In this document: piece after piece, positions 1 through 64,000 of the stretch
Layout of the letters: every line of letters begins with the position of its first letter
Numbering within the stretch: position 1 is the stretch's first letter
Source of the DNA: Patescibacteria group bacterium
GTDB taxonomy: Bacteria; Patescibacteriota; Microgenomatia; UBA8517
Assembly (NCBI GenBank): GCA_022868165.1
Contig: JALHYA010000017.1
Coordinates: 11,634 to 75,633 of the forward strand
Reading direction: 5' to 3'
DNA length: 64,000 nucleotides
Made by a program: the position numbers and the translations under genes
Notes under the pieces: model-generated
What the model was told of the DNA's origin: nothing
The model's input: only the letters and a program-made list of their open reading frames with translations
Database searches by the model: none

Positions 1-34
1 ATGAGAACTATTCTTCTCCAAAAGTCTGGGCTTG

Positions 35-1012
35 TCAATCCTTAAGCTCCCCTAGGTATTTGATGGCATCCATGGCCGCCATGCAGCCGAAGCCGGCTGC
101 CGTTACTGCTTGTTTATATTGATAGTCGTGCACATCTCCCGAAACAAATACGCCCTGCACGTTGGTTGCGGTTTTGTATCCGCCAATTTTCTCGTCCCAA
201 AATCTTTTGACATAACCTTTCTCGTCAAGCTCGATCTTTCCTCCAAAGATTTGTGTTGAAGGAACGTGTCCTATTGCTACAAAAAGTCCGTCGACAGGAA
301 ATTCGCTAGTTGAATTGTCATAATTGCTCTTGAGCTTCAATTTTTCCAATTTCTGCTCACCAATCACTTCTGTCACTTCCGTGTTCCATAAAATTTTAAT
401 CTTGGGATTTTCCTTCACTTTCTGCTGCATTGCGGCGCTAGCCCTAAATTCATCGCGCCTGTGGATAATCGTTACTTCAGTCGCGTATTTTGTAAGTGTC
501 ACTGCCTCTTCCATTGCCGAATCCCCTCCTCCAACAACAACCACTTTTTTATCTTTGAAGAAGGCCGCGTCGCAAGGGGCGCAAGAAGAAACCCCGCGAC
601 CGATAAGCTTTTTGAGTCCCGGAACATCCAACCATTTTGTCTCCGCACCTGTAGCAATAATTATTGATTTTCCCAGATAAACCTTTCCCGCTGCTATAAC
701 TTCAAAAGGTTTTTTGGAAAAATCAACGTCGGTTGCATTTTCCCCAAGAAATTCCGCCCCAAAACGCTCGGCCTGAGCCCGCATCTCCCCCATTAACTTG
801 GGTCCCAAAATTCCCTGAGGAAAACCGGGAAAGTTATCAACTGTTGTGGTCAGCATAAGCTGGCCTCCCCAGACTTCTCCGCCGATAATTAGCGTTGAAG
901 CGGCTCCTCTGGTTGTATAAATTGCGGAAGTAAGCGCTGCAGGACCCGAGCCTATGATTATTACATCCCAAGACTCGCCTTGTTGCGGCTTTTTTGCGAA
1001 GGTTTCTTTCAT
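35..1012 (-). CDS. trxB: thioredoxin-disulfide reductase
   Basis: GSGPAALTSAIY FAD-binding motif and a second GGGDSAMEEA NAD(P)-binding motif. The redox-active disulfide is CAPCDA; the canonical TrxB motif is CATC. Confidence 0.9.
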   Translation of the reverse strand: MKETFAKKPQQGESWDVIIIGSGPAALTSAIYTTRGAASTLIIGGEVWGGQLMLTTTVDNFPGFPQGILGPKLMGEMRAQAERFGAEFLGENATDVDFSKKPFEVIAAGKVYLGKSIIIATGAETKWLDVPGLKKLIGRGVSSCAPCDAAFFKDKKVVVVGGGDSAMEEAVTLTKYATEVTIIHRRDEFRASAAMQQKVKENPKIKILWNTEVTEVIGEQKLEKLKLKSNYDNSTSEFPVDGLFVAIGHVPSTQIFGGKIELDEKGYVKRFWDEKIGGYKTATNVQGVFVSGDVHDYQYKQAVTAAGFGCMAAMDAIKYLGELKD

Positions 1013-1020
1013 GAACCTAT

Positions 1021-1263
1021 TTAAACTGTTCCCCCTGTACCACCAGTAGCTGGCGGTTCATTCACGGGTACTTGAGGCTCAGGAGCTCCTGCGGGAGGCG
1101 GTGTTGGTTCGCCAGGCGCCGGCGTAGGTTCCGGTGTTGTCGGTACTATTGGTTCCGGTGCCGGAGGCGGCGTTACTGGCGGCTCTGCCGGAGTAGGCAT
1201 GGGAGCCGGTGTGCCCATAGGCTGCGGCTGATCTGTTGGATTAGTCGGTTGTGTTGGTTCCAT
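1021..1263 (-). CDS. Pro/Thr-rich low-complexity hypothetical protein (80 aa)
   Basis: Stop-to-stop ORF packed exactly between trxA stop (1264) and trxB start (1012) on the same strand. Composition is extreme (P,T,E,A). No homology recognisable. Confidence 0.3.
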   Translation of the reverse strand: MEPTQPTNPTDQPQPMGTPAPMPTPAEPPVTPPPAPEPIVPTTPEPTPAPGEPTPPPAGAPEPQVPVNEPPATGGTGGTV

Positions 1264-1602
1264 TCAAATCACCCCCTTTTTAATCAAATCTTCGAATGCT
1301 TGTTTTCCTGCAAATCCTACCTGCCTTCCCAACTCTTTTCCCTCTTTAAAAAGAATTGTTGTGGGAATGGACATAACGCCGAATTTTGTTGCCGTATTGG
1401 GATTCGCATCAACATCTAATTTTGCGATTCCCACTTTGTCATTATACTCACCGGATAGTTCTTCCAAAACCGGCTCGGCCATTTTGCACGGACCGCACCA
1501 TGAAGCCCAAAAATCAACCAAAACTGGAGTCTTTTTCTGAATAACCTTTGTCTCGAAATCCGAATCCGTTATATTAAATGTCGTCATGATTTGTCGTTTC
1601 AA
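1264..1602 (-). CDS. trxA: thioredoxin
   Basis: WCGPC active site, about 110 aa, thioredoxin fold sequence pattern. Confidence 0.9.
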   Translation of the reverse strand: MKRQIMTTFNITDSDFETKVIQKKTPVLVDFWASWCGPCKMAEPVLEELSGEYNDKVGIAKLDVDANPNTATKFGVMSIPTTILFKEGKELGRQVGFAGKQAFEDLIKKGVI

Positions 1603-1638
1603 TATACAGACTTAATATAGTTTAAGTCAACACTCTTT

Positions 1639-3723
1639 TCACAAACGCGTTCGCCTAAGGGTCAGTGCGTTGGCTACGACGATAAGCGATGAGGCACTCA
1701 TTAGGATGGCGCCGTATTCGGGGCGAAGCATTATACCCCAGGGGATAAATACTCCAGCTGCAGCCGGAATCGCCAATACGTTATATCCTGTTGCCCAAGC
1801 AAGATTTTGCTTCATCTTAGCATCTGTTTTTCGACTTAGAGCGATTACTTTGACAACATCCAGAGGGTTATTTTTTACTAATACTACTTCTGCGGACTCA
1901 ATGGCGACATCCGTTCCCGCTCCTATTGCGATACCAACATGGGCCTGCGTTAGACTTGGGGCATCGTTTACTCCATCCCCCACCATGCCGACGGTGTGGC
2001 CCATTGATTGAAGTTCTTTTACTTTATTTACCTTATCTTCTGGCAAAACCTCCGCAAAAACGGTATCTATTCCCAATCGTTCCCCCATCTCTTCTGCAAT
2101 CTCCTTTTTATCCCCCGTAAGCATCGCAATCTTTAATCCCATCCCATGAAGTCTATCAATTGCCTTTTTAGACTCCGGACGAACCTCATCTTCCAAAGTG
2201 ATATTGCCGATAAATTTTCCATCCTTCGTTACGGAAATATCTCTTCCTCCAACTTCTATCTTTGATTTTCCGACCATGCCTTCTATTCCCTTGCCTGGAT
2301 ACGATTTAAAATTTCTGACTTTTGGTATATCAATTCCTTTTTCCTTGGCTGCCATGACGATTGCCTTCGCAATCGGGTGCTGAGAATATATCTCAACCGC
2401 CGCGGCCAATCGCAAACACCCTTTGTTTGAAAACTTTGTTACTGCAAAATTTCCCGTTGTTAGCGTTCCGGTTTTGTCAAAAATTATGTAGTCCAGCTTT
2501 CTTGCAATTTCCAATCCCGCCATGTCGCGAATCAAAATCCCATTTCTGGCCGCCACAGCCGAAGTAATCGTTGTAACCGTCGGAATTGCCAATCCCAATG
2601 CGTGGGGACAGGTTATAACAATGACGGTGATGGCCAACGTTACTGCAAAAATCGCTCCGTGGGGATTGATAAAGAACCAATAAATAAAAGTTCCCGAGCC
2701 GACAACTATTGCGACAATTGTGAGTGCGTTTGCGGCTTTATCCGCAAGCTTTTGCACCGACGGCCTTGTTTCTTGAGCTTGACGAATAAGCTCCATTATT
2801 TGGGAGATAGCTGTTTCGCTTCCTGTTTTGGTTACTTTGACAGTCAAGGAGCCGTCATTATTAATAGTTCCGCCGATAACTTTATCGCCATTTTTCTTCC
2901 CTACGGGGCGGGATTCGCCGGTTATCATCCCCTCGTTTACCGAAGACTCTCCGTCTGTTACTACCCCATCGATAGGTATTTTCTCTCCGGGCCTTACCAG
3001 AACAGAATCCCCTACTTTGATTTCCCCGGTCGGGATGTCAACAACATCGCGACCGGACAATTTATGTGCCGCCGGAGGGATTAATTTAGCAAGTTCTCCG
3101 AGAGCATTGCCGGTCCCCAAAACAGCGCGCATCTCCATCCAATGCCCGAAAAGAAATGCCAAAACCAAAGTTGAAATTTCCCACCACAGCGATTCTCCCG
3201 TAAATAAAAATGTTGCGGCAACGGAAAAGAAATATCCCGAAATTACAGCGAGAGAAACCAGCGTCATCATGCCATAATTCTTGTTTCTTAATTCAACCAG
3301 CGCTTCTTTAAAGAATGGCCATCCGCCATAGAGGAAAATTATTGTTACAAGAAAAAATAATGATACATTATGATATGGAAGCGTCTTTTGAAATCCCAAC
3401 CATTGTTGGATTTTTGGAGAAAGAGCTAAAACGAGAATCGTTAGGGGCAGGGCAACAAAAAATCTTCTCTTAAAATCTTCCGCCATCATTGCGTGATGGT
3501 TCTCGTGACCCTTATGCTCCCCCACTTCTACAAGTGACATCCCGCATTTGGGACAAAAACCAGAAGCATCCTGTTTTACTTCAGGATGCATTGGACAAAG
3601 ATATTTATGTTCCACAGCTTCCTCCGCCCACAGCGTTTTGAGGAAGCGGACCAACTTTCTTTGCAATACCAGAGGCTCCAGTGCCTGAAGAAAAATCTTT
3701 TCCCAGCATCTCTTTTGCGTCAA
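1639..3723 (-). CDS. copB: heavy-metal (copper) translocating P1B-type ATPase, CPH-motif (CopB-like)
   Basis: DKTGTLT phosphorylation site, GDGVNDAP hinge, TM6 motif CPH ([12 protein letters not shown]), N-terminal CPMHPE...CPKCGM metal-binding module. Likely true start is an internal GTG near 3615, because the ORF overlaps the upstream gene by 119 bp. Confidence 0.9.
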
Positions 3724-4504
3724 CCTTATCCCAATCCAGATTCCTTGCGGTCTTCATGTAATAAGCATTTGTGATGTAAGTCTGGGAGAACCAAAAGGAA
3801 TTAAGCTCCAAAATATACTTGTAGATATCGTTTTCCGGAACGCCTTTTGAGACCAAAAGTTCAATCGCCGCCAAGGCTGCCATTCCGTGATTGCAGTCCG
3901 GAAACCAAGTGGGATTATCACAACAGGGTCTGTAAACCCCCTTGGCAATTCTGGCTACTTCATCCTGTTGCTCGACCGTGAGAGAAATCAAATCAAATTT
4001 ATTAAGATAATTTACTGCGTCCGACTTTGCCAAAGTCCAGCCTCCGGTTGAAGCAAAATTTCCTACCTCGGCCTTATAATCTGTGCCCAATGGTCCTTGG
4101 TCATAAACAATTGATTTTTGGGCAAGGCCCAAAGCCCAAAGAAAATCAACCACAAACTGGGAATTGGCAGCATCGATTTTTAGATTGTCGGATGAGCCTT
4201 CGGTTAATATCTTTCTTTGCTCCTCGGTCAGTTTAACGGCCTTTTCAAATTGGGCCATATCAATCACCCCGGCAGCAACGAGTTTGGGGCCGTAGTCGCC
4301 CCAGGAAACCGGCAAGGTAAAACCCTCTTTAGGAACAACTTTAGAGGAAATTTCGGCAATTGTTGCCAGTGCTTTAGCATCGCTCTTTGCTTTAACAATT
4401 ACTTGATACTTTTCTCTAAAAGTATTCATGTTCATTCCCAGGAGCAATCCCCCTACTCCCAAAACCAGGAAAGCGATTAGTATCAAAATATTTTTTCTAT
4501 TCAT
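3605..4504 (-). CDS. hypothetical exported protein with Cys/His cluster ([14 protein letters not shown])
   Basis: N-terminal signal/TM segment. 4-bp overlap with the upstream gene and overlap with the copB start. No recognisable family. Confidence 0.5.
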
Positions 4505-5067
4505 GCGAAGTTAAGCAATATAAACAAGATTATTGATGCTAGTAATATGCTTCCGAGGCTGAAAAATATCCTTTGATAAGGGAAGTAAACTTTTCCGTTT
4601 CTTTTAATAAGAAAGTTGTCCAAAATATCGACAAGATAAAAAATTGCTCCGCCCAAAACCAGTCCGAAGGTTAATCTATCCAACCCCATTATTTTGCTTA
4701 GATGGGTATTAATTAGGAAAAATTTCAGATTTAGAACCGCCCAGTTGTTAAAAGCATAAAAAGACCATATGGTTAACCCAAAAATCACAACGTAAATGGC
4801 AGGCTTTATAAACTTCCGGATTTGCCCGGAAATTTTGGCGTCGTATTTCCGAAGAATGAATGTGCCAAACCAAAAGGCTATCGCCCCCAAAAATGCCGCC
4901 ATCCAAAGACCTGTTATTGCATCATCAACTCCCAAAAATCTGGCAACGGAAAGCCCTACTACCGCTCCCCCGACACACAACGGACAATGGGCGGAAACCA
5001 CCGGGGGCAATATCAAATAGACACCTGGCAATAGAAGCAAAATTGTGATCTTTAAGGAATTTTTCAT
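4501..5067 (-). CDS. membrane protein with N-terminal CPxC motif (paralog of 5924-6442)
   Basis: Signal-like N-terminus then AHCPLCVGGAVVGLSVARFLGVDD. Multi-TM. Shares CPxC, GLxxxRxLGVDD and FxQRxxF motifs with the ORF at 5924-6442. Confidence 0.6.
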   Translation of the reverse strand: MKNSLKITILLLLPGVYLILPPVVSAHCPLCVGGAVVGLSVARFLGVDDAITGLWMAAFLGAIAFWFGTFILRKYDAKISGQIRKFIKPAIYVVIFGLTIWSFYAFNNWAVLNLKFFLINTHLSKIMGLDRLTFGLVLGGAIFYLVDILDNFLIKRNGKVYFPYQRIFFSLGSILLASIILFILLNFA

Positions 5068-5567
5068 TGGACCACATCCCCATTGAAGGTCAGTTCTTTC
5101 ATCCCACCGTCAAAATAAAGCCAAACGCTTCTCTGAACCTGTCCCAAACCTGCCAAACCATGGGCAGCCGGATCGAACCTTACGGTAACTTTGACAGTTT
5201 CGCCGTTTTTAACTGCCAAACTAAGGGTTGGGTTCGCCACACCGCTCATTTCCATTCCATAAAACGAAGATCCTTTCCCGCCGATGGTAACCGATGCTGT
5301 GGTACACATGCAGGATGTGGTGATTTTAAAAAGCTTAATATCCTTACCGGAAGCATTTTTTATCTCATACTCTTTGGTAACCAATCCCCCAGAATAAGGT
5401 ACGTTGCCCAAATCGTAATTTTGAGGATTTGACTCAATACCCTCGACCGGATTTGTAGAAATTGCAGCCTCGGTTTTTTGTTTTGTCGTAACTAAAAAGG
5501 TTAATCCGACAACCAACAAAATTGTTACAATAAAGGCTCCAATAATAAATTTACTTTCTCTGCTCAT
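5064..5567 (-). CDS. DUF1573-like domain protein (N-terminal TM anchor)
   Basis: TTSCMCTTASVTIGG resembles the DUF1573 SCGCT core. C-terminal pattern VKVTVRFDP...SVWLYFDGG. Member of the copper operon. Confidence 0.55.
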   Translation of the reverse strand: MSRESKFIIGAFIVTILLVVGLTFLVTTKQKTEAAISTNPVEGIESNPQNYDLGNVPYSGGLVTKEYEIKNASGKDIKLFKITTSCMCTTASVTIGGKGSSFYGMEMSGVANPTLSLAVKNGETVKVTVRFDPAAHGLAGLGQVQRSVWLYFDGGMKELTFNGDVVQ

Positions 5568-5833
5568 TTGCTTTTGCTAAATACTTCCACTATTTCTTTG
5601 ACTATTTTCTCTTTTTCGCCGGCTGGTTCGTGGATATCGTGAAGGACACAGGAGTGAAGATGGCCATGAAGAATAATTTCATCAACCTTTTTAAGAGCAG
5701 CCTGAACTGCCTGCGATTGATGTATAACATCTAAACAGTACGCATCTTCATCAAACATCTTGCGTACCCTTTTCAGATGCCCCTCGGCAATTGCCAACCT
5801 TCTTAATGTTTGTCTCTTAACGGAAGCGTCCAT
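5564..5833 (-). CDS. csoR: CsoR/RcnR-family metal-sensing transcriptional repressor
   Basis: 89 aa. Conserved YCLDVIHQSQAVQAAL and HLHSC motifs give the C-H-C copper ligand set. First gene of the overlapping operon. Confidence 0.85.
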   Translation of the reverse strand: MDASVKRQTLRRLAIAEGHLKRVRKMFDEDAYCLDVIHQSQAVQAALKKVDEIILHGHLHSCVLHDIHEPAGEKEKIVKEIVEVFSKSK

Positions 5834-5842
5834 ATGAAGTAG

Positions 5843-5861
5843 TATCCCCCCGGGGGGGATA
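5843..5861. promoter_or_regulatory. candidate CsoR operator: perfect GC-tract palindrome TATCCCCCC/GGGGGGGATA
   Basis: Read directly: tat-C6-G7-ata, centred between the divergent csoR and CPxC-paralog starts. Resembles known CsoR operators (AT-flanked C/G-tract inverted repeats). Confidence 0.6.
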
Positions 5862-5923
5862 TGCTGTCAAGAAGGTATTTTGTCCGTTGCGCCGAGATAG
5901 ACTTTTCCCATAGAATTCAATGT

Positions 5924-6442
5924 ATGAAGAAATTTCTAAAAGTCCTTTCTGTTTTTTCCCTATACTCTGTCCTCTCTATACTCTTCCCTTCTGTTACCTA
6001 CGCCGTCTGCCCCGTTTGCACAGTCGCAGTCGTGGCCGGGTTAGGACTTTCTAGGTGGTTGGGTGTTGACGATACCGTTTCGGGAATATGGATAGGCGGC
6101 GTCATTCTTTCTACCTCTTTCTTGTTTGCGAGCTGGCTAAAAAAGAAAAACATAACATTTCCGTACTTAACCGTTATTTCGGCCGCGATTATGTATGCTA
6201 TTGTTCTTCTTCCCTTACAGTTTGCCAAAATAATCGGTCATCCGTTGAATACCCTCTGGGGCGTTGATAAGCTAATTTTAGGCACCTTAATTGGTTCGGT
6301 CGTCTTTCTGACGGCGGTTTTTGCCGATAGAAAGGTCAGGGAAATCAAAGGAAAACAGCTTTTTATCTTCCAGAGAGTCATTTTTCCTGTTGGCGCACTT
6401 GCAATTATGTCTTTGGTGTTTTACTTTGTAACCAGACACTAA
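5924..6442 (+). CDS. membrane protein with N-terminal CPxC motif (paralog of 4501-5067)
   Basis: Start placed at MKKFLKV (signal-like). The list ORF begins at 5861, inside the palindrome. VCPVCTVAVVAGLGLSRWLGVDD motif. Transcribed divergently from csoR. Confidence 0.6.
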   Translation: MKKFLKVLSVFSLYSVLSILFPSVTYAVCPVCTVAVVAGLGLSRWLGVDDTVSGIWIGGVILSTSFLFASWLKKKNITFPYLTVISAAIMYAIVLLPLQFAKIIGHPLNTLWGVDKLILGTLIGSVVFLTAVFADRKVREIKGKQLFIFQRVIFPVGALAIMSLVFYFVTRH

Positions 6443-6443
6443 T

Positions 6444-6983
6444 ATGGCAGATAAAGCTGACGTAAAAAAACTATTGGATAAGGTCGAATCCGTCACGAAG
6501 GAGAAAAAACTCGACCTCTCCTCCGACGAAGACCTCTCTATAGGAATAATGAACCTCATTTCAATTGAGGAGCACCTTTTCTTCACTTCTCAAAAAACCG
6601 GCAAACAAATGTATCTGGATCTACTTAATGAGGTTCGGCTGATGCGAACCGAACTCATGAGAAAAATCATCAAGGACTACGAAGGAGAGGTCTGGTGCAT
6701 AAGCAAGCATTTACTTGCGGCTTCGATGAGAATGATGGAAGTCGGCACCAAAGAACTTAAAAAGGGCAATAAAAACGAGGCTTGGGAATTATTCGATAAA
6801 GGATACAAGCTCTATTCGATGTTCTGGGGCATCAATCTTGGAGTAATCAAGATGGACAGCATCAAAAGAGGAGATACAGAGGTTAACTTGGTAGACGAAA
6901 AATTTAACCTCAAGGGCAAGGTTTCCCTTTGGGATAAGCTTGGAGTAATTGTCAAAAAAGCCATCGACTGCTGCAAAGAATAA
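6444..6983 (+). CDS. hypothetical protein (179 aa)
   Basis: Starts 1 nt after the CPxC paralog stop, so likely co-transcribed. No recognisable motif. Confidence 0.45.
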   Translation: MADKADVKKLLDKVESVTKEKKLDLSSDEDLSIGIMNLISIEEHLFFTSQKTGKQMYLDLLNEVRLMRTELMRKIIKDYEGEVWCISKHLLAASMRMMEVGTKELKKGNKNEAWELFDKGYKLYSMFWGINLGVIKMDSIKRGDTEVNLVDEKFNLKGKVSLWDKLGVIVKKAIDCCKE

Positions 6984-7005
6984 ATCTCCAAGGACAGGGA
7001 CTGCC

Positions 7006-7557
7006 CTATTCTACTGGGGTCAAAAGAAATAGATGAATAAATACTGTTTCTTCCTTATAAAAAATCGTTTCCTCCCCAAGGGTTAACGAAATATCTTCTC
7101 TACGGTCCAAAACTCTGTAGGCATATCTCCATTCTCCATTGTCCCCATCGGTCTCGGTGGGCATACAGGTTCTATCAAGTCTAGTCATGCCTCCCAGCCC
7201 TCTGATTTTCCATTTAAGGTAACCGGCTACATCTTTCTTTGTAATCCCCAGTTTTTCAAGTTGTTCCGCTGGGGCTACTCCTCCCGCATAAAGCCGAGTG
7301 AATTTTTTGCCATCTACCTCGACTACTTCCTGGCCACCACCGGTAATCTGAGCCAACCACTCATCATGATATACTCCCTCGGCCCCTTCATAATGGCTTG
7401 ATTCAAAGGAAAACCCTCCGCGGTCAACGGGTGTTCTAAGGTTGCGACCTGCATAACCAGAAGTTAGCCCTCTGGTCAAAATTTCTTTAATTTCTTTACT
7501 TATCACGACACCCGTAATATAGCACTCCGTTATGGTTAAAACAATTTTGTCCGCCAC
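7006..7557 (-). CDS. hypothetical protein (183 aa)
   Basis: Long ORF with protein-like composition. No family recognised. Confidence 0.45.
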   Translation of the reverse strand: MADKIVLTITECYITGVVISKEIKEILTRGLTSGYAGRNLRTPVDRGGFSFESSHYEGAEGVYHDEWLAQITGGGQEVVEVDGKKFTRLYAGGVAPAEQLEKLGITKKDVAGYLKWKIRGLGGMTRLDRTCMPTETDGDNGEWRYAYRVLDRREDISLTLGEETIFYKEETVFIHLFLLTPVE

Positions 7558-7609
7558 GAAGCTGGATCAGTATAAGGGGATGTGCGAGAAAAGCGTGCCC
7601 AGATATAAA

Positions 7610-8143
7610 TTACAGCAAAAATCCAAAAAGGAGAAGAATCCCCGCGTTTGCCGCCAGATATAAATTTGCTTGATTTTTATTTAGAACAATCGGAGTCTGT
7701 CTAAACCAATTTATCAGACCATTTGTCTCCATCAAATCCACAACCTCATCAACTATCAAATGCAGCATAAAAGCCAGCACTATTCCTCTGCCGAATACGC
7801 TTCCCGACGAGGTTACCACCAAAAAGGCAAAAACCAGGAAAATTATCTGGAAAAGGGCGGTGTGGAAAATAAGCTTTGTCCGCTCGTTTCTGGTCTCGGC
7901 AAGCAAACTTAGGCTCCCCCATAAATCGCGTTGCCCAATCATGTGATTAAATCTTTGGGAAACGTATTCCTGCGGCCTAAGAAAAAAGACATAAAGAAGA
8001 TGGTCCAAGTCCGGAAGCATGGTTCCAACCAATCCCCCAACCCAAAACGGCCAATATGAGAGAGTCGTCCAGCCGCGCATTAAAGAAACAAAAACAAAGA
8101 AGGAAACTAAAAAGGAAAAATGGATAAAAATCTCTTTCTTCAC
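7610..8143 (-). CDS. hypothetical membrane protein (possible membrane-bound metal-dependent hydrolase, LPDLDHLL motif)
   Basis: Multiple hydrophobic segments plus a D/H motif. Confidence 0.45.
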   Translation of the reverse strand: MKKEIFIHFSFLVSFFVFVSLMRGWTTLSYWPFWVGGLVGTMLPDLDHLLYVFFLRPQEYVSQRFNHMIGQRDLWGSLSLLAETRNERTKLIFHTALFQIIFLVFAFLVVTSSGSVFGRGIVLAFMLHLIVDEVVDLMETNGLINWFRQTPIVLNKNQANLYLAANAGILLLFGFLL

Positions 8144-8180
8144 AAACTAATTATGACATATTTGGATTTGAAGAAATCCA

Positions 8181-9158
8181 TTAGTCCGTAAATACTTGTA
8201 CAAACATTTTTCCGTAGAAGCCGTTGTCAATAAGGCCAATTCCGACTTTATGAAATCTCGGTTCCAAAATATTCGCCCTGTGGCCTTCGGAATTTATTAG
8301 TCCCGTCATTGCGGTTTCAACAGTGGGCGCCAGAGCTAAATTTTCTCCAGCAAAACTAAAGCTAATATGGGCCGCCGTGAGCCTATCCCCGACATCCTGT
8401 CCTTCCGGTGAATAATGTGAGAAATATTGCCTAACCCACATATCTTTTGCGTGTGCTCGGGCAACTTCGGTAATCGCAGGAGACCATGTCAGAGCAGCAA
8501 CTCCCCGACTTGTTCTCTCTTTATTTACCATAGCAAACATTTGCTCCTCACTTTGGCTATCGACCGAAAGATTCTGACTTCCAACAGTTAAAGGCACGGA
8601 TTCTTTGCTTCCGGGTTTAATCGTAAAGTAGGTTAAAGATTCATTGACCGCTCCTCCAAAAATCTCGTTTATTTTCTTTTCTACCCCCGAAGTTTCTTTA
8701 ATAATTAAGCCTCCGATTTTGGACTTGGACTCCGCTTCTTTAAGCTGGGGATTTACCGGAAGACCCAGAATAAAAGTCAGAATAAAGGCTATTAAGATTA
8801 GCCCCTCACCCAGCGCGGGCAAAATTGCCAGGTATTTTGAGTATTTGCTGTTCCAATACTTCTCCGGAAGCTTGGTTATAAGGTGCGCAAAAACATAACC
8901 CAAAAGGGCTTCGCTAAGTATCGCCGTAAGTAGAAAACCCAACGCGTTCGCTATTGAATGGGAAAGAGAAAAGTTGCTTTCCAGAATCCCCGCGGCAAAT
9001 TTATATCCCCGAAGGGAAATCAATAAGGAACCCAAAAAGGCTGCAAAGTCTGCCAAAAGCACCCAAATTCCGTGACGCCAAGCCTCGCTGATGAAGTAAA
9101 TAAGAACAAGGATAATAACCAGGTCAACCCAATTTCCGTGCAGAGCAGGAATCTTCAT
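8181..9158 (-). CDS. CvpA-like membrane domain fused to CAP/SCP (YkwD-like) domain
   Basis: N-terminal TM bundle typical of colicin V production protein. C-terminal motif set typical of CAP domains (HYSPEGQDVGDR, GENLA, HRANIL). Confidence 0.7.
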   Translation of the reverse strand: MKIPALHGNWVDLVIILVLIYFISEAWRHGIWVLLADFAAFLGSLLISLRGYKFAAGILESNFSLSHSIANALGFLLTAILSEALLGYVFAHLITKLPEKYWNSKYSKYLAILPALGEGLILIAFILTFILGLPVNPQLKEAESKSKIGGLIIKETSGVEKKINEIFGGAVNESLTYFTIKPGSKESVPLTVGSQNLSVDSQSEEQMFAMVNKERTSRGVAALTWSPAITEVARAHAKDMWVRQYFSHYSPEGQDVGDRLTAAHISFSFAGENLALAPTVETAMTGLINSEGHRANILEPRFHKVGIGLIDNGFYGKMFVQVFTD

Positions 9159-9451
9159 TTCCTTTTGCTTTTAGCCTCTTTCTTGAGTTGGGTCAATTTC
9201 CAGATGAATAAAGCGGCTCTGTTTTTAACATTATTGGCGTCTTTGACAAAATTTTTGGCCGTCTCCAAAAGCCCCCGCGGGGTTTCTTTGGCCAATTTAA
9301 TATATAACGATTTATTCTTTAAATCCCCCAACTCTTCGGCCAGCTCGTAACCGTATTTCTGGAATTCATAGGAAATAAATTTGTCCTCGTCGTTGTCAAA
9401 CTTTTTTAGAACGTCGGCAACCGTAGAAAATCCCTTAAGATTATTTGGCAT
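9155..9451 (-). CDS. hypothetical protein (98 aa)
   Basis: 4-bp overlap with the downstream CvpA/CAP gene. Lies between pth and that gene. Confidence 0.4.
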   Translation of the reverse strand: MPNNLKGFSTVADVLKKFDNDEDKFISYEFQKYGYELAEELGDLKNKSLYIKLAKETPRGLLETAKNFVKDANNVKNRAALFIWKLTQLKKEAKSKRK

Positions 9452-9914
9452 TTAATAACTCGTCCGCAACTTTTTTTATTACCGGCCTTAAATTTTCCTT
9501 CTCCACTTCGCTAAAATCCTGCAAAACATACTCCTCTCCCGGAATTCTGTTGTCCGGACCGCGGTCATCGACACCGATTCTAACCCTCCAAAAATCATCG
9601 GTGCCCAACAGCCGCTCTATAGAATTTACTCCGTTATGAAGTTTTGGACCCTTACCTTTTTGGATTTTATAGCTTCCCAAAGGAATATCCAAATCATCAT
9701 GAATAACCCATAAATCTGACGGATTTATACGATATTGTTCAACTAATTTCTTCACATAAGCCCCCGACTCGTTCATAAAAGTTATTGTCTTTCTGACTAT
9801 TACTCCGGGAGGAAGAACTCTGGTAAGAAGTTCATCTACTACTATGTAACCAACGTTATGCCGATTATTTTTATATTTTTCTTCGGGATTTCCCAAACCA
9901 ATGATAAGTTTCAT
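9441..9914 (-). CDS. pth: peptidyl-tRNA hydrolase
   Basis: MKLIIGLGNP...HNVGY N-terminal signature. Start trimmed to the internal Met (the list ORF extends to 9992). Confidence 0.85.
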   Translation of the reverse strand: MKLIIGLGNPEEKYKNNRHNVGYIVVDELLTRVLPPGVIVRKTITFMNESGAYVKKLVEQYRINPSDLWVIHDDLDIPLGSYKIQKGKGPKLHNGVNSIERLLGTDDFWRVRIGVDDRGPDNRIPGEEYVLQDFSEVEKENLRPVIKKVADELLNAK

Positions 9915-9930
9915 AATCCCAATTGTAACA

Positions 9931-10572
9931 TTAGTTACTTTCGACGAAGGGCACAAAGGAAAAGATTCCGTACTGCTTTTTTGTGACTCCAAATTTGCTT
10001 TTTTTGTACTTCGTCATAGATTTACTCTCTCCCTCTCCAACCGGAGCGACCAAAATCCCTCCAATCTTAAGCTGGTCAAAAAGACCTTTTGGGACTTGCT
10101 CCATACCCGCGGTAACAAGAATCGCGTCAAACGGCGCATGCGCCTTCCACCCGAATTCTCCCTGTCCCACGCTTACCTTTACATTTTTTATCTGAAGTTC
10201 TTTTAGTGCCTTTTCGGCACTTCTCGCTAGCTCCGGAATTCTCTCAAGTGAATAAACTTCTTTTGCAAGGCGGGAAAGAACGGCTGCTTGATATCCGGAG
10301 CCGGTGCCTATTTCCAATACCTTTTCTTTTCCTTTAAGTCCAAGAAGGTTAGTCATAAAAGCCACGGTGTAAGGCTGGGAAATTGTTTGGCCGAAACCTA
10401 TCGGAAGAGCGGCATCGGAATATGCCAAATATCTTCTACCTTTGGGAACGAAGAGCTCCCGAGGTATTTTAAGCATTGCCTTAAACACCTTGGGAGCATT
10501 CAGTCCATAAGCGGACCTGATTTCTTCTATCATCCCCTTTCGAGGATTCATAAGATTAAGCCTTCTTTGCAA
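9931..10572 (-). CDS. pcm: protein-L-isoaspartate O-methyltransferase
   Basis: LEIGTGSGYQAAVLSRLA SAM-binding motif and PCMT-like flanks. Confidence 0.85.
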   Translation of the reverse strand: MQRRLNLMNPRKGMIEEIRSAYGLNAPKVFKAMLKIPRELFVPKGRRYLAYSDAALPIGFGQTISQPYTVAFMTNLLGLKGKEKVLEIGTGSGYQAAVLSRLAKEVYSLERIPELARSAEKALKELQIKNVKVSVGQGEFGWKAHAPFDAILVTAGMEQVPKGLFDQLKIGGILVAPVGEGESKSMTKYKKSKFGVTKKQYGIFSFVPFVESN

Positions 10573-10882
10573 ATTTTCTAGCGAATTTGCCGAAGAAAGG
10601 CACTTCCCACTCTTCTCCCTGCCAGGCTTTATAAATAAGCACCAGCCAGAGAATGAAACTTAGAATTCCCACAATAGGAACCAGGGGCAAAAGAATTAGT
10701 GTAAGCCCCAATACCCACTGCAATATAAACAATCCTACAAAAACTACGATGGATTGCATCGCATGGAATTTAACGAATGGGTCCTTTTCGACAACCAAAA
10801 AGATTACACCCGTGATTGGTCCCAATACATAGGAAAGAGCACCTGCTGTTTCCTTTTTAAGTCCTGTTCCGTTTGCTGCCAT
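10556..10882 (-). CDS. small membrane protein (DUF4870-like)
   Basis: Two TM segments and an FHAMQS motif. Confidence 0.5.
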   Translation of the reverse strand: MAANGTGLKKETAGALSYVLGPITGVIFLVVEKDPFVKFHAMQSIVVFVGLFILQWVLGLTLILLPLVPIVGILSFILWLVLIYKAWQGEEWEVPFFGKFARKFAKKA

Positions 10883-10913
10883 AACTACTCACCTCCTTGC
10901 TCTATCTATCTTT

Positions 10914-12338
10914 TCAAAAAAGACTGCCCTGGTCAAGAGTCTGAGGCTCTTCTTCCTTATTTTCCTTCCAAATTTTCACTTTACCAAAGACGCCGTCATA
11001 ACCGGGTTCAATTGCTATATCCCCGTTTCTAACTAATGAGATTGCTTCCGAAATTCTCGGCCCGGCGATTGCACTTATTTCGTGAATATCCGTCTCGAGA
11101 AGAATTTTGAATTCATTTCCTAAAGAGTTAATCATCTGCTCATAACTAGCCTGAACTTTCTGGCTAGCAACGCCGGACTCCAAAGCTTCGGACAGAATTT
11201 CCAACAGAGGAACCATCATTACATAAGGCGTTCTCTTTTCCTCTTTATCTTTAATCCATCTCACTCCGAATTTATCGATTTCTCCCTTGGTTTCAATCTC
11301 AACCGAAGCCAGCTCCTCTACCCTGCTCATTACCCCAACCGTTAGCGGCTTTCCGCAAACGGGACAGGCGGTTCCAAGTTTTCTTGCATCGTTTGGCGAA
11401 TAAACAACCTTGCAGTTTCTATGACCGGTATAATGGTACTTCCCCTCTTCGGGATAAAACTCAATAGTGAAAGATATGTGAGGTTGGAGGCTAGAAACTC
11501 GAGTCGCTTCGCTCCGAAGTGAGAGTTTAGATTTCTCACTTCCAACTTCGATGTCCAGCTTCTCACCTCTATCTTCCCACTTCCCAACGATTGCCTTCCT
11601 TATATTCTCATAGCTAATTTCCGAAAGCTCAAAAGCAGTCGCTTCCCTCCCCATTTTTGCCGGAGAATGAGCATCCGAAAAAGAAACAATTCTTCGGCTG
11701 GATAGCTCCGCTATTCTCCAATTCATTGCCGGGTCACTGGAAAGTCCTGTTTCTATTGCGTAAATCTCCGGCGCGAGCTCCTCAAAACATTCATCAATCG
11801 AATCAAATCCCGAAATGCTTCCGAAAACCGAAAAGTACGGGGTCCAGGCGTGAGCGGGAATAATAAGACAGCGACTGTCAACTCCAAGTGCGACTTCGGC
11901 TACGTTTTTGGCAGTAAGTCCAATAATGGGCCTTCCGTCGGAAAGTAAATTTGCTCCCCTAAGTGTCAGTTCTTTATTTATTTTTTCGACCGTTTCAAAA
12001 TTCGGGGCAAAAACCAACGTGTGGATTCTTCGTCCCTTTCCTCCTTGAGAATAAATCGAGCTAATCTCCGTAGAAAGAAGAAACAAGGGCGAACCCTCTT
12101 CGGCGTCTTTTTGCTTGTAAACTCCTTCTCCGGCTTCAATCAAATTCGCACGAAGTTCCCTATACCAAATCGGGTGGGTCCAATCGCCGGTTGCAACCAA
12201 CTCTATTCCCTTTTTCTTCGCCCACTGGCTAATAACAGGAGGGGTCATTTGCTGAGAAACGGCACGGGAGAATCTGGAGTGAATTTGAAGATCGGCTATT
12301 ACCCTCATTGCATGCCGCGTTCTACACGGTGAGGGCAT
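10914..12338 (-). CDS. PHP-domain nuclease, endonuclease Q-like (TIGR00375-like)
   Basis: N-terminal ADLQIHSRFSRA...GDWTHP PHP signature. C-terminal CPVCG zinc ribbon. Probable start at MRVIADL (about 12308). Confidence 0.6.
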   Translation of the reverse strand: MPSPCRTRHAMRVIADLQIHSRFSRAVSQQMTPPVISQWAKKKGIELVATGDWTHPIWYRELRANLIEAGEGVYKQKDAEEGSPLFLLSTEISSIYSQGGKGRRIHTLVFAPNFETVEKINKELTLRGANLLSDGRPIIGLTAKNVAEVALGVDSRCLIIPAHAWTPYFSVFGSISGFDSIDECFEELAPEIYAIETGLSSDPAMNWRIAELSSRRIVSFSDAHSPAKMGREATAFELSEISYENIRKAIVGKWEDRGEKLDIEVGSEKSKLSLRSEATRVSSLQPHISFTIEFYPEEGKYHYTGHRNCKVVYSPNDARKLGTACPVCGKPLTVGVMSRVEELASVEIETKGEIDKFGVRWIKDKEEKRTPYVMMVPLLEILSEALESGVASQKVQASYEQMINSLGNEFKILLETDIHEISAIAGPRISEAISLVRNGDIAIEPGYDGVFGKVKIWKENKEEEPQTLDQGSLF

Positions 12339-12352
12339 TGTAGCACAACTAA

Positions 12353-14086
12353 CTAAGAAGTAACTTTCTGCATCTCAAACAGTTTCTCGAGCTCAACAAA
12401 CGTTGTAACCTGGTCGGGGTTCTTCTCGTCCCTAAACCTGATAAGTCTTGGAAATCTTAAAGCAAGCCCAGCTGAGTGCAAGGGGCTTTTAGTAATTTCA
12501 TCGGCCAGAATTTCGACAACCAACGACGGCTTCGTCCAAATATCGGGAGTAAGATTTTTCGGAACTTCATATTCTTTAGGCTTCTGGGTAACTTCCAGTT
12601 TTCTGGCACGTTTGGCCAATTCTCTCCACTGTTCATCGGTTAGTCCCGTTCCGATTTTTGAAACCGTTTTAAACTCTCCTCCCGATTTTATTCCTACCAA
12701 AAATGCCCCGACGCCAAAGCCCGCCCTTTTTCCTCTCCCTTTATTTACTCCCATAACCAAGCAGTCTATTGTGTCGGCAACTCCTTCATCAGTATGTTTT
12801 TTGTATTTGACCCAATGATAACCTCTTGCACCGGCTTTATATGGCGCATCGATTTTTTTGATAACAGCTCCCTCAAGTCCCTCGGTAAGATATTTCTTAA
12901 TTAAATCGCGGATTTTATCGGGGTCGCTTACCAAATTCTGTCTGGTCAGCTCAACCACTCCGCCGTCTTTTGGCAAAGCATCTTCAAGGGTTTTTCTTCT
13001 TTGGTTAAAAGGCATATCTAAATAGCTTTTTCCGTCTTTAAATAAAATGTCAAAAAGATAAAGCCTTAATGGGAAATTCCTAGCCGCCTCCTCTATGCCG
13101 TGCTTTCTTTTTCTTTGAACGGTTTCTTGGAAAGGCAAAAATTTATCGGTTTTGGGATCATAACCGATTGCCTCTCCGTCAAAAATAGCGGAGGTAACTT
13201 TTATTTTTTTGGCCGCCTCGACTAAATCCGGAAACATGGCTGTTGTGTTTTCCAAATTTCTTGAAAAAATGCGTACCTTTTTCTCTTTTCCCTCATGCCA
13301 AATATGGACCTGGGCTCTAAACCCATCGTATTTAGGCTCAACATACACAGTCTTTCCAACCTTTTCCAAAATCTTTTCGGCTGAAGGAAGCCTTTCGCAG
13401 AGAGAAGCCCTTATCGGTGTTCCCGCTTCCGGTTCGACCTCAGATAAACCAACTAGACCCTTTTCTTTAACTCTTTTGGCAATTTTACCGATATCAACTG
13501 TGACATTGAAAGCGCTTTCGATTTCATGTCTGGCGCTCTTATCCCCTTTCGTCATGTACGAGAGGGCGTCTAGTATTGTCATGTCGGAAAAGCCAAGTCG
13601 AAGCTTGCCAACCGGGATTCTGGCTACGTATCGGGCGGATAATGGGGCAAGCTCGCCCAAAAGTTTTGCCATTTTGCTGACTTTTCTTTCCTGACTTCCC
13701 TCCCCGCCCTCGTCGGCAACTTCCATTAACTTTTCAAAAACTTCGCCGACGGCAAGGTTTATCCCACCGCTGGAGGCTAAATCGGAGGCAACGTTCCCCA
13801 AATCTCCCTCTTTTTTATATAAAAGTTTAATTTTATTAATATCCTCGTCGTAAGCTTGGGCGATAATTCTTAACATCATGCGCTCGGCAATATTAAGAAC
13901 AACGCCTTCGTAGTTGGGGGCAAGCTCGCCCAGTACCAAATAAACGATTTTATCTATTTCCCCGGCTGTGGATTTTTTAAATAAGTCCGCAAGAATCTGA
14001 GTAATTTCGTTTCTTGAAGAAGTTTTTTCCAGTTTTTGGAGATAAGCGGCAAGTTCCGAAAATTTCATACCCATATTATATCTCAT
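12353..14086 (-). CDS. lig: ATP-dependent DNA ligase
   Basis: KYDGFRAQVH adenylation motif (KxDG), about 570 aa, archaeal/eukaryotic-type ligase architecture. Possible start at MKFSEL (about 14068). Confidence 0.85.
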   Translation of the reverse strand: MRYNMGMKFSELAAYLQKLEKTSSRNEITQILADLFKKSTAGEIDKIVYLVLGELAPNYEGVVLNIAERMMLRIIAQAYDEDINKIKLLYKKEGDLGNVASDLASSGGINLAVGEVFEKLMEVADEGGEGSQERKVSKMAKLLGELAPLSARYVARIPVGKLRLGFSDMTILDALSYMTKGDKSARHEIESAFNVTVDIGKIAKRVKEKGLVGLSEVEPEAGTPIRASLCERLPSAEKILEKVGKTVYVEPKYDGFRAQVHIWHEGKEKKVRIFSRNLENTTAMFPDLVEAAKKIKVTSAIFDGEAIGYDPKTDKFLPFQETVQRKRKHGIEEAARNFPLRLYLFDILFKDGKSYLDMPFNQRRKTLEDALPKDGGVVELTRQNLVSDPDKIRDLIKKYLTEGLEGAVIKKIDAPYKAGARGYHWVKYKKHTDEGVADTIDCLVMGVNKGRGKRAGFGVGAFLVGIKSGGEFKTVSKIGTGLTDEQWRELAKRARKLEVTQKPKEYEVPKNLTPDIWTKPSLVVEILADEITKSPLHSAGLALRFPRLIRFRDEKNPDQVTTFVELEKLFEMQKVTS

Positions 14087-14099
14087 CGCGAGCGCAAGG

Positions 14100-14303
14100 C
14101 TATACTTTTTGGCTCAAGTAAGTGGAGAAGAAAAAGTAGGCAATAATTACGGCTCCCAGAAAAATTATTCCAAAAAAAATGCTTATAAAACCGGCCATCT
14201 CTTTGTGGACCACCTTATTAAGCCCTTCGCCAACAAGCACAAATCCGAATAAAACGGGAAGGACCAAAATCATATAAAGAAATTGCGGGTCGGAAGGTTT
14301 CAT
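14100..14303 (-). CDS. small hydrophobic membrane protein (67 aa)
   Basis: Two TM helices. Directly abuts the Fic gene stop. Confidence 0.4.
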   Translation of the reverse strand: MKPSDPQFLYMILVLPVLFGFVLVGEGLNKVVHKEMAGFISIFFGIIFLGAVIIAYFFFSTYLSQKV

Positions 14304-15368
14304 CTATTTATTGGCAATCACATACTTTGATGCTTTTGTGCTTCCTTCTTTTTTGATAATCCCCTTGTCCAAGGCGTCTTTTAAATCTCTCAAAATCGTA
14401 TCTTCCGAAACCATAGGCAAAACTTTTGTTAGCTCCTGCATATTGGCCGAGCCTTGGTCGGAAATGTATTCGATGAGCCTCATTTGTCTCTCGGTAAGTG
14501 CAATCTGCTGACCGAATTTAACCTTGAGTCTCGTATCAATAGACAATTTGCGGACTTTTTCCTTAACCTTACTAAGCTCCACGGCCACAACTTCGGTAAA
14601 GTACTCAAGCCATGGTGTTAAATCCCTTAGGGCTATGTTTTTGCTTTGCCTGTCCACCCTGGCAAAGGCTTCGTAGTAAGCTGCCGGGTTTTCGTCAAAA
14701 CTTTCCTCCATAGAAAAGAAGCGTTTTATGTCATAGCCTTCACGAATAAGAAGAAGGGTGGTAAAAGCCCTGGCCGTTCTTCCGTTTCCTTCTACAAACG
14801 GGTGGATTGCGACCAAGGTGTAGTGCGCAATTCCGGCGCGAAGAATTGGATGCACTTCCATTGCTTCCGGAGAGTTAAGCCAAGCAAAGAAGTCGTCTAT
14901 AAGGTATGGAACTTCCACAAAAGGAGGCGGCTGAAAAATAATTTGCCCTGTCTCTTCTTCCTTTACAACAACCTCTGTTGTGCGAAAAACACCCGCTTTT
15001 TCATCGGGAATAATCTTAAACACCGTTTCTTTATGAATTTCCTTGAGCATTTCGACATCATATCCTCCCCTTTTAACACCCATGTCGTCCAAAAGTGTGA
15101 CAACGTTTCTGTAATTAATAACTTCCTGAATATCGCGGGCGTGTGCGTAAACCTCCTGCCCTTCCAAGACCTTTTTTGTTTGGACAAGTGTTAGGTCGTT
15201 TCCTTCGATATGGGTTCCATGATAAATCGTTCTGACAATTGCGTCCGACTGGAACTGTTTTTCGAAAGAAGGAACCAATGGGGCGTTTTCAATAACTTCC
15301 TTTGAAGCCTCAACCGCACCGATACTTTTTAAGATTTTACCGGAGATTACGTATTTTGGAGCGTACAT
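14304..15368 (-). CDS. Fic/DOC family protein with C-terminal winged-helix
   Basis: Canonical Fic motif HPFVEGNGRTAR. N-terminal THIEGN inhibitory-helix-like motif. C-terminal wHTH. Confidence 0.85.
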   Translation of the reverse strand: MYAPKYVISGKILKSIGAVEASKEVIENAPLVPSFEKQFQSDAIVRTIYHGTHIEGNDLTLVQTKKVLEGQEVYAHARDIQEVINYRNVVTLLDDMGVKRGGYDVEMLKEIHKETVFKIIPDEKAGVFRTTEVVVKEEETGQIIFQPPPFVEVPYLIDDFFAWLNSPEAMEVHPILRAGIAHYTLVAIHPFVEGNGRTARAFTTLLLIREGYDIKRFFSMEESFDENPAAYYEAFARVDRQSKNIALRDLTPWLEYFTEVVAVELSKVKEKVRKLSIDTRLKVKFGQQIALTERQMRLIEYISDQGSANMQELTKVLPMVSEDTILRDLKDALDKGIIKKEGSTKASKYVIANK

Positions 15369-15377
15369 TTCCCCATT

Positions 15378-16220
15378 TTACGCAACTTTTGCGGAAAATA
15401 CAACAGGAACCGTATTCGCCAAATCGTCGGCGTTGTAGTTTGTGCCGGCTTTTTTGAATAGCTCATCCGCTGCCGCCTTTGTGAGATAAGACGATGCACA
15501 GGCGACCAAAAATGGCTCGTTTTTTGCCAAAAGGCCAATGGCCAACCCTGCCTGAACGTCCCCCGTTCCCCCTTTTGTAAGGCCGGCATTGCCGTTTGAT
15601 ATCTCAACACATTTTTCCGGAGAGCAAACCATTGTTGTGGGCCCTTTGAGAACAATTATGCAGTCATATTTCCTGGCCGCTTCCATCGGTTCCGTTTTTC
15701 CAAAAAGTATTTCGAATTCTTTTTGGTTAGGCGTAAGAATCGCATTTTTGGGAATCCAATTGGGATCCATTGTCTGCAGGCTCCCGGCATCAATTACCCA
15801 TTTCTTGTTAGGAAATTTCTTGAGTAAACTTTCTGTAATCTCTCTGCTTTTTTTGCCTTCTTCGTGACCGAAGTGTTCTCTTTTATCTTCCAGTGTCTTT
15901 TCGCTGCCAAATCGCATAAATCCCGGTCCAATCAGCACCGCGTCAGACTTTTTAATATATGCCTCTAGGTCTGTCCAGGGAGCCCAGATAAAAGAAAGGA
16001 GCCTCGATTTTATCTGCTCCGCGGTTCTACCGACCGAAGGTTCCGGAGAGGAAAAGAAAACCATATCGACAATTTTTGAGGCTACCTTTAACGATAGAAG
16101 GGGTGCGCCGTGGAACAAATTAGAACCGCCAATAATTGTAACCTGCCCGTTATCTTCTCCCGAAGAATTCTTGGCAGGTTTATATAAACGATTAAGCTCG
16201 GCGGGGTCGAATTGATTCAT
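15378..16220 (-). CDS. nnrD: ADP-dependent (S)-NAD(P)H-hydrate dehydratase (YjeF C-terminal family)
   Basis: GSNLFHGAP and GTGDVQAG carbohydrate-kinase-like motifs. Confidence 0.8.
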   Translation of the reverse strand: MNQFDPAELNRLYKPAKNSSGEDNGQVTIIGGSNLFHGAPLLSLKVASKIVDMVFFSSPEPSVGRTAEQIKSRLLSFIWAPWTDLEAYIKKSDAVLIGPGFMRFGSEKTLEDKREHFGHEEGKKSREITESLLKKFPNKKWVIDAGSLQTMDPNWIPKNAILTPNQKEFEILFGKTEPMEAARKYDCIIVLKGPTTMVCSPEKCVEISNGNAGLTKGGTGDVQAGLAIGLLAKNEPFLVACASSYLTKAAADELFKKAGTNYNADDLANTVPVVFSAKVA

Positions 16221-16549
16221 TTCTCTTCCTCTATTTTTGGAGGTTGGTCTTGCTGATTATCAATTACTCCCTTCATCCTCTCTTCGGCTGCATCTTCCGG
16301 ACTAACCGCCCCTTGCCAAGACTGAACTCTTTCCTCGTTTGTAGGCTGCACCAACGGCGAAGGTCTTTCTACTACCTTAGGCACCCTTCTCCAACCCTGT
16401 ATTTGTTGTGGTTTGTCGGGATTTTCCCTTATGGCTACCCAAGTAAACGGTTTGCCTTGATAAATTCCGTCCCTAGGTCTTTTTTGCTGCCAAGTTACTA
16501 AAGGAATCTCCTTTTTTCTTCTTTCTCCGTGGCTTTCCGTTTCCGTCAT
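16217..16549 (-). CDS. hypothetical charged protein (110 aa)
   Basis: Overlaps nnrD by 4 bp. No motif recognised. Confidence 0.4.
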   Translation of the reverse strand: MTETESHGERRKKEIPLVTWQQKRPRDGIYQGKPFTWVAIRENPDKPQQIQGWRRVPKVVERPSPLVQPTNEERVQSWQGAVSPEDAAEERMKGVIDNQQDQPPKIEEEK

Positions 16550-16593
16550 GGCAATATTTTACTATTTTTTATGCAAAAGGGTATAATTGCGCC

Positions 16594-17079
16594 ATGAAAG
16601 ATAGGCTTACAGAAACTCCTTTGCCTTGGCACGAAGTAAATGCCCAACAATTTGTGGCTGACATTCGGGAAGAACTTATGGCAGACTTTCGGGACATACA
16701 AATAGATTTCTACGATTGGTCCCAATTAAGGCGCAGGAATTTGGAAGGCATTAGTAAAAAAGCCAGGCAAAAAGGAGACGAAAATTTGGCTACTGTATTT
16801 GAAAAGTTGGCCCAGGAAGCAAAAGAGGAGCAATCTTCTTCGGTACTAATTGAAATCGTGGGTAACAGCCGAGTAAGAATAAACGAGGCCTTATTTTCGT
16901 TATCAGAAATCGCCAAAAGAAATTTTGGAGTTTTGGACACCGAAAAAAGCAAGTCTCTCTATGTAAACCCGCCATATAAAGCCCTCAAAGAGGCCGGAAT
17001 AGGAGAAATCTTGGCGCCACGCTGGAAGTGCGAAATGGCTTATAAATTCACGGAAGAGAAATCTTCTCGAGCTTCTTAA
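16594..17079 (+). CDS. hypothetical protein (161 aa), leaderless start
   Basis: TATAAT at 16582-16587 lies 6 nt upstream of ATG. No family recognised. Confidence 0.45.
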   Translation: MKDRLTETPLPWHEVNAQQFVADIREELMADFRDIQIDFYDWSQLRRRNLEGISKKARQKGDENLATVFEKLAQEAKEEQSSSVLIEIVGNSRVRINEALFSLSEIAKRNFGVLDTEKSKSLYVNPPYKALKEAGIGEILAPRWKCEMAYKFTEEKSSRAS

Positions 17080-18109
17080 GTTTCTCTGTAAAATGCGGGT
17101 CCGCGGTAGTAATAATTGTCTGCTGACTATTTGACGTCTTCATCACTACTTCCCTGTGTGCATCGTCCAGCTCGGAGAAAATATCGTCCAAAAGAAGAGT
17201 CGGCCTTTCTCCTGATATATGCTCAATATATTCCAACTCCGCAATTTTTAGCCACAAAGTTCCCATCCTTTGCTCTCCACGACTCCCGAATCTGGACAAA
17301 TCACGCTTTTTTTCCGTAAAGAAACAAAAATCGTCCCGATGCGGTCCAACCAAGGTTGTCGCTGCCGCAACTTCTTCTTCCGTGTACTGCTCAAGTCTGG
17401 CCTCACTGATTGCACTTTTGTCGTACTCGAGCTCAAACTTCTGGGTATTCAAACCCTGTGTTGCGTTGGCAAAATCAATAAACTCCTGCCTTTTTAGAGA
17501 GATATAGTCGCCGTTTTTGACAAGCAATTTGTTCCAAAAAAGAAGTTGGCTTCTGGAAATTCCTTCTTCCCGAATTCTCAAAAGGAGCCTGTTGCGTTGT
17601 CTTAAGCCTTTTTCATAAGAGAGGCTGGCACGGCGATACTCACGGTCAACCTGTGAAATAACCGTGTCCATAAATCTTCTTCTGAGAGTTGGCGATTCGG
17701 TTACCAAATCCAGATCCCAAGGTCCGAAAAGAGTCACTCTAAAATTCCCCGCAAAATCAATTAGGCGCTTCCCTACTCCGTTAACGAGAAGCCTCTTCTT
17801 TGCAATTTTTTCCGGAGCGCTCTTTCCAATATCCAAAAACCCTCTTGTCAGTACTGTTTCCAAATCAACGACTGCCCCATCGGTCTTAACTCTCCCTTTA
17901 ACCCTCGCAAGATCGGCATCATAATTAACCATTTCTTCCTCAACCCTGGCATGGAAACTTTTTCCGGTCGAAAGAAGAAAGAGACTTTCCAAAATATTGG
18001 TTTTTCCGGAAGCATTCGGGCCAATAATTACGGTTGTCTTGGGAGAAAACTCAAAGAGTTTGGTCTTAAAATTACGGAAGTCATTTAGCCTAACCTTTTG
18101 TATTAACAT
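17048..18109 (-). CDS. recF: DNA replication and repair protein RecF
   Basis: Walker A GPNASGKTN and RecF-like ABC signature region. Confidence 0.9.
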   Translation of the reverse strand: MLIQKVRLNDFRNFKTKLFEFSPKTTVIIGPNASGKTNILESLFLLSTGKSFHARVEEEMVNYDADLARVKGRVKTDGAVVDLETVLTRGFLDIGKSAPEKIAKKRLLVNGVGKRLIDFAGNFRVTLFGPWDLDLVTESPTLRRRFMDTVISQVDREYRRASLSYEKGLRQRNRLLLRIREEGISRSQLLFWNKLLVKNGDYISLKRQEFIDFANATQGLNTQKFELEYDKSAISEARLEQYTEEEVAAATTLVGPHRDDFCFFTEKKRDLSRFGSRGEQRMGTLWLKIAELEYIEHISGERPTLLLDDIFSELDDAHREVVMKTSNSQQTIITTADPHFTEKLKKLEKISLP

Positions 18110-18112
18110 CGA

Positions 18113-18967
18113 CTATTGTTTTTGGCAGATTGGGCAGAAGAAGGTTCCGCGACCGCTAAGATTAATTCTTTTAATTGTCCTTCCACATTTGGAGCATTTT
18201 TGGCCTTCCCGCTGATAAACCCGAAAATGTTTTTGATACTCCCCCGCCTCGCCGGTTGGCTTTATATAAGCCTCATCGGCAGCCGACGAGCCGCCATACT
18301 TGAGGCCATCTTCCAAAACTTTAATGATAGATTCTCTTAATTTCTTTATTTGGGTTTCACTTAATGCCTTCGCCGGCGAAGTCGGTGAAATACCCGCTTC
18401 AAATAAAGCATCATTAGCATAGATATTGCCAACCCCGGCAATCTTTTCCTGGTCCATTAAGACCACCTTCACCGGCTTGGCGGTCCTGGAAAAAATTTGC
18501 TTGAGGTATTCTTCGCTAAACTCTTTATCCAACGGCTCAGCCCCCAACTTTCCCACTTCCTTAACTACCCCAGCCTCATCAAGAACCTTAATCCAGCCGA
18601 ATTGTCGGAGGTCATTAAAGAAAAGTTGGCCTTCGTCGATATCAAAGATTATGTGGGTAGTTTTGGCAGGTAGATTACTTCCGGCAAACGGGACGGGGTG
18701 ACCCAAGGTTACTCTTTCCCCTTTTTTCGGAACCCAAACCAATTGGCCGGTAAGTTTAAAGTGGATAAGTAAATTCTTGCCATTGGAAAGAGAAATTTTT
18801 AAGATTTTTCCCTTTCTTTCTATCCCTTGTATGTTTGTGCCAACAACGTCCCTTTTTTCTCCCTGAAATTGTTTCGCCAAAATAACCTCAATCCCGATAA
18901 TTTTTTTACCAACGATGGATTTTTGCAGACTTCTTTTAATTGTTTCTACTTCTGGTAGTTCGGGCAT
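18113..18967 (-). CDS. mutM: formamidopyrimidine-DNA glycosylase
   Basis: N-terminal MPELPEVE (catalytic Pro2/Glu3). C-terminal CxxC-x-CxxC zinc finger. Start trimmed to MPELPEV. Confidence 0.9.
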   Translation of the reverse strand: MPELPEVETIKRSLQKSIVGKKIIGIEVILAKQFQGEKRDVVGTNIQGIERKGKILKISLSNGKNLLIHFKLTGQLVWVPKKGERVTLGHPVPFAGSNLPAKTTHIIFDIDEGQLFFNDLRQFGWIKVLDEAGVVKEVGKLGAEPLDKEFSEEYLKQIFSRTAKPVKVVLMDQEKIAGVGNIYANDALFEAGISPTSPAKALSETQIKKLRESIIKVLEDGLKYGGSSAADEAYIKPTGEAGEYQKHFRVYQREGQKCSKCGRTIKRINLSGRGTFFCPICQKQ

Positions 18968-18974
18968 ATTGTTT

Positions 18975-19544
18975 TTACCAGATGGCTTCCTTTCTAACTC
19001 CAAAATACTTCCTCTGAAAAAGAGGAAAGCCTTTTTCTTTTAACCTTCTCGGCCAGTATATATGAAGCAGGATCTCGCGTATTTCTGAAGCAAGAAGAAG
19101 AAAAAGGAATATCCCAAACGGAAGTTGTATCCCCAAAAGAGGAAAAATAAACCACCACAAAAACGAGGCTTCAATAAAATTGGGAAAAAAGACAAATACG
19201 CTCTGTTTCTTCAAGTAAAGGAAGAGTCCCTGGCCGATTAGTCTGTAAAGAATAGGAATCAAAATCAGAATAAAGTTTTCGCTTTTGATGCTTACTATGA
19301 ATATGGATATATAACCCAGCCAATCTTGATATTTGTCAAAAACCTGGTAGGTCGGCCGCGGCATATCCACCAATCCTTCTACTTGTTCGAAAAGATATCC
19401 ATCCCAAAAGTCGAAGAATAAATACAAGAAAAATCCCCAAACCGGATTAAACAGAATATAGATTGCTGAGGCGATTCTAAGACATAGCGAGACCAATACA
19501 ACCGGGTTGCCGAGATAATCTCTTATTCTGTATGATTTCCTCAT
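18975..19544 (-). CDS. hypothetical membrane protein
   Basis: Several TM segments and a DFWDG motif. Confidence 0.45.
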   Translation of the reverse strand: MRKSYRIRDYLGNPVVLVSLCLRIASAIYILFNPVWGFFLYLFFDFWDGYLFEQVEGLVDMPRPTYQVFDKYQDWLGYISIFIVSIKSENFILILIPILYRLIGQGLFLYLKKQSVFVFFPNFIEASFLWWFIFPLLGIQLPFGIFLFLLLASEIREILLHIYWPRRLKEKGFPLFQRKYFGVRKEAIW

Positions 19545-20656
19545 TTTGAAACCTTTGAATTAACAAAAGCTGAAATTTCTTTTTTGAATCTTTCTTTGGA
19601 AAACTTTTTGGCCTGGGCGATACAAGCTTCCGATGTAATACTTCGATGAATCGATTTATCGAAATGCCGGATGGCCGAGGATAGAGATTCCACGGTTGGT
19701 TCGTCGAAAAACACTCCGGTTTTACCTTCGATAACCGATTCTTTGACTCCGCCCGAGCGGAGCGCAATAACGGGAGTCCCAACCGCCATGGCCTCAACCG
19801 GAGTGATTCCGAAATCTTCAAATTCTGCCGGGAAAATAAAGGCCTTGGCTCCGGCCATAACCCTAAATTTCTCTTCATCGGAAATCTCTCCCAGAAATTC
19901 GACGGTCGGACCCGCCATTTTTCTAAGTTCTTCACCGTAGCCGGCAAATTCCTTCCCGAAAACTTTCAGGGGAAGATTAAGTTTGGTACAAACTTTAACC
20001 GCCAAATCGATTCTTTTTGGCCTCGCCAGCCTTCCCCCGGTTAGATAGTAATTTCTCGAGGTTGAATATTGGAGGTTAGAAGCTGGAAGTTCCACAGGAG
20101 GATAGATTACTGTAGAGTCTCTTCGGTAAAACTTCTCTATTCTGGCCACGACTTCTTTGGAATTAGCAATAAAATAATCGACATTTTGTGCCGATTCAAA
20201 GTCCGTCATTCTCAAAAAATGATTTGCAACCTCGCCCAAAACCCTAAAAACTACATTGTTTTTCCAATTTCTGGCTGTCGGATAACCATAAAGGTATCTG
20301 GGCGGAGTATGACAATAACAAACATGAACGGCTTTCCCCTTTTTGATTAAATTAGGAGTATAAGCCCCGGTTGCGGAAACGATGACCACGTCATATTTCG
20401 AGAAATCCATATTCTTGAAAATCGAAGGTGTAATAACACGAAACGGGCTTATCAGCTTTCCTTTCATTGGTATCCATTGAAGAAACGATGTCCTTATATC
20501 CCATTTGGAAAATCTTTCTTTATGGGGGCCCAAAAACCTTGGAAGATAAACAGTTGTATAAACGGGAGCTTTTGGCCATATCTCATGCAGGGTTTCCAAA
20601 ACCCTTTCCGCTCCCCCGTATTCCTTTATGTAGTCGTGGACTATTGCAACTTTCAT
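19541..20656 (-). CDS. glycosyltransferase family 4 (GT-B, GT1/GT4)
   Basis: EFEDFGITPVEAMAVGTPVIA C-terminal GT4 motif. Confidence 0.8.
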   Translation of the reverse strand: MKVAIVHDYIKEYGGAERVLETLHEIWPKAPVYTTVYLPRFLGPHKERFSKWDIRTSFLQWIPMKGKLISPFRVITPSIFKNMDFSKYDVVIVSATGAYTPNLIKKGKAVHVCYCHTPPRYLYGYPTARNWKNNVVFRVLGEVANHFLRMTDFESAQNVDYFIANSKEVVARIEKFYRRDSTVIYPPVELPASNLQYSTSRNYYLTGGRLARPKRIDLAVKVCTKLNLPLKVFGKEFAGYGEELRKMAGPTVEFLGEISDEEKFRVMAGAKAFIFPAEFEDFGITPVEAMAVGTPVIALRSGGVKESVIEGKTGVFFDEPTVESLSSAIRHFDKSIHRSITSEACIAQAKKFSKERFKKEISAFVNSKVSK

Positions 20657-21543
20657 ATTAGGTGCATTTGTTTTTCTTCATCCATTTGCTTGCCTACCTT
20701 TTTAACTCTTTCCGTTAGGGTCTTAAATCCAAAGTCTGCAAAAACATCCAACACTTTTTTATTATCAACGTCCCATTTGCTTGCCGCTTCCTCGTCGAGT
20801 TCAACGGGTACATCTTTTACTATCGTAGCTAATTTATGCGATATCTCCGCCGACTTTTCCCCCTCCTTAAGTTTCTCGGAAAGTTTCGGCGGGATTTTCT
20901 TCAAGTTTTTATAAACTCCTGTAACAGAACCGAATTTGTTAAGTAAATTAATCGCAGTTTTCGGTCCGATTCCGGGAACGCCAGGATAATTGTCCGAAGG
21001 GTCTCCGACCAAAGCTTTATAATCCGGGATAAGTTCCGGAACAACTCCCATTTTCTCAACTACCTCATCCTTTCCCATCAATTTTCCCTCCGACATACCG
21101 GAGATGGGCATATAAACTTTTATCTTCTTATTAACCAGCTGCAAAATATCCCTATCTCCGGTTACAATTACTACATCTTCTTTTGACTGGTTTGCTAAGG
21201 TTCCAATGACATCGTCTGCTTCAAAACCCGGCTTTGAAAATATAGGAATTCCGAAGGCATCTATAACCCTGCGGGCCTTTTCGAACTGACCCGAAAGCTC
21301 GTTTGCCATAACCGGCCGCTGAGCCTGATATTCCTTGAATTGTTTGTGTCTGAATGTCGGCGCCTTTTCGTCAAAACAAATTGCAATTTCGGAAGGTTTT
21401 AAGTCTTGGATTACCTTAAGAAGCATGCTAATTAGACCATAAACCGCATTAATCGGCTCTCCCCGCCTGGTTGTCAATGGAGGAAGTGCGTGGTATGCCC
21501 TATGAAGAATGGCGTTTCCGTCGATAACTACTAGTTTGCCCAC
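20653..21543 (-). CDS. 5'-3' exonuclease (Pol I N-terminal-like / FEN family)
   Basis: MGKLVVIDGNAILHRAYHAL signature and H3TH region. Confidence 0.85.
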   Translation of the reverse strand: MGKLVVIDGNAILHRAYHALPPLTTRRGEPINAVYGLISMLLKVIQDLKPSEIAICFDEKAPTFRHKQFKEYQAQRPVMANELSGQFEKARRVIDAFGIPIFSKPGFEADDVIGTLANQSKEDVVIVTGDRDILQLVNKKIKVYMPISGMSEGKLMGKDEVVEKMGVVPELIPDYKALVGDPSDNYPGVPGIGPKTAINLLNKFGSVTGVYKNLKKIPPKLSEKLKEGEKSAEISHKLATIVKDVPVELDEEAASKWDVDNKKVLDVFADFGFKTLTERVKKVGKQMDEEKQMHLI

Positions 21544-21557
21544 AAGATTATTCTAAC

Positions 21558-23468
21558 TTAATCCTTCCGTTTTACGCCAACAATCGCCTCGAAGTCATCT
21601 CTTTCCAATGTTTCTTTAACCAAAAGTTTTTTAACAATACTGTCTAGGGTCTTTCTTCTTTTCTTGACGATTTGAACAGCTTCCTTATAACAGGAGTCGA
21701 TAATTTTTTTAACTTCGTTGTCGATTTTTTCCTGCATTGCCGGAGAAACCTGCGCCGGTTCGTACATCTCCGGTGCTCCAAATTCGCTATATTCGGTTTG
21801 CGGGCCCAAATTAATCGGTCCAAGGTTGCTCATTCCGAAATCCACAACCATCGCTCTGGCAATCCTTGTTGCTTGGGCAATATCATTCGATGCGCCCGAT
21901 GTCATTTCGTTAAAAACCAACTCTTCGGCTGCTCTTCCCCCAAGCATCGCAGTAATTTCCTGAGTAAGATGGGTTTTGGTTTCATGCGACCTGTCTGCCG
22001 CGGGAGGAATTAGCGTGTGGCCCAAACTCATTCCCCTCGCAACAATGGAAATTCTGTGTACCGGGTCCATTTTTGGCAGAGTGTGGGTTACAATTGCATG
22101 GCCGGCTTCATGATAGGCCGTTATTTCTTTATCTTCTTTGCTTTGAAGTTTATTTTTGGCCGGACCAAGCTTAACTTTGGTGGCAGCCTCCTCGATATCT
22201 TCCATCTCCACCAATTCTTTTCCTTCGCGCGCTGCCAAAATGGCGGCTTCGTTAAGCATATTTTCCAAATCTGCTCCTGAAAATCCAACCGTTCTATCTG
22301 CTACTCTTTGCCATTTGACCCCGCGGGAAAATTTCTTCCCCCTGGCATGAATCTTCAAAATAGCCAGTCTTCCCTCCTTGTCCGGCATATCCAAAACTAC
22401 ACGCCTGTCAAATCTTCCCGGCCTTAATAGTGCGGGATCCAATAAGTCTCCCCTATTTGTTGCGGCAATAACCATTACGTTGTCGTTGGGAGTAAAGCCA
22501 TCCATTTCAACCAGAATTTGGTTCAGGGTTTGCTCACGCTCATCGTGGCCTCCAAAAAAACCTCTTCCTCTCGGGCGGCCGATAGCGTCTATCTCGTCAA
22601 TGAAAATAATCGAGGGAGCGGTGGCTTTGGCTTGAGCAAATAAGTCGCGGACGCGGGATGCCCCAACCCCAACGAGCATTTCCATAAATTCGCTTCCCGC
22701 CATGCTAAAAAACGGCACTCCGGCTTCTCCGGCAACGGCTCTTGCCAAGAGTGTCTTTCCGACCCCTGCCGGACCAAAAAGAAGTACACCTTTCGGAGTT
22801 CTGGCCCCAAGCTTACTGTACTTCGTGGGATTTTTTAGAAAGTCCACAACTTCCTCGAGCTCTTTTTTGGCATCATCAACTCCGGCAACGTCATTAAAAC
22901 TTACCTGCTGTCTGCCCTTGGCGAAAAGTTTTGCCCGGCTGCGGCCGAAAGAAAATATATCTTGTGCCCCTTTTGTTTGGGCCCGAATGATAAAAAAGAA
23001 GAAAACGCCCATTAGGGCGAGGGGTAAAACAATTCCCATAATATCTCCAAAAGTTTTGGATAAAGACTGGTCAACAACCTTATAGCTTATGCTTGAAGGG
23101 TTAACACCGGCCTTAGACAAAAGATCCGAAAAGCTGTCCTTATCCTCCTTTATTGAATACTTTACTGTCCCATCTTTATAGTCGAGGATTAAACGGTTAT
23201 CTTCTATTGTTACCTTGGAGAGTTTTCCTGCCTTGGCGTCCGAGACAACTTGGGATATATCTACATTAGTGTTGGTGTTTTTTAACTCAAATGCCGAAAG
23301 CAAAAGCGGTACCAGAAAAATTATCAAAAAGAGGCCAAAAAGAACCGACCAGAGATTAATCTTAATCTTAAACTGCAAGCCCTTTTTCCCTTTTTTGTCG
23401 CCAAAAATCTTTATTTTTCGCATACTTGCCTTAAGGCAGGCTATTTTACCACATTCAGCATGTGGCAA
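21558..23468 (-). CDS. ftsH: ATP-dependent zinc metalloprotease FtsH
   Basis: AAA Walker A GPAGVGKT, SRH region, HEAGHA zinc motif, N-terminal TM. Start may be the downstream MRKIKIF. Confidence 0.9.
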   Translation of the reverse strand: MPHAECGKIACLKASMRKIKIFGDKKGKKGLQFKIKINLWSVLFGLFLIIFLVPLLLSAFELKNTNTNVDISQVVSDAKAGKLSKVTIEDNRLILDYKDGTVKYSIKEDKDSFSDLLSKAGVNPSSISYKVVDQSLSKTFGDIMGIVLPLALMGVFFFFIIRAQTKGAQDIFSFGRSRAKLFAKGRQQVSFNDVAGVDDAKKELEEVVDFLKNPTKYSKLGARTPKGVLLFGPAGVGKTLLARAVAGEAGVPFFSMAGSEFMEMLVGVGASRVRDLFAQAKATAPSIIFIDEIDAIGRPRGRGFFGGHDEREQTLNQILVEMDGFTPNDNVMVIAATNRGDLLDPALLRPGRFDRRVVLDMPDKEGRLAILKIHARGKKFSRGVKWQRVADRTVGFSGADLENMLNEAAILAAREGKELVEMEDIEEAATKVKLGPAKNKLQSKEDKEITAYHEAGHAIVTHTLPKMDPVHRISIVARGMSLGHTLIPPAADRSHETKTHLTQEITAMLGGRAAEELVFNEMTSGASNDIAQATRIARAMVVDFGMSNLGPINLGPQTEYSEFGAPEMYEPAQVSPAMQEKIDNEVKKIIDSCYKEAVQIVKKRRKTLDSIVKKLLVKETLERDDFEAIVGVKRKD

Positions 23469-23489
23469 GCTTTGCTTACCACACTTTGC

Positions 23490-23828
23490 CTAGTGGATTT
23501 TGGACCCGGGCGCAATTTCGTCAATTGGAGCCAAAAGAATACACTCTTCGCCGTCATCGGTTTCTGCGGCCATTATCATCCCCTGCGACTCTTCTTCCAT
23601 CATCTTTTTGGGCTCTAAGTTGAAAACAAAAGCAAAAATTTTCCCTTTTAAATCTTTGGGCGTGTACCACTTTTTGATTCCGGAGAGAATTGTCCTTTTT
23701 CCTTCTTCGCCGAAGTCGACGGCAAGCCGCATTAAGGTTTCGGCGCCCTCAATGTTTTCGGCCTTGAGAACCTTCCCTACCCTGAAATCTATCTTTGAGA
23801 AGTCTTCAAAAGTAATTGTATCGCTCAT
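23490..23828 (-). CDS. tRNA-binding domain protein (CsaA/Trbp111-like)
   Basis: FRVGKVLKAENIEGA OB-fold tRNA-binding signature. Confidence 0.7.
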   Translation of the reverse strand: MSDTITFEDFSKIDFRVGKVLKAENIEGAETLMRLAVDFGEEGKRTILSGIKKWYTPKDLKGKIFAFVFNLEPKKMMEEESQGMIMAAETDDGEECILLAPIDEIAPGSKIH

Positions 23829-24829
23829 ATCAAACCCATTGACTTTTTGACCTCATCCAAAGTCCCTCGCGCAACAGCCCTGGCCCTTTTTGCCCCGTCT
23901 TCGAGCACTCTTTCTACATAAGAAGGGTCTTTTTCAAGAACTGCCCGCCTTTTTTGAATAGGCTCAATTTCCTTATAAATTGCCTGGGCAAGCTTTTCTT
24001 TGAGCTCGGAATATCTAATTCCCTCGCCAAGATACATCTTTTCGTATTTTTCTCTCTCCGCCCCTCCTTCAAAAAGCTCAACAAGTTCCAATAGCGTCGC
24101 CACGCCACCTTTTTCGGGCACTTTCTCCCCACGTCCGGAATCTGTCGGAGTTTTGGCCAGCTTCTCTTTGATGGCTTCCAGGCTGTCGGTTAGGTAAATC
24201 GAGCTTCCCTCAACTGTTTTGGCCATCTTCCCCTCTCCTGTTAATGACGGCACATACTCGCCCTCGGTTACGAATCTTGTCGGTTCCGGAAAGGATAGTC
24301 CATACTTCTCATTCATTTTTCTGGCAATTTCTCTGGTTATCTCAAGATGCGGTTCTTGGTCTATTCCGGTCGGCACAAGCGGAGCTTTATAAGCCAAAAT
24401 GTCGGCCGCCATAAGGATTGGATAGTTGAGAAGGCCAACATTTACGTTCTGGGGGTACTGTTTAACCTTCTCTTTGTAAGTGGGAAGGTGCTGCATGCGG
24501 GCTATTGACACGGCTGTTGAGAAAAGATAGGCCAACTCAACATGCTCGGGAACGTAAGATTGGATAAAAATCGTCGATTTTTCGGGGTCAAGGCCCGCGG
24601 AAAGATAGTCCATTACAACCTCCCTGGTGTTATTTTTGAGCTCCCTGGGGCTATAAGGCGTGGTAAGGGTGTGTAAATCGGCAACCATATAGAAAGTTTC
24701 ATAATCCGGATTATCTTGTAGGACCAGCATGCCCTTGACCGCCCCCAGATAATTACCCAGGTGTAGCCTTCCTGTAGCCCTAATGCCCGATAAAACTCGC
24801 TTTTTGGCCATATATACGGATTCTACCAT
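23825..24829 (-). CDS. trpS: tryptophan--tRNA ligase
   Basis: HLGNYLGA (HIGH-region variant) and KMAKT (KMSKS variant). About 330 aa class I aaRS. Confidence 0.85.
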   Translation of the reverse strand: MVESVYMAKKRVLSGIRATGRLHLGNYLGAVKGMLVLQDNPDYETFYMVADLHTLTTPYSPRELKNNTREVVMDYLSAGLDPEKSTIFIQSYVPEHVELAYLFSTAVSIARMQHLPTYKEKVKQYPQNVNVGLLNYPILMAADILAYKAPLVPTGIDQEPHLEITREIARKMNEKYGLSFPEPTRFVTEGEYVPSLTGEGKMAKTVEGSSIYLTDSLEAIKEKLAKTPTDSGRGEKVPEKGGVATLLELVELFEGGAEREKYEKMYLGEGIRYSELKEKLAQAIYKEIEPIQKRRAVLEKDPSYVERVLEDGAKRARAVARGTLDEVKKSMGLI

Positions 24830-24918
24830 TATTGAGGCTAAAGAGGAAATTTACTAGTGGCTACGAGAGGATTCGCCGTGCAAAACTTAACCTTGAGAAG
24901 CACTATCGAAACCTCGAG

Positions 24919-25156
24919 TGGCTACGAGAGGATTCGAACCTCTGATCTTGCGCTTATAAGCGTAGCTTGCAAACCCTTCGGGTTTATAAGCGAAGCTTGT
25001 GTCGCGAAATATTGGTGCCAGCGACAGGACTCGAACCTGTGACGGCTCGCTTATGAAACGAGTGCTCTACCGCTGAGCTACGCTGGCATATTTCGCGTCA
25101 TGAAATCCCGCTCTTAGGCGATAGCCGCACCTCTTGGTGCACTGAGCTACGTAGCC
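24919..25156 (-). other. interrupted/split tRNA gene (host of nested tRNA-Met)
   Basis: 5' part GGCTACG-TA-GCTC-AGT at 25156 downward. 3' part AGAGG-TTCGAAT-CCTCT-CGTAGCC-A ending at 24919. Acceptor strands are perfectly complementary (7/7). The about 190 nt between them contains a complete tRNA-Met. Confidence 0.45.
25013..25087 (-). tRNA. tRNA-Met (anticodon CAT), elongator-like, CCA encoded
   Basis: GCCAGCG-TA-GCTC-AGCGGTA-GAGC; anticodon stem CTCGT/GCGAG with loop TTCATAA; T-arm ACAGG-TTCGAGT-CCTGT; CCA. Flanked by a 12-bp inverted repeat GTCGCGAAATAT/ATATTTCGCGTC. Confidence 0.85.
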
Positions 25157-25262
25157 GCGTCAATGCTTAGCTCGCCTAATTCAATTCTGTCCCTTTCGGG
25201 ACACGAATCTTTACCGCTCGCTAGCCTTTCCTTTCAAAATTGCTAGGCAATTTTGGTGTTTA

Positions 25263-25283
25263 CAAAATCGCAATGCGATTTTG
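25263..25283. repeat. perfect 10-bp inverted repeat CAAAATCGCA-a-TGCGATTTTG
   Basis: Read directly in the tRNA-locus intergenic region. Confidence 0.5.
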
Positions 25284-25358
25284 AGAGGAGGAGCCGACTT
25301 GAAATAGCTAAGTCCCGACTAAATCGGGACGAAGCGCAAAAGTCGAGCTCCGACGATG

Positions 25359-25428
25359 TTGCGGGGCTAGGAGTTGAACCTAGCCTGGAAGATTATGAGC
25401 CTTCCGTGCAGCCGTACACTACCCCGCA
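25359..25428 (-). tRNA. tRNA-Met (anticodon CAT), initiator-like (TGCGGGG...CCCCGCA acceptor, loop CTCATAA), no CCA encoded
   Basis: Acceptor TGCGGGG/CCCCGCA, D-stem GTGT/GCAC, anticodon stem GAAGG/TCTTC with loop CTCATAA, T-arm CTAGG-TTCAACT-CCTAG. Confidence 0.7.
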
Positions 25429-25454
25429 CGTAGATGAACGGGCTCTATTATACC

Positions 25455-25817
25455 TCAAAGGAACAGTTTCAGCCACTTTCTCCAGGTTGGGTCAGGCAGT
25501 TTTTCTTCCTCTTCCGGTAGCCTCGGAGCCAACTCTTCTAGGATTTTTGTTTCCGGCAAAACTATCACTATTTCGCCCTTTTTAGCCAGCCCCAACTTAT
25601 CCCGTAGCTGTTTTTCAATATATTCCTCGCTCTGGGCTTCTTTAAGTCTAGCTTCCAAGTCGCTATTTTCTCCCTGAAGCTTAGTAATATTTTCCTTTAT
25701 CTTATCTGTCCCCCTTTTTGCTTCAAGTCCTTTGAATACATTTCTAACCAAGGAAATACTCAAAAGCACTGCAAGTCCTAAAAGTAATAAATTCGTATAT
25801 TTTGCTAACTTTTGCAT
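25455..25817 (-). CDS. septum formation initiator FtsB/DivIC-like (single TM + coiled coil)
   Basis: N-terminal TM, LQGENSDLEARLKEAQSEEYIEKQ coiled coil, 120 aa. Confidence 0.55.
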   Translation of the reverse strand: MQKLAKYTNLLLLGLAVLLSISLVRNVFKGLEAKRGTDKIKENITKLQGENSDLEARLKEAQSEEYIEKQLRDKLGLAKKGEIVIVLPETKILEELAPRLPEEEEKLPDPTWRKWLKLFL

Positions 25818-25948
25818 TGTAGCTTATAAGCACAGCTTGTGAGACTTTACTTTAAAAAGTAAACGTCTCATAATATGCGTTGACTCAGCAGAAATATGTG
25901 CTAGAATATAGGTCCTGCGAAAATTTCTGCTCCTAAGTTTATCTGATT

Positions 25949-26815
25949 ATGGCACAAGATACTCTAAAAAACCTGCTACCCAAGTTTGTCGAAAGCTTGA
26001 AAACCAAAGGTCGCTCCCCGTCGACCGTTCTCGCCTATCGGGCAGACCTTGAACAGCTTGTACAGTTTCTATTAAGCAAGAATAAGCCCCTTTCGGACCA
26101 GGTTAGACCCAGCGATTTGGAGGGCTTCCGTGACACCCTTTTGGCCGAAAAATACACTCCCAAAAGCGTATCCCGCAAGCTAAACGCCGTCAAAACTTTC
26201 TTTAGATGGCTGATTGCCGAGAATATTCTTACATCCGATCCTTCGGCTTCCGTAGCCCATCCCAAGATAGAAAGTTCTCTTCCCAAGTTTCTTTCCCAGC
26301 TGGAATATAGGGCTCTTCGTGATGTCGTCCGCGGGGATGTCAGAATAGCCGCTATTGTGGAGCTTATCTTGCAAACCGGAATGAGAATTTCCGAGGTTGC
26401 AAACCTTAAAATCGAAAATGTCAAAGAGAATGAAGCAAAAATTGAGGCTTACGCTACCCAGCCCGAGCGCACCGTTCCTCTAAACAAGCCGGCCAAAGAC
26501 GCTCTAAATGCTTATTTGGCAATCAGACCCGACAAAAACGGCTCGCCGTATGTGTTTGTAAGCAAAACCGGTCATCCGTTGGCAGTAAGAAATATAAGGG
26601 CCGCAATAGACAGATATATGCAAAAGGCAGAAGTTCCCGCCTATTCGGTTAATGATTTGAGAACTACTTTTATAGTCGAAAATCTTAAGGCCGGAGTTGA
26701 TTTGGTTCTTCTTTCCCAAGTAACGGGCCACAAAAGACTTTCGACAACCGAGCGTTATTTGGAGTTAGCCCAAGTCACCGAGCCCGGCAAGCGCCAAATC
26801 CTTCAGGAGCTTTAA
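25949..26815 (+). CDS. tyrosine site-specific recombinase, XerC/XerD-like
   Basis: N-terminal SAM-like core-binding domain (TVLAYRADLEQLVQFL). Catalytic R (RISEVANL), H-x-x-R and nucleophile Y in GHKRLSTTERYLEL. Confidence 0.8.
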   Translation: MAQDTLKNLLPKFVESLKTKGRSPSTVLAYRADLEQLVQFLLSKNKPLSDQVRPSDLEGFRDTLLAEKYTPKSVSRKLNAVKTFFRWLIAENILTSDPSASVAHPKIESSLPKFLSQLEYRALRDVVRGDVRIAAIVELILQTGMRISEVANLKIENVKENEAKIEAYATQPERTVPLNKPAKDALNAYLAIRPDKNGSPYVFVSKTGHPLAVRNIRAAIDRYMQKAEVPAYSVNDLRTTFIVENLKAGVDLVLLSQVTGHKRLSTTERYLELAQVTEPGKRQILQEL

Positions 26816-26820
26816 AAGTT

Positions 26821-27019
26821 TGGTGGAGCCGCTTGGGACCGAACCAAGTACCTGTTGTTTATGATAGAGCTTCACTCTGACATGTCAGCAAAACCTCTGT
26901 GGAACGGGATGGGATCGAACCATCGACCTCATGTTTATAAGACATGTGCTCTAACCACTGAGCTACCGTTCCATTATTGCTGTCATAAGACAACCGCTCT
27001 ACCAATGAGCTACGGCTCC
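26821..27019 (-). other. interrupted/split tRNA gene (host of nested tRNA-Ile UAU); reconstructed anticodon CAU or UAU
   Basis: 5' half GGAGCCG-TA-GCTC-ATTGGTA-GAGC-G-GTTGT-CTTATGA (27019 down to about 26983). 3' half TCATAA-ACAAC-AGGTA-CTTGG-TTCGGTC-CCAAG-CGGCTCC-A-CCA (about 26858 to 26821). Acceptor 7/7 and anticodon stem 5/5 complementary. Canonical D-arm and T-arm. Interrupted in the anticodon loop by about 137 nt. Confidence 0.55.
26900..26972 (-). tRNA. tRNA-Ile (anticodon TAT, reads AUA)
   Basis: GGAACGG-TA-GCTC-AGTGGTTA-GAGC-A-CATGT-CTTATAA-ACATG-AGGTC-GATGG-TTCGATC-CCATC-CCGTTCC-A. All stems Watson-Crick. Confidence 0.8.
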
Positions 27020-27056
27020 ATCGAGGCTATATTATATCAGAAAGAGGCTATTGAAG

Positions 27057-27908
27057 TTACTTTTTCTTCTTTTTATGATTCACGGCTCCTTCAATCTCCT
27101 CCCAATCTCTTACTTTTCGAATCTTCAGATTCTTTTCCCACATGGCTTTTAAGGCGGACATATCCACACCCATATTTTTGGCAAAACCCAAAAGCGCGAC
27201 TGTATCCTTGGGAAAACATTTGCCACCAAAACCCCGAATTGTTGTAACACTAAGGTGGCTCAACCCAATTCTGGGGTCAGCGGCAACCAGTTCCTTTACC
27301 TCGTCATATTTAATACCAAGGGCGGTACACAAGTCGTACATTTCATTCGCAAAAATGACCTTAGAAGCCAAAAGGGCATTGCTCATATATTTAACCATCT
27401 CTGCCGTGGTTGTATCCGTAATAAAAATTTTTGCTTTTGGTCCCAATAGGTCCCTATAAAGAGCAACCAATCTTTCCGAAACAGACTGGGAAAGGGCCCC
27501 TATTATTGTTCTGTCTGGGTGTAAAAAATCCCAAGGGCCATTGGCTTCAGTTAAAAATTCGGGGTTCATCGCAAAAAGCGTTTCCGGATACTTCTTTTTG
27601 AACGATACCGTTGTTCCGGGAACCACGGTGGATTTTATTGTGAGAATTTTATCTGTTTTCACTATTTTGGGTGCGATTCTATCAACAACCTCTTTGATCA
27701 CCGATAAATCGATCCCGCTGTTGTCGGAAAACATTGGAGTAGGAACACAAACAAATATAAATTCCGACTCGGATATTACTTTTTGAAGCGAAGCAGGACC
27801 TTTTTTATACTTATCCCACCAGAAAATTTCGTTTTCTTTGTTTCTAGCAAAACCTTCTCCGACGGCTTTCCCTACTATCCCCCAGCCGATAATTCCGATT
27901 TTAGCCAT
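27057..27908 (-). CDS. nucleotide-sugar (UDP-glucose/GDP-mannose) dehydrogenase family protein, short form lacking the C-terminal domain
   Basis: N-terminal IGIIGWGIVGKAV Rossmann motif and catalytic-Cys motif GFGGKCFPKD. Only 283 aa. Confidence 0.7.
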   Translation of the reverse strand: MAKIGIIGWGIVGKAVGEGFARNKENEIFWWDKYKKGPASLQKVISESEFIFVCVPTPMFSDNSGIDLSVIKEVVDRIAPKIVKTDKILTIKSTVVPGTTVSFKKKYPETLFAMNPEFLTEANGPWDFLHPDRTIIGALSQSVSERLVALYRDLLGPKAKIFITDTTTAEMVKYMSNALLASKVIFANEMYDLCTALGIKYDEVKELVAADPRIGLSHLSVTTIRGFGGKCFPKDTVALLGFAKNMGVDMSALKAMWEKNLKIRKVRDWEEIEGAVNHKKKKK

Positions 27909-27922
27909 CGGGCTTTATACTA

Positions 27923-30256
27923 TCATAACTTTGCTCTTCTGATAATTTCGGCATCGACTAGTTTTAGGTCGCGGCCAAATTTGAGTCTGCTCATTTCTTT
28001 TATTATCTCCGACACTCTGGGATTTTCTTCCTCTTTGAGCTTATTCATATCGCGGGTCAAGTCCATAGAAAAAGGCGGAACAGGCTCATTATTAACGGTT
28101 GTCTTGGTGTAAACATGGAACCTGTCGATATTAAGAAGGTCGTCTTCTCCAAAGGTCGGAGTAAATTCGTGAGCCAAATAGCTAGCATCGGTTACTCCTA
28201 CCCTAAAGGCAAGTATGCTTCCGACGTTTCCGAAGACGGCGTTTTTAACCTCTTCTTCCACTTGGCCGATAAACTGGTTGGCAACCGTTAGATTAAGTCT
28301 ATATTTTCTCGCCTCGGAGAGAATTTGGGCAAAGTCGGGTGTCGCAAAATTTTGAAACTCGTCAACATAAAGATAGAAATCCCTGCGGGCATCCTCCGGA
28401 ACATCCTGTCTGCTCATGGCGGCCATTAGAATTCTCGGGACCAAAACAAGCCCCAAGAAGTTGGAGTTCTCCTCCCCTATCGCACCCTTTGCCAAGTTAA
28501 TCAAAAGAATTTTGCTTTCATCCATTACTGTTCTGAATGAGAAAGAGGACTGGGATTGGCCAATTATGTTTCTTATCATTTTATTTGTAACAAAGCGGCC
28601 GAATTTGGAAACGATATAATCCAAAACTTCGGATTTATGGAAGTCGGCTGTTTGGGCAATCTGGTCGGTCCAATATCGTCTGACAATGGGATCCTGAACC
28701 TTGGGTAAAATCTCTTGGACAAAACTTGCGTCCGTAAGAATTCTCATAACCTCTACAAAAGTGCTTCCCGGCTCGCTCATGGCCGTAAGCATTGCGTTTC
28801 TGACCGCGTGTTCAAAACGGGGGCCGACAATTCCGGTTTTATAAGGGTCGAAAAGCTTGTACATCATATTAATTACTGCGGTTGAGACAAAGTGTTTTTC
28901 GTCTTCCGTGTTTGCCTCAAGAAGATTAAGTCCCATTGGCCTCTCCGTGTCCGACGGATTAAAGTAGATAACATCCTCTGCACGTTCCGGCGGAATTAGT
29001 TTAAGCAAATCCTCGATTGCGTCTCCGTGCGGGTCCATAAAGCAAATTCCGCGTCCGGCTTTTATATCCTGCATAATAAGATCCTTAAGAAGTTCCGTCT
29101 TTCCGGTTCCGGTTTTGCCGATAATATACATGTGTCTGCGCCTATCGTCATTTGAGATATAAACTGCCCGTTTTATTCCCCGATAAGTACTTTGTCCCAA
29201 AAAAAGTCCCTCTGTGGGAATTTCTGCCGGTGCCGGGGCCGTCTTGGAATACAACCAATAGATATGCGGGGTTGTTACCTGCTTATTTGGAAAATGATAA
29301 ATAGTTGCCAACTCTTCGGAGTTTAGAATCGAAGGATGGTTTCCGAAAAGATGGAACATCGGCTGATAGCGATAGAGAAAATCTTCCATAAAGCTCCCTT
29401 TGCTTCGAATTTTGCGGCTTTTTATGTTGTTGTTTTCGCTCGCGAACTGGCTAAAGGAGGAGTTGATGTTGTCCAAAATCATTTTCGCTTTCTCGGCTGC
29501 CACGGAAACAACAACTATGCGAATTGAGGTTTCAAACCCGGGCTTGGAAATTTTATTCTCAACAGCCTCTAGGGTTTTCGCACTTGTCGAAAACTTGGCT
29601 TTCTCGGGATCGGACTCTTGTTTTTTGGTATCGGAAATAAACTTTCTTCCGTCTTTTTGCCAACTGCTTTCCACCGGAGACAACAATATTTGAATCGCTG
29701 CGGCTTCCCCAGGGCCCATTTTTGCCATTGCGGAGGAAAGTGAAGAAAGCGGGTCGGTAACCAAATCTTTGAATGTTTTTATGGGAAAGAAGTTTGACTT
29801 GGCAAGCTGCAAAGATTTGTAAGCAACTTTTCCGTTTTCGCTGAAAATATTGTATTCAGGAACTTCCAAAATTTCGGCATCCGAATATGCCCCATGAATT
29901 TGCTTTTCGATAAGGTCCTGCATTCTCTTTGGAGTCCAAACATAGAATCTGATATCTTCTTGTCTTGCTACCAACTCGAAGCTGATTGTGGGTTGAGTAG
30001 AAAATCTTTGCTTCCATCCTCCTTTTTTGATTGAGTAAAGAGATGCAAATAGCTGCTCCATTGCGTCGATTTTGATTTCATTTCCTCGAGGAACGGCAAC
30101 TTGAAGAAGAACCGAGTCTATGGAGCGCTCTTCTCTTCCCCTGAATTTAAAAAAAGTAAAAAAAATGTATGCCAAGGAAACAAGCAAGAGAAAGCTTAAC
30201 GAAATCAAAACGAGAACCAGAAAAATTGCGTTTACATCGATTGTTGCGGGGATCAT
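27923..30256 (-). CDS. membrane-anchored P-loop ATPase, type IV secretion coupling-protein-like (VirD4/TraG/TraD AAA-like family)
   Basis: N-terminal TM. Walker A IIGKTGTGKT at about aa 380. Walker B YLYVDEFQNF (T4CP-type DEF). 777 aa. Confidence 0.6.
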   Translation of the reverse strand: MIPATIDVNAIFLVLVLISLSFLLLVSLAYIFFTFFKFRGREERSIDSVLLQVAVPRGNEIKIDAMEQLFASLYSIKKGGWKQRFSTQPTISFELVARQEDIRFYVWTPKRMQDLIEKQIHGAYSDAEILEVPEYNIFSENGKVAYKSLQLAKSNFFPIKTFKDLVTDPLSSLSSAMAKMGPGEAAAIQILLSPVESSWQKDGRKFISDTKKQESDPEKAKFSTSAKTLEAVENKISKPGFETSIRIVVVSVAAEKAKMILDNINSSFSQFASENNNIKSRKIRSKGSFMEDFLYRYQPMFHLFGNHPSILNSEELATIYHFPNKQVTTPHIYWLYSKTAPAPAEIPTEGLFLGQSTYRGIKRAVYISNDDRRRHMYIIGKTGTGKTELLKDLIMQDIKAGRGICFMDPHGDAIEDLLKLIPPERAEDVIYFNPSDTERPMGLNLLEANTEDEKHFVSTAVINMMYKLFDPYKTGIVGPRFEHAVRNAMLTAMSEPGSTFVEVMRILTDASFVQEILPKVQDPIVRRYWTDQIAQTADFHKSEVLDYIVSKFGRFVTNKMIRNIIGQSQSSFSFRTVMDESKILLINLAKGAIGEENSNFLGLVLVPRILMAAMSRQDVPEDARRDFYLYVDEFQNFATPDFAQILSEARKYRLNLTVANQFIGQVEEEVKNAVFGNVGSILAFRVGVTDASYLAHEFTPTFGEDDLLNIDRFHVYTKTTVNNEPVPPFSMDLTRDMNKLKEEENPRVSEIIKEMSRLKFGRDLKLVDAEIIRRAKL

Positions 30257-30588
30257 TGTTTTCGTCCTCCTACTACCATCTGCCAGCCGAAATGAATTGC
30301 TTTCTTAATTATTCTAACCCAGAAAGCCGCAAACCAAGTCAGAGAATCATTTATGGAACCCTTTGCCACCGTTGTAAGTTGAGCCTGGTCCGCAGGAATT
30401 TGAACCGAAACGGCTCCAGAACCTGTCGGTTGGACCAACGGCTGACCTTTATCGTCGGTTACTTTGGCCTTAAACTGCGTAGGCGTCGGGGTAACGAACG
30501 ATTTGTTCTCAACTTCCATAGGAATTTCGGGAAATTCTTCCGGTCTTTCGACAACTGGAAGAGATTCCTTTTCGGGAAAAGGACTCAT
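30253..30588 (-). CDS. small C-terminally membrane-anchored hypothetical protein (111 aa)
   Basis: ATGA overlap with the ATPase gene, so translationally coupled. C-terminal hydrophobic helix WFAAFWVRII. Confidence 0.45.
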   Translation of the reverse strand: MSPFPEKESLPVVERPEEFPEIPMEVENKSFVTPTPTQFKAKVTDDKGQPLVQPTGSGAVSVQIPADQAQLTTVAKGSINDSLTWFAAFWVRIIKKAIHFGWQMVVGGRKQ

Positions 30589-30595
30589 ATAAAAT

Positions 30596-31144
30596 TCATT
30601 TTAACACCTTTGGGGGCCACGAAGTTTCGGCAGTTTTCTCCCTGGAGTTTGCTTCTCTCGCCAACATGAAGAGGAGGTCACTTAGGCGGTTAAGAAAAAC
30701 CAAAACCGAGGGATTCACTTTTTCCTCTTTCGAAAGCGTAACCACCATTCTCTCTGCCCTTCTTGACACAGACCGCGCCAGATGAAAATTTGCGGACAAA
30801 ATGCTTCCTCCCGGAAGAATAAAATGTCCCAAAACCGGAAGTTTTCCCTCCAAATAATCAATTTTCTTCTCCAGATATTTCACTTTTGAGGCCGAAAATC
30901 TTTTGTTGGCTCCCGCCAAAATTGCTCCGATTGTAAATAGGTCGCTCTGGATTTTTTGAATAAACTTTTTGCCGGAGCCGTCTTTTTCCAAAGAAGCGCA
31001 AATTCCCAAAACGCTATTAAGTTCATCGATGGAGCCGATTGAATGGACTGTCAAAGAGTCTTTTGAAATGCGGATTTTTTGAGAAGACTCTTTGTCGTAA
31101 AGAGAAGTTTCACCTTTATCCCCCCTCCTGGTATAAATAGCCAT
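30596..31144 (-). CDS. ATP:cob(I)alamin adenosyltransferase, PduO-type
   Basis: N-terminal MAIYTRRGDKGETSL signature of PduO/MMAB family. Confidence 0.8.
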   Translation of the reverse strand: MAIYTRRGDKGETSLYDKESSQKIRISKDSLTVHSIGSIDELNSVLGICASLEKDGSGKKFIQKIQSDLFTIGAILAGANKRFSASKVKYLEKKIDYLEGKLPVLGHFILPGGSILSANFHLARSVSRRAERMVVTLSKEEKVNPSVLVFLNRLSDLLFMLAREANSREKTAETSWPPKVLK

Positions 31145-31377
31145 TATTCTTTCTTCATAAAAACAAATCGAGGAACCTTCTGTCCGTTAATCTCCACCTC
31201 TTCAGTAAACATATTTTTGGGTCTAACCCAAAGCTTTGAATCGGGATTATCGTAAAGAGCCTCATAGACTACTAACTCTTCCGATGTTTCACTGTGTTTG
31301 GCCACACCGATAACTCTATAAAAATTTCCAGTTTTTGAATGTTTATAAATTCCCGGTTCTATATTCTCTTTCGACAT
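31144..31377 (-). CDS. DUF1653 domain protein
   Basis: YKHSKTGNFYRVIGVAKHSETSEELVVY matches the DUF1653 core pattern. Confidence 0.65.
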   Translation of the reverse strand: MSKENIEPGIYKHSKTGNFYRVIGVAKHSETSEELVVYEALYDNPDSKLWVRPKNMFTEEVEINGQKVPRFVFMKKE

Positions 31378-31464
31378 CTCGCGCTATTTTAACCCGCGAG
31401 GCAACCTTTTTGAAGAAGCTGTTAAAGAGTTGCGAGCGCGAGGAAATTTTTCGACAAAGCTCGC

Positions 31465-33984
31465 CTAGCATTCACTGTGGCCACAGGAGTAGCATTTTGC
31501 GCAGCCTTCTTCATAAACCAGCGCACTGGCTCCGCATGAGGGGCAGATATCACCTATTGCCATGTGTGCCTCGGAAAAAGCGGAAGCTGGAGCCGGTATG
31601 GGGTCAGAAGTTTGACTCCGGACAGGAGTTTGGTGTCCCGTCCCATTTGGGGCGGGACCATTCGCCACCACAACAGCCCCAGCTTCTTCAATGTGAGTAA
31701 CGCTGTTCGTTGCCGCATCGCCATTTGTTGCAACTCCATTTCCTTCTACTAAAGCTGCGAAACCGTTAATTTTAAAGTCGTAGTGGATAGAAAGAGCCGC
31801 CGCAATTGCATCCGGAAGTGAGCGGATTTTGTTGGGCCCAAATCCTACCGAGCGTCTTCCTCCAATTCCCGAGAGCTGTCTAGCAATTTCTCTGGCCCGT
31901 TCTTTGGAATTTAGATGACCCCTAAAGCGAAGTGCGGTTGAAATTGTTCTACCCAAAGCCTCGGCCATTGCCGCAACATCGCTTCCGGCCTTGCCTACAT
32001 TGATAAAAACTTCCAAAGGCATGTTGTCGGTAGTTTCGTTGATTGTCACAAACGCGCTGCCTACCGGCGTTGCGAGTCTGTATGTTGCTCCCTTAGCAAC
32101 CATAGGTCTTTCAATCAGCGTTGTCGCGTTATCCATGATAACCGGCTGCGGCGTTTCTTTGGCTTCTTCTTTTTTCTGGGGGACCGTTTCCAAAACCCCG
32201 GGACGGGAACCGGCTCTCATAAAAGTTACTCCCTTACAACCCAACTCATATGCCAAGTTATAAAGCTTCTTTACGTCATCAACACTAAAGCTTGCCGGAG
32301 CGTTAACGGTCTTGGAAATAGAAGCATCAACATATTTTTGAATCGCCGCCTGAACTTTTACATGGTCTTCGGGAGTAAGATCCTGGGCTGTAACAAAATA
32401 TTGCGGAGGAGTTTCTTCGGGATGCTCATTCTTCCAAGAATCATAAAGCGAATGATAGATTCTATGCTCTCCAAGCCTGTCTCTTCTTATAAACGAAAAC
32501 TCATAAACCGGCTCAATCCCAGAAGTTACGCCGGCCATAAGCGAGGTCGATCCGGTAGGCGCCTGCATAAGGATTACAGAATTCCTGGTCCCGTTTTTCT
32601 TGACTTTCTTCAAAAGCTCTTGAGGCAATTGGCCCACAAAATAGCTTTTGGTATATTTTTCGGGGTCAAATTTCGGAAACGCGCCTTTTTCGTGTGCAAT
32701 ATCGCTTGATGCGCCGTAAGCCGTATCCCTTATTAATTTATAAATTTTCTCAATAACTTTTATGGACTCTTCGCTTCCATAGCGGATTTTCATCCGAATC
32801 AACGCATCTCCCAGACCCATCGTTCCCAATCCAATCCTTCTCTCCCCCTCAAGCTGTGTCTTTTTAATTCCGTCAAAAATATAGATATCGGAATCGATAA
32901 CATTATCCAAGAACCTCACGGCAATCCTGACATGCTCGGCCAAAGAGTTGTAGTCAAAACTGCCGTCTTCTTTAACAAAAGGAACCAAATTTAGGGAGCC
33001 CAGATTGCAAACTCCATAGGCAGGAAGGCCTTCCTCCCCGCAGGGGTTAACGCAGTTAATTTTATTGAAGTAATAATTGTTGTGCCATTTGTTGTATCTT
33101 TCCATAAATACAACGCCGGGTTCGGCGGATGTCCAAGCCGCCTGTGCAATCATGTCCCAGAGCTCCCTGGCCTTAATTGTTTTGTAAATTTTTATTTTTC
33201 CGCCGGCTTCAAGCCAATTTTCCAAAATGCCATCCCATTTTTCGTCGTATATCGGGTCATCCAAATCGGGGAAAATTAGCGGCCAGTCTTCGTTTTTCTT
33301 GACCGCTTCCATAAACCTGTCCGAAACGCAAACAGAAAGGTTGGCGCCATTAATTTTACTCAAGTCCTTCTTTATGGTGATTAACTCTTCAATATCGGGG
33401 TGCCAGTCCCAAAGCATAAGCATGAGTGCTCCCCGCCTGGTTCCCCCTTGCTGGATAATATCGTGGGTGGCAACCGAATAAAGTTCTGCCCAATTAAGAG
33501 GTCCCGAAGAAAATCCGTTGACTTTCTTGACCCTGGCGCCCTTTGGTCGCAGGGATGAAAGGTTTATTCCGACCCCACCCCCGCGACTCATAATTTCAAC
33601 CATCTCCTTGAGGTTATCCAAAATTCCGTCCCTTGAATCCTTTGGACTCGGAAGAACATAACAGTTGTAGTAAGTTACGGCAAAACCGGTGCCGGCACCG
33701 GAAAGAATTCTTCCTCCGGGAACAAATTTGAACTCATCCAAAGCTTTGTAGAATTTTTCTTCCCACTCTTTTTTCTTTTTGCCGGTTTTTTCAATCTGCG
33801 CGACTCCCCTGGCTACTCTTCTCCACATTTGCTCGGGATAATCTTCCAGTGGACTGCCGGCTTCGTCTTTGAGGGAATATCTGTCTATAAAAACTTCGCG
33901 CCTTATTCCTTCAAGCACTGTTCCGTTTTCGACAGGCTCCGGCATCACCCTGAGAAGTTTTTGTGTAGTATTTTTCTTTTGCAT
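31465..33984 (-). CDS. nrdJ: ribonucleoside-diphosphate/triphosphate reductase, class II (adenosylcobalamin-dependent)
   Basis: RNR class II core motifs. C-terminal CPSCG...CAKCYSCGHSEC zinc ribbon. Follows nrdR directly. Confidence 0.9.
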   Translation of the reverse strand: MQKKNTTQKLLRVMPEPVENGTVLEGIRREVFIDRYSLKDEAGSPLEDYPEQMWRRVARGVAQIEKTGKKKKEWEEKFYKALDEFKFVPGGRILSGAGTGFAVTYYNCYVLPSPKDSRDGILDNLKEMVEIMSRGGGVGINLSSLRPKGARVKKVNGFSSGPLNWAELYSVATHDIIQQGGTRRGALMLMLWDWHPDIEELITIKKDLSKINGANLSVCVSDRFMEAVKKNEDWPLIFPDLDDPIYDEKWDGILENWLEAGGKIKIYKTIKARELWDMIAQAAWTSAEPGVVFMERYNKWHNNYYFNKINCVNPCGEEGLPAYGVCNLGSLNLVPFVKEDGSFDYNSLAEHVRIAVRFLDNVIDSDIYIFDGIKKTQLEGERRIGLGTMGLGDALIRMKIRYGSEESIKVIEKIYKLIRDTAYGASSDIAHEKGAFPKFDPEKYTKSYFVGQLPQELLKKVKKNGTRNSVILMQAPTGSTSLMAGVTSGIEPVYEFSFIRRDRLGEHRIYHSLYDSWKNEHPEETPPQYFVTAQDLTPEDHVKVQAAIQKYVDASISKTVNAPASFSVDDVKKLYNLAYELGCKGVTFMRAGSRPGVLETVPQKKEEAKETPQPVIMDNATTLIERPMVAKGATYRLATPVGSAFVTINETTDNMPLEVFINVGKAGSDVAAMAEALGRTISTALRFRGHLNSKERAREIARQLSGIGGRRSVGFGPNKIRSLPDAIAAALSIHYDFKINGFAALVEGNGVATNGDAATNSVTHIEEAGAVVVANGPAPNGTGHQTPVRSQTSDPIPAPASAFSEAHMAIGDICPSCGASALVYEEGCAKCYSCGHSEC

Positions 33985-34431
33985 TTATTTTCTGTCTTCA
34001 ATTGCCTTTTCAAAATCGCTCAAGTCCTCAAATTCCAGGTAAACACTTGCAAATCTCAACCATGCCACCTTGTCAATCTTCCTTAAACGCTTAAGAACCG
34101 CATTTCCTATCATTCTTGAAGGAATTTCTTCCTTCTCACTTCTTAGCATTTCCCTCTCTACATCCCCCACCAAATCTTCTACTAAATCCAAAGAAACCGG
34201 CCTCTTTTCTATGGCTCTTAAAACTCCCCGTTTTATTTTTTCTCTGTCAAAAGGCTCTCGTCTGCCTTCTTTTTTAACCACCCATAAAACCGAACCTTTG
34301 ACTCTTTCGACCGTTGTAAATCTCTTCCCACATTTGGCACATTCCCTGCGTCTTCTTATCCCTTCGCCGTCATCCGTTACTCTTGACTCGAGAACCTGAG
34401 TATCACTGCCTCCGCAGAATGGACATTTCAT
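33985..34431 (-). CDS. nrdR: transcriptional repressor NrdR
   Basis: MKCPFCGG...ECAKCGKRFTT zinc ribbon plus ATP-cone. Start trimmed to MKCPFCG. Confidence 0.9.
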   Translation of the reverse strand: MKCPFCGGSDTQVLESRVTDDGEGIRRRRECAKCGKRFTTVERVKGSVLWVVKKEGRREPFDREKIKRGVLRAIEKRPVSLDLVEDLVGDVEREMLRSEKEEIPSRMIGNAVLKRLRKIDKVAWLRFASVYLEFEDLSDFEKAIEDRK

Positions 34432-34478
34432 ATATGAAAACAAAAAACGCTATCGGCAGTAACGAGGTCAATAATCTA

Positions 34479-34494
34479 ACACTAGATATAGCCA
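34479..34494. promoter_or_regulatory. candidate NrdR box (ACACTAGATATAGCCA)
   Basis: 12/16 match to the NrdR-box palindrome acaCwAtATaTwGtgt, upstream of the nrdR-nrdJ operon. A second box was not convincingly found. Confidence 0.3.
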
Positions 34495-34635
34495 GTCAAC
34501 TAGTAAGTTGTATGTCAAAAAATATCATCTCACGCACGCCCCGTGACTGGAGTTTTCACTTTAACCGAAGATTTTCCGCATAACGAAAATGGTGTTAAAT
34601 ATTAATGGTGAAAATTTTTTCGTCGAAAGGTTGGC

Positions 34636-35271
34636 TTATGGTCGTTCGAATGGGTTTTCCGGAACAGGCACTCCCTTGGAATTTAGGGCGTCCCGGGCCT
34701 CTTTGAAAGCGTTTTTGGCATAATCCTCGGACTGAACAATTCCGGGTTTTGCATCTTCCGGAGCAATTTTTAATATCTCTTCCAACACTTCTCTATGTTT
34801 GAGAGCCGCATTGGCCAACTTCTGCCAGAACGGCACCGTATCCAAACCCTTCTTTGTATTCTCTTTCCCTTGGTTCACGGCCATTTCCAGATATTTTTCT
34901 CCTTTGCTTAAAGACGGAAATGCAACCGATGATTTGTTTCTTTCAAATAAAATCTTGCTCGAAGCCAGCCTTTTGTCGGCGAAAAGAAGCATCAAATCCG
35001 CTTTCTTCCCACTATCGGTAGTTATAAAAAGCCAAAGCCTGTCTCTTGCTGCTTTGAGAAGCCAGAAAGGGCTATCCGGGAGTATTGAACCGGGATAAGC
35101 GAGAGAATAATCGATTATGACTGGTTTTTCGTTGGATGGAGTACTTGTCGGTTGTGGAGATGCGGGGAGAGCAAATGCGTACTTAATTGATGCGGTTTTA
35201 AGAACAGAAATAAAAAGAATTAAGGACGCCACCGAAAACGCACAACAAATATATGCAATCCGCCTAAACAT
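34636..35271 (-). CDS. hypothetical secreted/membrane-anchored protein (211 aa)
   Basis: N-terminal hydrophobic segment. No family recognised. Confidence 0.45.
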   Translation of the reverse strand: MFRRIAYICCAFSVASLILFISVLKTASIKYAFALPASPQPTSTPSNEKPVIIDYSLAYPGSILPDSPFWLLKAARDRLWLFITTDSGKKADLMLLFADKRLASSKILFERNKSSVAFPSLSKGEKYLEMAVNQGKENTKKGLDTVPFWQKLANAALKHREVLEEILKIAPEDAKPGIVQSEDYAKNAFKEARDALNSKGVPVPENPFERP

Positions 35272-35337
35272 TAGGGTAAGGATAATAGTACTTCTCTTTC
35301 AAAAGCTAGTCAAGCTCGAAGGTTGAGTTTCCAGTCT

Positions 35338-35364
35338 CCATTCCCAAAGGACATGAAGGAAGAT
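35338..35364. repeat. 27-bp direct repeat copy 1 (CCATTCCCAAAGGACATGAAGGAAGAT), duplicate of the CPBP gene 3' end
   Basis: Matches 35627-35654 at 27/28 positions. Confidence 0.6.
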
Positions 35365-35605
35365 AAGCAAAGCTTGCGACTTAGTCTAAAGCAAAGCTTG
35401 CTGCTTCGCAGTAAGAAGTATTTTAAGCTTAATCTTGATTCCGAGGGAACCATTTTTAAAAATGTGTCGAACCAGCCCCAAGAAAGACAAACGATTCTGG
35501 TAAAAGTTCTCTGGCTGGTGAGACGCAAGCGAGGAGCGGAGTCTACAAAATAAGCTCAATTATACTCGACGAGAGTTTTTTAAAAATGCGTTTCCGAAGG
35601 AATCT

Positions 35606-36247
35606 TTATCTAAACAAAATAATGGGCCATTCCCAAAGAACATGAAGGAAGATTGAAGAGAAAACATTCTTTGTCCGGGCAAAAACAAAAGCCGAACCCA
35701 ATCCAAAAAGAGCAGTGATAAGTAGATTTACCATTGTTGCCGAAGCGCCCAACTGCAGAACAAAAATGTAAATCGGAACGTGTATTAGAACCCAAACAAG
35801 AGTTGTTATTACATTGGCGAGCCATTCATTTTTCAGAGCAAGCCACAACCTGTTAAACATATATCCCCTAAACGCAATCTCCTCACTCACGGCTGTTGCA
35901 AACGATATTCCCAAAGCCATAGGAAGCGTCTTGTCTCCAATATTTGCCGCAAAACTTAGGCCGTTGTGCTTAATAAAATTGATAATCAGCGCCTCCATCA
36001 CAAAAAACGAACCCAGGGCCAGAGAAAAATAAACGGAGGGGAAGAGGTTTTTGACTGTTATCCCCAAAGAATCCAAACCCAAGCCCTCTTTTTTGATAAT
36101 TACAAAAACCGGTATCAACCAAATAATGGGTTTTACAACCAACTCCTCTACTTCATCGGGTAGTTGTATTAAAAACCTGTAAAGTCCCCAGACTATCAAA
36201 AGATATGTTGCGTAAACCGTCGCTGTTTTTAAATAATTTTCTTTCAT
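35606..36247 (-). CDS. CPBP family intramembrane glutamic endopeptidase (CAAX protease/Abi-like)
   Basis: EEIAFRGYMFNRL motif 1. Multiple TM. Conserved His in the downstream TM. Confidence 0.75.
   Translation of the reverse strand: MKENYLKTATVYATYLLIVWGLYRFLIQLPDEVEELVVKPIIWLIPVFVIIKKEGLGLDSLGITVKNLFPSVYFSLALGSFFVMEALIINFIKHNGLSFAANIGDKTLPMALGISFATAVSEEIAFRGYMFNRLWLALKNEWLANVITTLVWVLIHVPIYIFVLQLGASATMVNLLITALFGLGSAFVFARTKNVFSSIFLHVLWEWPIILFR
35627..35654. repeat. 27-bp direct repeat copy 2 (overlaps the CPBP stop region)
   Basis: Matches 35338-35364. Confidence 0.6.
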
Positions 36248-36729
36248 TGCCCTTTCATTTTACATTCTTTATATGCTAGGCCGATGGCTTTGATAACCAT
36301 ATCTACTCTTTCTTTCGCCTCGGTGACACTCAGAGCATTCTTTTCGTTGGGAAACCAATGGAAAACCAAATTTCTGCAATTTTTCCAAGTGTCCCAAAGG
36401 GTATCCGCAAGCATGTTTGTCCCGGTAAAAGCGACCAGTTTGTCGTAGACGCTCTCGCTCCTGAAACTTTTTTCCAGAGAAGGATTTAAAGCTTTCCCGA
36501 TCCTAAAATGCTTTCCGTAGTAATCCTGGGGGGTGATAAACTCCAAATCCAAAAACAATTTTTTCAAAAATCCTTCGTAGGCTTTGGCTGCAGGAAAAAC
36601 CACAAAAGCATAGTCATGGAAATCCTCCTTGCCGTAATATGTTTCGGACAACAAAACCGCCTCATTTAGAAGCTTCTGAAGATCTTCTCCCAGGTAATTC
36701 CACCAGACCTCTTTCGACAGCTCACCCAT
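36244..36729 (-). CDS. hypothetical protein (161 aa) with R-x4-H (HEPN-like) motif
   Basis: NCRNLVFHW carries an Rx4H motif. Overlaps the CPBP start by 4 bp. Confidence 0.45.
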   Translation of the reverse strand: MGELSKEVWWNYLGEDLQKLLNEAVLLSETYYGKEDFHDYAFVVFPAAKAYEGFLKKLFLDLEFITPQDYYGKHFRIGKALNPSLEKSFRSESVYDKLVAFTGTNMLADTLWDTWKNCRNLVFHWFPNEKNALSVTEAKERVDMVIKAIGLAYKECKMKGQ

Positions 36730-37358
36730 TATTTTATTCCCAAAGTAACCGAAATGGTCAATTTTCCGCTGCTTTCGGCAAGTCCAACAAATCCGCTCGT
36801 TTTGTCCTTCTCAAAAGAAATAGTCTGCATTGCCTCTTGAGCAAGCTCGTTGTCTATCTTCCAACCACCAGCCGTAAGTTTATCTTTATAGAATAATTTT
36901 ACTTGGGTCACCGAGTCCGTCGTTTCCCAAACGACAGAAATTCCCTTGCTGTCTTCTCCGGTGGTTGTCCAAGAGGATGTTAGTTTGGCTCCGGGATAAA
37001 TCGGAAAATCGCTTGGGAAACCATCCGGCAGTTTTCCTTCTGCCGAGTAGGAAAACTGTCCTCCCTTACCGTCGAAGCTAATCTTTTTGCCGTCATTCTC
37101 CACCTTGACGTTTTCTCCTGCTGTCTTGGAAAGGAAAAGTGAGAGAAATTTTGAACTGATTTTCCCCCCTAAGCTTCTCCACAAAACCCGGGCCGCAAAT
37201 CCAACCAAAACCAAAACGGCAAGAACCGATAAGAGAATAATCAGTAGCTTGTTAGACTTTTTCTTGGGCTCTTCCTTTTCTTCTTTTTTATCTTCCAGTT
37301 TATCTTCCAAAAGAAACTCACCTCCTACCAAAAAACAATAGTCCAATAATATTATCAT
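36729..37358 (-). CDS. hypothetical membrane-anchored protein with Lys/Glu-rich N-terminus
   Basis: Start chosen at MIILLDY, which follows a GGGGTTT...AAACCCC hairpin. The list ORF extends to 37397. One TM helix. Confidence 0.45.
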   Translation of the reverse strand: MIILLDYCFLVGGEFLLEDKLEDKKEEKEEPKKKSNKLLIILLSVLAVLVLVGFAARVLWRSLGGKISSKFLSLFLSKTAGENVKVENDGKKISFDGKGGQFSYSAEGKLPDGFPSDFPIYPGAKLTSSWTTTGEDSKGISVVWETTDSVTQVKLFYKDKLTAGGWKIDNELAQEAMQTISFEKDKTSGFVGLAESSGKLTISVTLGIK

Positions 37359-37449
37359 GCGGGGTTTTAAGTCAAACCCCGAAAGCCTGTATGACATCCT
37401 CCCCGCTTTGAAAAGCGGGGTTTCCTCTAAAGGAGAATGACATATCAGC

Positions 37450-37502
37450 GTTCAATTCATCCCCTCGACTACGCTCGGGGTTTTCTTGAATGCTGATATA
37501 AT
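37450..37502 (+). promoter_or_regulatory. conserved leader element GTTCAATTCATCC-hairpin-TTCTTGAAT plus extended -10 (TGATATAAT) upstream of PBP1A-1
   Basis: The same architecture and spacing recurs at 39796-39849 upstream of the second PBP gene. Confidence 0.5.
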
Positions 37503-37508
37503 TCTCAT

Positions 37509-39728
37509 ATGAAAGAAAAACTGCGGCTTGTTTTTGGAAAACTAAGAAAATTTTTTGCGAACGGAAAAAGGATTAAGGCTCTACTTTATTGGGGAGTTGT
37601 AGCCGTGGTCTTGACATGGCTTTTCTGGGGAATACCGCTCCCGACCGCCCTTTCTTCCAAACAAATCCCGGTTTCAACCAAACTTTATGACAGAAACGGA
37701 AAACTGATTTATGAAATATACACCGACAAAAGAAGTACGCCGATTAAACTTTCGGATCTCCCGGCTTATGTCAAAGAGGCCACTATTTCTATAGAAGACA
37801 AAGATTTTTACAAGCATTACGGATTTTCTTTTACCGGCATTGCCCGCGCTGCTTTTAATATAGTTTTTAAAAGAAATCTTCAGGGCGGGTCAACCCTAAC
37901 TCAACAATTGGTCAAAAATGCCCTTCTGTCCCCCGAACGCACGGTCAAGAGAAAAATTCGGGAATTCGTTTTAACAATGTTTGTCGAATCTCTTTACTCA
38001 AAAGACCAAATTCTGGAGATGTATCTAAACCAAATCCCCTACGGTTCAACCGCATACGGAATTGAAGCCGCGAGCGAACTTTATTTCGGAAAACAGGCAA
38101 AGGATTTGACGTTAGCCGAGTCGGCTCTTTTGGCGGGACTACTTTCATCTCCCACGGCATACTCGCCTTTTGGGGCCCACCCGGAGCTTGCCAAGGAAAG
38201 GCAAATAGACGTGCTCAGAAGAATGGTCCAAGACAAATATATCACTCAAGCCCAGGCGGATGAGGCAAAAAATCAGGAATTAAAGTATGCAGAAATTACC
38301 CCTCCTGCCGCTCCCCATTTTGCCCTCTGGATAAAAGAGCAGCTTGCAGAAAAGTACGGAACAAACATTGTCGAACAGGGGGGTTTGAGGGTTACCACTA
38401 CTCTTGATTTGGATTTGCAGGATTTTGCCCAAAAAGCCGTTGCGACCGAGGTTGCTAAACTCAAAGCCCAAAAGGTGGGAAATGGGGCCGTGATTGTTAC
38501 AAGGCCAAAAACCGGAGAGATTTTGGCGATTGTAGGGTCGAAGGATTATTTCGCAACGGATGAGGACGGTAAAGTGAATGTCATCCTATCCAAAAGACAG
38601 CCTGGCTCTTCCATAAAACCCTTAAATTATGCCTTGGCTATAAAAGATAAAAAAATAAATGCAGCCACTCCGCTCGCGGACGTTCCCAGCTGTTTCGCTG
38701 TTATTGGACAACCCATCTATTGCCCCACCAACTACGACGAAAAATTCCATGGAGCGATACAAGCCCGCTTCGCCCTTGGAAATTCTTACAATATACCGGC
38801 CGTTCGTGTTCTTGCCTTAAACGGTCTGGATAATTTTGTCAACTTTGCCAAACAGATGGGAATTACAACCTTTACCGACCCCGCCAATTATGGTCTTTCT
38901 TTAACCCTTGGAGGCGGTGAGGTCCGCCCGTACGATATGGCCGTGGCCTTTGGAGTCTTTGCCAACCAAGGAATCAAACAGCCTCTTATTTCAATACTCC
39001 AAGTAACCGACTGGAGGGGAAAAATTTATGAGGAAACCAAACCTAAAGATGTTGAACTTACGGGCGAGCGTGTTCTTAATCCCGAAGTAACCTTTATTGT
39101 TTCCCACATTCTTTTGGATAATAATGCGCGTTCACAGGCATTTGGCGAAACTTCATATCTCAATGTTGCCGGCCATCCTGAGGTTTCGGTCAAAACCGGA
39201 ACTACCAATGACAGAAAGGATAATTGGACGATAGGATATACCGCGGACGCTGCAGTTGTAGCTTGGGTTGGCAACAACGACAACTCTTCAATGTCTGGGG
39301 CGGTTTCGGGAATTTCGGGTGCTTCTCCTATTTGGAACAGGATAATGAAAGCGGTTTTGGATTCGGCGGAAAAAGGAGCTTACGACAAAGAGGAGGAAGG
39401 ACACGCCTGGCCACACCAACCGTCCGATGTTGTGGGCGCAACAATATGTTCTACGGATGGACTTTTGCCTCCCGGGCCCAAAGACAACCCCGGCTGTCCC
39501 GCACGTTTTGAGTACTTCCTAGAAGGAACCTTGCCGACCCAAACCAGCGGCCAAAAAGCCGATATTCCGATAAACAAGGATGACCATACCGTCTCCGCTC
39601 CCGATACCCCGCCGGACAAGATTGAAACCCAAAACCATCCGGTTTTATATGACCCTCTAAAAACTTTGGTGTGCCTTGACTGTCCGATACCTACAAAAGA
39701 GGTAACAATCAGTTATCCTCTGAGGTAG
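37509..39728 (+). CDS. penicillin-binding protein 1A (bifunctional GT51 transglycosylase/transpeptidase)
   Basis: GT51 motifs EDKDFYKHYG and GGSTLTQQLVKN. Transpeptidase SxxK (SGSSIKP), SxN and KTG (KTGTTND). Confidence 0.9.
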   Translation: MKEKLRLVFGKLRKFFANGKRIKALLYWGVVAVVLTWLFWGIPLPTALSSKQIPVSTKLYDRNGKLIYEIYTDKRSTPIKLSDLPAYVKEATISIEDKDFYKHYGFSFTGIARAAFNIVFKRNLQGGSTLTQQLVKNALLSPERTVKRKIREFVLTMFVESLYSKDQILEMYLNQIPYGSTAYGIEAASELYFGKQAKDLTLAESALLAGLLSSPTAYSPFGAHPELAKERQIDVLRRMVQDKYITQAQADEAKNQELKYAEITPPAAPHFALWIKEQLAEKYGTNIVEQGGLRVTTTLDLDLQDFAQKAVATEVAKLKAQKVGNGAVIVTRPKTGEILAIVGSKDYFATDEDGKVNVILSKRQPGSSIKPLNYALAIKDKKINAATPLADVPSCFAVIGQPIYCPTNYDEKFHGAIQARFALGNSYNIPAVRVLALNGLDNFVNFAKQMGITTFTDPANYGLSLTLGGGEVRPYDMAVAFGVFANQGIKQPLISILQVTDWRGKIYEETKPKDVELTGERVLNPEVTFIVSHILLDNNARSQAFGETSYLNVAGHPEVSVKTGTTNDRKDNWTIGYTADAAVVAWVGNNDNSSMSGAVSGISGASPIWNRIMKAVLDSAEKGAYDKEEEGHAWPHQPSDVVGATICSTDGLLPPGPKDNPGCPARFEYFLEGTLPTQTSGQKADIPINKDDHTVSAPDTPPDKIETQNHPVLYDPLKTLVCLDCPIPTKEVTISYPLR

Positions 39729-39795
39729 ATATGGTAAAATCTTCCGCCGACTAAAGTCGGCGGCACCAGCCCCTAAGGGAAGATTATAGCCCTAG

Positions 39796-39849
39796 GTTCA
39801 ATTCATCCTCGCAATAAATTGCAAGGTCTTCTTGAATCTATGGTAAAAT
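39796..39849 (+). promoter_or_regulatory. conserved leader element GTTCAATTCATCC-hairpin-TTCTTGAAT plus extended -10 (TGGTAAAAT) upstream of PBP1A-2
   Basis: Paralogous to 37450-37502. The inner hairpin sequence differs but stays palindromic (TGCAAT-AA-ATTGCA). GTG start at 39857 lies 7 nt after the -10. Confidence 0.5.
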
Positions 39850-39856
39850 TGCCGCA

Positions 39857-42103
39857 GTGAAAGGCAGGTCTCAAATTTTTACTGCCCTAAGTTTCTTCGC
39901 CAGCGCCCTTAAGTTTGTCGGCCGGCCTTTCTACCTAATCTTCTCTTACGGATTTATTGCTCTGATTTTGGCAATATCCGCCGTCGGTATTTTGATAAAA
40001 GCCATTCTCTCCTTTCCAATAAGGCTTCTCCCGAAAATCCCTCTGAAAATCAAGTTTAAGTTCCGTCCCAAATTATTAACGACGTCTGTTTTGGGGCTGG
40101 CAATAATTCTTTCGATTTGGTTCTTTGTTTTCCGCAACCTTCCCTCTCCCAAAGAGCTTGTTAGCCGCAATCTGGAAGTTTCCACAAAGATTTATGACCG
40201 AAACGGGATCCTTTTGTATAAAATCTACAAAAATAAAAATCGCACGGTTGTCCCTTTATATAGGATTCCTCAAAACGTAAGGCTGGCCACTTTGGCTGCC
40301 GAGGACGCCGAGTTTTATAGCCATCCAGGAATATCAATTCGCGGGATAATCCGCTCTATTGTTACAAACTTGAAGCAAGGAGAACTAACCGGAGGCTCAA
40401 CAATTACCCAGCAGCTTGTTAAAAATGCGCTTCTTTCGCCGGAAAAGACTTTTCGACGGAAACTTCGCGAAGTAATTCTTGCATTCGAAGTCGAACTTGT
40501 ATACTCAAAAGACCAAATTTTGGAAATGTATCTGAATGAAGTTTCCTATGGCGGAACCGCGTACGGAATTCAAGAAGCCGCCCAGCTTTATTTCGATAAA
40601 GATGTAGAAAATCTGGATTTGGCCGAAGCCGGGCTTCTGGCCGGACTTCCAATAAGTCCGACAAAATATTCTCCGTTCGGATCAGAACCCGACCTGGCAC
40701 TCGTTCGCCAGAAAGAAGTGCTGGAACTTATGCGCATCAACAAATACATTACCCAAAGGGAAATGGAGGAAGCCGAAAACGAACCCGTCAGCTTTGCCCC
40801 AAACAGAACGGATATCAAAGCTCCCCATTTTGTAATGTAAGTTAAAGAGCAATTGGTTGATAAATATGGTGAAGAAATGGTTCAGCAGGGAGGACTCAAT
40901 GTCATAACTACTCTTGATTATTCTATACAAAGATTGGCGGAAGATGCGGTAAAAAACGAAGTCGCCAGCCTTCAAGCGCTACATGTAGGAAACGGGGCGG
41001 CGTTGGTTTTAAACCCGAGAACAGGAGAGGTTCTTGCAATGGTAGGCTCCAAAAATTATTTTGATACCGAAGGAGGAGGAAACGTAAACGTAACCCTGCG
41101 CCCTCGCCAGCCCGGCTCTTCAATAAAAATCGTCAACTATGCCTATGCTCTTTCCACTAGTTACACCCCGTCATCGATTCTTTCGGATACTCCCGTCACT
41201 TTTTCAACCGGAGGACTTGCCCCTTACACCCCCAAAAACTATGACGGCAAATACCGGGGGAATCTTACCCTTAGAAGTGCTTTTGCGGAATCCAGAAACG
41301 TCCCTGCCGTAAAGGTTCTCGCATCTTACGGTGTAAGCCACATGATTGACCTTGGAACCAAAATGGGCATTACAACTTGGACCGAACCATCTAACTACGG
41401 ACTATCTCTCACTCTCGGTGGTGGTGAAGTGAAACTTTTGGATTTGGCACGGGTATTCGGGACAATTGCCGATTACGGCAAAAAACCTCCGATTTTTTCA
41501 ATTATTAAGGTAACCGACTATAAAGGAAAGGTTTTGGAAGAAAATAAGTGTTTAACCGAAGAGCCGTGCGAAGGTCCCGAAGTCGTTGACCCAAGGGTTG
41601 CGTTTCTCTTAACAGACATCCTCAAAGATAACAGTGCCAGAACCCCCGCTTTTGGTTCAAATTCCGCATTGGCTATTGCCGGCCATCCCGAAGTTGCAGT
41701 CAAGACCGGAACCAGCAATGATTTAAAGGACAATCTGACCCTCGGTTTTACCCAAAAATACCTTGTTGCAACTTGGGTAGGAAATAACGACTCAAGTCCC
41801 ATGTCAAAAATTGCCTCGGGCATAACAGGCGCGGCACCAATCTGGCATACAATTATGGCAAGCCTTCTTTCCAATGAAAAACCCGACCCCTGGCTGGTCC
41901 CGGACGGGGTTGCCAAGCTTTCGATTTGCACACTGACCGGAACTTTGGCCTGCGAAGAATGCAATTCTTATTCCGAATGGTTTCTGAAGGAAAAAGCCCC
42001 GACGAGGGCGTGTACAAAAGAAGCCATAACAAAGATTAAGGACGAGAAAAAGACCCAAGGCAAAATTCTAGAACCCGCAGCGAAAATTGAGGTTGTTAAC
42101 TAA
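39857..42103 (+). pseudogene. second PBP1A paralog interrupted by an in-frame TAA (40838-40840) at a conserved Trp position; list ORFs 39857-40840 and 40853-42103 are in the same frame
   Basis: APHFVM*VKEQL aligns to APHFALWIKEQL of PBP1A-1. GT51 motifs are intact in part 1. SxxK (SGSSIKI) and KTG (KTGTSND) are intact in part 2. GTG start. Confidence 0.7.
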
Positions 42104-42761
42104 GCTCTTTGTAGAGAAGATAGAACGGAATCAGAAAAAATGGTCCCATAAAAATCGCAAAAACCGGTCCGACGTAAGGAATGTTGGCAAAAACCATCTG
42201 AATCAGAATGTAGATAAGTAAAAATACCGAGAATCTTCCCAATATCGGCCAAAATCTTCCTTTAGTCAGCGCCTTGCTTTTTGCCAAAGATTCCTTAACC
42301 GAAGTTCCTTTTGAAATTTGTATAAAAAGCGAAAAGGAAAACCAAATTCCGAAAATTATTCCTGGAATTATAAGAAGGACAAATCCTAAAGCCATAATCA
42401 GTCCTCTGGCCAAACTTACAAGAAAGAAGCACCAGGTCTTTTTCCATGAAGTTAAAAGAGTCTCCTTTACTACAAGGGTTCTGCCCTCAACAGCTCTGAT
42501 TACCGCTTCATAGGTAGCTGCTTGAAACCAAATACCGATGATGGCAAGCGGGATTGCCGAGGCCACCAAGGGCAATATAAAAGCAGGTTGTCTCGCAGCA
42601 TTCGAGCCGGTTCCTTTTGCAACCACAAAAAATATGCTCGTAGCAATTGATAAAACCAAAAACAGCAAACCGAGTTTTAGGAAATAAATCAAATTTTTCT
42701 TCTCAAAATAAATTTTGAATGCTTCCCTAATATATAAAACCGGTGACGAAAGTTTTTTCAT
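42096..42761 (-). CDS. hypothetical polytopic membrane protein
   Basis: At least 5 TM segments. No family recognised. Confidence 0.5.
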   Translation of the reverse strand: MKKLSSPVLYIREAFKIYFEKKNLIYFLKLGLLFLVLSIATSIFFVVAKGTGSNAARQPAFILPLVASAIPLAIIGIWFQAATYEAVIRAVEGRTLVVKETLLTSWKKTWCFFLVSLARGLIMALGFVLLIIPGIIFGIWFSFSLFIQISKGTSVKESLAKSKALTKGRFWPILGRFSVFLLIYILIQMVFANIPYVGPVFAIFMGPFFLIPFYLLYKELS

Positions 42762-43813
42762 TTTGTCATCCCGTCATAAACGACTTTTGAAATCTCCGAA
42801 ATTGCCGTTTGTGCTTCGCCCAAGTCCGCATCTTTGCTCATAATTACCAAAATATATGGCTTGTCGGCAAAGATAATTCCGGCGTCGTTTACTACCGAAT
42901 CAATCATACCGTATTTGTGGGAAACTCTTACCTGTTTGGGCACTCCTTGGGGAATTAAATCCTCGCGAACGGTGTTGGTAAGAAAATCCAATATCTCTGT
43001 CTTGTATTTTTCCGATACAATCTCATCCCGCCATAGTTTTTTGAAAAAAATCCCAACATCTTTCGGGGTCGTTTGGTTTTCGCTAAACGATGTATTTTCC
43101 ATGCCTATTTCTTTTGTGACTCTTTCAATCTTTTCCACCCCTCCGACTTCGTTTTGTGCTATATAAAGTGCGGTATTATCCGAACCGTTTCCCATTAAAC
43201 GGGCCAGTTCTTCGAGCGTTATAACGGTTCCCTCCGGCTTTTGGGAAAGCTCTCCTGCCCCACCTTGTTTGTCCGAATTAACCAAAGTGTGGGTAGTACT
43301 TAAATCCAAACTTCCATTTTCAACTTCCTTGAAAATCGTTGCCAAAACTTGAAGTTTGTTGAAAGATGCCGACTGAAAAATTTCGCCTTCTCTTTCGCCA
43401 AAGCCAAAGCCGTTTGATAAATCGATAACATAAAAACCGTAAGTTCCAGAAAGTTTGGAGATTTTCTCTTCGAAAGCCAATTTTATTTTGTCGGCTTTAT
43501 CTCTTTGTTCTTTTGTCCCTTCAATTGTGATGGTCCCGCTTCCCCACTCGGGTAGAGAGATTTTTGGAAATTTAGGCAAGGTAAAACCCTCGGAAGAAAT
43601 TGTGAGAAAAGCCGCAACAGAAGCGGTTACCAATAAAGTTGAAAGAACAATTATTCTTTCTTTTCTGCCCCACGGCTTAAGGGGTTCTTTTCTTTTCTTT
43701 TTGTTCTCCGGCCTTAAATCCTTAAAGGATTTCCTTGAAGAACTTTTTTCCTCCAACTCGTCTTCCTCTAAGTCTTCCTCTTCTTCGCTTTTTTTCCTTC
43801 TAAAAAATGGCAT
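42758..43813 (-). CDS. serine hydrolase, class A beta-lactamase / PBP-like, with charged N-terminal extension and TM anchor
   Basis: SFNK (SxxK) and GSDN (SDN) motifs. KYG in place of KTG. Confidence 0.6.
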   Translation of the reverse strand: MPFFRRKKSEEEEDLEEDELEEKSSSRKSFKDLRPENKKKRKEPLKPWGRKERIIVLSTLLVTASVAAFLTISSEGFTLPKFPKISLPEWGSGTITIEGTKEQRDKADKIKLAFEEKISKLSGTYGFYVIDLSNGFGFGEREGEIFQSASFNKLQVLATIFKEVENGSLDLSTTHTLVNSDKQGGAGELSQKPEGTVITLEELARLMGNGSDNTALYIAQNEVGGVEKIERVTKEIGMENTSFSENQTTPKDVGIFFKKLWRDEIVSEKYKTEILDFLTNTVREDLIPQGVPKQVRVSHKYGMIDSVVNDAGIIFADKPYILVIMSKDADLGEAQTAISEISKVVYDGMTK

Positions 43814-43904
43814 AGGATTATTGTACTATCTTCGTATTATATTCGGACTCGTGAAAAACTCAACTTCCTTTGCTTGGCAGGGGATATTTTATGTTCGGAA
43901 GTGC

Positions 43905-44894
43905 TTATTTTCGCCTATTTTCCCACACTTCTTCATTGACTAGGTTTTCGGGCTTTTTGCCTCCTAATGAGTCGAGTATCGTCGAAACTGCCTGTTGACC
44001 CATCTTCTCTCTTGCTTCCAATGTGGCAGAGGCTATATGTGGGGTTGTAATAGTGTTGGGCATTCCAAGAAACTCAGGGTCTATGTTTGGTTCGTTGTCA
44101 TATACATCCAATGCTGCACCGCCTAAGTGTCCAGATTTTAAAGCCTCGATTAGGTCTCTTTCGTCGACTACTTGCCCCCTTGCCGTGTTTACAAGAAAGC
44201 TTCCTTTTTTCATCTTTGCCAAAGTCTCCTTATTAATCATGTGTCTCGTTTCCTCGGTTAAAGGAACATGCAATGACACAAAATCGCTTTTTGCCAAAAG
44301 CTCATCCAATGGAGCAAATTTTATACCAAGTTCCTTTTCTGCTTCCGGATCCGGTTCGTGTTTATTATATAAAACAGTCATGTTGTAACCCTTTGCCCTT
44401 CTTGCAACCATGGTTCCAATCCTCCCCAAACCGATAATTCCTAAGGTCTTACCAATTAAATTTGTCCCGATAAAAATATCCGGCTCCCACCCTTTATATC
44501 CTCCCCTTCTGGTTGCCTCATCTGCCTCAACTATTCTTCTGGCTATAGAAAGAATAAGAGCCCAAGTATGTTCCGCGACCGCTTCGTTTACTTCATCGGA
44601 AGGTGTGTTGCAAACCGGTATTTGCCTATCGCTGGCCGCCTTGATATCGACATTGTCAAATCCTACGGCATAATTGGAAATGATTTTAAGCTGGGGTCCC
44701 GCAGCATCCATTAAGTCCCCATCAATTCTGTCTGTCAGAAGACACAAGAGAGCATCCACCCCTTTTACCTTTTCCACTAATTCTTCTTGTGTAATTGGAC
44801 GGTTGAATTCGGAAATCTCAACCTCGTGTCCAGCTTTTTTAAGCTCTTCCAGGTGCTCTCCTGGAATTTTTCTGGTAACAAATATTTTTGCCAT
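43905..44894 (-). CDS. D-isomer-specific 2-hydroxyacid dehydrogenase (glyoxylate/hydroxypyruvate reductase-like)
   Basis: GIIGLGRIGTMVARRA NAD-binding motif and catalytic R/E/H region. Start trimmed to MAKIFV to avoid overlap with the next gene. Confidence 0.8.
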   Translation of the reverse strand: MAKIFVTRKIPGEHLEELKKAGHEVEISEFNRPITQEELVEKVKGVDALLCLLTDRIDGDLMDAAGPQLKIISNYAVGFDNVDIKAASDRQIPVCNTPSDEVNEAVAEHTWALILSIARRIVEADEATRRGGYKGWEPDIFIGTNLIGKTLGIIGLGRIGTMVARRAKGYNMTVLYNKHEPDPEAEKELGIKFAPLDELLAKSDFVSLHVPLTEETRHMINKETLAKMKKGSFLVNTARGQVVDERDLIEALKSGHLGGAALDVYDNEPNIDPEFLGMPNTITTPHIASATLEAREKMGQQAVSTILDSLGGKKPENLVNEEVWENRRK

Positions 44895-44899
44895 TATCG

Positions 44900-45889
44900 T
44901 CAAAATTCTTCTACCTTTACTCCGCTTGAGCGTGCTCTCTCTAACCATTCTGGCATTTCTTCGGAGGTTAGCAAGCCCTTTTGCGAACCGGTATAGCCTA
45001 TCACCGAGGCGGAATTTACCGTTCCCCAAATTAGCGCCTCGCCGATATCTTTCCCTTTAATTACTGCGCTCAAAAACCCTGATCCGAAAGCATCTCCGGC
45101 CCCGGTTCTTTCGAAAGCATCGACCGGCAAAACTCCGACTTTCAACCCCTTTACCAAGTCGTAAGCAAAGGCTCCATTGCCCCCGTCGGTTATTACGCAA
45201 ATCTTGGGGCCCAGCTTATTAAGGGCCACACATAAATCTTTCTCTTTGCCGTGCGAAGGCCCAAAACCTGTTAGCTTTTCCGCTTCTTCCCTGTTCACAA
45301 AAATAATAAAAGTCATAGCCAATACGTCGGCAATTTCCTTTACTCCTCCTTTTAGCTGCCAGCTACCAGGGTTAAATACCAACTTGGTATTGGGATTTTT
45401 CCTCAGCCAGTCTAAGAAATGATTATAAAAAGGCCGGTAACTTTCTCCCATTGAAGTAAGATATGCCCAGGGAACATTCGGCAGCTGTACCGGAAATTCG
45501 TAAGAGCGCGGTGCATGAAAGGTAAAAATCGTTCTTTCCCCCGAATAATTGATTACAGTTGAATAGTTCGAAGCCGTGGAAGGCTGCTGAAAAACGTAAG
45601 TTAAATCGATTCCTTCTGCTTGGAGTTTCTCCACCAGCATTCCTCCTATGTAATCGTCGCCCAAAGTAAGAACAAGAGCATCTGTAACTCCTAACCTTTT
45701 TGCTCCAACGGCGTTGTTGGCGGCATTCCCGCCGACCGAAAACTGGAGATTTTTTACGGGAATTTTTTGGCCGTAGGAAAAAGCTATAAAGCACTCCTTT
45801 GTGTCAATCTGGCATAGCTGTTCGGACTCGGTCGGAGCCATAAAAACGTCTATCGACGCATCGCCTATGGACAGTAGGTCATAATTCAT
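44900..45889 (-). CDS. PfkB-family carbohydrate/nucleoside kinase (ribokinase-like)
   Basis: GGNAANNA and GAGDAFGSGF motifs. Confidence 0.8.
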   Translation of the reverse strand: MNYDLLSIGDASIDVFMAPTESEQLCQIDTKECFIAFSYGQKIPVKNLQFSVGGNAANNAVGAKRLGVTDALVLTLGDDYIGGMLVEKLQAEGIDLTYVFQQPSTASNYSTVINYSGERTIFTFHAPRSYEFPVQLPNVPWAYLTSMGESYRPFYNHFLDWLRKNPNTKLVFNPGSWQLKGGVKEIADVLAMTFIIFVNREEAEKLTGFGPSHGKEKDLCVALNKLGPKICVITDGGNGAFAYDLVKGLKVGVLPVDAFERTGAGDAFGSGFLSAVIKGKDIGEALIWGTVNSASVIGYTGSQKGLLTSEEMPEWLERARSSGVKVEEF

Positions 45890-46898
45890 TTTCCATCTCC
45901 TCCAAATACTGCCCCTGAGAAGCCAAACTATTTAGCTTAGCCCGTTTATATAAAGCAGACTGGACTGCTTTTCCGTTCTCCACCTCGTTTTTCCAAATCT
46001 CCATTGCTGGACCTTCAAGCCCGCGCTCGAATGAGAAACTTACTTTCCAAGGCAAATCTTTCGTTTTACAAATCTCATTTAGCCTTGCCGTTGCAAGGAT
46101 CACATCCTGACCTCCGGAAAGAAAAACAATACCAGGAACTTCTTTCGGAACCGTCTTAAGAAGGGTTCGAATTGTCATCTGGGCTACTTCTTCTAAACCA
46201 GCCTGGGTCTGACACTTGTATCCGGACAAAACCATATTGGGTTTAAGAATTATTCCTTCCAGAGCTACTTTTTGCTCTTTGAGTTGGGCAAAAACATTCA
46301 AAAGAACAGCGGTAGTGATTTCCTCTGACTTTTCAATTGTGTGTTCCCCATCCATCAAGACTTCGGGTTCAACTATTGGAACCAATCCCTGCTCCTGGCA
46401 AAATTTTGCATAACTGGCCAACCTCTGAGCATTTGGCTCGATACACCTCTGGGATGGTATTCCATCCCCGATGCTGATTACCGCTCTCCATTTGGCAAAT
46501 TTTGCTCCCATTTGTTTGTACTCGGCAAGCCTTTCACTCAAGCCTTCAAGTCCTTCTGTTACCTTTTCCTCCGGAGAGCCTTCAAGCTCCACAGTTCCTT
46601 TGTCGACTTTGATTCCGGGAACAATTCCCTGTTTTTGTAATAGATCGACAAAACCGATTCCCTCTGAAGTTCTTTGTCTGATGGTTTCGTCGTAAAGAAT
46701 TACCCCCGAAATAAATTCTCCCAAACCTGGGGTACTAATAAGAACTTCCCTAAACATCGTGCGCGTTTCAAGCGTTGGAGTAATTCCAGCCGCTGTCAAT
46801 CTCTTATCCATTGTTGGAGTTGAGGCATCGGTCGCCCAAATTCCCTTTCCGGGTGCCACCAATTCTTTGGCGGTAGATTCAAGATCATTCTCAGCCAT
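45879..46898 (-). CDS. fba: fructose-bisphosphate aldolase, class I (eukaryotic type)
   Basis: APGKGIWATDASTPTMDKRL matches PGKGILAADESTGSIAKRL. Schiff-base lysine region IKVDKG. LSERLAEYKQMGAKFAKWR. Confidence 0.8.
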   Translation of the reverse strand: MAENDLESTAKELVAPGKGIWATDASTPTMDKRLTAAGITPTLETRTMFREVLISTPGLGEFISGVILYDETIRQRTSEGIGFVDLLQKQGIVPGIKVDKGTVELEGSPEEKVTEGLEGLSERLAEYKQMGAKFAKWRAVISIGDGIPSQRCIEPNAQRLASYAKFCQEQGLVPIVEPEVLMDGEHTIEKSEEITTAVLLNVFAQLKEQKVALEGIILKPNMVLSGYKCQTQAGLEEVAQMTIRTLLKTVPKEVPGIVFLSGGQDVILATARLNEICKTKDLPWKVSFSFERGLEGPAMEIWKNEVENGKAVQSALYKRAKLNSLASQGQYLEEMENEL

Positions 46899-47961
46899 TT
46901 TTTTCCTTTTTAACTATTACTCTTTTGACCGCTTCAACAATACTTTTGGATTTCATTCCGTATTTTTCCAGAAGCTCGTCGGGCGCACCCGATTCGCCAA
47001 AATGGTCCGGCATTCCGACAAATTCCATTGGAGTCGGGTAATTTCTGGCCAATGTTTCTGCCACTGCGCCACCCAATCCGCCGGTAATTTGATGCTCTTC
47101 AACCGTAACGACCGCTCCGGTAGTTTTTGCTGCTCGGATTATTGCTTGCTCGTCTAAGGGTTTAAGCGTATGGGAATTGAGCACCAAAACATCGATTCCT
47201 TTCTTTTCCAGCTCTTTTGCCGCCAATAGGGCTTCATAAACTAAGGGTCCGCAGGCGACTATGGCGACTAACGGATCGCCATGTCGTCCTGAGATTGTCG
47301 AAGGACCCCATAGAACTTCTGCACGACCGATCTTAAAAGGAGTATCTTCGGTTGTAAAAACGGGGGATTTTTCGCGGGCAAAGCGAATATAAACAGGGTG
47401 TTCGGTTTTGGCCGCCGCCACGGTTGCCTTCTTGGCCTCGAGACTGTCGCAAGGAGCAATAACCGTCATGTTGGGCATTGCCCGCATCAAAGCCATATCC
47501 TCAAGCATCTGGTGTGTGGCTCCGTCGGGCCCGACGGATATGCCGGCATGTGCTCCGGCAATCTTTACCGGCACATCGTTTAAGGCAATTGTGGTTCTAA
47601 TTTGTTCCCAATTTCTTCCGGGAGAAAAAGCGGCGTAACTACTTATAAAAGGAATTTTGCCGTAATTTGCCATTCCCGCGGCAATTGTAGCGAGAGCTTG
47701 CTCGGCAACTCCAACCTCAATAAATCTCTCGGGGAAACGCTCCTTAAAAAGAATCGAGCGGGTACTCTCGGTCACGTCCGCGCACAAAACTACAACTCTT
47801 TCGTCCTTCTCCCCCACCGCCACCAACCCTTCCCCATATCCCTGCCGGGTGGGAATCATTTCTATATCCTTCTGGAAAATCTTTTTGGATAGTTTCGCTT
47901 CCTTATTAATCATTTTCGCTTTTGATTTTTCCTCCCAACGTTCTGAGCTCTCTAAGGGCAA
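46891..47961 (-). CDS. transketolase, C-terminal (pyrimidine-binding) subunit
   Basis: Split-transketolase B subunit pattern. Follows the A subunit with overlap. Confidence 0.85.
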   Translation of the reverse strand: MPLESSERWEEKSKAKMINKEAKLSKKIFQKDIEMIPTRQGYGEGLVAVGEKDERVVVLCADVTESTRSILFKERFPERFIEVGVAEQALATIAAGMANYGKIPFISSYAAFSPGRNWEQIRTTIALNDVPVKIAGAHAGISVGPDGATHQMLEDMALMRAMPNMTVIAPCDSLEAKKATVAAAKTEHPVYIRFAREKSPVFTTEDTPFKIGRAEVLWGPSTISGRHGDPLVAIVACGPLVYEALLAAKELEKKGIDVLVLNSHTLKPLDEQAIIRAAKTTGAVVTVEEHQITGGLGGAVAETLARNYPTPMEFVGMPDHFGESGAPDELLEKYGMKSKSIVEAVKRVIVKKEKNG

Positions 47962-48757
47962 TCTTTGCCTCCTCGGCTGTGGGAGGCTTACCGTGCCATT
48001 CAGGAAGGTTTTCCATAAAAGAAACCCCTTTGCCCGGAATTGTGTGGGCGATAATTACGGTTGGATTCTCATAAACTGCGCGGGCTTGTTCGACCGCATC
48101 GATAATTTGCTCGATATTGTGACCGTCGACTTCTATCACTGTCCAATTAAACGCTCTATATTTATCAACCAGAGGCTCAAGCGGCATCACATCTTCGGTG
48201 TGGCCGTCTATTTGGATATTGTTTCTATCAACTATTACGGTGAGATTTGAAAGGTTATATTTACCGGCAAAAAATACGGCCTCCCAGTGGTTTCCTTCGT
48301 CGTGTTCCCCGTCGGAACAGATACAAAACACTCTGAATCTTTTTCCGTCCATACGCGCAGCGTATGCATAACCCGAGGCTTGAGCCAAACCGCTGCCCAA
48401 AGGACCGGAAGTTGTTTCGACCCCGGGAAGCCTTAGCCTTTCGGGATGTCCTTGAAGTCTGGTTCCAAGATGACGCAGAGTTTTGAGTTCTGAAATCGGA
48501 AAATATCCCGCATGCGCCATTGTGGCGTAGCGCACCGGACAAATATGCCCGTTTGAAAGAATTAATCTGTCTCTATCTTCCCAAAAAGGATTTTTGGGGT
48601 CATGGTTCATAATCGCGAAGTATAGGGCGGTGAAAATATCTGCCGTTCCCAAAGGCCCTGCGGAGTGGCCGCTTCCGGCGGCCACGAGCATTTTTATTAT
48701 GTCCTTGCGGATATCATTGGCCTTCTTTTGAAGCTTTTCGATTGTATATTTGGGCAT
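47906..48757 (-). CDS. transketolase, N-terminal (TPP-binding) subunit
   Basis: GSGHSAGPLGTADI and GDGE TPP-binding motifs. Confidence 0.85.
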   Translation of the reverse strand: MPKYTIEKLQKKANDIRKDIIKMLVAAGSGHSAGPLGTADIFTALYFAIMNHDPKNPFWEDRDRLILSNGHICPVRYATMAHAGYFPISELKTLRHLGTRLQGHPERLRLPGVETTSGPLGSGLAQASGYAYAARMDGKRFRVFCICSDGEHDEGNHWEAVFFAGKYNLSNLTVIVDRNNIQIDGHTEDVMPLEPLVDKYRAFNWTVIEVDGHNIEQIIDAVEQARAVYENPTVIIAHTIPGKGVSFMENLPEWHGKPPTAEEAKIALRELRTLGGKIKSEND

Positions 48758-48771
48758 GACAGAAAAAAATT

Positions 48772-49374
48772 TTAAAGTTGGAATGCTTTTTCATTATCAT
48801 GGGCATGATTTTGCCCCCCCAAAGCTTGTTCAAAAGATTGTATTGCCTGGAAAGCCTCCTTGGGAGAGTTGACCACTCTATAAACTTTCAATTCCTCCGG
48901 TCTTATTCGCATATTATCTACAAAGGCTTTAACAATATTGTTCCAAAACTCGCCGTATAGAAGAAGCGGCTTGTGGTGTCCAAAATACAGCCTTGCCAAT
49001 CCCCAGGCCATTCCAAATTCCGAAATTGTTCCGGTACCTCCACGGAAAATTACATAAACGTCTCCCAACTCCAAAAGCTTTAGTGTCCTTTCCAGATAAT
49101 TATTCGTTTTAATCTCTTCGTCAATCGGATTTCCCGGGTCTTTTCCTTCAAAGTTTGTTATGTCTTTCGGGTAAAAAGTAACTCCGATGGCCTTTCCGCC
49201 CGCAGCTTTCGCTCCCTCCGACACGGCTTTCATCGTCCCCGGCCCGCCTCCGTTGATTGCAACATAGCCTTTCTCTGTCAGAAACTTTGCAACCTCAAAG
49301 GCCTCTTTATAAAGGGGGTCATTTACCGCCGCATCCGCAAATCCAAAGTATGATATTTGTTTGATCTTTTTCAC
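48772..49374 (-). CDS. LOG family protein (cytokinin riboside 5'-monophosphate phosphoribohydrolase-like, TIGR00730)
   Basis: GGGPGTMKA and PGGTGTISE LOG motifs. Confidence 0.8.
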   Translation of the reverse strand: MKKIKQISYFGFADAAVNDPLYKEAFEVAKFLTEKGYVAINGGGPGTMKAVSEGAKAAGGKAIGVTFYPKDITNFEGKDPGNPIDEEIKTNNYLERTLKLLELGDVYVIFRGGTGTISEFGMAWGLARLYFGHHKPLLLYGEFWNNIVKAFVDNMRIRPEELKVYRVVNSPKEAFQAIQSFEQALGGQNHAHDNEKAFQL

Positions 49375-50027
49375 TATTTTTTGTTATACGCTGCTCTAAT
49401 GTATCTGTCTATATTCTCCGCCAAGTTCCCATCGAAAAGTCTTCGGCCGATAACTATCTCGTCGGCACCGGCTATCCTCGTATCATCAATTGTATCAGGA
49501 GTTTCCCCTCCATCGACGCATATTTTAAACGGTGTTGCATCTCGGGACCTAATTTCATCTAGTTCTCTTATTTTGGTGAGTGCTTTTGACTCAAACTTTT
49601 GCCCACCAAACCCCGCCCTTACGGCCATAACAAGAACCACATCCAAATTGGTAAGAATTGTCGGGTCGAGAGCGGAAACCGGTGTGTCCAAATCGATAGC
49701 AAGTCCAACAGAAAGAGCAACTTCGGAAACTTTGCCGACAAAATCGACTTGGCTTGCCATTTTCTCAATTTGTCCGACTATTCTCTCTGCCCCGGCCCGA
49801 ACGCATCTTTCAACCCAATCTGTGGGTTCTTTTGTCATTAAATGGAAATCCAGCATCAAATCGGTATCAAAATTTTCCAAAACAGAAGGGTCTATTGTTT
49901 TACTTTGGGCAAATTGGCCATCGATTATGTCAACCTGCACCCTGTCAACAACATCCTCGGCTCGTTTTAACAGCGCCTCCACTTCTTGAGGATTTGACGA
50001 AAGTATTGCGGGGATTACTTTAAACAT
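49374..50027 (-). CDS. rpe: ribulose-phosphate 3-epimerase
   Basis: VDIIDGQFA, DFHLM, RAGFGGQKF and ICVDGG motifs. Confidence 0.8.
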   Translation of the reverse strand: MFKVIPAILSSNPQEVEALLKRAEDVVDRVQVDIIDGQFAQSKTIDPSVLENFDTDLMLDFHLMTKEPTDWVERCVRAGAERIVGQIEKMASQVDFVGKVSEVALSVGLAIDLDTPVSALDPTILTNLDVVLVMAVRAGFGGQKFESKALTKIRELDEIRSRDATPFKICVDGGETPDTIDDTRIAGADEIVIGRRLFDGNLAENIDRYIRAAYNKK

Positions 50028-51133
50028 TACGGGCTTTGATGGAAAGACAAAGTAATTGCATCAGTCGGCGCTTTCTCGGAAGATAAGGTTCTCCCGACTC
50101 TTATTACCTGCTCAACTAGCCTATTTGCATAACCCCATTCATTATCATACCAAGCAAAAACCTTGACAAGATTTCCTCCGACTACCTGGGTAAGGCCCAG
50201 ATCAACAATCGCCGATTCGCTTCTACCGATTATGTCGGATGAAACCAGCGGCTCTTCGGTTGTTGCCAGTATTCCTTTATATAAAGGGTTTTTTTCTGCC
50301 TCCTTAAAAGCCTGGTTAACCTCTTCTAGAGTCACATTTTTCTTCAAAATGATCGCAAAATCGGTTATTGAACCGGTTAAAACCGGAATTCTTAGGGCTC
50401 TTCCGTCGAAAAGACCTTTAAGCTCCGGTATAGTCTCCGTTGTTGAAATTGCCGCACCGGTTGAAGTCGGAATAATATTTTGGGCTGCGGCGCGCGCCCT
50501 ACGAAGGTCTTTGTGCGAACCGTCCTGAATATTTTGATCGTCGGTATAGGCATGGGAAGTTGTCATTGCCGCTTTTTCTATCCCGAATTTTGCGTGAAGA
50601 ACGGCAGCAACCGGCGCAACACAGTTGGTTGTACAGGAAGAATTCGACAAAATTTCCGTCTCGCCTTTGTACTGGTTTACCCCAATTATGTAGGTGTTTA
50701 CATTTCCCCCCTTAACCGGAGCGGAAATAACTACTCGTTTTGCACCGCCGACAGCGTGCTTTTTGGCATCTTCTTCGCTGGTAAACTTACCGGTAGACTC
50801 GATAACAACATCTACCCCGTATTTTGCCCAAGGAATTTTTGAGGGGTCTTTCTGGGCCAAAACGGGAATTTTTTTGCCGTCGGCAATCAAATTCCCAATT
50901 TGCGGTTCTTCATCAGTAGCCTCCTCGGGCTTTTTTAGTTCTTCACTTTTAATTTCCTTCTCAAATTTTCTATAAGTCGTATCGTAATTAACAAGATGCG
51001 CCCAACCTGCAGTTTCCATGCTGCCGGAGGTATTTATTGCAGAGAATTCCAATTCCTGAGAGTGCTTAAGAAGCCCTATTCTGAAAGCTATTCTTCCTAT
51101 TCTTCCAAATCCATTAATGCCTACCTTCACCAT
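50027..51133 (-). CDS. gap: glyceraldehyde-3-phosphate dehydrogenase (with about 25-aa acidic insertion)
   Basis: VKVGINGFGRIGR NAD motif and SNSSCTTNCVAPV catalytic Cys. Start trimmed to MVKVGING. Confidence 0.9.
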   Translation of the reverse strand: MVKVGINGFGRIGRIAFRIGLLKHSQELEFSAINTSGSMETAGWAHLVNYDTTYRKFEKEIKSEELKKPEEATDEEPQIGNLIADGKKIPVLAQKDPSKIPWAKYGVDVVIESTGKFTSEEDAKKHAVGGAKRVVISAPVKGGNVNTYIIGVNQYKGETEILSNSSCTTNCVAPVAAVLHAKFGIEKAAMTTSHAYTDDQNIQDGSHKDLRRARAAAQNIIPTSTGAAISTTETIPELKGLFDGRALRIPVLTGSITDFAIILKKNVTLEEVNQAFKEAEKNPLYKGILATTEEPLVSSDIIGRSESAIVDLGLTQVVGGNLVKVFAWYDNEWGYANRLVEQVIRVGRTLSSEKAPTDAITLSFHQSP

Positions 51134-51174
51134 GGCAGTTATAATTTTAAGTATATCGTATAATCCTAAGTTAT

Positions 51175-51861
51175 ATGAAGGTTTCTGTGGTAATTCCGGC
51201 ATTTAACGAAGAAAAATACATCAAAAAAAGTTTGGCGAGCGTAATGAACCAAAAAGTTGAGGCTGACGAAATAATTGTTGTAAACAATAATAGCCGCGAC
51301 AGAACCGAAGAAATTGCCATTGGTATGGGTGCAAAAGTGGTGCGCGAGCCCAAACAGGGAATGATTCCGGCAAGAAACAGAGGTTTCGACTCGGCTAAAT
51401 ACGAAATAATAGCCCGAATCGATGCCGATGTTATAGTTCCAACCGATTGGATAAAACAAATAAAAAAGAGCTTTGAAAAGAAAAATTATGATGCCTTTAC
51501 CGGTCCTGTCACATTCAACGATCTTTTTGCCAAGCCCACATCCACACTCCCTTCAAAAATATATCTGGAATCATTAAGCGTGCTCACGAGAGGAAATAGA
51601 TACCTAATGGGCCCCAACATGACTCTTAAGCGGGATATTTGGCTTAAAGTGCGCAGATTGGTAAATCTTGATGATTCAAAAGTACATGAAGACATTGATT
51701 TGTCACTCAACATCATTAAGGTTGGTGGAAAAATCGGGTTCGACCCCGACCTGGTAGTACAAATATCGGCTAGGAGAATTAAAAAACACCCCGAATCTTT
51801 TTTCCTGGAATACCCTGCGAGAATAGTAAAAACTTTCTTAATAAATAAGATTAAGAAATAA
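51175..51861 (+). CDS. glycosyltransferase family 2
   Basis: VSVVIPAFNEEKYI and DxD-type GT-A signature. Confidence 0.8.
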   Translation: MKVSVVIPAFNEEKYIKKSLASVMNQKVEADEIIVVNNNSRDRTEEIAIGMGAKVVREPKQGMIPARNRGFDSAKYEIIARIDADVIVPTDWIKQIKKSFEKKNYDAFTGPVTFNDLFAKPTSTLPSKIYLESLSVLTRGNRYLMGPNMTLKRDIWLKVRRLVNLDDSKVHEDIDLSLNIIKVGGKIGFDPDLVVQISARRIKKHPESFFLEYPARIVKTFLINKIKK

Positions 51862-51876
51862 TTCCCAGCACTCTGC

Positions 51877-52077
51877 TTACTTCTTTTTTGTAAGCATGGC
51901 GTAAGCTCCCCAAAGGCCTGCAACCCCGACTAATATGTAAACAACCTTAACTAACATTGGCCAGCTGCCCAATAGGCTTCCAATTAAGTCAAAATTCATG
52001 AAACCCATTAGTCCCACCTCTATAGCTCCAAGTACAACTAACCATTTGGAAACTGTCTTTAATTTCATTCTCCTCAC
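51877..52077 (-). CDS. DUF378 small membrane protein
   Basis: Two TM helices with the GxxxG-rich DUF378 pattern. Confidence 0.6.
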   Translation of the reverse strand: MRRMKLKTVSKWLVVLGAIEVGLMGFMNFDLIGSLLGSWPMLVKVVYILVGVAGLWGAYAMLTKKK

Positions 52078-52110
52078 CCTCTCTCTGCATTAACTTTAGC
52101 ACGTTTCGTT

Positions 52111-53076
52111 TTAGTACGACAAAGCTTCGATTCCCGGTAAAGTTTGTTTCGCCAAAAATTCAAGCATTGCTCCCCCGCCGACCGAAATCCAATCAAACTT
52201 ATCTTCAAGGTTATACATAGATACAACAACATTGCTGTCGCCGCCTCCGGTAATTTTATGGGCCGAGGAAGATGCAACTTTTTTGAATATTCTTTCCGTA
52301 CCCTGCCTGTGTCCCTTATCTTCATACTTTCCCATAGGCCCGGCAATAACGATTGTTTTGGCTTTCTCAATCTCGTTTTCAAAACGCTCGATTGAATTAA
52401 TTGTCATGTCCTCTTTATCCATAACAAGGTTGGCGGTAACAATCTTTTCATTCGGACCAATCGTGCGAATGCTACCCTCAAATCCCATATAATCCGGAAT
52501 TCTTCCGCCGATAAGTAATTTGTCCGCAATTTCAGCCAGCGGTTTAATCAAATCCAGTTTATCTTCTTTGGAGCCTCCAAGAATTACAACGATGGGCCTT
52601 TTGGGATTTTCAAAAATAACACTTAGTTTTTCAACCTCTTGACAAAATCTGAAGCCTGCCGCGTGGGGAAGAAGTTTCGGAAGTCCGACTATGGATGCGT
52701 GCACCCGATGACTTGCCGCAAAAGCTTCGTTAACGTAAAGTTCGCCATTCTCCGCCAGTTTTTTTGCAAAATCCGAGTCATTGGCCTCCTCCCCAGGGTC
52801 GAAGCGCAAATTTTCCAACACGGAAAACTCTACTTCCCTGACTATTTTTCTTAGCCGCTCCTCAATCGGTTTGAGACCCAGACTTTCTACCTTAACCCCA
52901 TTTGGTCTTCCCCTGTGACCAATGAGTGTAATCCCAGCCCCGTTGTCCGACAAAAATTTAAGCGTAGGAGCCAATGCCCTGAGGCGGAAGTCTTCTTCAT
53001 CGGGAACATCGAGATCGGCACGAACTAGCACCTTTTTGCCGCTAACCTCCAGGTTTTGGACAGAAGGAAGATTCAT
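52111..53076 (-). CDS. pgk: phosphoglycerate kinase (compact form)
   Basis: KKVLVRADLDVP, NEAFAASHR and ITGGGDS motifs. Confidence 0.8.
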   Translation of the reverse strand: MNLPSVQNLEVSGKKVLVRADLDVPDEEDFRLRALAPTLKFLSDNGAGITLIGHRGRPNGVKVESLGLKPIEERLRKIVREVEFSVLENLRFDPGEEANDSDFAKKLAENGELYVNEAFAASHRVHASIVGLPKLLPHAAGFRFCQEVEKLSVIFENPKRPIVVILGGSKEDKLDLIKPLAEIADKLLIGGRIPDYMGFEGSIRTIGPNEKIVTANLVMDKEDMTINSIERFENEIEKAKTIVIAGPMGKYEDKGHRQGTERIFKKVASSSAHKITGGGDSNVVVSMYNLEDKFDWISVGGGAMLEFLAKQTLPGIEALSY

Positions 53077-53080
53077 TACA

Positions 53081-53530
53081 CTAATTATTGGCTTCTATTT
53101 TTTCTATGTCGGCAAGTCTTCTTACAGATCTCGCTTTCCCGGTAAATTCCGTTTCCAAAAAAGCCTTAACCATCTCTTTCGCTTCTTCTTCTTTTGTATA
53201 GTCTGCCGCGATAACCAAAATATTCATATCATCACCATTTCTCCCGGCTTTAACTTGCTCGGGACTCTTACCGATTGAGGCTCTCACTCCGTCGATTTTA
53301 TTGGCCGCAACGTCAACGCCGACCCCGGAGCCGCAAAGAAGGATCCCTATTCCTTGACCCGCGCCTACTATCGAACCAACTTTTTGAGCATAAAGGGGGT
53401 AATCGTCGTTTGGGTCATGCGCATATGCGCCTAAATCTTCCCACTGATAATTCCACCGGCTCAGCCAATCTTTAATTTTCTCTTTATATTCAAACCCCCG
53501 ATGGTCGGTTCCCAAAAACACCTTCATCAT
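53081..53530 (-). CDS. rpiB: ribose-5-phosphate isomerase B
   Basis: KVFLGTDHRGFEYK and LLCGSGVGVDVAANK RpiB/LacAB signature. Confidence 0.85.
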   Translation of the reverse strand: MMKVFLGTDHRGFEYKEKIKDWLSRWNYQWEDLGAYAHDPNDDYPLYAQKVGSIVGAGQGIGILLCGSGVGVDVAANKIDGVRASIGKSPEQVKAGRNGDDMNILVIAADYTKEEEAKEMVKAFLETEFTGKARSVRRLADIEKIEANN

Positions 53531-54186
53531 TTGAATCCTTCCGTTAAATCCAAAAGCTGGGCTTTCGGGTCTTGAGCTTTGACAACGTCCGTTGCCACAG
53601 CAACTCCTGCGGCCCCAAGTTCCAAGCTTTTTCTAACATCTTCCTGCGAATGTATTCCTGCTCCAACTATCAAGGGAATCCCGGAAGCTTTTGCGTACTC
53701 GTATGCTTCTTTTACTATTTCCGGCTTGGCAGTAGATACGGAAGTCGTGGTACTGCCTACCAGTTCAGGAGGTTCATAAGCAAGATAGTCCGGCCTTAGG
53801 GTGAGAACCTGTTTAAGTTCGTTTATATCGGCCGCAAAGACTAAAGTCTTAAGAGACGCCTCCTTACATTTTTCGACCGCCAAAGATAAAGAGTTCCAAT
53901 CCGGAAATTTGTGTTCCGAATGGTTTAGAAAGACTCCGCGGACTCCGGACTTTGCAACCTCCTGGGGCAACACCCAACCCGTGTAGGGACCGTAAGAAAC
54001 CGGGTCAACGTGTTGAATCCAAACCTCAAGTTGAGTGGAGTTTATAACCGTCTCGGCATCGATTACCTGAACAACGGGAATAATTTTAATCTGGGTCGCA
54101 CGCGCTACTTCTTCCAAAATCTTTGTCAAGGCAAGCGCACGCTCGCCGCTTGCTTCCGCATAGGTTTTATAATTTACAAAAATCAT
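53527..54186 (-). CDS. tpiA: triosephosphate isomerase, archaeal type
   Basis: VNYKTY, LNHSEHK, PDYLAYEPPELVG and VGAGI closely match archaeal TIM signatures. About 220 aa. Confidence 0.8.
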   Translation of the reverse strand: MIFVNYKTYAEASGERALALTKILEEVARATQIKIIPVVQVIDAETVINSTQLEVWIQHVDPVSYGPYTGWVLPQEVAKSGVRGVFLNHSEHKFPDWNSLSLAVEKCKEASLKTLVFAADINELKQVLTLRPDYLAYEPPELVGSTTTSVSTAKPEIVKEAYEYAKASGIPLIVGAGIHSQEDVRKSLELGAAGVAVATDVVKAQDPKAQLLDLTEGFK

Positions 54187-54437
54187 TCGCTAATTCCCAA
54201 AGTCTGGTTAAATTTTCCCTTGTCGAATCCAATTATCGATTCCTTGCTGCCGTCATCTTTAACAACAACACTAAACGGAACCCCCAAAAATCCTCCGGAA
54301 ACTGTTTCCATCTCTTTTTGCGCAGCCTCGTCCATATCCACCAGTTTCTCGGAAAATGTTTTTCCCTTCTGGGTAAGATAATCCTTAAGCATTTTGCAGT
54401 ACGGACAAGTTGTGGTTGAGTAAATCGTGATTTGCAT
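54183..54437 (-). CDS. glutaredoxin-like protein (NrdH/Grx family)
   Basis: CPYC active site, 84 aa. Confidence 0.8.
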   Translation of the reverse strand: MQITIYSTTTCPYCKMLKDYLTQKGKTFSEKLVDMDEAAQKEMETVSGGFLGVPFSVVVKDDGSKESIIGFDKGKFNQTLGISE

Positions 54438-54663
54438 GCTCTCACCCCCTAATATCCTATCTTATACTATACAGCTTTATTTTCCGCATTTTTAACGCAC
54501 TATTTCCGCTTGACTATCCCGCAAAAAAATTCTAACCTCCCCTTAAGAGGTTGTGTTCAAGGAACCCTGTGAGATTCAGGGGCTGTGCCGCAACTGTAGA
54601 GCCAGAAAACTAGCAACCAGAAGGTCCCGAGTGTAATCGAGGGATCATTCCGAGCAGGAAAAA

Positions 54664-55443
54664 ATGTCTAGAGAAACAATTTATTCACAAGATGTAGAGT
54701 ATGAGGCTTCGGTTTCTCTTGAAACCAATAGAATCCCCGACCCATACCACTATTTTTTTAAGAATGGAAAACTCTACTCCCCCGTAACCAATGAGCCTGT
54801 CGAAAATTCAATAACCATATATCGTGCACTGAATGAAGACGAATCTTCAGCGTTTCAAAAAATCCAAAAATGGTTTGTTGAAAGCGAGGAGGGAATGGTT
54901 GTCTGGATAAGTCCTCCCCATCCTGAAAGGTCTCCCAATACAAAAATAATTTTTTCTGACATTGTTTACGAGCTAGGCTCGGGAAAGAAGCTTCGCAATA
55001 GAGCCGTCTGTATTGGTTTAACTCCTAACGGTTGTGTTGCCTTTGCAAGACGGCTGGGCTTTTCGGGCGCTATCTCGGCTGAAGAGCTGCGCGCTTCGCC
55101 GCTTTTTCTCGACAAAATATCTCCTGATGAATTTATCGATATTCTCGCAGAATATACACAAAAACAGGCTCGAATTATCAAAAGCGGCGAAGATTTTATT
55201 ATCAAAGAGAACCTTAAGGCCAGGATAGCACTTGGCTATCCAGCTCCTATCGGGCCTTATCCCTCAAGCTGCGGACCGGCTTTGCAATCTGCATTTAATG
55301 TGATGTTTGGAAATTCCCTGAATATAAGCGAGGCCTACTTTGACTGCCCAAAATGCCACAAGGCAATTCCCTCGGGGCGGGGTATAACCACCTGCCCGCA
55401 TTGCGGAGCCATAAAGGAGGATTACAATTCCGGCTGCGACTAG
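54664..55443 (+). CDS. hypothetical protein with C-terminal zinc ribbon (CPKC...CPHCG)
   Basis: 259 aa. Preceded by a 226-bp structured leader. No family recognised. Confidence 0.5.
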   Translation: MSRETIYSQDVEYEASVSLETNRIPDPYHYFFKNGKLYSPVTNEPVENSITIYRALNEDESSAFQKIQKWFVESEEGMVVWISPPHPERSPNTKIIFSDIVYELGSGKKLRNRAVCIGLTPNGCVAFARRLGFSGAISAEELRASPLFLDKISPDEFIDILAEYTQKQARIIKSGEDFIIKENLKARIALGYPAPIGPYPSSCGPALQSAFNVMFGNSLNISEAYFDCPKCHKAIPSGRGITTCPHCGAIKEDYNSGCD

Positions 55444-55482
55444 AGCAGTGAATATATCAAAGGGTCGGATGCAAATCCCTTT

Positions 55483-55689
55483 TCATTTCGAACCTCCTAC
55501 CGACGGCTGACCCGAAGGAGTAACTACCTGCGATCCCCCCGTCTGTCCCGGACCTTGAAGATCATTTAAATCATTCATCCCCCTCCCAAGATTCGACCTT
55601 CCGAGGAAAAACCCTATTGTGCCTGCTACCAGAAGTCCAATCACCACCCAAGTAATAATTAAGGCTTTCTTAGCATCCATAAAAATCAC
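55483..55689 (-). CDS. small single-TM protein (68 aa) with Gly/Ser-rich tail
   Basis: Hydrophobic helix plus low-complexity C-terminus. Confidence 0.4.
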   Translation of the reverse strand: MIFMDAKKALIITWVVIGLLVAGTIGFFLGRSNLGRGMNDLNDLQGPGQTGGSQVVTPSGQPSVGGSK

Positions 55690-55872
55690 CGCCTCACAGA
55701 AGTCATTAAAATAAAGCTACATCATTTTTGTCTAAGGTTTCAAGGGGAACTAGTGGTTTGGCTTGAAAAACGCTTTTAATTATGAGTAATATTAGAATGC
55801 GAAAGCCTCTGGTTATGGCGGTAGCTTTTATTTTAGGCTCAATTTTTGTCTTCTTGAGAAAAAGGAGGCGCA

Positions 55873-57387
55873 TTGTTAACTAAGTGGGGAAAAAGATTAC
55901 TTGTCTCTCTCTTTTTGGTTTTTTTATCTTTCGCGATTTACCTTTACAAAGTTGAGGAAATAACCCCCGGTGCTTGGGGCGATGAGATTGTAATAGGACA
56001 AACCTCAGAAAAACTAGTCAAATCCCCCGGGTTTTCGGTATTCGTTGATGTTAACTATGGACACCCAACTCCTCTCCTTTATCTTACGGGGTCGGTAACA
56101 AATTTATTTGGCAAAAGTCTGACATCCCTTAGGCTGGTAAGCATAATGTTTGGGGCCTTGGGTGTCGGTTTAAGTTATCTGCTATTTACCCTGTTTTTCG
56201 ACGAACAAGTATCTTTTCTTGGGGCACTTGCGATGCTGACCTCATATCCACTAATTATTATTTCCCGCTTTGCTTACGAGGCAACTGCGGCCATATTCTT
56301 CGGAGTACTTTCGATTCTTTTTGGCATACAAATGGTAAAGACGAAAAAAGTATATTGGGCTTTACTGTTTGGGGTCGCTCTTGGAGCGGGAATATACACT
56401 TATCTGGGGTTTAGAACCATGGCCCCCTTAATATTTCTGGTTTTCTCCCTCATACTTTTTAAACAAGAGGCTCCAAGAAAAGCTCTTGTCAAAACCCTTC
56501 TCGTTATGTTTACCGTTGCTGTCATCTCCTCTCCCATTCTGATTTATGCATTCAGAAATCCTCAACAATTTTGGGCAAGAACTAAATCTGTCTCTATCTT
56601 TAACTACAACCTGTCTCCGAGTGGGATTCTAAAGGAATTTGGTGCGGGAACGGCCAGAACCATAGGAATGTTTTTCGTAACAGGAGATCCAAATCCGAGA
56701 CAAAACCCCTCCGGAACAACAATGTTTGATTTACTCACAACATGCCTGATGCTAGTGGGGGTCGTCTATTTATGGAGAAAAAATAAAGTTGTAGCATATG
56801 TATGTCTTTTTCTTGCTATCTCTCCCTTAATTAATGATATTTTCACCGTCGAATTTTTCCCGGAATTTCATTACTACGGTACAGGCCATCCGAACGTTCT
56901 TAGAGTTTCGGGAATAATACCCATTGTCTATTTTTTAGTTACCGCAGGACTAGCAAGTATAAAAAGCTTTCTCTCTACCCAGCTAGATAAGAAAAAGGTG
57001 GTCTGGGTACTCATTTTGATAGTGGGAATCGCTCTCTTAATTAATCTGGGGAGGTATTTTGGCCAAACCGTTAGCAGGTTTAACTATGTAATAAATGGTG
57101 CAGGGGAAATAAAAATAGCGAAATACATAAATAAATCACAAAAACACAAAATCGTGCTCTCGCCAAGTCTCTACAACGATATACGAATACAATACTTAGT
57201 TAATGATAAAACGCTGGAAAAGTCGGACACTATTCCAAGTGAAGAGCTGACAATAATCAAATCAACCGACAACCCCGAGGTGATTAAAAAGATATTGGCG
57301 GGAGGAGAAATCAAACCAGTGGAGGTTTTTGTAAACCCGTGGAGTGAAGTTGAAGCCGTCGCAGTCTATGAAGTTAATACCCAATAA
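55873..57387 (+). CDS. ArnT/PMT-like (GT39/GT83-type) polytopic membrane glycosyltransferase
   Basis: At least 10 TM segments. N-terminal loop with acidic motif. TTG start with AAAGGAGG Shine-Dalgarno. Confidence 0.7.
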   Translation: MLTKWGKRLLVSLFLVFLSFAIYLYKVEEITPGAWGDEIVIGQTSEKLVKSPGFSVFVDVNYGHPTPLLYLTGSVTNLFGKSLTSLRLVSIMFGALGVGLSYLLFTLFFDEQVSFLGALAMLTSYPLIIISRFAYEATAAIFFGVLSILFGIQMVKTKKVYWALLFGVALGAGIYTYLGFRTMAPLIFLVFSLILFKQEAPRKALVKTLLVMFTVAVISSPILIYAFRNPQQFWARTKSVSIFNYNLSPSGILKEFGAGTARTIGMFFVTGDPNPRQNPSGTTMFDLLTTCLMLVGVVYLWRKNKVVAYVCLFLAISPLINDIFTVEFFPEFHYYGTGHPNVLRVSGIIPIVYFLVTAGLASIKSFLSTQLDKKKVVWVLILIVGIALLINLGRYFGQTVSRFNYVINGAGEIKIAKYINKSQKHKIVLSPSLYNDIRIQYLVNDKTLEKSDTIPSEELTIIKSTDNPEVIKKILAGGEIKPVEVFVNPWSEVEAVAVYEVNTQ

Positions 57388-57401
57388 ACCTTGCAAGATA
57401 A

Positions 57402-58172
57402 TTATTCTCTCCAAGCATAAATATAGCCATAGGGAGAGCCATCGGAAGTTAGACGCGTTTTAAATCCCAGCCTTTGAAATCTTTTGTTTAAATCTTCGTG
57501 TTTAACCGGCGACATATCGTCGTGATATTCCAGGGAAACCTTGCGGATTTTCTTCCAAACATAAGCCGGAGTCGAAAGAATAATTTTACCTTCGCTTCCT
57601 TCGGCATCAATCTTGAGAAAATCGACTTTCTTGAGATGGTATTTAGAGATAATAGATCTCAAAGTGAGCGTGGGAACCTCAATATTTTTTCTAAACCCTT
57701 CTTTCAGCAGAGAGCCGTGTGGATCGGATTTACCCAGATAAAACCTGGCCAGGCCGGTTTTGTCGGCCACAGCGGCTTGGACAACAACCGGCTCGGGAAG
57801 ATTATTTTCCTTAAAATTTCGATATATTAATCCGGCATTCTCGGGCAAAGGCTCGAAGGCGTAAATTTTGCCCGCATCCTTGGACGCGGCAAAAAGGCTA
57901 AAAACGCCAACGTTTGCTCCGATATCAACAACTACATCTCCGGATTCTATGGGCAAAAACTTAGGGGTATAGCCCTTACGAAAAAATATTTCGTCGACAA
58001 CGTCTAACAACAAACTCTTTCTGTTTCCCCGAATAACCAATCCATTTTTAAGTCTCAGCTGGGTAATCGGCTTGCAAAGGAGTCTCTGTTTTATAAGAAT
58101 TGCCAAGCCATCGGGATAATAAGACAAAAGGTGAGAGATATAGCGGTATTTTCCCGATAAATTTAATGCCAT
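57402..58172 (-). CDS. FkbM-family methyltransferase
   Basis: VVDIGANVGVFSLFAA SAM-binding motif. Confidence 0.8.
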   Translation of the reverse strand: MALNLSGKYRYISHLLSYYPDGLAILIKQRLLCKPITQLRLKNGLVIRGNRKSLLLDVVDEIFFRKGYTPKFLPIESGDVVVDIGANVGVFSLFAASKDAGKIYAFEPLPENAGLIYRNFKENNLPEPVVVQAAVADKTGLARFYLGKSDPHGSLLKEGFRKNIEVPTLTLRSIISKYHLKKVDFLKIDAEGSEGKIILSTPAYVWKKIRKVSLEYHDDMSPVKHEDLNKRFQRLGFKTRLTSDGSPYGYIYAWRE

Positions 58173-58234
58173 CTGAGTATTTGTTGGACAATTTTAGAAT
58201 AACGCAGGCGCTAGAAACAGTTGTAAAATGAAAC

Positions 58235-58399
58235 GTGTCATCAAAGACCACTTTTTATATAGCTGCCTTAATTGGTTCAGTAATCGGGGCTTACATACCG
58301 GCGCTCTGGGGAGCGGGTTTATTTTCGTTTTCCTCAGTTATTTTTAGTGCCATTGGAGGAATAGCCGGAATCGTAATCGTTTGGAAATTTTTTAAATAA
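58235..58399 (+). CDS. unlisted small glycine-zipper membrane protein (about 54 aa, GTG start)
   Basis: Own translation reads ...FYIAALIGSVIGAYIPALWGAGLFSFSSVIFSAIGGIAGIVIVWKFFK*. Two small-residue TM helices. Below the ORF-track cutoff. Confidence 0.35.
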   Translation: MSSKTTFYIAALIGSVIGAYIPALWGAGLFSFSSVIFSAIGGIAGIVIVWKFFK

Positions 58400-58733
58400 A
58401 ACTTTTCCGCAAGGGATTCATGAAAGAAGTAGGTTAAGGATAAAGGCGGCAGTAAAAAAAACCGCTCCGCCAAAACAAGGTGTCAGAAACGGATTGGGGG
58501 CCTTAATAGAACAACGACCGCTTCGGCATTTTATTTTCCCCTTTTTCCAATTAAGTAGCTCCGAGCCAAAATTAAACCAAGCAAAAAGAGTGCCCCCAAG
58601 AAGTACCCAGAATTGAATCCAAAGAATATCCATACTTCATTCTAAACAATTTTTGAAGAAAAATCTCAATGGAAATAATCTGCTCCACCTGGTAGATCGT
58701 AGATGGTGAGGCAATCGAACCACGACTTTGGAC

Positions 58734-59327
58734 CTATTTCTCTGTAAATCCGAGCTTCTCTCCAACTGTAAACTGAATAAGGCTGAAGATAATAAAGTTA
58801 ACAATAAGGAGGTAAATTATGAAACTAGAATTGGCAAAGGTTAATTCTGTTAGCGTTAATAAAGTGAGCACAACCCCTATTGAAGTAGCTAACCAAGGCC
58901 AAGCAATTTCTGTATCAGGATATTTATATGCCTTGACGATTGTCGGTACTGCTGCCAAACCATCTGCCAAAATACTAAAAACTATCGCTATATTCCCCAC
59001 TTTTGTTATTAACCATAGAATTAACCCCATGACAGATAAGAGTCCGCAAGACAAATCAAATCGTGTCAATTTCCATTCTGCTTTTTTATTTACAAATGAC
59101 GCAATGAGAATCGTAAATGGAAGAAACCCTGCGCTAAAGGTCATCAGTGCTTCCAAACCAACCCCTTGTTTAATTTGTGCGGCAAAAGCTATAAATGGCG
59201 CAATAGACCAAAGTAAAAAAGAAACCCTATTAGGCTTCACCTTACCCCTCAAAGTGCTTATTAAATAGACAAGCGAGCCAATTGCACTTATAAGAGTTCC
59301 AACAATTACAAAATTTGGATGTAACAT
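58734..59327 (-). CDS. hypothetical polytopic membrane protein
   Basis: 6 or more hydrophobic segments. Confidence 0.5.
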   Translation of the reverse strand: MLHPNFVIVGTLISAIGSLVYLISTLRGKVKPNRVSFLLWSIAPFIAFAAQIKQGVGLEALMTFSAGFLPFTILIASFVNKKAEWKLTRFDLSCGLLSVMGLILWLITKVGNIAIVFSILADGLAAVPTIVKAYKYPDTEIAWPWLATSIGVVLTLLTLTELTFANSSFIIYLLIVNFIIFSLIQFTVGEKLGFTEK

Positions 59328-59486
59328 CTTTTGAGTATATCAAAAGTTCTAATGCCGACTGAGGTATTGAAAAATTGAGGCTAAAATAAAATTTGAAAAC
59401 TCGTATAGGATATAAACATTCCCGGGAAGGTGGCGGAAAAAATTGTCAATTTTGAAGTAAAACCTACCCTTATATACAGATTATCT

Positions 59487-59729
59487 TTATTTAAATTTCG
59501 GGAAGATCTTTTTGATAAGATAGGCAATAAGTGTCAGTACTAGATAGAAAACGATAAAGAAGATGATAAAGTTAAGCACATAGTCGAGAATCTGTCTTGA
59601 AAGACTACGGGTGGCGATAATGTTGATATTTCTGGGGACAAAATTAAAAGCGTAAAACACAACAAGTAAGGAAGCGATTGCCGACACTAAAGCCCTTTTT
59701 TTAGAGATAAATATCTTCTTTCCCTTCAT
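59487..59729 (-). CDS. small membrane protein (80 aa)
   Basis: Two TM helices. Confidence 0.4.
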   Translation of the reverse strand: MKGKKIFISKKRALVSAIASLLVVFYAFNFVPRNINIIATRSLSRQILDYVLNFIIFFIVFYLVLTLIAYLIKKIFPKFK

Positions 59730-59750
59730 ATAAAGATTATATAATAAAAA

Positions 59751-60386
59751 ATGATGAAAAGATTTATTACCTTATTAGTATTTATAACAGCAATCCTCAT
59801 TTGTTTTTTTGTGTATCAAACATATCAGTATAATCGTCCCGTACCCAATGGAGCGGTGGCGTTAGAATTTCCTCTGAAAAATGGAGGTTTTATAGCCGTT
59901 CAAAGCGGCAGGTTTGGAAATATACATACCACCCCAGTTGAAAAATATGCTTTGGATATTGTAAGATCTCCCAGTTTAGCTTCATTTTTCAAATTTCGGC
60001 AGGCAGGTTTGGAGTCAGATGCTACGTATGGCACTCCGGTTTATAGTCCGTGTTTGGGTCGTGTAAAAAAAGTGAGAGATGGTATTTCCGACCAGCCGAT
60101 TGGAATAAAAAACCGTGCAGCCGGAAGCGGAAATACTGTAATTATTGGCTGTTTTGGCTTTGATGTCATGATGGCTCATTTTAAAATTAACTCAATCAAG
60201 GTAAAAGAGGGTGACCAAATTCAGATCGGAGAAGATATTGGTCAGATTGGTAATAGTGGGAACACCGACGGGCCTCATTTGCACATTGTGGCTTATCTTT
60301 CCAACGACTCAACCGGGGGAAAAATACCCTTGCCAATAACGTTTGCCGGAAAATATCTGCGTCGGGGTGACAATTTTACAAACTAA
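59751..60386 (+). CDS. M23 family metallopeptidase (LytM-like)
   Basis: GNSGNTDGPHLHI zinc-binding HxH motif and N-terminal TM. Confidence 0.8.
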   Translation: MMKRFITLLVFITAILICFFVYQTYQYNRPVPNGAVALEFPLKNGGFIAVQSGRFGNIHTTPVEKYALDIVRSPSLASFFKFRQAGLESDATYGTPVYSPCLGRVKKVRDGISDQPIGIKNRAAGSGNTVIIGCFGFDVMMAHFKINSIKVKEGDQIQIGEDIGQIGNSGNTDGPHLHIVAYLSNDSTGGKIPLPITFAGKYLRRGDNFTN

Positions 60387-60617
60387 GTTTTAGTAAAATG
60401 AAATATTGTGGAGTCTCAACCTTCTGTGTTGAACAGCTTTGAACACGGAAAAAATTAAGGTATATTAAGTGCCAACTGGCTCCTCGGGCAGGATTCCCTT
60501 CGGTAAACTCAGGGTAAATTTGTCGAATGAGCTTCACCCGACGGAGAATATTGGTAATATTAATACTTATTCCGGTGAAATTGATTTCGTTTAAGTTCTT
60601 ATCCATAATGCCTCTAT

Positions 60618-61070
60618 ATGTTGGAAAGAGAAACCTGTGCGTTGGCATCCGAAGAAGCATTGACAAGATCCTTGGAAAGTGCACGGTCATGGAGTAAAAA
60701 CGAGCTTGGTAGATATGTCCGAGGTGTTGTTTGTAAATTTAATTACGACATTTTCAGGTTTATCATTGATAATGAGCAAATGTCTGATATGTGTCTTGAT
60801 CCCAAAGAGGAAGGCTTGATTCGAGTTTCTCAAAAACAGCTGGATTTCATAAAACGACGACAAGAGGCTTTCAGCGGGATGATAGGGGCGGCTGAGGTTG
60901 ACCCTGAATCGATTTTTGTACACGAAATCACAGAGTTTATTGTGGACATTGATACCTCGGTATACCTACAAAATTGTGTACCCTTAACGAGATTTCCTCA
61001 TGATGTTGCCTGTATTGTAGAAAACGCCAACAGGAAAGAAAGAGGACTAAAACCCTGGTTTCACTACTAA
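60618..61070 (+). CDS. hypothetical protein (150 aa)
   Basis: No motif recognised. Confidence 0.4.
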   Translation: MLERETCALASEEALTRSLESARSWSKNELGRYVRGVVCKFNYDIFRFIIDNEQMSDMCLDPKEEGLIRVSQKQLDFIKRRQEAFSGMIGAAEVDPESIFVHEITEFIVDIDTSVYLQNCVPLTRFPHDVACIVENANRKERGLKPWFHY

Positions 61071-61177
61071 AAATAGGATCCTCCCAAGGAGCTTCTTGTG
61101 CAATTGAAAACTGGTAGCTCAAATCAGAGAGGAAATAGAAAAAGTAAAACCCAATCTTATTGCGCTTACTCCACGCA

Positions 61178-61468
61178 CTACTTCTTTTTAATGATTTGCT
61201 GTAAAAGCTTTGATCCTCCGAAAACGACTAAAGATACGACAAAGTAAATAATCAGGATAAACATTGCCATAACTAACAGAAGGTGAGGCTGTTGGAAATG
61301 TTGAAAGTAATCAATGATAACAGTTATTGGTCTATAGTGAGTAACGTATTGTCCGTTATTATATTGCTCTCTTAATATGGGTAAACACAAAACAAGGAAG
61401 GTAAGTAAAATATTAAGTAGCCGAGGCTTTAAAAAGTGGAGGCTTTTATACACTTTCATTACCATCAT
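61178..61468 (-). CDS. small membrane protein (96 aa)
   Basis: Two TM helices. Confidence 0.4.
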   Translation of the reverse strand: MMVMKVYKSLHFLKPRLLNILLTFLVLCLPILREQYNNGQYVTHYRPITVIIDYFQHFQQPHLLLVMAMFILIIYFVVSLVVFGGSKLLQQIIKKK

Positions 61469-61537
61469 TTTAACATAGCCTGCAATTCGTATTTTAAATG
61501 CAATCTTGCTCTATCTAATGGACAACATCAGAACCTA

Positions 61538-61873
61538 TTACTCTAGGAAGACGATATAGCCACCATTAGTTTTGGGTGTGTAATATCCTTCTACTTCATT
61601 TGAATTATTAGGTGTCCAACATTTCTTAGCTATTCTCCCTCGGAAGTTCCAATCTTCACCTGATGAATGTCCTTCGTCATTGAGGTTTAATTCTTCAATG
61701 AATAGCCACAGTGGTGTTGTTAATCGGGGTAGGGATTTTCTATTTGCTACAACAAATACATTACCTATCCAAAATTCTACGAACGAACGATTTTCGCCTT
61801 CTAATGGAACGAGTGAATTTCTCATTTCTACAATGCTGGGGCCCATTTCAATCCGATGTTCGAACTCTGCCAT
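61538..61873 (-). CDS. hypothetical protein (111 aa)
   Basis: No motif recognised. Confidence 0.4.
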   Translation of the reverse strand: MAEFEHRIEMGPSIVEMRNSLVPLEGENRSFVEFWIGNVFVVANRKSLPRLTTPLWLFIEELNLNDEGHSSGEDWNFRGRIAKKCWTPNNSNEVEGYYTPKTNGGYIVFLE

Positions 61874-62053
61874 AGAAATTATTGGTTGGAGTATATAACA
61901 AATATTCTAGTTTCGTCTAATTAGCCCCCGCTAAAGGACTTATTCATTAACCAAAAGATACAGTTTGATTATAACTTAGACGAGCTTAAACTCTTTATCA
62001 ACCAAATTGAAGGTCTAAATTCTTCGTTCTCTTTCGCATAATTGGTGTAAGAT

Positions 62054-62677
62054 TTACTTTTTAATCCCCTTGATTGTTTCCCATTTCTCTCTTGGACATT
62101 TCCTTGGCCAAGTTCTCCAGGCTTCCTTGTCTCTATACTGAGGAAACTCACCATCTTCTACCCAATGAAGTTTATTATCATCTTTTATGTGAGTTACAAA
62201 CTCTTTTCCGTTTAAGTGGTCAATCTCATGTTGAAAAATCCTGGCAACATAACCTGTATACTTTTCTTCAACTTTTTCTCCATCTTTTGTATATGCTTTT
62301 ATCTCGATAGATTTTGGTCTTGAAACAATGCCACAAACCCTATCTGTAGAAAAACAACCTTCATACCATTTTTCTTTTGTTTTTGATTTCCAAACAATTT
62401 CTGGATTTATAAAAACTCTCAGGTCTGAAACTTTTCCATGCCCGTCAGCGCCAACATCAACCAGAATTATTCTTTTTTGAATTTTAACTTGAGGAGCAGC
62501 AAGCCCAACTAAAACTGGCTTTTTTCTGTCACTCTGCTCTGGATACGCAAATTTAAGCATTTTCTCAATTATCTTTTGGGTCTTGGATGAAGTAATTTCT
62601 TTAACAGAGATTTTTTTAGCAGTCTTAACTAAAATTGGGTCATTTGGATAAGCGAAGCCTTTTCTGTGGACCGCCAT
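62054..62677 (-). CDS. def: peptide deformylase (leaderless start)
   Basis: GLAAPQV, EGCFS and QHEIDH motifs. Minus-strand TATAAT at 62684-62689 lies 6 nt upstream of ATG. Confidence 0.9.
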   Translation of the reverse strand: MAVHRKGFAYPNDPILVKTAKKISVKEITSSKTQKIIEKMLKFAYPEQSDRKKPVLVGLAAPQVKIQKRIILVDVGADGHGKVSDLRVFINPEIVWKSKTKEKWYEGCFSTDRVCGIVSRPKSIEIKAYTKDGEKVEEKYTGYVARIFQHEIDHLNGKEFVTHIKDDNKLHWVEDGEFPQYRDKEAWRTWPRKCPREKWETIKGIKK

Positions 62678-62894
62678 ATCGGGATTATACTACAAGTTCG
62701 AATCCTGCTTGGGATTGTCCAGTTTGATATGGTTTTCTGAGGCTAAAGACCGTGGCTAAGCGGGAAAGTGTCCTACGCTGGCGACAGCAAGGTGCAGAAT
62801 TGTACATTGCTCCCTAGCCCTGAAATTATCCTCCTTCGCGCAAGGCTTCGGCGGGACAAGTAATACAAGTTACAAATAGGATTGTTAAGGCGTT

Positions 62895-63902
62895 TCAGGA
62901 ATCCTTAATCAAGCTCCATGTGGCATATTCTTGGGGAGTTAATCTCAACTTTTTTGATGATTTTCTGCCGTATGACCTTGCAAAATGCGGAACCAAAATG
63001 TGCCTTTCATAGGACGAAATAATTACAGGGTGAATATAATACTTTCTGCATACTCTTTTGGTGTTGCCCAGGTGAACTGAGACCACGGCAACCACTTCAG
63101 AAATATTATTCTTAAGTTCGTTTTTGTCTTTGGCGTTTCCCTTCTTGTAAAGTGAATCCCCCGCCATAACGCTTCCGCCCCAAGTCCGAAAATCTTTTGC
63201 AGAAAAGTCCGCCCCCGTATGGGTTTTCAGATAATCATTTACATCCCCAGAATCCACCACTTGTGTGTTTTTGTCGCTATCGAAATATTGAAAAATCTCA
63301 TATCCGGGAATATCAAGACAGTCTTTCATGGTTTTTGCAACTCTCGAATTTGTCACATCAAGCTCATGGAAAACTCCGCTTTTTCCTTCAAAATTAAAGG
63401 TCAAAGTGTTACCTCTAACTTCTATATGTTTATCGCGCATGGTTGTAAGTCCGTATGACTGGTTTTCCTCGGCATACTCTTTGCTCCCCACCCTTATGAA
63501 AGTGTGTTCCAAAAGCCAAATTACAGTAGCAATGACACGGTCTTTCGTCAGCCTGCGTTCATTCATGTGGGCTTTTACTGTTTTCCTTAAAGTTGGGAGT
63601 CTTTCACCAAAGATTATCATTTGGTCAAATTTATGCTCCTGATTACGCTTTATCCACTCGGGATGATAAATGTACTGCTTGCGACCGCGGTCATCCACTC
63701 CGATTGCCTGAATATAATCCCAAGGATCGGCACTTATGACAACCTCGTGCCATGCGGGAGGGATTGCCAAGCCTAAAACCCGTGCTTTTGCAATTTTGGA
63801 AATGCGTTTTCCTTTTTCATTGATGAAGCCAAAACCCTTATCCTTTTTTATGCGACGCCAGGGAAGATTAGTATCTTTACGATAATGAACCTGAGACACC
63901 AT
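62895..63902 (-). CDS. DNA topoisomerase IB (poxvirus/Deinococcus type)
   Basis: N-terminal GFGFINEKGKRI...IPPAWHEV. Catalytic region KDFRTWGGS. HLGNTKRVCRKYYIHP with active-site Tyr. About 335 aa. Confidence 0.8.
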   Translation of the reverse strand: MVSQVHYRKDTNLPWRRIKKDKGFGFINEKGKRISKIAKARVLGLAIPPAWHEVVISADPWDYIQAIGVDDRGRKQYIYHPEWIKRNQEHKFDQMIIFGERLPTLRKTVKAHMNERRLTKDRVIATVIWLLEHTFIRVGSKEYAEENQSYGLTTMRDKHIEVRGNTLTFNFEGKSGVFHELDVTNSRVAKTMKDCLDIPGYEIFQYFDSDKNTQVVDSGDVNDYLKTHTGADFSAKDFRTWGGSVMAGDSLYKKGNAKDKNELKNNISEVVAVVSVHLGNTKRVCRKYYIHPVIISSYERHILVPHFARSYGRKSSKKLRLTPQEYATWSLIKDS

Positions 63903-64000
63903 TACAGTGTATCAGTTTTGCTTTAGAGGAAAATCACGGGTACTTTGCTCCGTGTTCCTAGTTTCGCTCTGACCACTGCTTTATCCCGTGTTCTCAAGGC

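Follow-up and report, generated by a model that had tools for sequence, protein, structure and literature searches.

A tRNA-Ile(UAU) gene in the window (the whole 64,000-nt stretch of Patescibacteria DNA analysed here) is interrupted in its anticodon loop by a second, complete tRNA-Ile(UAU), and this insert is a recent insertion of DNA, since close relatives carry the same gene uninterrupted. We consider it very probable that the insert is a small, non-autonomous and promoterless cassette of 124 bp, whose ends are the two parts of a split site and which compensates by itself for the gene it interrupts, leaving the outer halves as relics. Insertion polymorphism among relatives, recurrence in Woesebacteria, the presence of one cassette family in different genes, the match in isoacceptor between cargo and target, and a hairpin formed by the joined cassette ends are all observed. 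A full-text literature search turned up no account of one tRNA gene nested within another or of cassettes that carry only a tRNA, and this kind of nesting seems to be previously undescribed.

Structure of the nested locus and its empty alleles

We re-derived the outer halves and the inner tRNA from the sequence, and the tRNA nested within a tRNA that had been predicted here proved real, on the minus strand (Table 1). The acceptor stem GGAGCCG/CGGCTCC followed by A and CCA, the D-arm GCTC/GAGC and the anticodon stem GTTGT/ACAAC of the outer gene are all present. Its arms had been called canonical, which is true of the D-arm and of the T-stem (CTTGG/CCAAG) but not of the T-loop, where TTCGGTC has a G (position 26839) at the normally invariant A58; the orthologues read TTCGATC. 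The inner tRNA is complete as described, and both the palindrome (CTGACATGTCAG) and the AGAG/CTCT hairpin of the insertion are there. However, three details of the original prediction had to be revised. The interruption is not of about 137 nt: the insert measures 124 bp, and 131 nt lie between the two strands of the anticodon stem. The loop halves do not extend this stem into a 12-bp helix with a C.A mismatch but into one of 5+6 = 11 bp with a one-base bulge, as TTATGA/TCATAA pair only when C32 is bulged out. Finally, the CAU identity given to the outer gene depends on the choice of junction, which yields either CAU or UAU; because the empty-site orthologues show the loop CTTATAA, we assign the outer gene to tRNA-Ile(UAU). 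Of the 124 nt inserted, 73 nt are tRNA and only 51 nt are not, and the insert contains no ORF. Since ARAGORN in intron mode did not call the outer gene in this region, we spliced its halves explicitly, and the spliced sequence was called as a tRNA.

Table 1. Features of the two cassette loci and the neighbouring recombinase gene, in positions of the window
Feature	Position	Strand	Remarks
Predicted extended -10 promoter, TGATATAAT	27031..27039	-	Belongs to the resident (outer) tRNA gene; identical in L081/L082
Whole nested unit	27019->26821 (outer tRNA); 26985->26862 (insert); 26972->26900 (inner tRNA)	-	
Outer tRNA-Ile(UAU), positions 1-35: GGAGCCG TA GCTC ATTGGTA GAGC G GTTGT CTTA	26986..27019	-	Identical to L081/L082
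Inserted cassette, 124 bp: TGACAGCAATAAT + tRNA-Ile(UAU) + CAGAGGTTTTGCTGACATGTCAGAGTGAAGCTCTATCA	26862..26985	-	One clean block missing from L081/L082; boundary ambiguous by 2 nt (AT)
Cassette left end: TG (3' half of crossover box), A (mismatch x'), arm3 CAGCAA	26977..26985	-	
Inner canonical tRNA-Ile(UAU), CCA not encoded	26900..26972	-	Rfam RF00005, 76.5 bits; ARAGORN
arm5 TTGCTG	26886..26891	-	Complement of arm3 CAGCAA
Palindrome CTGACATGTCAG	26888-26877	-	
A-CATG-T: mismatch x, 5' strand of 4-bp box, mismatch y	26880..26885	-	
Variable stem-loop AGAG TGAAG CTCT with flanking bases	26865..26879	-	Tip of the joined-end hairpin
Cassette right end T-CA: mismatch y' and first half of crossover box CA|TG	26862..26864	-	
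Outer tRNA-Ile(UAU), positions 36-76: TAA ACAAC AGGTA CTTGG TTCGGTC CCAAG CGGCTCC A CCA	26821..26861	-	Identical to L081/L082 except A58->G
Xer-family tyrosine recombinase gene	25949..26815	+	Candidate catalyst only
Outer tRNA 5' half ahead of the Met cassette, loop start TTCA	25156-25101	-	
Second cassette, elongator tRNA-Met locus: TGACGCGAAATAT + tRNA-Met(CAU)-CCA (25087-25013) + ATATTTCGCGACA	25000..25100	-	

The empty state of the site is found in L081 and L082, two loci whose recombinases are 97% and 96% identical to that of the window at the protein level (94% in DNA). Both have an uninterrupted tRNA-Ile gene with the loop CTTATAA and with the promoter and flanks of the window, which differs from them by one clean 124-bp block and by A58G. 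The insertion point is between A35 and T36 (TTA|TAA) of the resident anticodon loop, and the spliced or empty-site sequence there is GGTTGTCTTATAAACAACAGG. The outer halves match this uninterrupted orthologue at 74 of 75 positions, which excludes chance. A second set of relatives displays three states: L108 and L115 are empty, L098 has one cassette, and L099 has an extra cassette within the first together with a 47-nt deletion. The recombinase genes of L098 and L099 are identical at 861 of 861 positions, yet the two loci are one layer apart.

Almost every locus has the sequence TGnTATAAT 10-25 nt ahead of its plain tRNA-Ile or, where there is nesting, of the outermost 5' half, and none has it between an outer 5' half and an inner tRNA; cassette leaders are 9-16 nt long. 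Judging from these motifs, TGATATAAT is probably the only promoter of the whole nested unit, and the cargo would lie, without a promoter of its own, downstream of a resident one, as in integron cassettes. We infer that this promoter would transcribe the outer 5' half, the cassette and the outer 3' half as a single RNA, from which the inner tRNA, presumed to be the functional copy, would be released by RNase P and 3' processing to take over AUA decoding, while the split outer tRNA would be dead and decay. The carried replacement would make insertion into an essential single-copy gene survivable, and the TTA|TAA loop of the new tRNA would be the next target, giving a Russian-doll nesting.

Recurrence and decay in Woesebacteria

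A search of related genomes for tRNA genes interrupted by tRNAs had been proposed as a check. In 36-41 of 115 distinct Woesebacteria loci, about a third, it found an intact innermost tRNA-Ile(UAU) enclosed or accompanied by relic halves, up to three layers deep; this count covers species representatives and metagenome contigs that were de-duplicated only in part. Every nested locus has a canonical innermost tRNA. On the other hand, the outer gene can be called by ARAGORN after splicing at A35|T36 in only 10 Ile and 4 Met loci, the remaining outer halves being truncated, mutated or carrying further insertions. The outer gene of the window is almost perfect, and its lone A58 change is weak evidence of decay. 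When its halves were compared by blastn-short with the first 80 loci, no match was obtained, the orthologue being present only among closer metagenome relatives. The unit of tRNA plus promoter is inverted in ~15 loci, and lone 3' halves stand downstream of a full tRNA in L040, L021 and L126.

The two nestings found within 2 kb of each other were rightly thought to be non-random, as they belong to one cassette family that targets tRNA-Ile(UAU) and elongator tRNA-Met(CAU). Every cassette carries the isoacceptor of the gene that it enters, Ile-UAU going into Ile-UAU and Met-CAU into elongator Met-CAU, and the right-end module CAGGTTCGnAGAATCTGTCA|TAA is common to Ile and Met cassettes. Met nestings with the junction TCA|TGAC... 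occur in the window and in L028/151, L049, L124, L149, L150 and L016/132, and the third tRNA(CAU), probably of the initiator type, is nested in 0 of 77 cases. One cassette family, ~90% identical including its flanks, was found in six different outer tRNAs. Of the 7 occurrences of TGACATGTCA in 1.9 Mb, 6 are at tRNA(UAU/CAU) loci. At the tRNA-Met locus of the window, a 19-nt stretch from the 3' end of the tRNA is present twice (24856-24874 and 24917-24935).

Joined cassette ends and the neighbouring recombinase

Once the two ends of a cassette are joined, they fold into an arm, an x.x' mismatch (A.A in the conserved form), a 4-bp box, a Y.Y mismatch and a variable stem-loop, and the box, CATG, holds the crossover. 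The left end, with the consensus TGACA(R)AAAA(W)T across cassettes, pairs with arm5 in this form, and the ends are complementary over 9-13 nt. Over 15 cassettes the arms are paired at 90 of 90 positions, compared with 68.8±2.9 when partners are shuffled. The box keeps its position while its variants (CGCG, TGCG/CGCA, TATA, CATA/TATG) covary, and the y position is always a pyrimidine mismatch, never a pair. The joined-end DNA of the window cassette has a folding energy of -11.1 kcal/mol (z = -4.26, with 0 of 200 shuffles as good), and z-scores range from -4.2 to -8.0 in eight of eight cassettes. The target is T-N-A|T-A-A with an ambiguity of 0-2 nt, and 3 nt separate the hairpin from the right end. 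The integron attC site, too, is distinguished by an imperfect hairpin in which certain unpaired bases are conserved while the sequence varies.

The flanking inverted repeats would form a helix in RNA as well. Their G.T and A.C mismatches, 5 versus 3 in 387 aligned positions, are uninformative as to selection at the RNA or the DNA level, and L037 has a U.G intermediate between T:A and C:G, a hint of constraint on the RNA. In L150, covariation of the box (CATA with TA|TG) keeps the joined hairpin and weakens the helix of the integrated form. Two simple reactions fit the junctions poorly, namely, tyrosine recombination with a 6-bp overlap (TTATGA and TCATAA are chimeric about their centre) and transposition duplicating TA or AT (the L002 type has no shared dinucleotide).

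We think that the cassette most likely moves with its ends joined or synapsed, folded like an integron attC site and exchanged through one strand. The circle junction expected from the cassette ends is GCTCTATCA|TGACAGCAATAAT; however, the physical intermediate is speculative, because a double-stranded circle of 124 bp is a poor substrate for recombination. Neither an excised or circular form nor a donor replicon or a catalysing enzyme emerged from the loci, and the 1.9 Mb searched contain no intact, unintegrated joined hairpin. Viral contigs scanned for the conserved right-end module gave 0 matches, and a looser pattern for nested tRNAs gave 40, which we attribute to chance because none overlaps a tRNA.

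Mobile DNA that depends on hairpins in single strands includes CTX phage and IMEX, which integrate via a folded site, IS200/IS605 elements with their hairpin-only derivatives, and Helitrons. The cassettes share with IS200/IS605 and Helitrons a precise insertion into a very short target with no target duplication, with Helitrons the insertion between A and T, and with this class in general a hairpin within a few bases of the 3' end, a non-autonomous form and the logic of a folded strand. However, the ends of IS200/IS605 elements and Helitrons are not complementary to each other, whereas those of the cassettes are, and no HUH, Y1 or Rep protein is present among the window ORFs scanned. The cassettes differ from CTX phage and IMEX in that their target is a tRNA anticodon loop rather than dif. 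Nor do they behave as MITEs: inverted ends are present, but any duplication is limited to an ambiguous 2 nt, and copies are found only at tRNA(UAU/CAU) loci.

The original prediction had also offered a recombinase-mediated insertion of a tRNA gene. Empty and filled alleles bear out the insertion at the DNA level; a recombinase may carry it out, and the neighbouring tyrosine recombinase might be the one. This protein has the Pfam domain Phage_integrase and a SAM-like domain, scores 160 bits against XerC and 155 bits against XerD of NCBIfam, both below the cut-off, and has relatives of 60-97% protein identity in all 160 fetched loci. It adjoins tRNA-Ile(UAU) with or without nesting; in the fetched loci that have these tRNAs, tRNA-Ile is immediately downstream and tRNA-Met 0.5-3 kb upstream of it. 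From its sequence and conservation we regard it as a conserved Xer-like chromosomal gene and as a candidate catalyst. The sequence TTATGACAAAAAT resembles, as we assume, a XerD arm. GCTTATAAGCACAGCTTG, upstream of the recombinase gene (25826-25850), was considered as a dif-like site and rejected, its TTATAA-centred palindrome not being conserved in other loci. Pfam scans of the ORFs in ~10.9-40.8 kb of the window revealed only housekeeping genes and no transposase, HUH, serine recombinase or DDE enzyme. The ORFs checked in the variable spacer from the recombinase to tRNA-Ile likewise include no transposase; they encode a 270-aa protein of unknown function, a protein weakly like the 23S-rRNA-IVS protein and a short coiled-coil protein.

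A variant of the cassette explanation, which differs from it in catalyst and beneficiary, is that the neighbouring Xer-family recombinase captures and exchanges promoterless tRNA cassettes by way of their folded hairpin, in the manner of an integron, the locus being a tRNA-swapping platform of the host and not the target of a selfish element. We regard this as possible but doubtful. The attC-like hairpin, conserved in structure and in its fixed mismatches but variable in sequence, the promoterless cassettes downstream of a resident promoter, the position of both hot spots beside the gene of an Xer/IntI-related recombinase (in the fetched loci where the tRNAs were found) and the inversions of the tRNA-plus-promoter unit would all suit such a platform, but the roughly two thirds of loci that lack relics show this adjacency equally. 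Moreover, the recombinase scores 56.6 bits against the integron-integrase model TIGR02249, for which the cut-off is 265, and has the appearance of an ordinary XerC/D; the crossover is placed centrally in a 6-position box region instead of at the boundary of an arm; cassettes nest rather than forming tandem arrays; and the TTATAA-centred upstream site is not conserved.

The comparison with integrons runs along the same lines. Integron cassettes are promoterless and use a resident promoter; the attC site is a folded imperfect hairpin defined by fixed unpaired positions and a variable terminal stem-loop rather than by sequence, with its crossover within one strand of a short paired box; and the gene of an Xer-related tyrosine recombinase adjoins the insertion point. 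All this is similar here. However, the present cassettes carry a tRNA gene and enter the anticodon loop of a cognate tRNA gene instead of attI. The box is CATG (or CGCG, TGCG, TATA, CATA) with the crossover at A|T, compared with RYYYAAC/GTTRRRY and G|TT in integrons. Each tRNA cassette nests within the tRNA of the previous one, whereas integron cassettes form tandem arrays, and the window recombinase, a candidate catalyst, fails the integron-integrase model.

Splicing, phage integration and the meaning of nested tRNA genes

An unusual intron or a split-tRNA system had been suggested as well. Under such a reading, which we consider very unlikely, the outer tRNA would still be made: the insert would be cut out of the RNA and the halves joined, one gene giving two tRNAs. 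The outer halves of the window are intact but for A58G, the 11-bp extended anticodon helix and the 6-bp helix CAGCAA/TTGCTG would draw the junctions together, empty and filled alleles are also seen with mobile introns, and tRNA introns abound in Patescibacteria, in some cases at position 35/36 (PMC13011429). Against this, no intron or ribozyme family, group I and group II included, matches at E<=10, and only 51 nt of the insert are available outside the tRNA. The group I core (RF00028) has no match in 24500-27500 at E<=1, nor in 26780-27060 at E<=10. Related loci do carry a genuine group I intron in their third tRNA(CAU), and the positive control, L004, scores 74.9 bits. A group I intron was further rejected on the grounds that the 5' exon ends in A35, where a U paired with G in P1 is required, and that 124 nt compare with the ~200 nt or more needed for P1-P9. 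Archaeal-type splicing does not fit either: the A35|T and A|T36 junctions lie directly opposite each other inside the continuous 6-bp helix TTATGA/TCATAA, and therefore no bulge-helix-bulge is formed. Furthermore, most related loci have broken or missing outer halves around an always intact inner tRNA, which is not expected of a split tRNA that is kept functional. Cargo and target always agree in isoacceptor, which would be needed only if the target were inactivated, and what has been conserved is the fold of the joined cassette ends rather than a fold of the integrated RNA.

The group I introns of Patescibacteria (PMC13011429) nevertheless resemble the cassettes in phylum, in the kind of gene, in some cases in the site (35/36), in their polymorphism between relatives and in being missed by standard tRNA finders, but the cassette has no catalytic core and the gene it interrupts decays rather than being maintained. 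The intron-containing, split and permuted tRNA genes of archaea are similar in that a loop is interrupted and the halves are held by an extended helix; here, in contrast, the lineage is bacterial, there is no bulge-helix-bulge, a whole tRNA of the same isoacceptor is inserted and the outer halves do not persist as a working gene.

Phages, ICEs and islands integrate into tRNA genes by means of tyrosine integrases (Reiter 1989 and Williams 2002, cited in PMC9897764). That the locus is a remnant of such an integration, with attL and attR and reduced by deletion, is hardly credible. Anticodon loops of tRNAs are classical att sites, integration commonly generates tRNA fragments (PMC9897764), a tyrosine recombinase gene is adjacent, and both the lone 3' halves and the 19-nt duplication at the tRNA-Met locus would be compatible with this origin; however, the junctions share no direct repeat longer than 2 nt, the resident gene is in two non-overlapping halves instead of being partly duplicated, the insert is an exact block of 124 bp without an ORF that is missing in close relatives, the chimeric hexamers TTATGA and TCATAA are not predicted by exchange over a 6-8-bp overlap, and the recombinase is a conserved chromosomal Xer-like gene at all loci. 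The cassettes do share with such elements a site-specific insertion into a tRNA gene, often at the symmetric anticodon arm, the retention of tRNA function through imported sequence and the tRNA fragments left behind. They differ in that those elements are of kb size, encode an integrase and restore the gene by a duplicated 3' segment, giving direct repeats, whereas the cassettes have 110-125 bp, no ORF and a complete tRNA, and duplicate at most 2 nt. An assembly or binning artefact or a chimeric contig, conceivable in metagenome-derived sequence where repeated tRNA-like segments can mislead assemblers, can be practically dismissed, as the same architecture with different sequences appears in dozens of independent assemblies and projects, including complete-chromosome contigs, with base-precise junctions and flanks collinear with relatives.

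If the insert is the self-compensating cassette that we favour, an essential single-copy gene is invaded without death of the host, the element supplying a working copy of the gene it destroys and re-creating its own target. The recombination site would be new, comprising a structured site of ~40 nt and a 6-nt target, T-N-A|T-A-A, in the anticodon loop, both read by one enzyme, which, if found, might be developed into a compact tool for inserting DNA at a defined site. The cassettes would also account for orphan tRNA halves and odd tRNA counts among genomes of the candidate phyla radiation. By analogy with integrons, it is a tentative idea, and one we hold with little confidence, that Woesebacteria possess a tRNA-cassette system in which a Xer-family recombinase, its gene always placed between those for tRNA-Met and tRNA-Ile(UAU), puts promoterless cassettes with a folded attC-like hairpin into the anticodon loop of the cognate tRNA gene, so that the cell or the cassette could swap the essential readers of AUA and AUG. 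In that case the benefit of swapping might be escape from anticodon-loop nucleases or from phage interference, and the nested relics would be a stratigraphic record of successive replacements. The nested layers offer a datable record of replacement, and the AUA- and AUG-decoding tRNAs appear to be under unusual turnover in the Woesebacteria lineage.

The resident tRNA-Ile(UAU) gene and its insert

All tRNA genes in the examined region of the window lie on the minus strand. The one adjoining the Xer-family tyrosine recombinase gene (25949-26815, plus strand) consists of a resident outer gene interrupted by an insert of 124 nt, not of about 137 nt as in the original prediction, which contains, in this order, TGACAGCAATAAT, a canonical tRNA-Ile(UAU) and CAGAGGTTTTGCTGACATGTCAGAGTGAAGCTCTATCA (see the table). 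In two related loci from public sequence data, L081 and L082 (97% and 96% recombinase protein identity to the window, respectively, and 94% DNA identity for L081), the promoter ctttctgatataatatagcctcgat and the downstream flank of the window are also present, and between them lies an uninterrupted gene, GGAGCCGTAGCTCATTGGTAGAGCGGTTGTCTTATAAACAACAGGTACTTGGTTCGATCCCAAGCGGCTCCACCA. What sets the window apart from these empty alleles is a clean 124-bp block plus one base change, A58→G, located in the T-loop of an outer T-arm originally described as canonical. It follows from this comparison that the outer gene is orthologous to a normal tRNA-Ile(UAU) and is not a tRNA with a CAU anticodon as originally read, and that the window holds a recent insertion, at the DNA level, between A35 and T36, with a boundary ambiguous by 2 nt ('AT'). 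A three-state series was found elsewhere: the site is empty in L108 and L115, holds a single cassette in L098, and holds one more in L099, located within the tRNA of the first cassette and accompanied by a 47-nt deletion. Since the recombinase genes of L098 and L099 are identical (861/861), the nesting event in L099 must be very recent.

Joining the outer halves in the window gives a sequence that ARAGORN calls as a tRNA; the intron mode of this program missed the outer gene. The loop halves, predicted to extend the anticodon stem as a 12-bp helix with one C·A mismatch, do pair, though only with C32 bulged (5+6 bp). The outer tRNA is unlikely to be an intron-containing or split tRNA, as had also been proposed, since searches at a threshold as loose as E≤10 gave no match to any Rfam intron or ribozyme family, and since the junctions face one another in a continuous helix and so form no bulge-helix-bulge. 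Nor is the insert a classical integrase-borne element of the kind known from tRNA genes (PMC9897764), because it has no ORF and no tRNA segment is directly repeated at its junctions. The right end of the cassette creates a sigma-70-like match (CTGACA-16 nt-TATCAT, 10/12 positions; 26888-26861, minus strand) pointing into the outer 3' half, and comparable TTGACA-17 nt-CATAAG arrangements occur in other cassettes; this match may be due to chance or be an outward-facing promoter.

Features of the two nested tRNA loci in the window
Feature	Position	Strand	Remark
Promoter TGATATAAT	27039-27031	minus	upstream of outer 5' part
Outer tRNA-Ile 5' part	27019-26986	minus	GGAGCCG TA GCTC ATTGGTA GAGC G GTTGT CTTA
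Insert	26985-26862	minus	124 nt, between outer 5' and 3' parts
Inner canonical tRNA-Ile(UAU)	26972-26900	minus	Rfam tRNA 76.5 bits; ARAGORN
Outer tRNA-Ile 3' part	26861-26821	minus	TAA ACAAC AGGTA CTTGG TTCGGTC CCAAG CGGCTCC A CCA
tRNA-Met outer 5' half	25156-25101	minus	23-nt hairpin insertion in D-loop
tRNA-Met(CAU) cassette	25100-25000	minus	
Two CAAGCTnnGCTTATAA repeat units		minus	after tRNA-Met cassette
tRNA-Met 3' half	24953-24918	minus	acceptor strand matches 5' half
Second copy, last 19 nt of tRNA-Met	24874-24856	minus	
CAAGCTnnGCTTATAA repeat family	24954-24969, 24984-24999, 25824-25839	minus	variants at 23466, 35361

Recurrence, targets and fate of the invaded genes

The nesting of a tRNA in a tRNA is real and far more general than one sequence could show, as it recurs with different sequences in many loci. 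A search of other loci, as originally suggested, found relic halves (remains of the outer gene) around an intact innermost tRNA-Ile(UAU) in 36 of 115 distinct loci using a half-tRNA profile and promoter distance as the criterion, and in 41 including cases seen by eye. Cassettes of one family, sharing about 90% identity with their flanks counted in, occupy six different resident tRNA genes in host genomes with widely differing recombinases, which indicates that the family has spread horizontally rather than descending from one inherited insertion. Elongator tRNA-Met(CAU) is also invaded, at TCA↓TAA (the arrow marks the junction), by tRNA-Met(CAU) cassettes, both in the window and in L016/132, L028/151, L049, L124, L149 and L150, and the right-end module CAGGTTCGnAGAATCTGTCA↓TAA is common to the Ile and Met cassettes. 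The cargo is in every case the isoacceptor of its target, a rule that is understandable only if the target is inactivated by insertion. The same loop hexamer is present in a third tRNA(CAU), a TGCGGGG...CCCCGCA-type gene that is probably the initiator, yet this gene is invaded in 0 of 77 cases. It is split by about 190 nt in L004 (8504-8697), L005, L022, L039, L061, L062, L064, L072 and L073; the insert in L004, the one scored individually, is a genuine group I intron (RF00028, 74.9 bits), and such introns have been reported in Patescibacteria tRNA genes (PMC13011429).

When we spliced every TTA↓TAA or TCA↓TAA pair around the innermost tRNA and applied ARAGORN, an intact outer tRNA was called at only 10 Ile and 4 Met loci; the remaining relics had a half missing, had lost stems, or carried further D- or T-loop insertions. 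The innermost tRNA was canonical in all nested loci. The TGnTATAAT promoter preceded either a plain tRNA or the outermost 5' half and was seen nowhere else, and the cassette leaders, at 9-16 nt, are too short for a promoter. From the decay of the relics, the canonical innermost tRNA and the promoter position, we infer that the whole nested unit would be transcribed as one RNA, from which RNase P and 3' processing would release the inner tRNA, the outer halves presumably being dead.

Relic outer tRNAs often bear additional hairpin insertions, none of which was seen in innermost tRNAs: in the D-loop, 21-28 nt just before TAAGAGC (window 25101-25156, L049, L051, L028/L151, L149), and in the T-loop, 30-40 nt (L040, L049, L050, L123, L124, L147). 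The tRNA-Met nesting of the window (24856-25156, minus strand) is more scrambled than the tRNA-Ile nesting; the anticodon-stem strand GCGCA of its 3' half does not pair with GGATT of its 5' half, and in L081/L082 the whole 410-bp stretch is replaced by 96 bp with a different, plain tRNA-Met. Another family of short repeats, CAAGCTnnGCTTATAA(G) with the inverse TTATAAGCnnAGCTTG, has 5 matches in the window versus 0.57 expected. It also occurs in L044, L072, L034/L038, L059, L121, L123 and L124, at tRNA junctions (CTTATAA↓GC..AGCTTG) and inside -10 boxes, and could represent a further small insertion element with TTATAA at its centre. L081/L082 have one additional 57-bp unit between divIC and the recombinase gene.

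The joined cassette ends

Joining the right end of a cassette to its left end yields a hairpin of constant architecture in 15 cassettes. It starts at the base with an arm of 6-10 bp, followed by a 1×1 mismatch (A·A in 7/15). Above this comes a 4-bp box, usually CATG/CA↓TG, with the crossover lying midway along its 3' strand, then a pyrimidine·pyrimidine mismatch that is never paired (T·T in 12/15, T·C in 3/15), and at the tip a variable stem-loop of 3-7 bp. Arm positions are paired in 90/90 cases, compared with 68.8±2.9 on average after shuffling partners, and 90 was reached in 0 of 5000 shuffles. The box shows covarying variants (CGCG/CG↓CG, TGCG/CG↓CA, TATA/TA↓TA and CATA/TA↓TG), its counts being partly circular as our parse demanded a fully paired box. 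Unconstrained folding with DNA parameters recovered the same structure in 8/8 joined sites, with z-scores of -4.2 to -8.0. In L150, the last two cassette bases have changed from CA to TA, compensated by CATG→CATA in the internal box strand; these positions pair only with the ends joined, and in its integrated form the cassette has a weaker helix as a result. This covariation points to selection on the joined or synapsed form, and hence argues strongly that the joined ends are a DNA recombination site.

The exchanged strand is T-C-A↓T-G-A in the cassette and T33-N34-A35↓T36-A37-A38 in the target, and the junction hexamers TTATGA and TCATAA put the exchange within ±1 nt of the box centre. This placement favours single-strand exchange, or a stagger of 2 nt, over an overlap of 6-8 bp. 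Among known systems the integron attC site comes nearest, although it is unlike the cassette site in core sequences and crossover point, and an integron is also unlike these loci in its arrangement, which is not nested, and in its type of recombinase. No unintegrated hairpin was found in the 1.9 Mb of sequence searched, nor any cassette in viral contigs. The best explanation of these loci is a mobile tRNA cassette that is self-compensating and has an attC-like site, and we regard insertion and replacement as highly probable.

The neighbouring recombinase and its surroundings

Of the recombinase-mediated tRNA-gene insertion originally envisaged, the DNA insertion is borne out by the empty alleles, whereas recombinase adjacency is no less conserved in loci without relics. 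A query of public genomes and metagenomes with the recombinase yielded 160 loci (60-97% protein identity), those with organism names being mostly labelled Woesebacteria, Microgenomates or Patescibacteria. NCBIfam models scored the window's protein at 160 bits for XerC and 155 bits for XerD, both under the curated cut-offs, and at only 56.6 bits for the integron integrase. In 126 loci, the recombinase gene has tRNA-Ile(UAU) 4-1,600 nt downstream of it and one or two tRNA(CAU) genes upstream, at a distance of 1.3-3 kb. This Xer-like profile and conserved tRNA synteny argue that the recombinase is a conserved chromosomal gene, not the integrase of an element. As a relative of integron integrases that flanks both hot spots it is an attractive candidate catalyst; all the same, we regard its role in cassette insertion as rather doubtful. 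We found no transposase, HUH or serine recombinase among the ORFs scanned (window, about 10.9-40.8 kb) or in the variable recombinase/tRNA-Ile spacers. Upstream of the recombinase gene, a TTATAA-centred palindrome was rejected as a dif site for lack of conservation.

In L012, L015, L016/L132 and 18 other loci, the interval from the recombinase to tRNA-Ile holds inserted genes that vary; one type encodes a 180-190-aa protein weakly matching 23S-rRNA-intervening-sequence proteins, and another, in 18 loci, a 245-270-aa protein without a Pfam match. The tRNA-Ile(UAU) unit with its promoter, sometimes including nested relics, is inverted relative to the recombinase in L013, L020, L022, L025, L027, L028, L055, L068, L089, L094, L129, L133, L134, L138, L141, L151, L154, L158 and L159, and the orientation of the upstream tRNA(CAU) genes is likewise variable.

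The literature also holds reviews of disrupted archaeal and algal tRNA genes; the full-text collection covered gave no account of tRNA-in-tRNA nesting or tRNA-only cassettes, and within it the phenomenon appears undescribed. Neighbouring genes in the window encode a TrpRS/TyrRS-type synthetase, DivIC, the tyrosine recombinase, a UDP-glucose dehydrogenase-like protein and a VirD4-like ATPase, with FtsH, ribonucleotide reductase, penicillin-binding proteins, RecF, Fpg and DNA ligase farther out. A small ORF (36244-36729, minus strand) shows weak similarity to HEPN toxin domains of the RNase LS/RnlA type (E = 2.5e-5, which does not reach the Pfam cut-off), and might be relevant if RNA-cleaving toxins drive tRNA turnover.

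What the first reader, a model, noticed from the sequence alone, without database searches (positions are those of the whole stretch)
37509..42103. Tandem PBP1A paralogs; the second carries an in-frame TAA exactly at a conserved Trp codon but is otherwise intact
Both list ORFs of the second paralog are in the same frame, separated only by TAA at 40838-40840. The alignment APHFVM*VKEQL versus APHFALWIKEQL places the stop on the conserved Trp. All catalytic motifs (GT51, SxxK, SxN, KTG) are intact on both sides. The gene keeps its own conserved promoter element. This fits one of three things: a very recent nonsense mutation, a sequencing or assembly error (a 2-nt change from TGG), or programmed readthrough or recoding.
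Basis: seen in the sequence. Interest (0 to 1): 0.55.

Follow-up and report, generated by a model that had tools for sequence, protein, structure and literature searches.

The report
One-base nonsense variant in PBP1A paralog
The second of two neighbouring cell-wall synthase genes in this uncultured Woesebacteria genome is cut by a stop codon that differs by one base from the tyrosine codon found in a near-identical assembly and in all relatives, so it is an ordinary recent mutation or assembly error, not recoding.

Summary
Two class A PBP genes sit in tandem (37509-39728 and 39857-42103), and the second is one reading frame broken only by TAA at 40838-40840.

The interpretation needs correcting. 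The stop does not sit on a conserved Trp. Trp occurs only in the upstream paralog (48% identical). In 120 orthologs the column is Tyr 87, Phe 17, Ser 12 and never Trp.

An independent assembly (Logan, SRR19116065) matches the window over about 56.6 kb, with 7 substitutions and no indels. It reads TAC (Tyr) at this codon and encodes an intact 748-aa protein. The lesion is therefore a single C-to-A change.

A related strain (93% nt identity), seen in five contigs, also has TAC. dN/dS is about 0.1 on both sides of the stop, the same as for paralog 1.

TAA is the commonest genuine terminator in the window. No other gene in the 64 kb is split by a stop, and the window holds no suppressor tRNA.

The source MAG (NCBI, locus tag MUP46_04125) annotates two fragments, of 327 and 408 aa.

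Verdict: a very recent strain-level nonsense allele (about 0.6) or a consensus artefact (about 0.35). Programmed readthrough or recoding is effectively excluded. Interest is low.

The parts
37509..39728 (+). Paralog 1: intact class A penicillin-binding protein (739 aa; GT51 + transpeptidase). NCBI MCJ7805794.1.
   Evidence: ORF; translation; Pfam PF00912 + PF00905; exact protein in NCBI and Logan.
39857..40837 (+). Paralog 2, N-terminal part (327 codons): two hydrophobic segments plus a complete GT51 glycosyltransferase domain (aa 119-292). Motifs: EDAEFYSHPG 40301-40330, GGSTITQQ 40391-40414, RKLRE 40457-40471. Annotated separately as MCJ7805795.1.
   Evidence: Solved isolated GT domains and monofunctional glycosyltransferases align to residues 124-308.
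40838..40840 (+). In-frame TAA, codon 328 of paralog 2. The near-identical Logan assembly and the related strain have TAC (Tyr); only base 40840 differs (A here, C there).
   Evidence: Ortholog column Y87/F17/S12.
40841..42103 (+). Paralog 2, C-terminal part (420 codons + TAA terminator): transpeptidase domain with SSIK 41117-41128, SRN about 41291-41299 and KTGT 41702-41713. It has no hydrophobic or signal segment of its own. NCBI calls a 408-aa 'hypothetical protein' from ATG 40877 (MCJ7805796.1).
37442..37499 (+). Hairpin-forming element upstream of paralog 1: 14-bp outer stem, internal loops, inner hairpin followed by a U-rich run. The 3' arm overlaps a TATAAT hexamer (37496-37501). A 19-codon uORF (ATG 37437, preceded by AAGGAG) runs across it.
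   Evidence: Sequence; fold -25.8 kcal/mol, z -7.3; pattern match; model R1.
39789..39844 (+). Second copy of the same element, upstream of paralog 2. The core is the same (GTTCAATTCATCC ... TCTTGAAT). The stem sequences differ, with 6 compensatory pairs in the outer stem and 1 in the inner stem.
   Evidence: Sequence; fold -20.2 kcal/mol, z -4.1; pair counts; model R1.

Best explanation
Paralog 2 is a normal, selectively maintained bifunctional class A PBP of a Woesebacteria-like (Microgenomates, Patescibacteria) genome. In the haplotype captured by this MAG, a single C-to-A transversion at the third base of a conserved tyrosine codon (TAC to TAA, base 40840) created a premature stop in the linker just after the GT51 domain.

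Shown: the change is one base, it is absent from a 99.99%-identical assembly and from all relatives, and the gene shows no other decay.

Inferred: it is a real, very recent strain-level or minority allele rather than an error. The MAG haplotype also carries five synonymous transition differences from the other assembly. At the two of those five that could be polarised with an outgroup, the MAG allele is the derived one, which is the signature of genuine divergence.

Inferred consequence: translation ends at codon 327. The product would be a membrane-anchored protein carrying only GT51, resembling a monofunctional glycosyltransferase. The transpeptidase part has no anchor or signal sequence and no obvious ribosome-binding site, so it would be lost. 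The intact paralog 1 next door would cover the bifunctional activity. Ordinary near-cognate misreading of UAA could give only trace full-length protein.
For: - Single in-frame TAA.
- The Logan contig SRR19116065_18863 is identical over 23,705 bp except for 3 substitutions, one of which is 40840 C/A, giving TAC and an intact 748-aa gene.
- Over about 56.6 kb of comparison there are 7 substitutions and 0 indels. Five are synonymous transitions.
- The outgroup strain carries the Logan alleles at 35206, 35224 and 40840, so the window haplotype is the derived one.
- Orthologs have Tyr, Phe or Ser at the column and never a stop. The related strain has TAC in 5 contigs.
- dN/dS against the 93% strain is 0.10 for the N part and 0.11 for the C part, against 0.09-0.10 for paralog 1.
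- All catalytic motifs are intact.
- The truncated products exist only as this MAG's NCBI entries.
- The C fragment has no hydrophobic segment.
Against: - No reads were available, so the allele cannot be told apart from a consensus error.
- Both non-synonymous differences between the two assemblies are C (Logan) to A (window) transversions. That is also the signature of oxidative damage artefacts in sequencing libraries. All five transitions are synonymous.
- The TAA allele is seen in no second sample.
- The fates proposed for the two protein fragments are inference only.
Confidence: 0.6

Rival explanations
1. Assembly or sequencing artefact. The organism has TAC, and the A at 40840 is a consensus error (low coverage, an oxidised-guanine library artefact, or a wrongly resolved strain bubble). 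On this reading the gene is intact in vivo.
For: - An independent assembly of near-identical DNA reads C.
- The only two non-synonymous differences between the assemblies are both C to A in the window, the classic in-vitro damage direction. The other five differences are synonymous transitions.
- The gene is otherwise perfect and under purifying selection.
- The TAA allele was found in no other sample.
Against: - Substitution errors in short-read consensus are rare relative to the 7 differences seen.
- There are no indels in 56.6 kb, and no other broken genes in 64 kb, so the assembly looks clean.
- The MAG haplotype carries clearly biological (synonymous, derived) differences. It is therefore a slightly different strain, which can have its own mutations.
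Confidence: 0.35
2. Programmed stop-codon readthrough or TAA recoding (a suppressor tRNA or an altered genetic code) yields a full-length PBP, possibly together with a short GT-only isoform.
For: - The frame is intact on both sides and all motifs are preserved.
- The stop lies in the interdomain linker, a place where two isoforms could make sense.
Against: - The stop is absent from a 99.99%-identical genome, from the 93% strain and from 120 orthologs, so there has been no time or conservation for a recoding signal to evolve.
- TAA terminates 30 of 59 other long ORFs in the window.
- No other gene in 64 kb carries an internal stop.
- No tRNA with a UUA anticodon was found in the window.
- The only stop reassignment reported in this phylum is UGA to Gly, in the Gracilibacteria/JAEDAM01 lineage (PMC13293708).
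Confidence: 0.02
3. Old pseudogene: paralog 2 is redundant with paralog 1 and is decaying under relaxed selection.
For: - A tandem paralog exists that could make paralog 2 dispensable.
Against: - dN/dS is 0.12, equal to that of paralog 1, on both sides of the stop.
- There is a single lesion only.
- The tandem pair is conserved intact in relatives at 93%, 77% and 64% identity.
- A near-identical genome has the intact gene.
Confidence: 0.02

Closest known systems
Class A (bifunctional) penicillin-binding proteins, PBP1A/PBP1B type (solved examples: Pseudomonas aeruginosa PBP1a 4oon, Acinetobacter baumannii PBP1a 3udf, E. coli PBP1b 5fgz)
   Same: N-terminal membrane anchor, GT51 domain with its catalytic motifs, linker, and transpeptidase domain with SxxK / SxN / KTG. 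There are strong sequence matches to solved PBP1A structures.
   Different: In this MAG the reading frame of paralog 2 is cut by one TAA in the linker. Paralog 2 and its orthologs have two N-terminal hydrophobic segments rather than one. The gene is one of a tandem pair that is conserved in Woesebacteria.
Monofunctional peptidoglycan glycosyltransferases (MGT/MtgA; e.g. S. aureus MGT 3vmq, 3hzs)
   Same: If the allele is real, the 327-aa product would be a membrane anchor plus GT51 only. This is the architecture of an MGT, and MGT structures align to residues 125-306.
   Different: It would have arisen by truncation of a bifunctional gene one mutation ago. It is not a separately evolved gene, and no evidence shows that it is expressed or functional.
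Stop-codon reassignment in Patescibacteria (UGA to Gly, translation table 25, Gracilibacteria/SR1/JAEDAM01)
   Same: Same phylum, and an in-frame stop at a position where relatives have a sense codon.
   Different: That case involves UGA, affects the whole genome, depends on a dedicated tRNA-Gly(UCA) and is restricted to that lineage (PMC13293708). Here there is a single TAA in one gene of a Microgenomates-type genome in which TAA is the main terminator.

Membership tests
Class A penicillin-binding protein (GT51 + transpeptidase) | GT51 glycosyltransferase domain with the catalytic Glu motif (EDxxFxxHxG), GxSTxTQQ and RKxxE | tested here: met
   PF00912 E=1.4e-59 (paralog 2 N part) and 9.1e-61 (paralog 1). 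Motifs located.
Class A penicillin-binding protein (GT51 + transpeptidase) | Transpeptidase domain with SxxK, SxN and KTG | tested here: met
   PF00905 E=4.6e-18 (paralog 2 C part) and 1.1e-17 (paralog 1). SSIK, SRN/SYN and KTGT seen. Matches to solved PBP1A structures.
Class A penicillin-binding protein (GT51 + transpeptidase) | Both domains in one uninterrupted polypeptide behind an N-terminal membrane anchor | tested here: not met
   Paralog 2 in the window is interrupted by TAA at codon 328. The condition is met by paralog 1 and by the Logan allele of paralog 2 (748 aa). Hydrophobic N-terminal segments are present.
Programmed readthrough / stop-codon recoding | The stop codon is conserved at the site in orthologs | tested here: not met
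   No stop among the 120 orthologs. TAC in the near-identical assembly and in the 93% strain.
Programmed readthrough / stop-codon recoding | For a code change: the codon appears in-frame in many genes and is not used as a terminator | tested here: not met
   TAA ends 30 of 59 other long ORFs. The only stop splitting a gene in 64 kb is this one.
Programmed readthrough / stop-codon recoding | A cognate suppressor tRNA or a dedicated recoding signal | tested here: inconclusive
   The window has no tRNA with a UUA anticodon (3 tRNAs: Met, Met, Ile-UAU). The rest of the genome could not be searched. The flanks are identical to those of the TAC allele, so no allele-specific signal exists.
Decaying pseudogene | Relaxed selection (dN/dS near 1) and multiple disabling lesions | tested here: not met
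   dN/dS is 0.12 overall, 0.10 for the N part and 0.11 for the C part. There is one lesion only.

The most novel reading that the evidence does not exclude
The TAA allele is real and is maintained in part of the population because it is useful. Either it converts a bifunctional PBP into a GT-only enzyme while paralog 1 supplies transpeptidation, or low-level UAA misreading yields a regulated mixture of short and full-length forms. That would be a natural example of domain uncoupling of a class A PBP in a reduced-genome episymbiont.
Probability: 0.04. Interest if true: 0.35.

Novelty: already known. Interest (0 to 1): 0.08.

Why it matters
It matters little for biology. A one-base nonsense variant, or a consensus error, in one MAG is routine.

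Its practical value is for annotation. MCJ7805795.1 (327 aa) and MCJ7805796.1 (408 aa, 'hypothetical protein') are two halves of one PBP1A gene, and the site should be checked against reads. It also removes a candidate case of TAA recoding in Patescibacteria.

The conserved tandem PBP1A pair, and the lineage-specific hairpin element in front of both genes, are the only items here that might merit further study.

Tried and rejected
- I looked for the window's own contig in the gene-position index with three of its proteins. The 327-aa fragment and the upstream 222-aa gene are not on record, so no sample accession for the MAG was obtained.
- An exact-pattern scan of GTDB representative genomes found nothing. 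A protein-based scan returned only relatives at 63% identity or less, so the species has no representative there.
- The JGI metagenome scan found only the 93% strain, with TAC.
- A literature search for the run, the locus tag and the protein accession gave only unrelated hits.
- Rfam has no family for the upstream element. The best match was HgcC on the opposite strand, at 28 bits against a gathering score of 50.
- A simple regular-expression search for TTCA..TTGAA in distant loci was pure noise.
- A covariance model built from the two element copies found no further copies in the window or in 15 related loci.
- Other ORF pairs in the same frame separated by one stop (Fpg/RecF-like, NAD(P)HX dehydratase/Fic, NrdR/RNR) are distinct genes, not split ones.
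- The overlapping ORFs at 9441-10572 are two different genes (Pth and PCMT), not a frameshift.
- I considered selenocysteine and pyrrolysine and rejected them from general knowledge: they use UGA and UAG, not UAA.
Full report
**1. The observation**

The ORF list shows 37509..39728 (+, 739 aa), 39857..40840 (+, 327 aa) and 40853..42103 (+, 416 aa). Translating 39728-42103 in one frame gives a continuous protein with a single '*' in ...NRTDIKAPHFVM*VKEQLVDKYGEE... The stop is TAA at 40838-40840.

Pfam assigns the domains as follows:
- Paralog 1: Transgly (PF00912) + Transpeptidase (PF00905).
- Paralog 2, part before the stop: Transgly.
- Paralog 2, part after the stop: Transpeptidase.

The catalytic motifs are all present:
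- GT51 motifs: EDAEFYSHPG, GGSTITQQ, RKLRE.
- Transpeptidase motifs: SSIK, SRN, KTGT.

The two paralogs are 48% identical over 688 residues. Paralog 2 matches solved PBP1A structures, e.g. 4oon at E=1.7e-83. Residue 328 lies just after the region covered by isolated GT51 domains and monofunctional glycosyltransferases (residues 124-308), so it is in the interdomain linker. The physical description in the finding is therefore correct.

**2. Where the window comes from**

Exact-sequence look-ups place the fragments in an NCBI MAG named 'Patescibacteria group bacterium', on a contig of 92,447 bp:
- MCJ7805794.1: paralog 1.
- MCJ7805795.1: 327 aa, 'transglycosylase domain-containing protein'.
- MCJ7805796.1: 408 aa, 'hypothetical protein MUP46_04125', starting at ATG 40877.

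The closest named homologs are Candidatus Woesebacteria / Microgenomates. The species has no representative in the GTDB collection.

**3. The decisive comparison**

The same locus was assembled independently by Logan from run SRR19116065. Contig _18863 (23,705 bp) corresponds to window 37440-61144 and differs at only three bases. One of them is 40840, A in the window and C in Logan. That turns TAA into TAC (Tyr) and gives an uninterrupted 748-aa gene.

Extending the comparison with contig _25216 covers window 4304-25368 and 25606-37443 and adds four more differences. Over about 56.6 kb there are 7 substitutions and no indels:

| Window position | Type | Effect |
|---|---|---|
| 9903 | transition | synonymous |
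| 13490 | transition | synonymous |
| 35206 | transition | synonymous |
| 35224 | transition | synonymous |
| 45897 | transition | synonymous |
| 47294 | C (Logan) to A (window) | Ser to Ile, in an indel-variable loop of the transketolase C subunit |
| 40840 | C (Logan) to A (window) | Tyr to stop |

**4. What relatives have at the site**

Among the 120 best homologs, the column under the stop is Tyr 87, Phe 17, Ser 12 and four singletons. None has Trp. The flanking residues (IKAPHFVM_V) are nearly invariant.

A strain with 93% nucleotide identity, recovered in five contigs from ENA, Logan and JGI, has TAC in every case.

The ancestral codon is TAC, one step from TAA. The outgroup strain also carries the Logan alleles at 35206 and 35224, so the MAG haplotype is the derived one at those sites.

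**5. Selection**

Nei-Gojobori dN/dS between the window and the 93% strain:

| Gene or part | dN/dS |
|---|---|
| Paralog 2, whole | 0.116 |
| Paralog 2, before the stop | 0.10 |
| Paralog 2, after the stop | 0.11 |
| Paralog 1 | 0.09-0.10 |

The tandem pair is intact, and embedded in the same gene neighbourhood, in relatives whose paralog 2 is 77% (L089) and 64% (L091) identical. That neighbourhood comprises AF_1845-like, HEPN RNase-LS-like, Rce1-like and DUF5667 genes upstream, and a beta-lactamase-family gene downstream (preceded in the window, L004 and L089 by a UPF0259 gene that L091 lacks). Paralog 2 is thus a long-maintained functional gene, not an old pseudogene. The lesion is younger than the 0.01% divergence between the two assemblies.

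**6. Recoding and readthrough**

- In a greedy non-overlapping set of 60 ORFs of 120 aa or more, the stop codons are TAA 31, TGA 19 and TAG 10. Leaving out the internal stop itself, TAA ends 30 of 59 ORFs, so it is the main genuine terminator.
- I scanned all six frames for stops flanked by open stretches of 80 codons or more. The only case on a coding strand where one gene is split is 40838. The other same-frame neighbours are different genes: Fpg / RecF-like, NAD(P)HX dehydratase / Fic, and NrdR / ribonucleotide reductase.
- The window encodes three tRNAs (Met, Met, Ile-UAU), none of which can read UAA.
- The flanks of the TAA and TAC alleles are identical, so no allele-specific recoding signal can exist.
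- The only stop reassignment reported in this phylum is UGA to Gly, in the Gracilibacteria/JAEDAM01 lineage (PMC13293708).

Programmed readthrough or an altered code is effectively excluded.

**7. Real allele or artefact?**

The tools cannot settle this because no reads are available.

For a real allele:
- The MAG differs from the Logan consensus by five synonymous transitions, two of which are demonstrably derived. That is the footprint of genuine, selection-filtered divergence, so the MAG represents a slightly different haplotype that can carry its own new mutations.
- Two non-synonymous changes out of seven fit the long-term dN/dS.
- The assembly shows no indels and no other broken genes.

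For an artefact:
- Both non-synonymous differences are C to A in the window, the direction of oxidative library damage.
- The allele is seen nowhere else.

I weigh these at roughly 0.6 real and 0.35 artefact.

**8. Consequence if real (inference)**

The 327-aa product keeps the hydrophobic N-terminal segments and the whole GT51 domain. It would resemble a monofunctional glycosyltransferase.

The transpeptidase part has no hydrophobic or signal segment and no evident ribosome-binding site before ATG 40877. It would not reach the periplasmic side.

Paralog 1 remains intact. From general knowledge, near-cognate misreading of UAA is rare and could give only traces of full-length protein.

**9. The 'conserved promoter element'**

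Both genes are preceded by a shared element, found at only these two places in 64 kb:
- TTCAATTCATCC - hairpin - T(T/C)TTCTTGAAT.

As RNA on the + strand, each copy folds into a long outer stem, internal loops and an inner hairpin followed by a U-rich run. The energies are -25.8 kcal/mol (z -7.3) and -20.2 kcal/mol (z -4.1).

Between the two copies, 7 of 18 pairs change on both sides while staying paired. Sliding the 3' partners by 1-3 columns drops pairing from 92% to between 28% and 42%. The G·U pairs work only on the gene strand.

The consensus promoter scan reports no sigma-70-type match at either element. The TATAAT and TGGTAAAAT hexamers overlap the 3' arm. Short uORFs cross both copies.

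The element is unchanged in the 93% strain. It is absent in front of the PBP genes of the 77% and 64% relatives, where paralog 2 follows paralog 1 by only 22-29 nt. A covariance model finds no further copies, and Rfam has no match.

It is therefore a lineage-specific structured element of unknown role (leader/attenuator, operator or small palindromic insertion). It is not a demonstrated promoter, and it has no bearing on the stop codon.

**10. Verdict**

The feature is real in the sequence but ordinary. It is a single-base TAC to TAA change in one MAG, either a very recent nonsense allele or a consensus error. It is not at a Trp codon, it is not recoding, and the gene is not a decaying pseudogene. 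Novelty: already known kind of event. Interest: low.

Noticed in passing
window 37442-37499 and 39789-39844 (+): A roughly 58-nt hairpin-forming element sits directly upstream of both PBP1A paralogs. The two copies share a core (GTTCAATTCATCC...TCTTGAAT) and have compensatory stem changes (7 of 18 pairs). The G·U pairs work only on the gene strand, and a U-rich run follows the inner hairpin. Short uORFs run across both copies: ATG 37437 preceded by AAGGAG, and ATG 39839 whose TGA overlaps the GTG start of paralog 2. The element is present in the 93% strain and absent in the 77% and 64% relatives. It has no Rfam match and no other copy in 64 kb.
   Followed up: partly
window 37440-37443: The independent Logan assembly breaks exactly at the 5' foot of the upstream hairpin element. 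Contig _25216 ends at 37443 and contig _18863 starts at 37440.
   Followed up: no
window 26899-26972 (-), with 25949-26815 (+): tRNA-Ile with anticodon UAU, which is unusual in bacteria since most use a modified CAU. It lies next to a phage-integrase-family gene, so an integrated element may be nearby. Two tRNA-Met(CAT) genes lie at 25013-25087 and 25358-25428; the second was not reported by Rfam at its gathering score.
   Followed up: no
window 36244-37397 (-); L004, L089, L091: A gene pair, HEPN RNase-LS-like (161 aa) and AF_1845-like (222 aa), lies divergently upstream of the PBP pair. It resembles a toxin-antitoxin pair and is syntenic in the relatives that cover this side (L004, L005, L089, L091, L092).
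   Followed up: no
window 39857-40150 (paralog 2, aa 1-100): Paralog 2 and its orthologs carry an N-terminal extension with two hydrophobic segments (about aa 24-58 and 73-97), whereas paralog 1 has one. This raises a topology question for a protein with a periplasmic GT51 domain.
   Followed up: no
window 42096-43813 (-): A UPF0259-like membrane protein and a beta-lactamase-family (PF13354) gene lie immediately downstream of the PBP pair. The beta-lactamase-family gene is conserved there in the relatives that reach this side; the UPF0259 gene is present in L004-L007 and L089 but missing in L091/L092. The stop of paralog 2 overlaps the end of the convergent UPF0259 gene by 8 nt.
   Followed up: no
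window 46891-48757 (-): Transketolase is encoded as separate N-terminal and C-terminal subunit genes that overlap by 56 nt. One of the two non-synonymous differences from the Logan assembly (47294, Ser/Ile) lies in a loop of the C subunit that is deleted in the 93% strain.
   Followed up: partly
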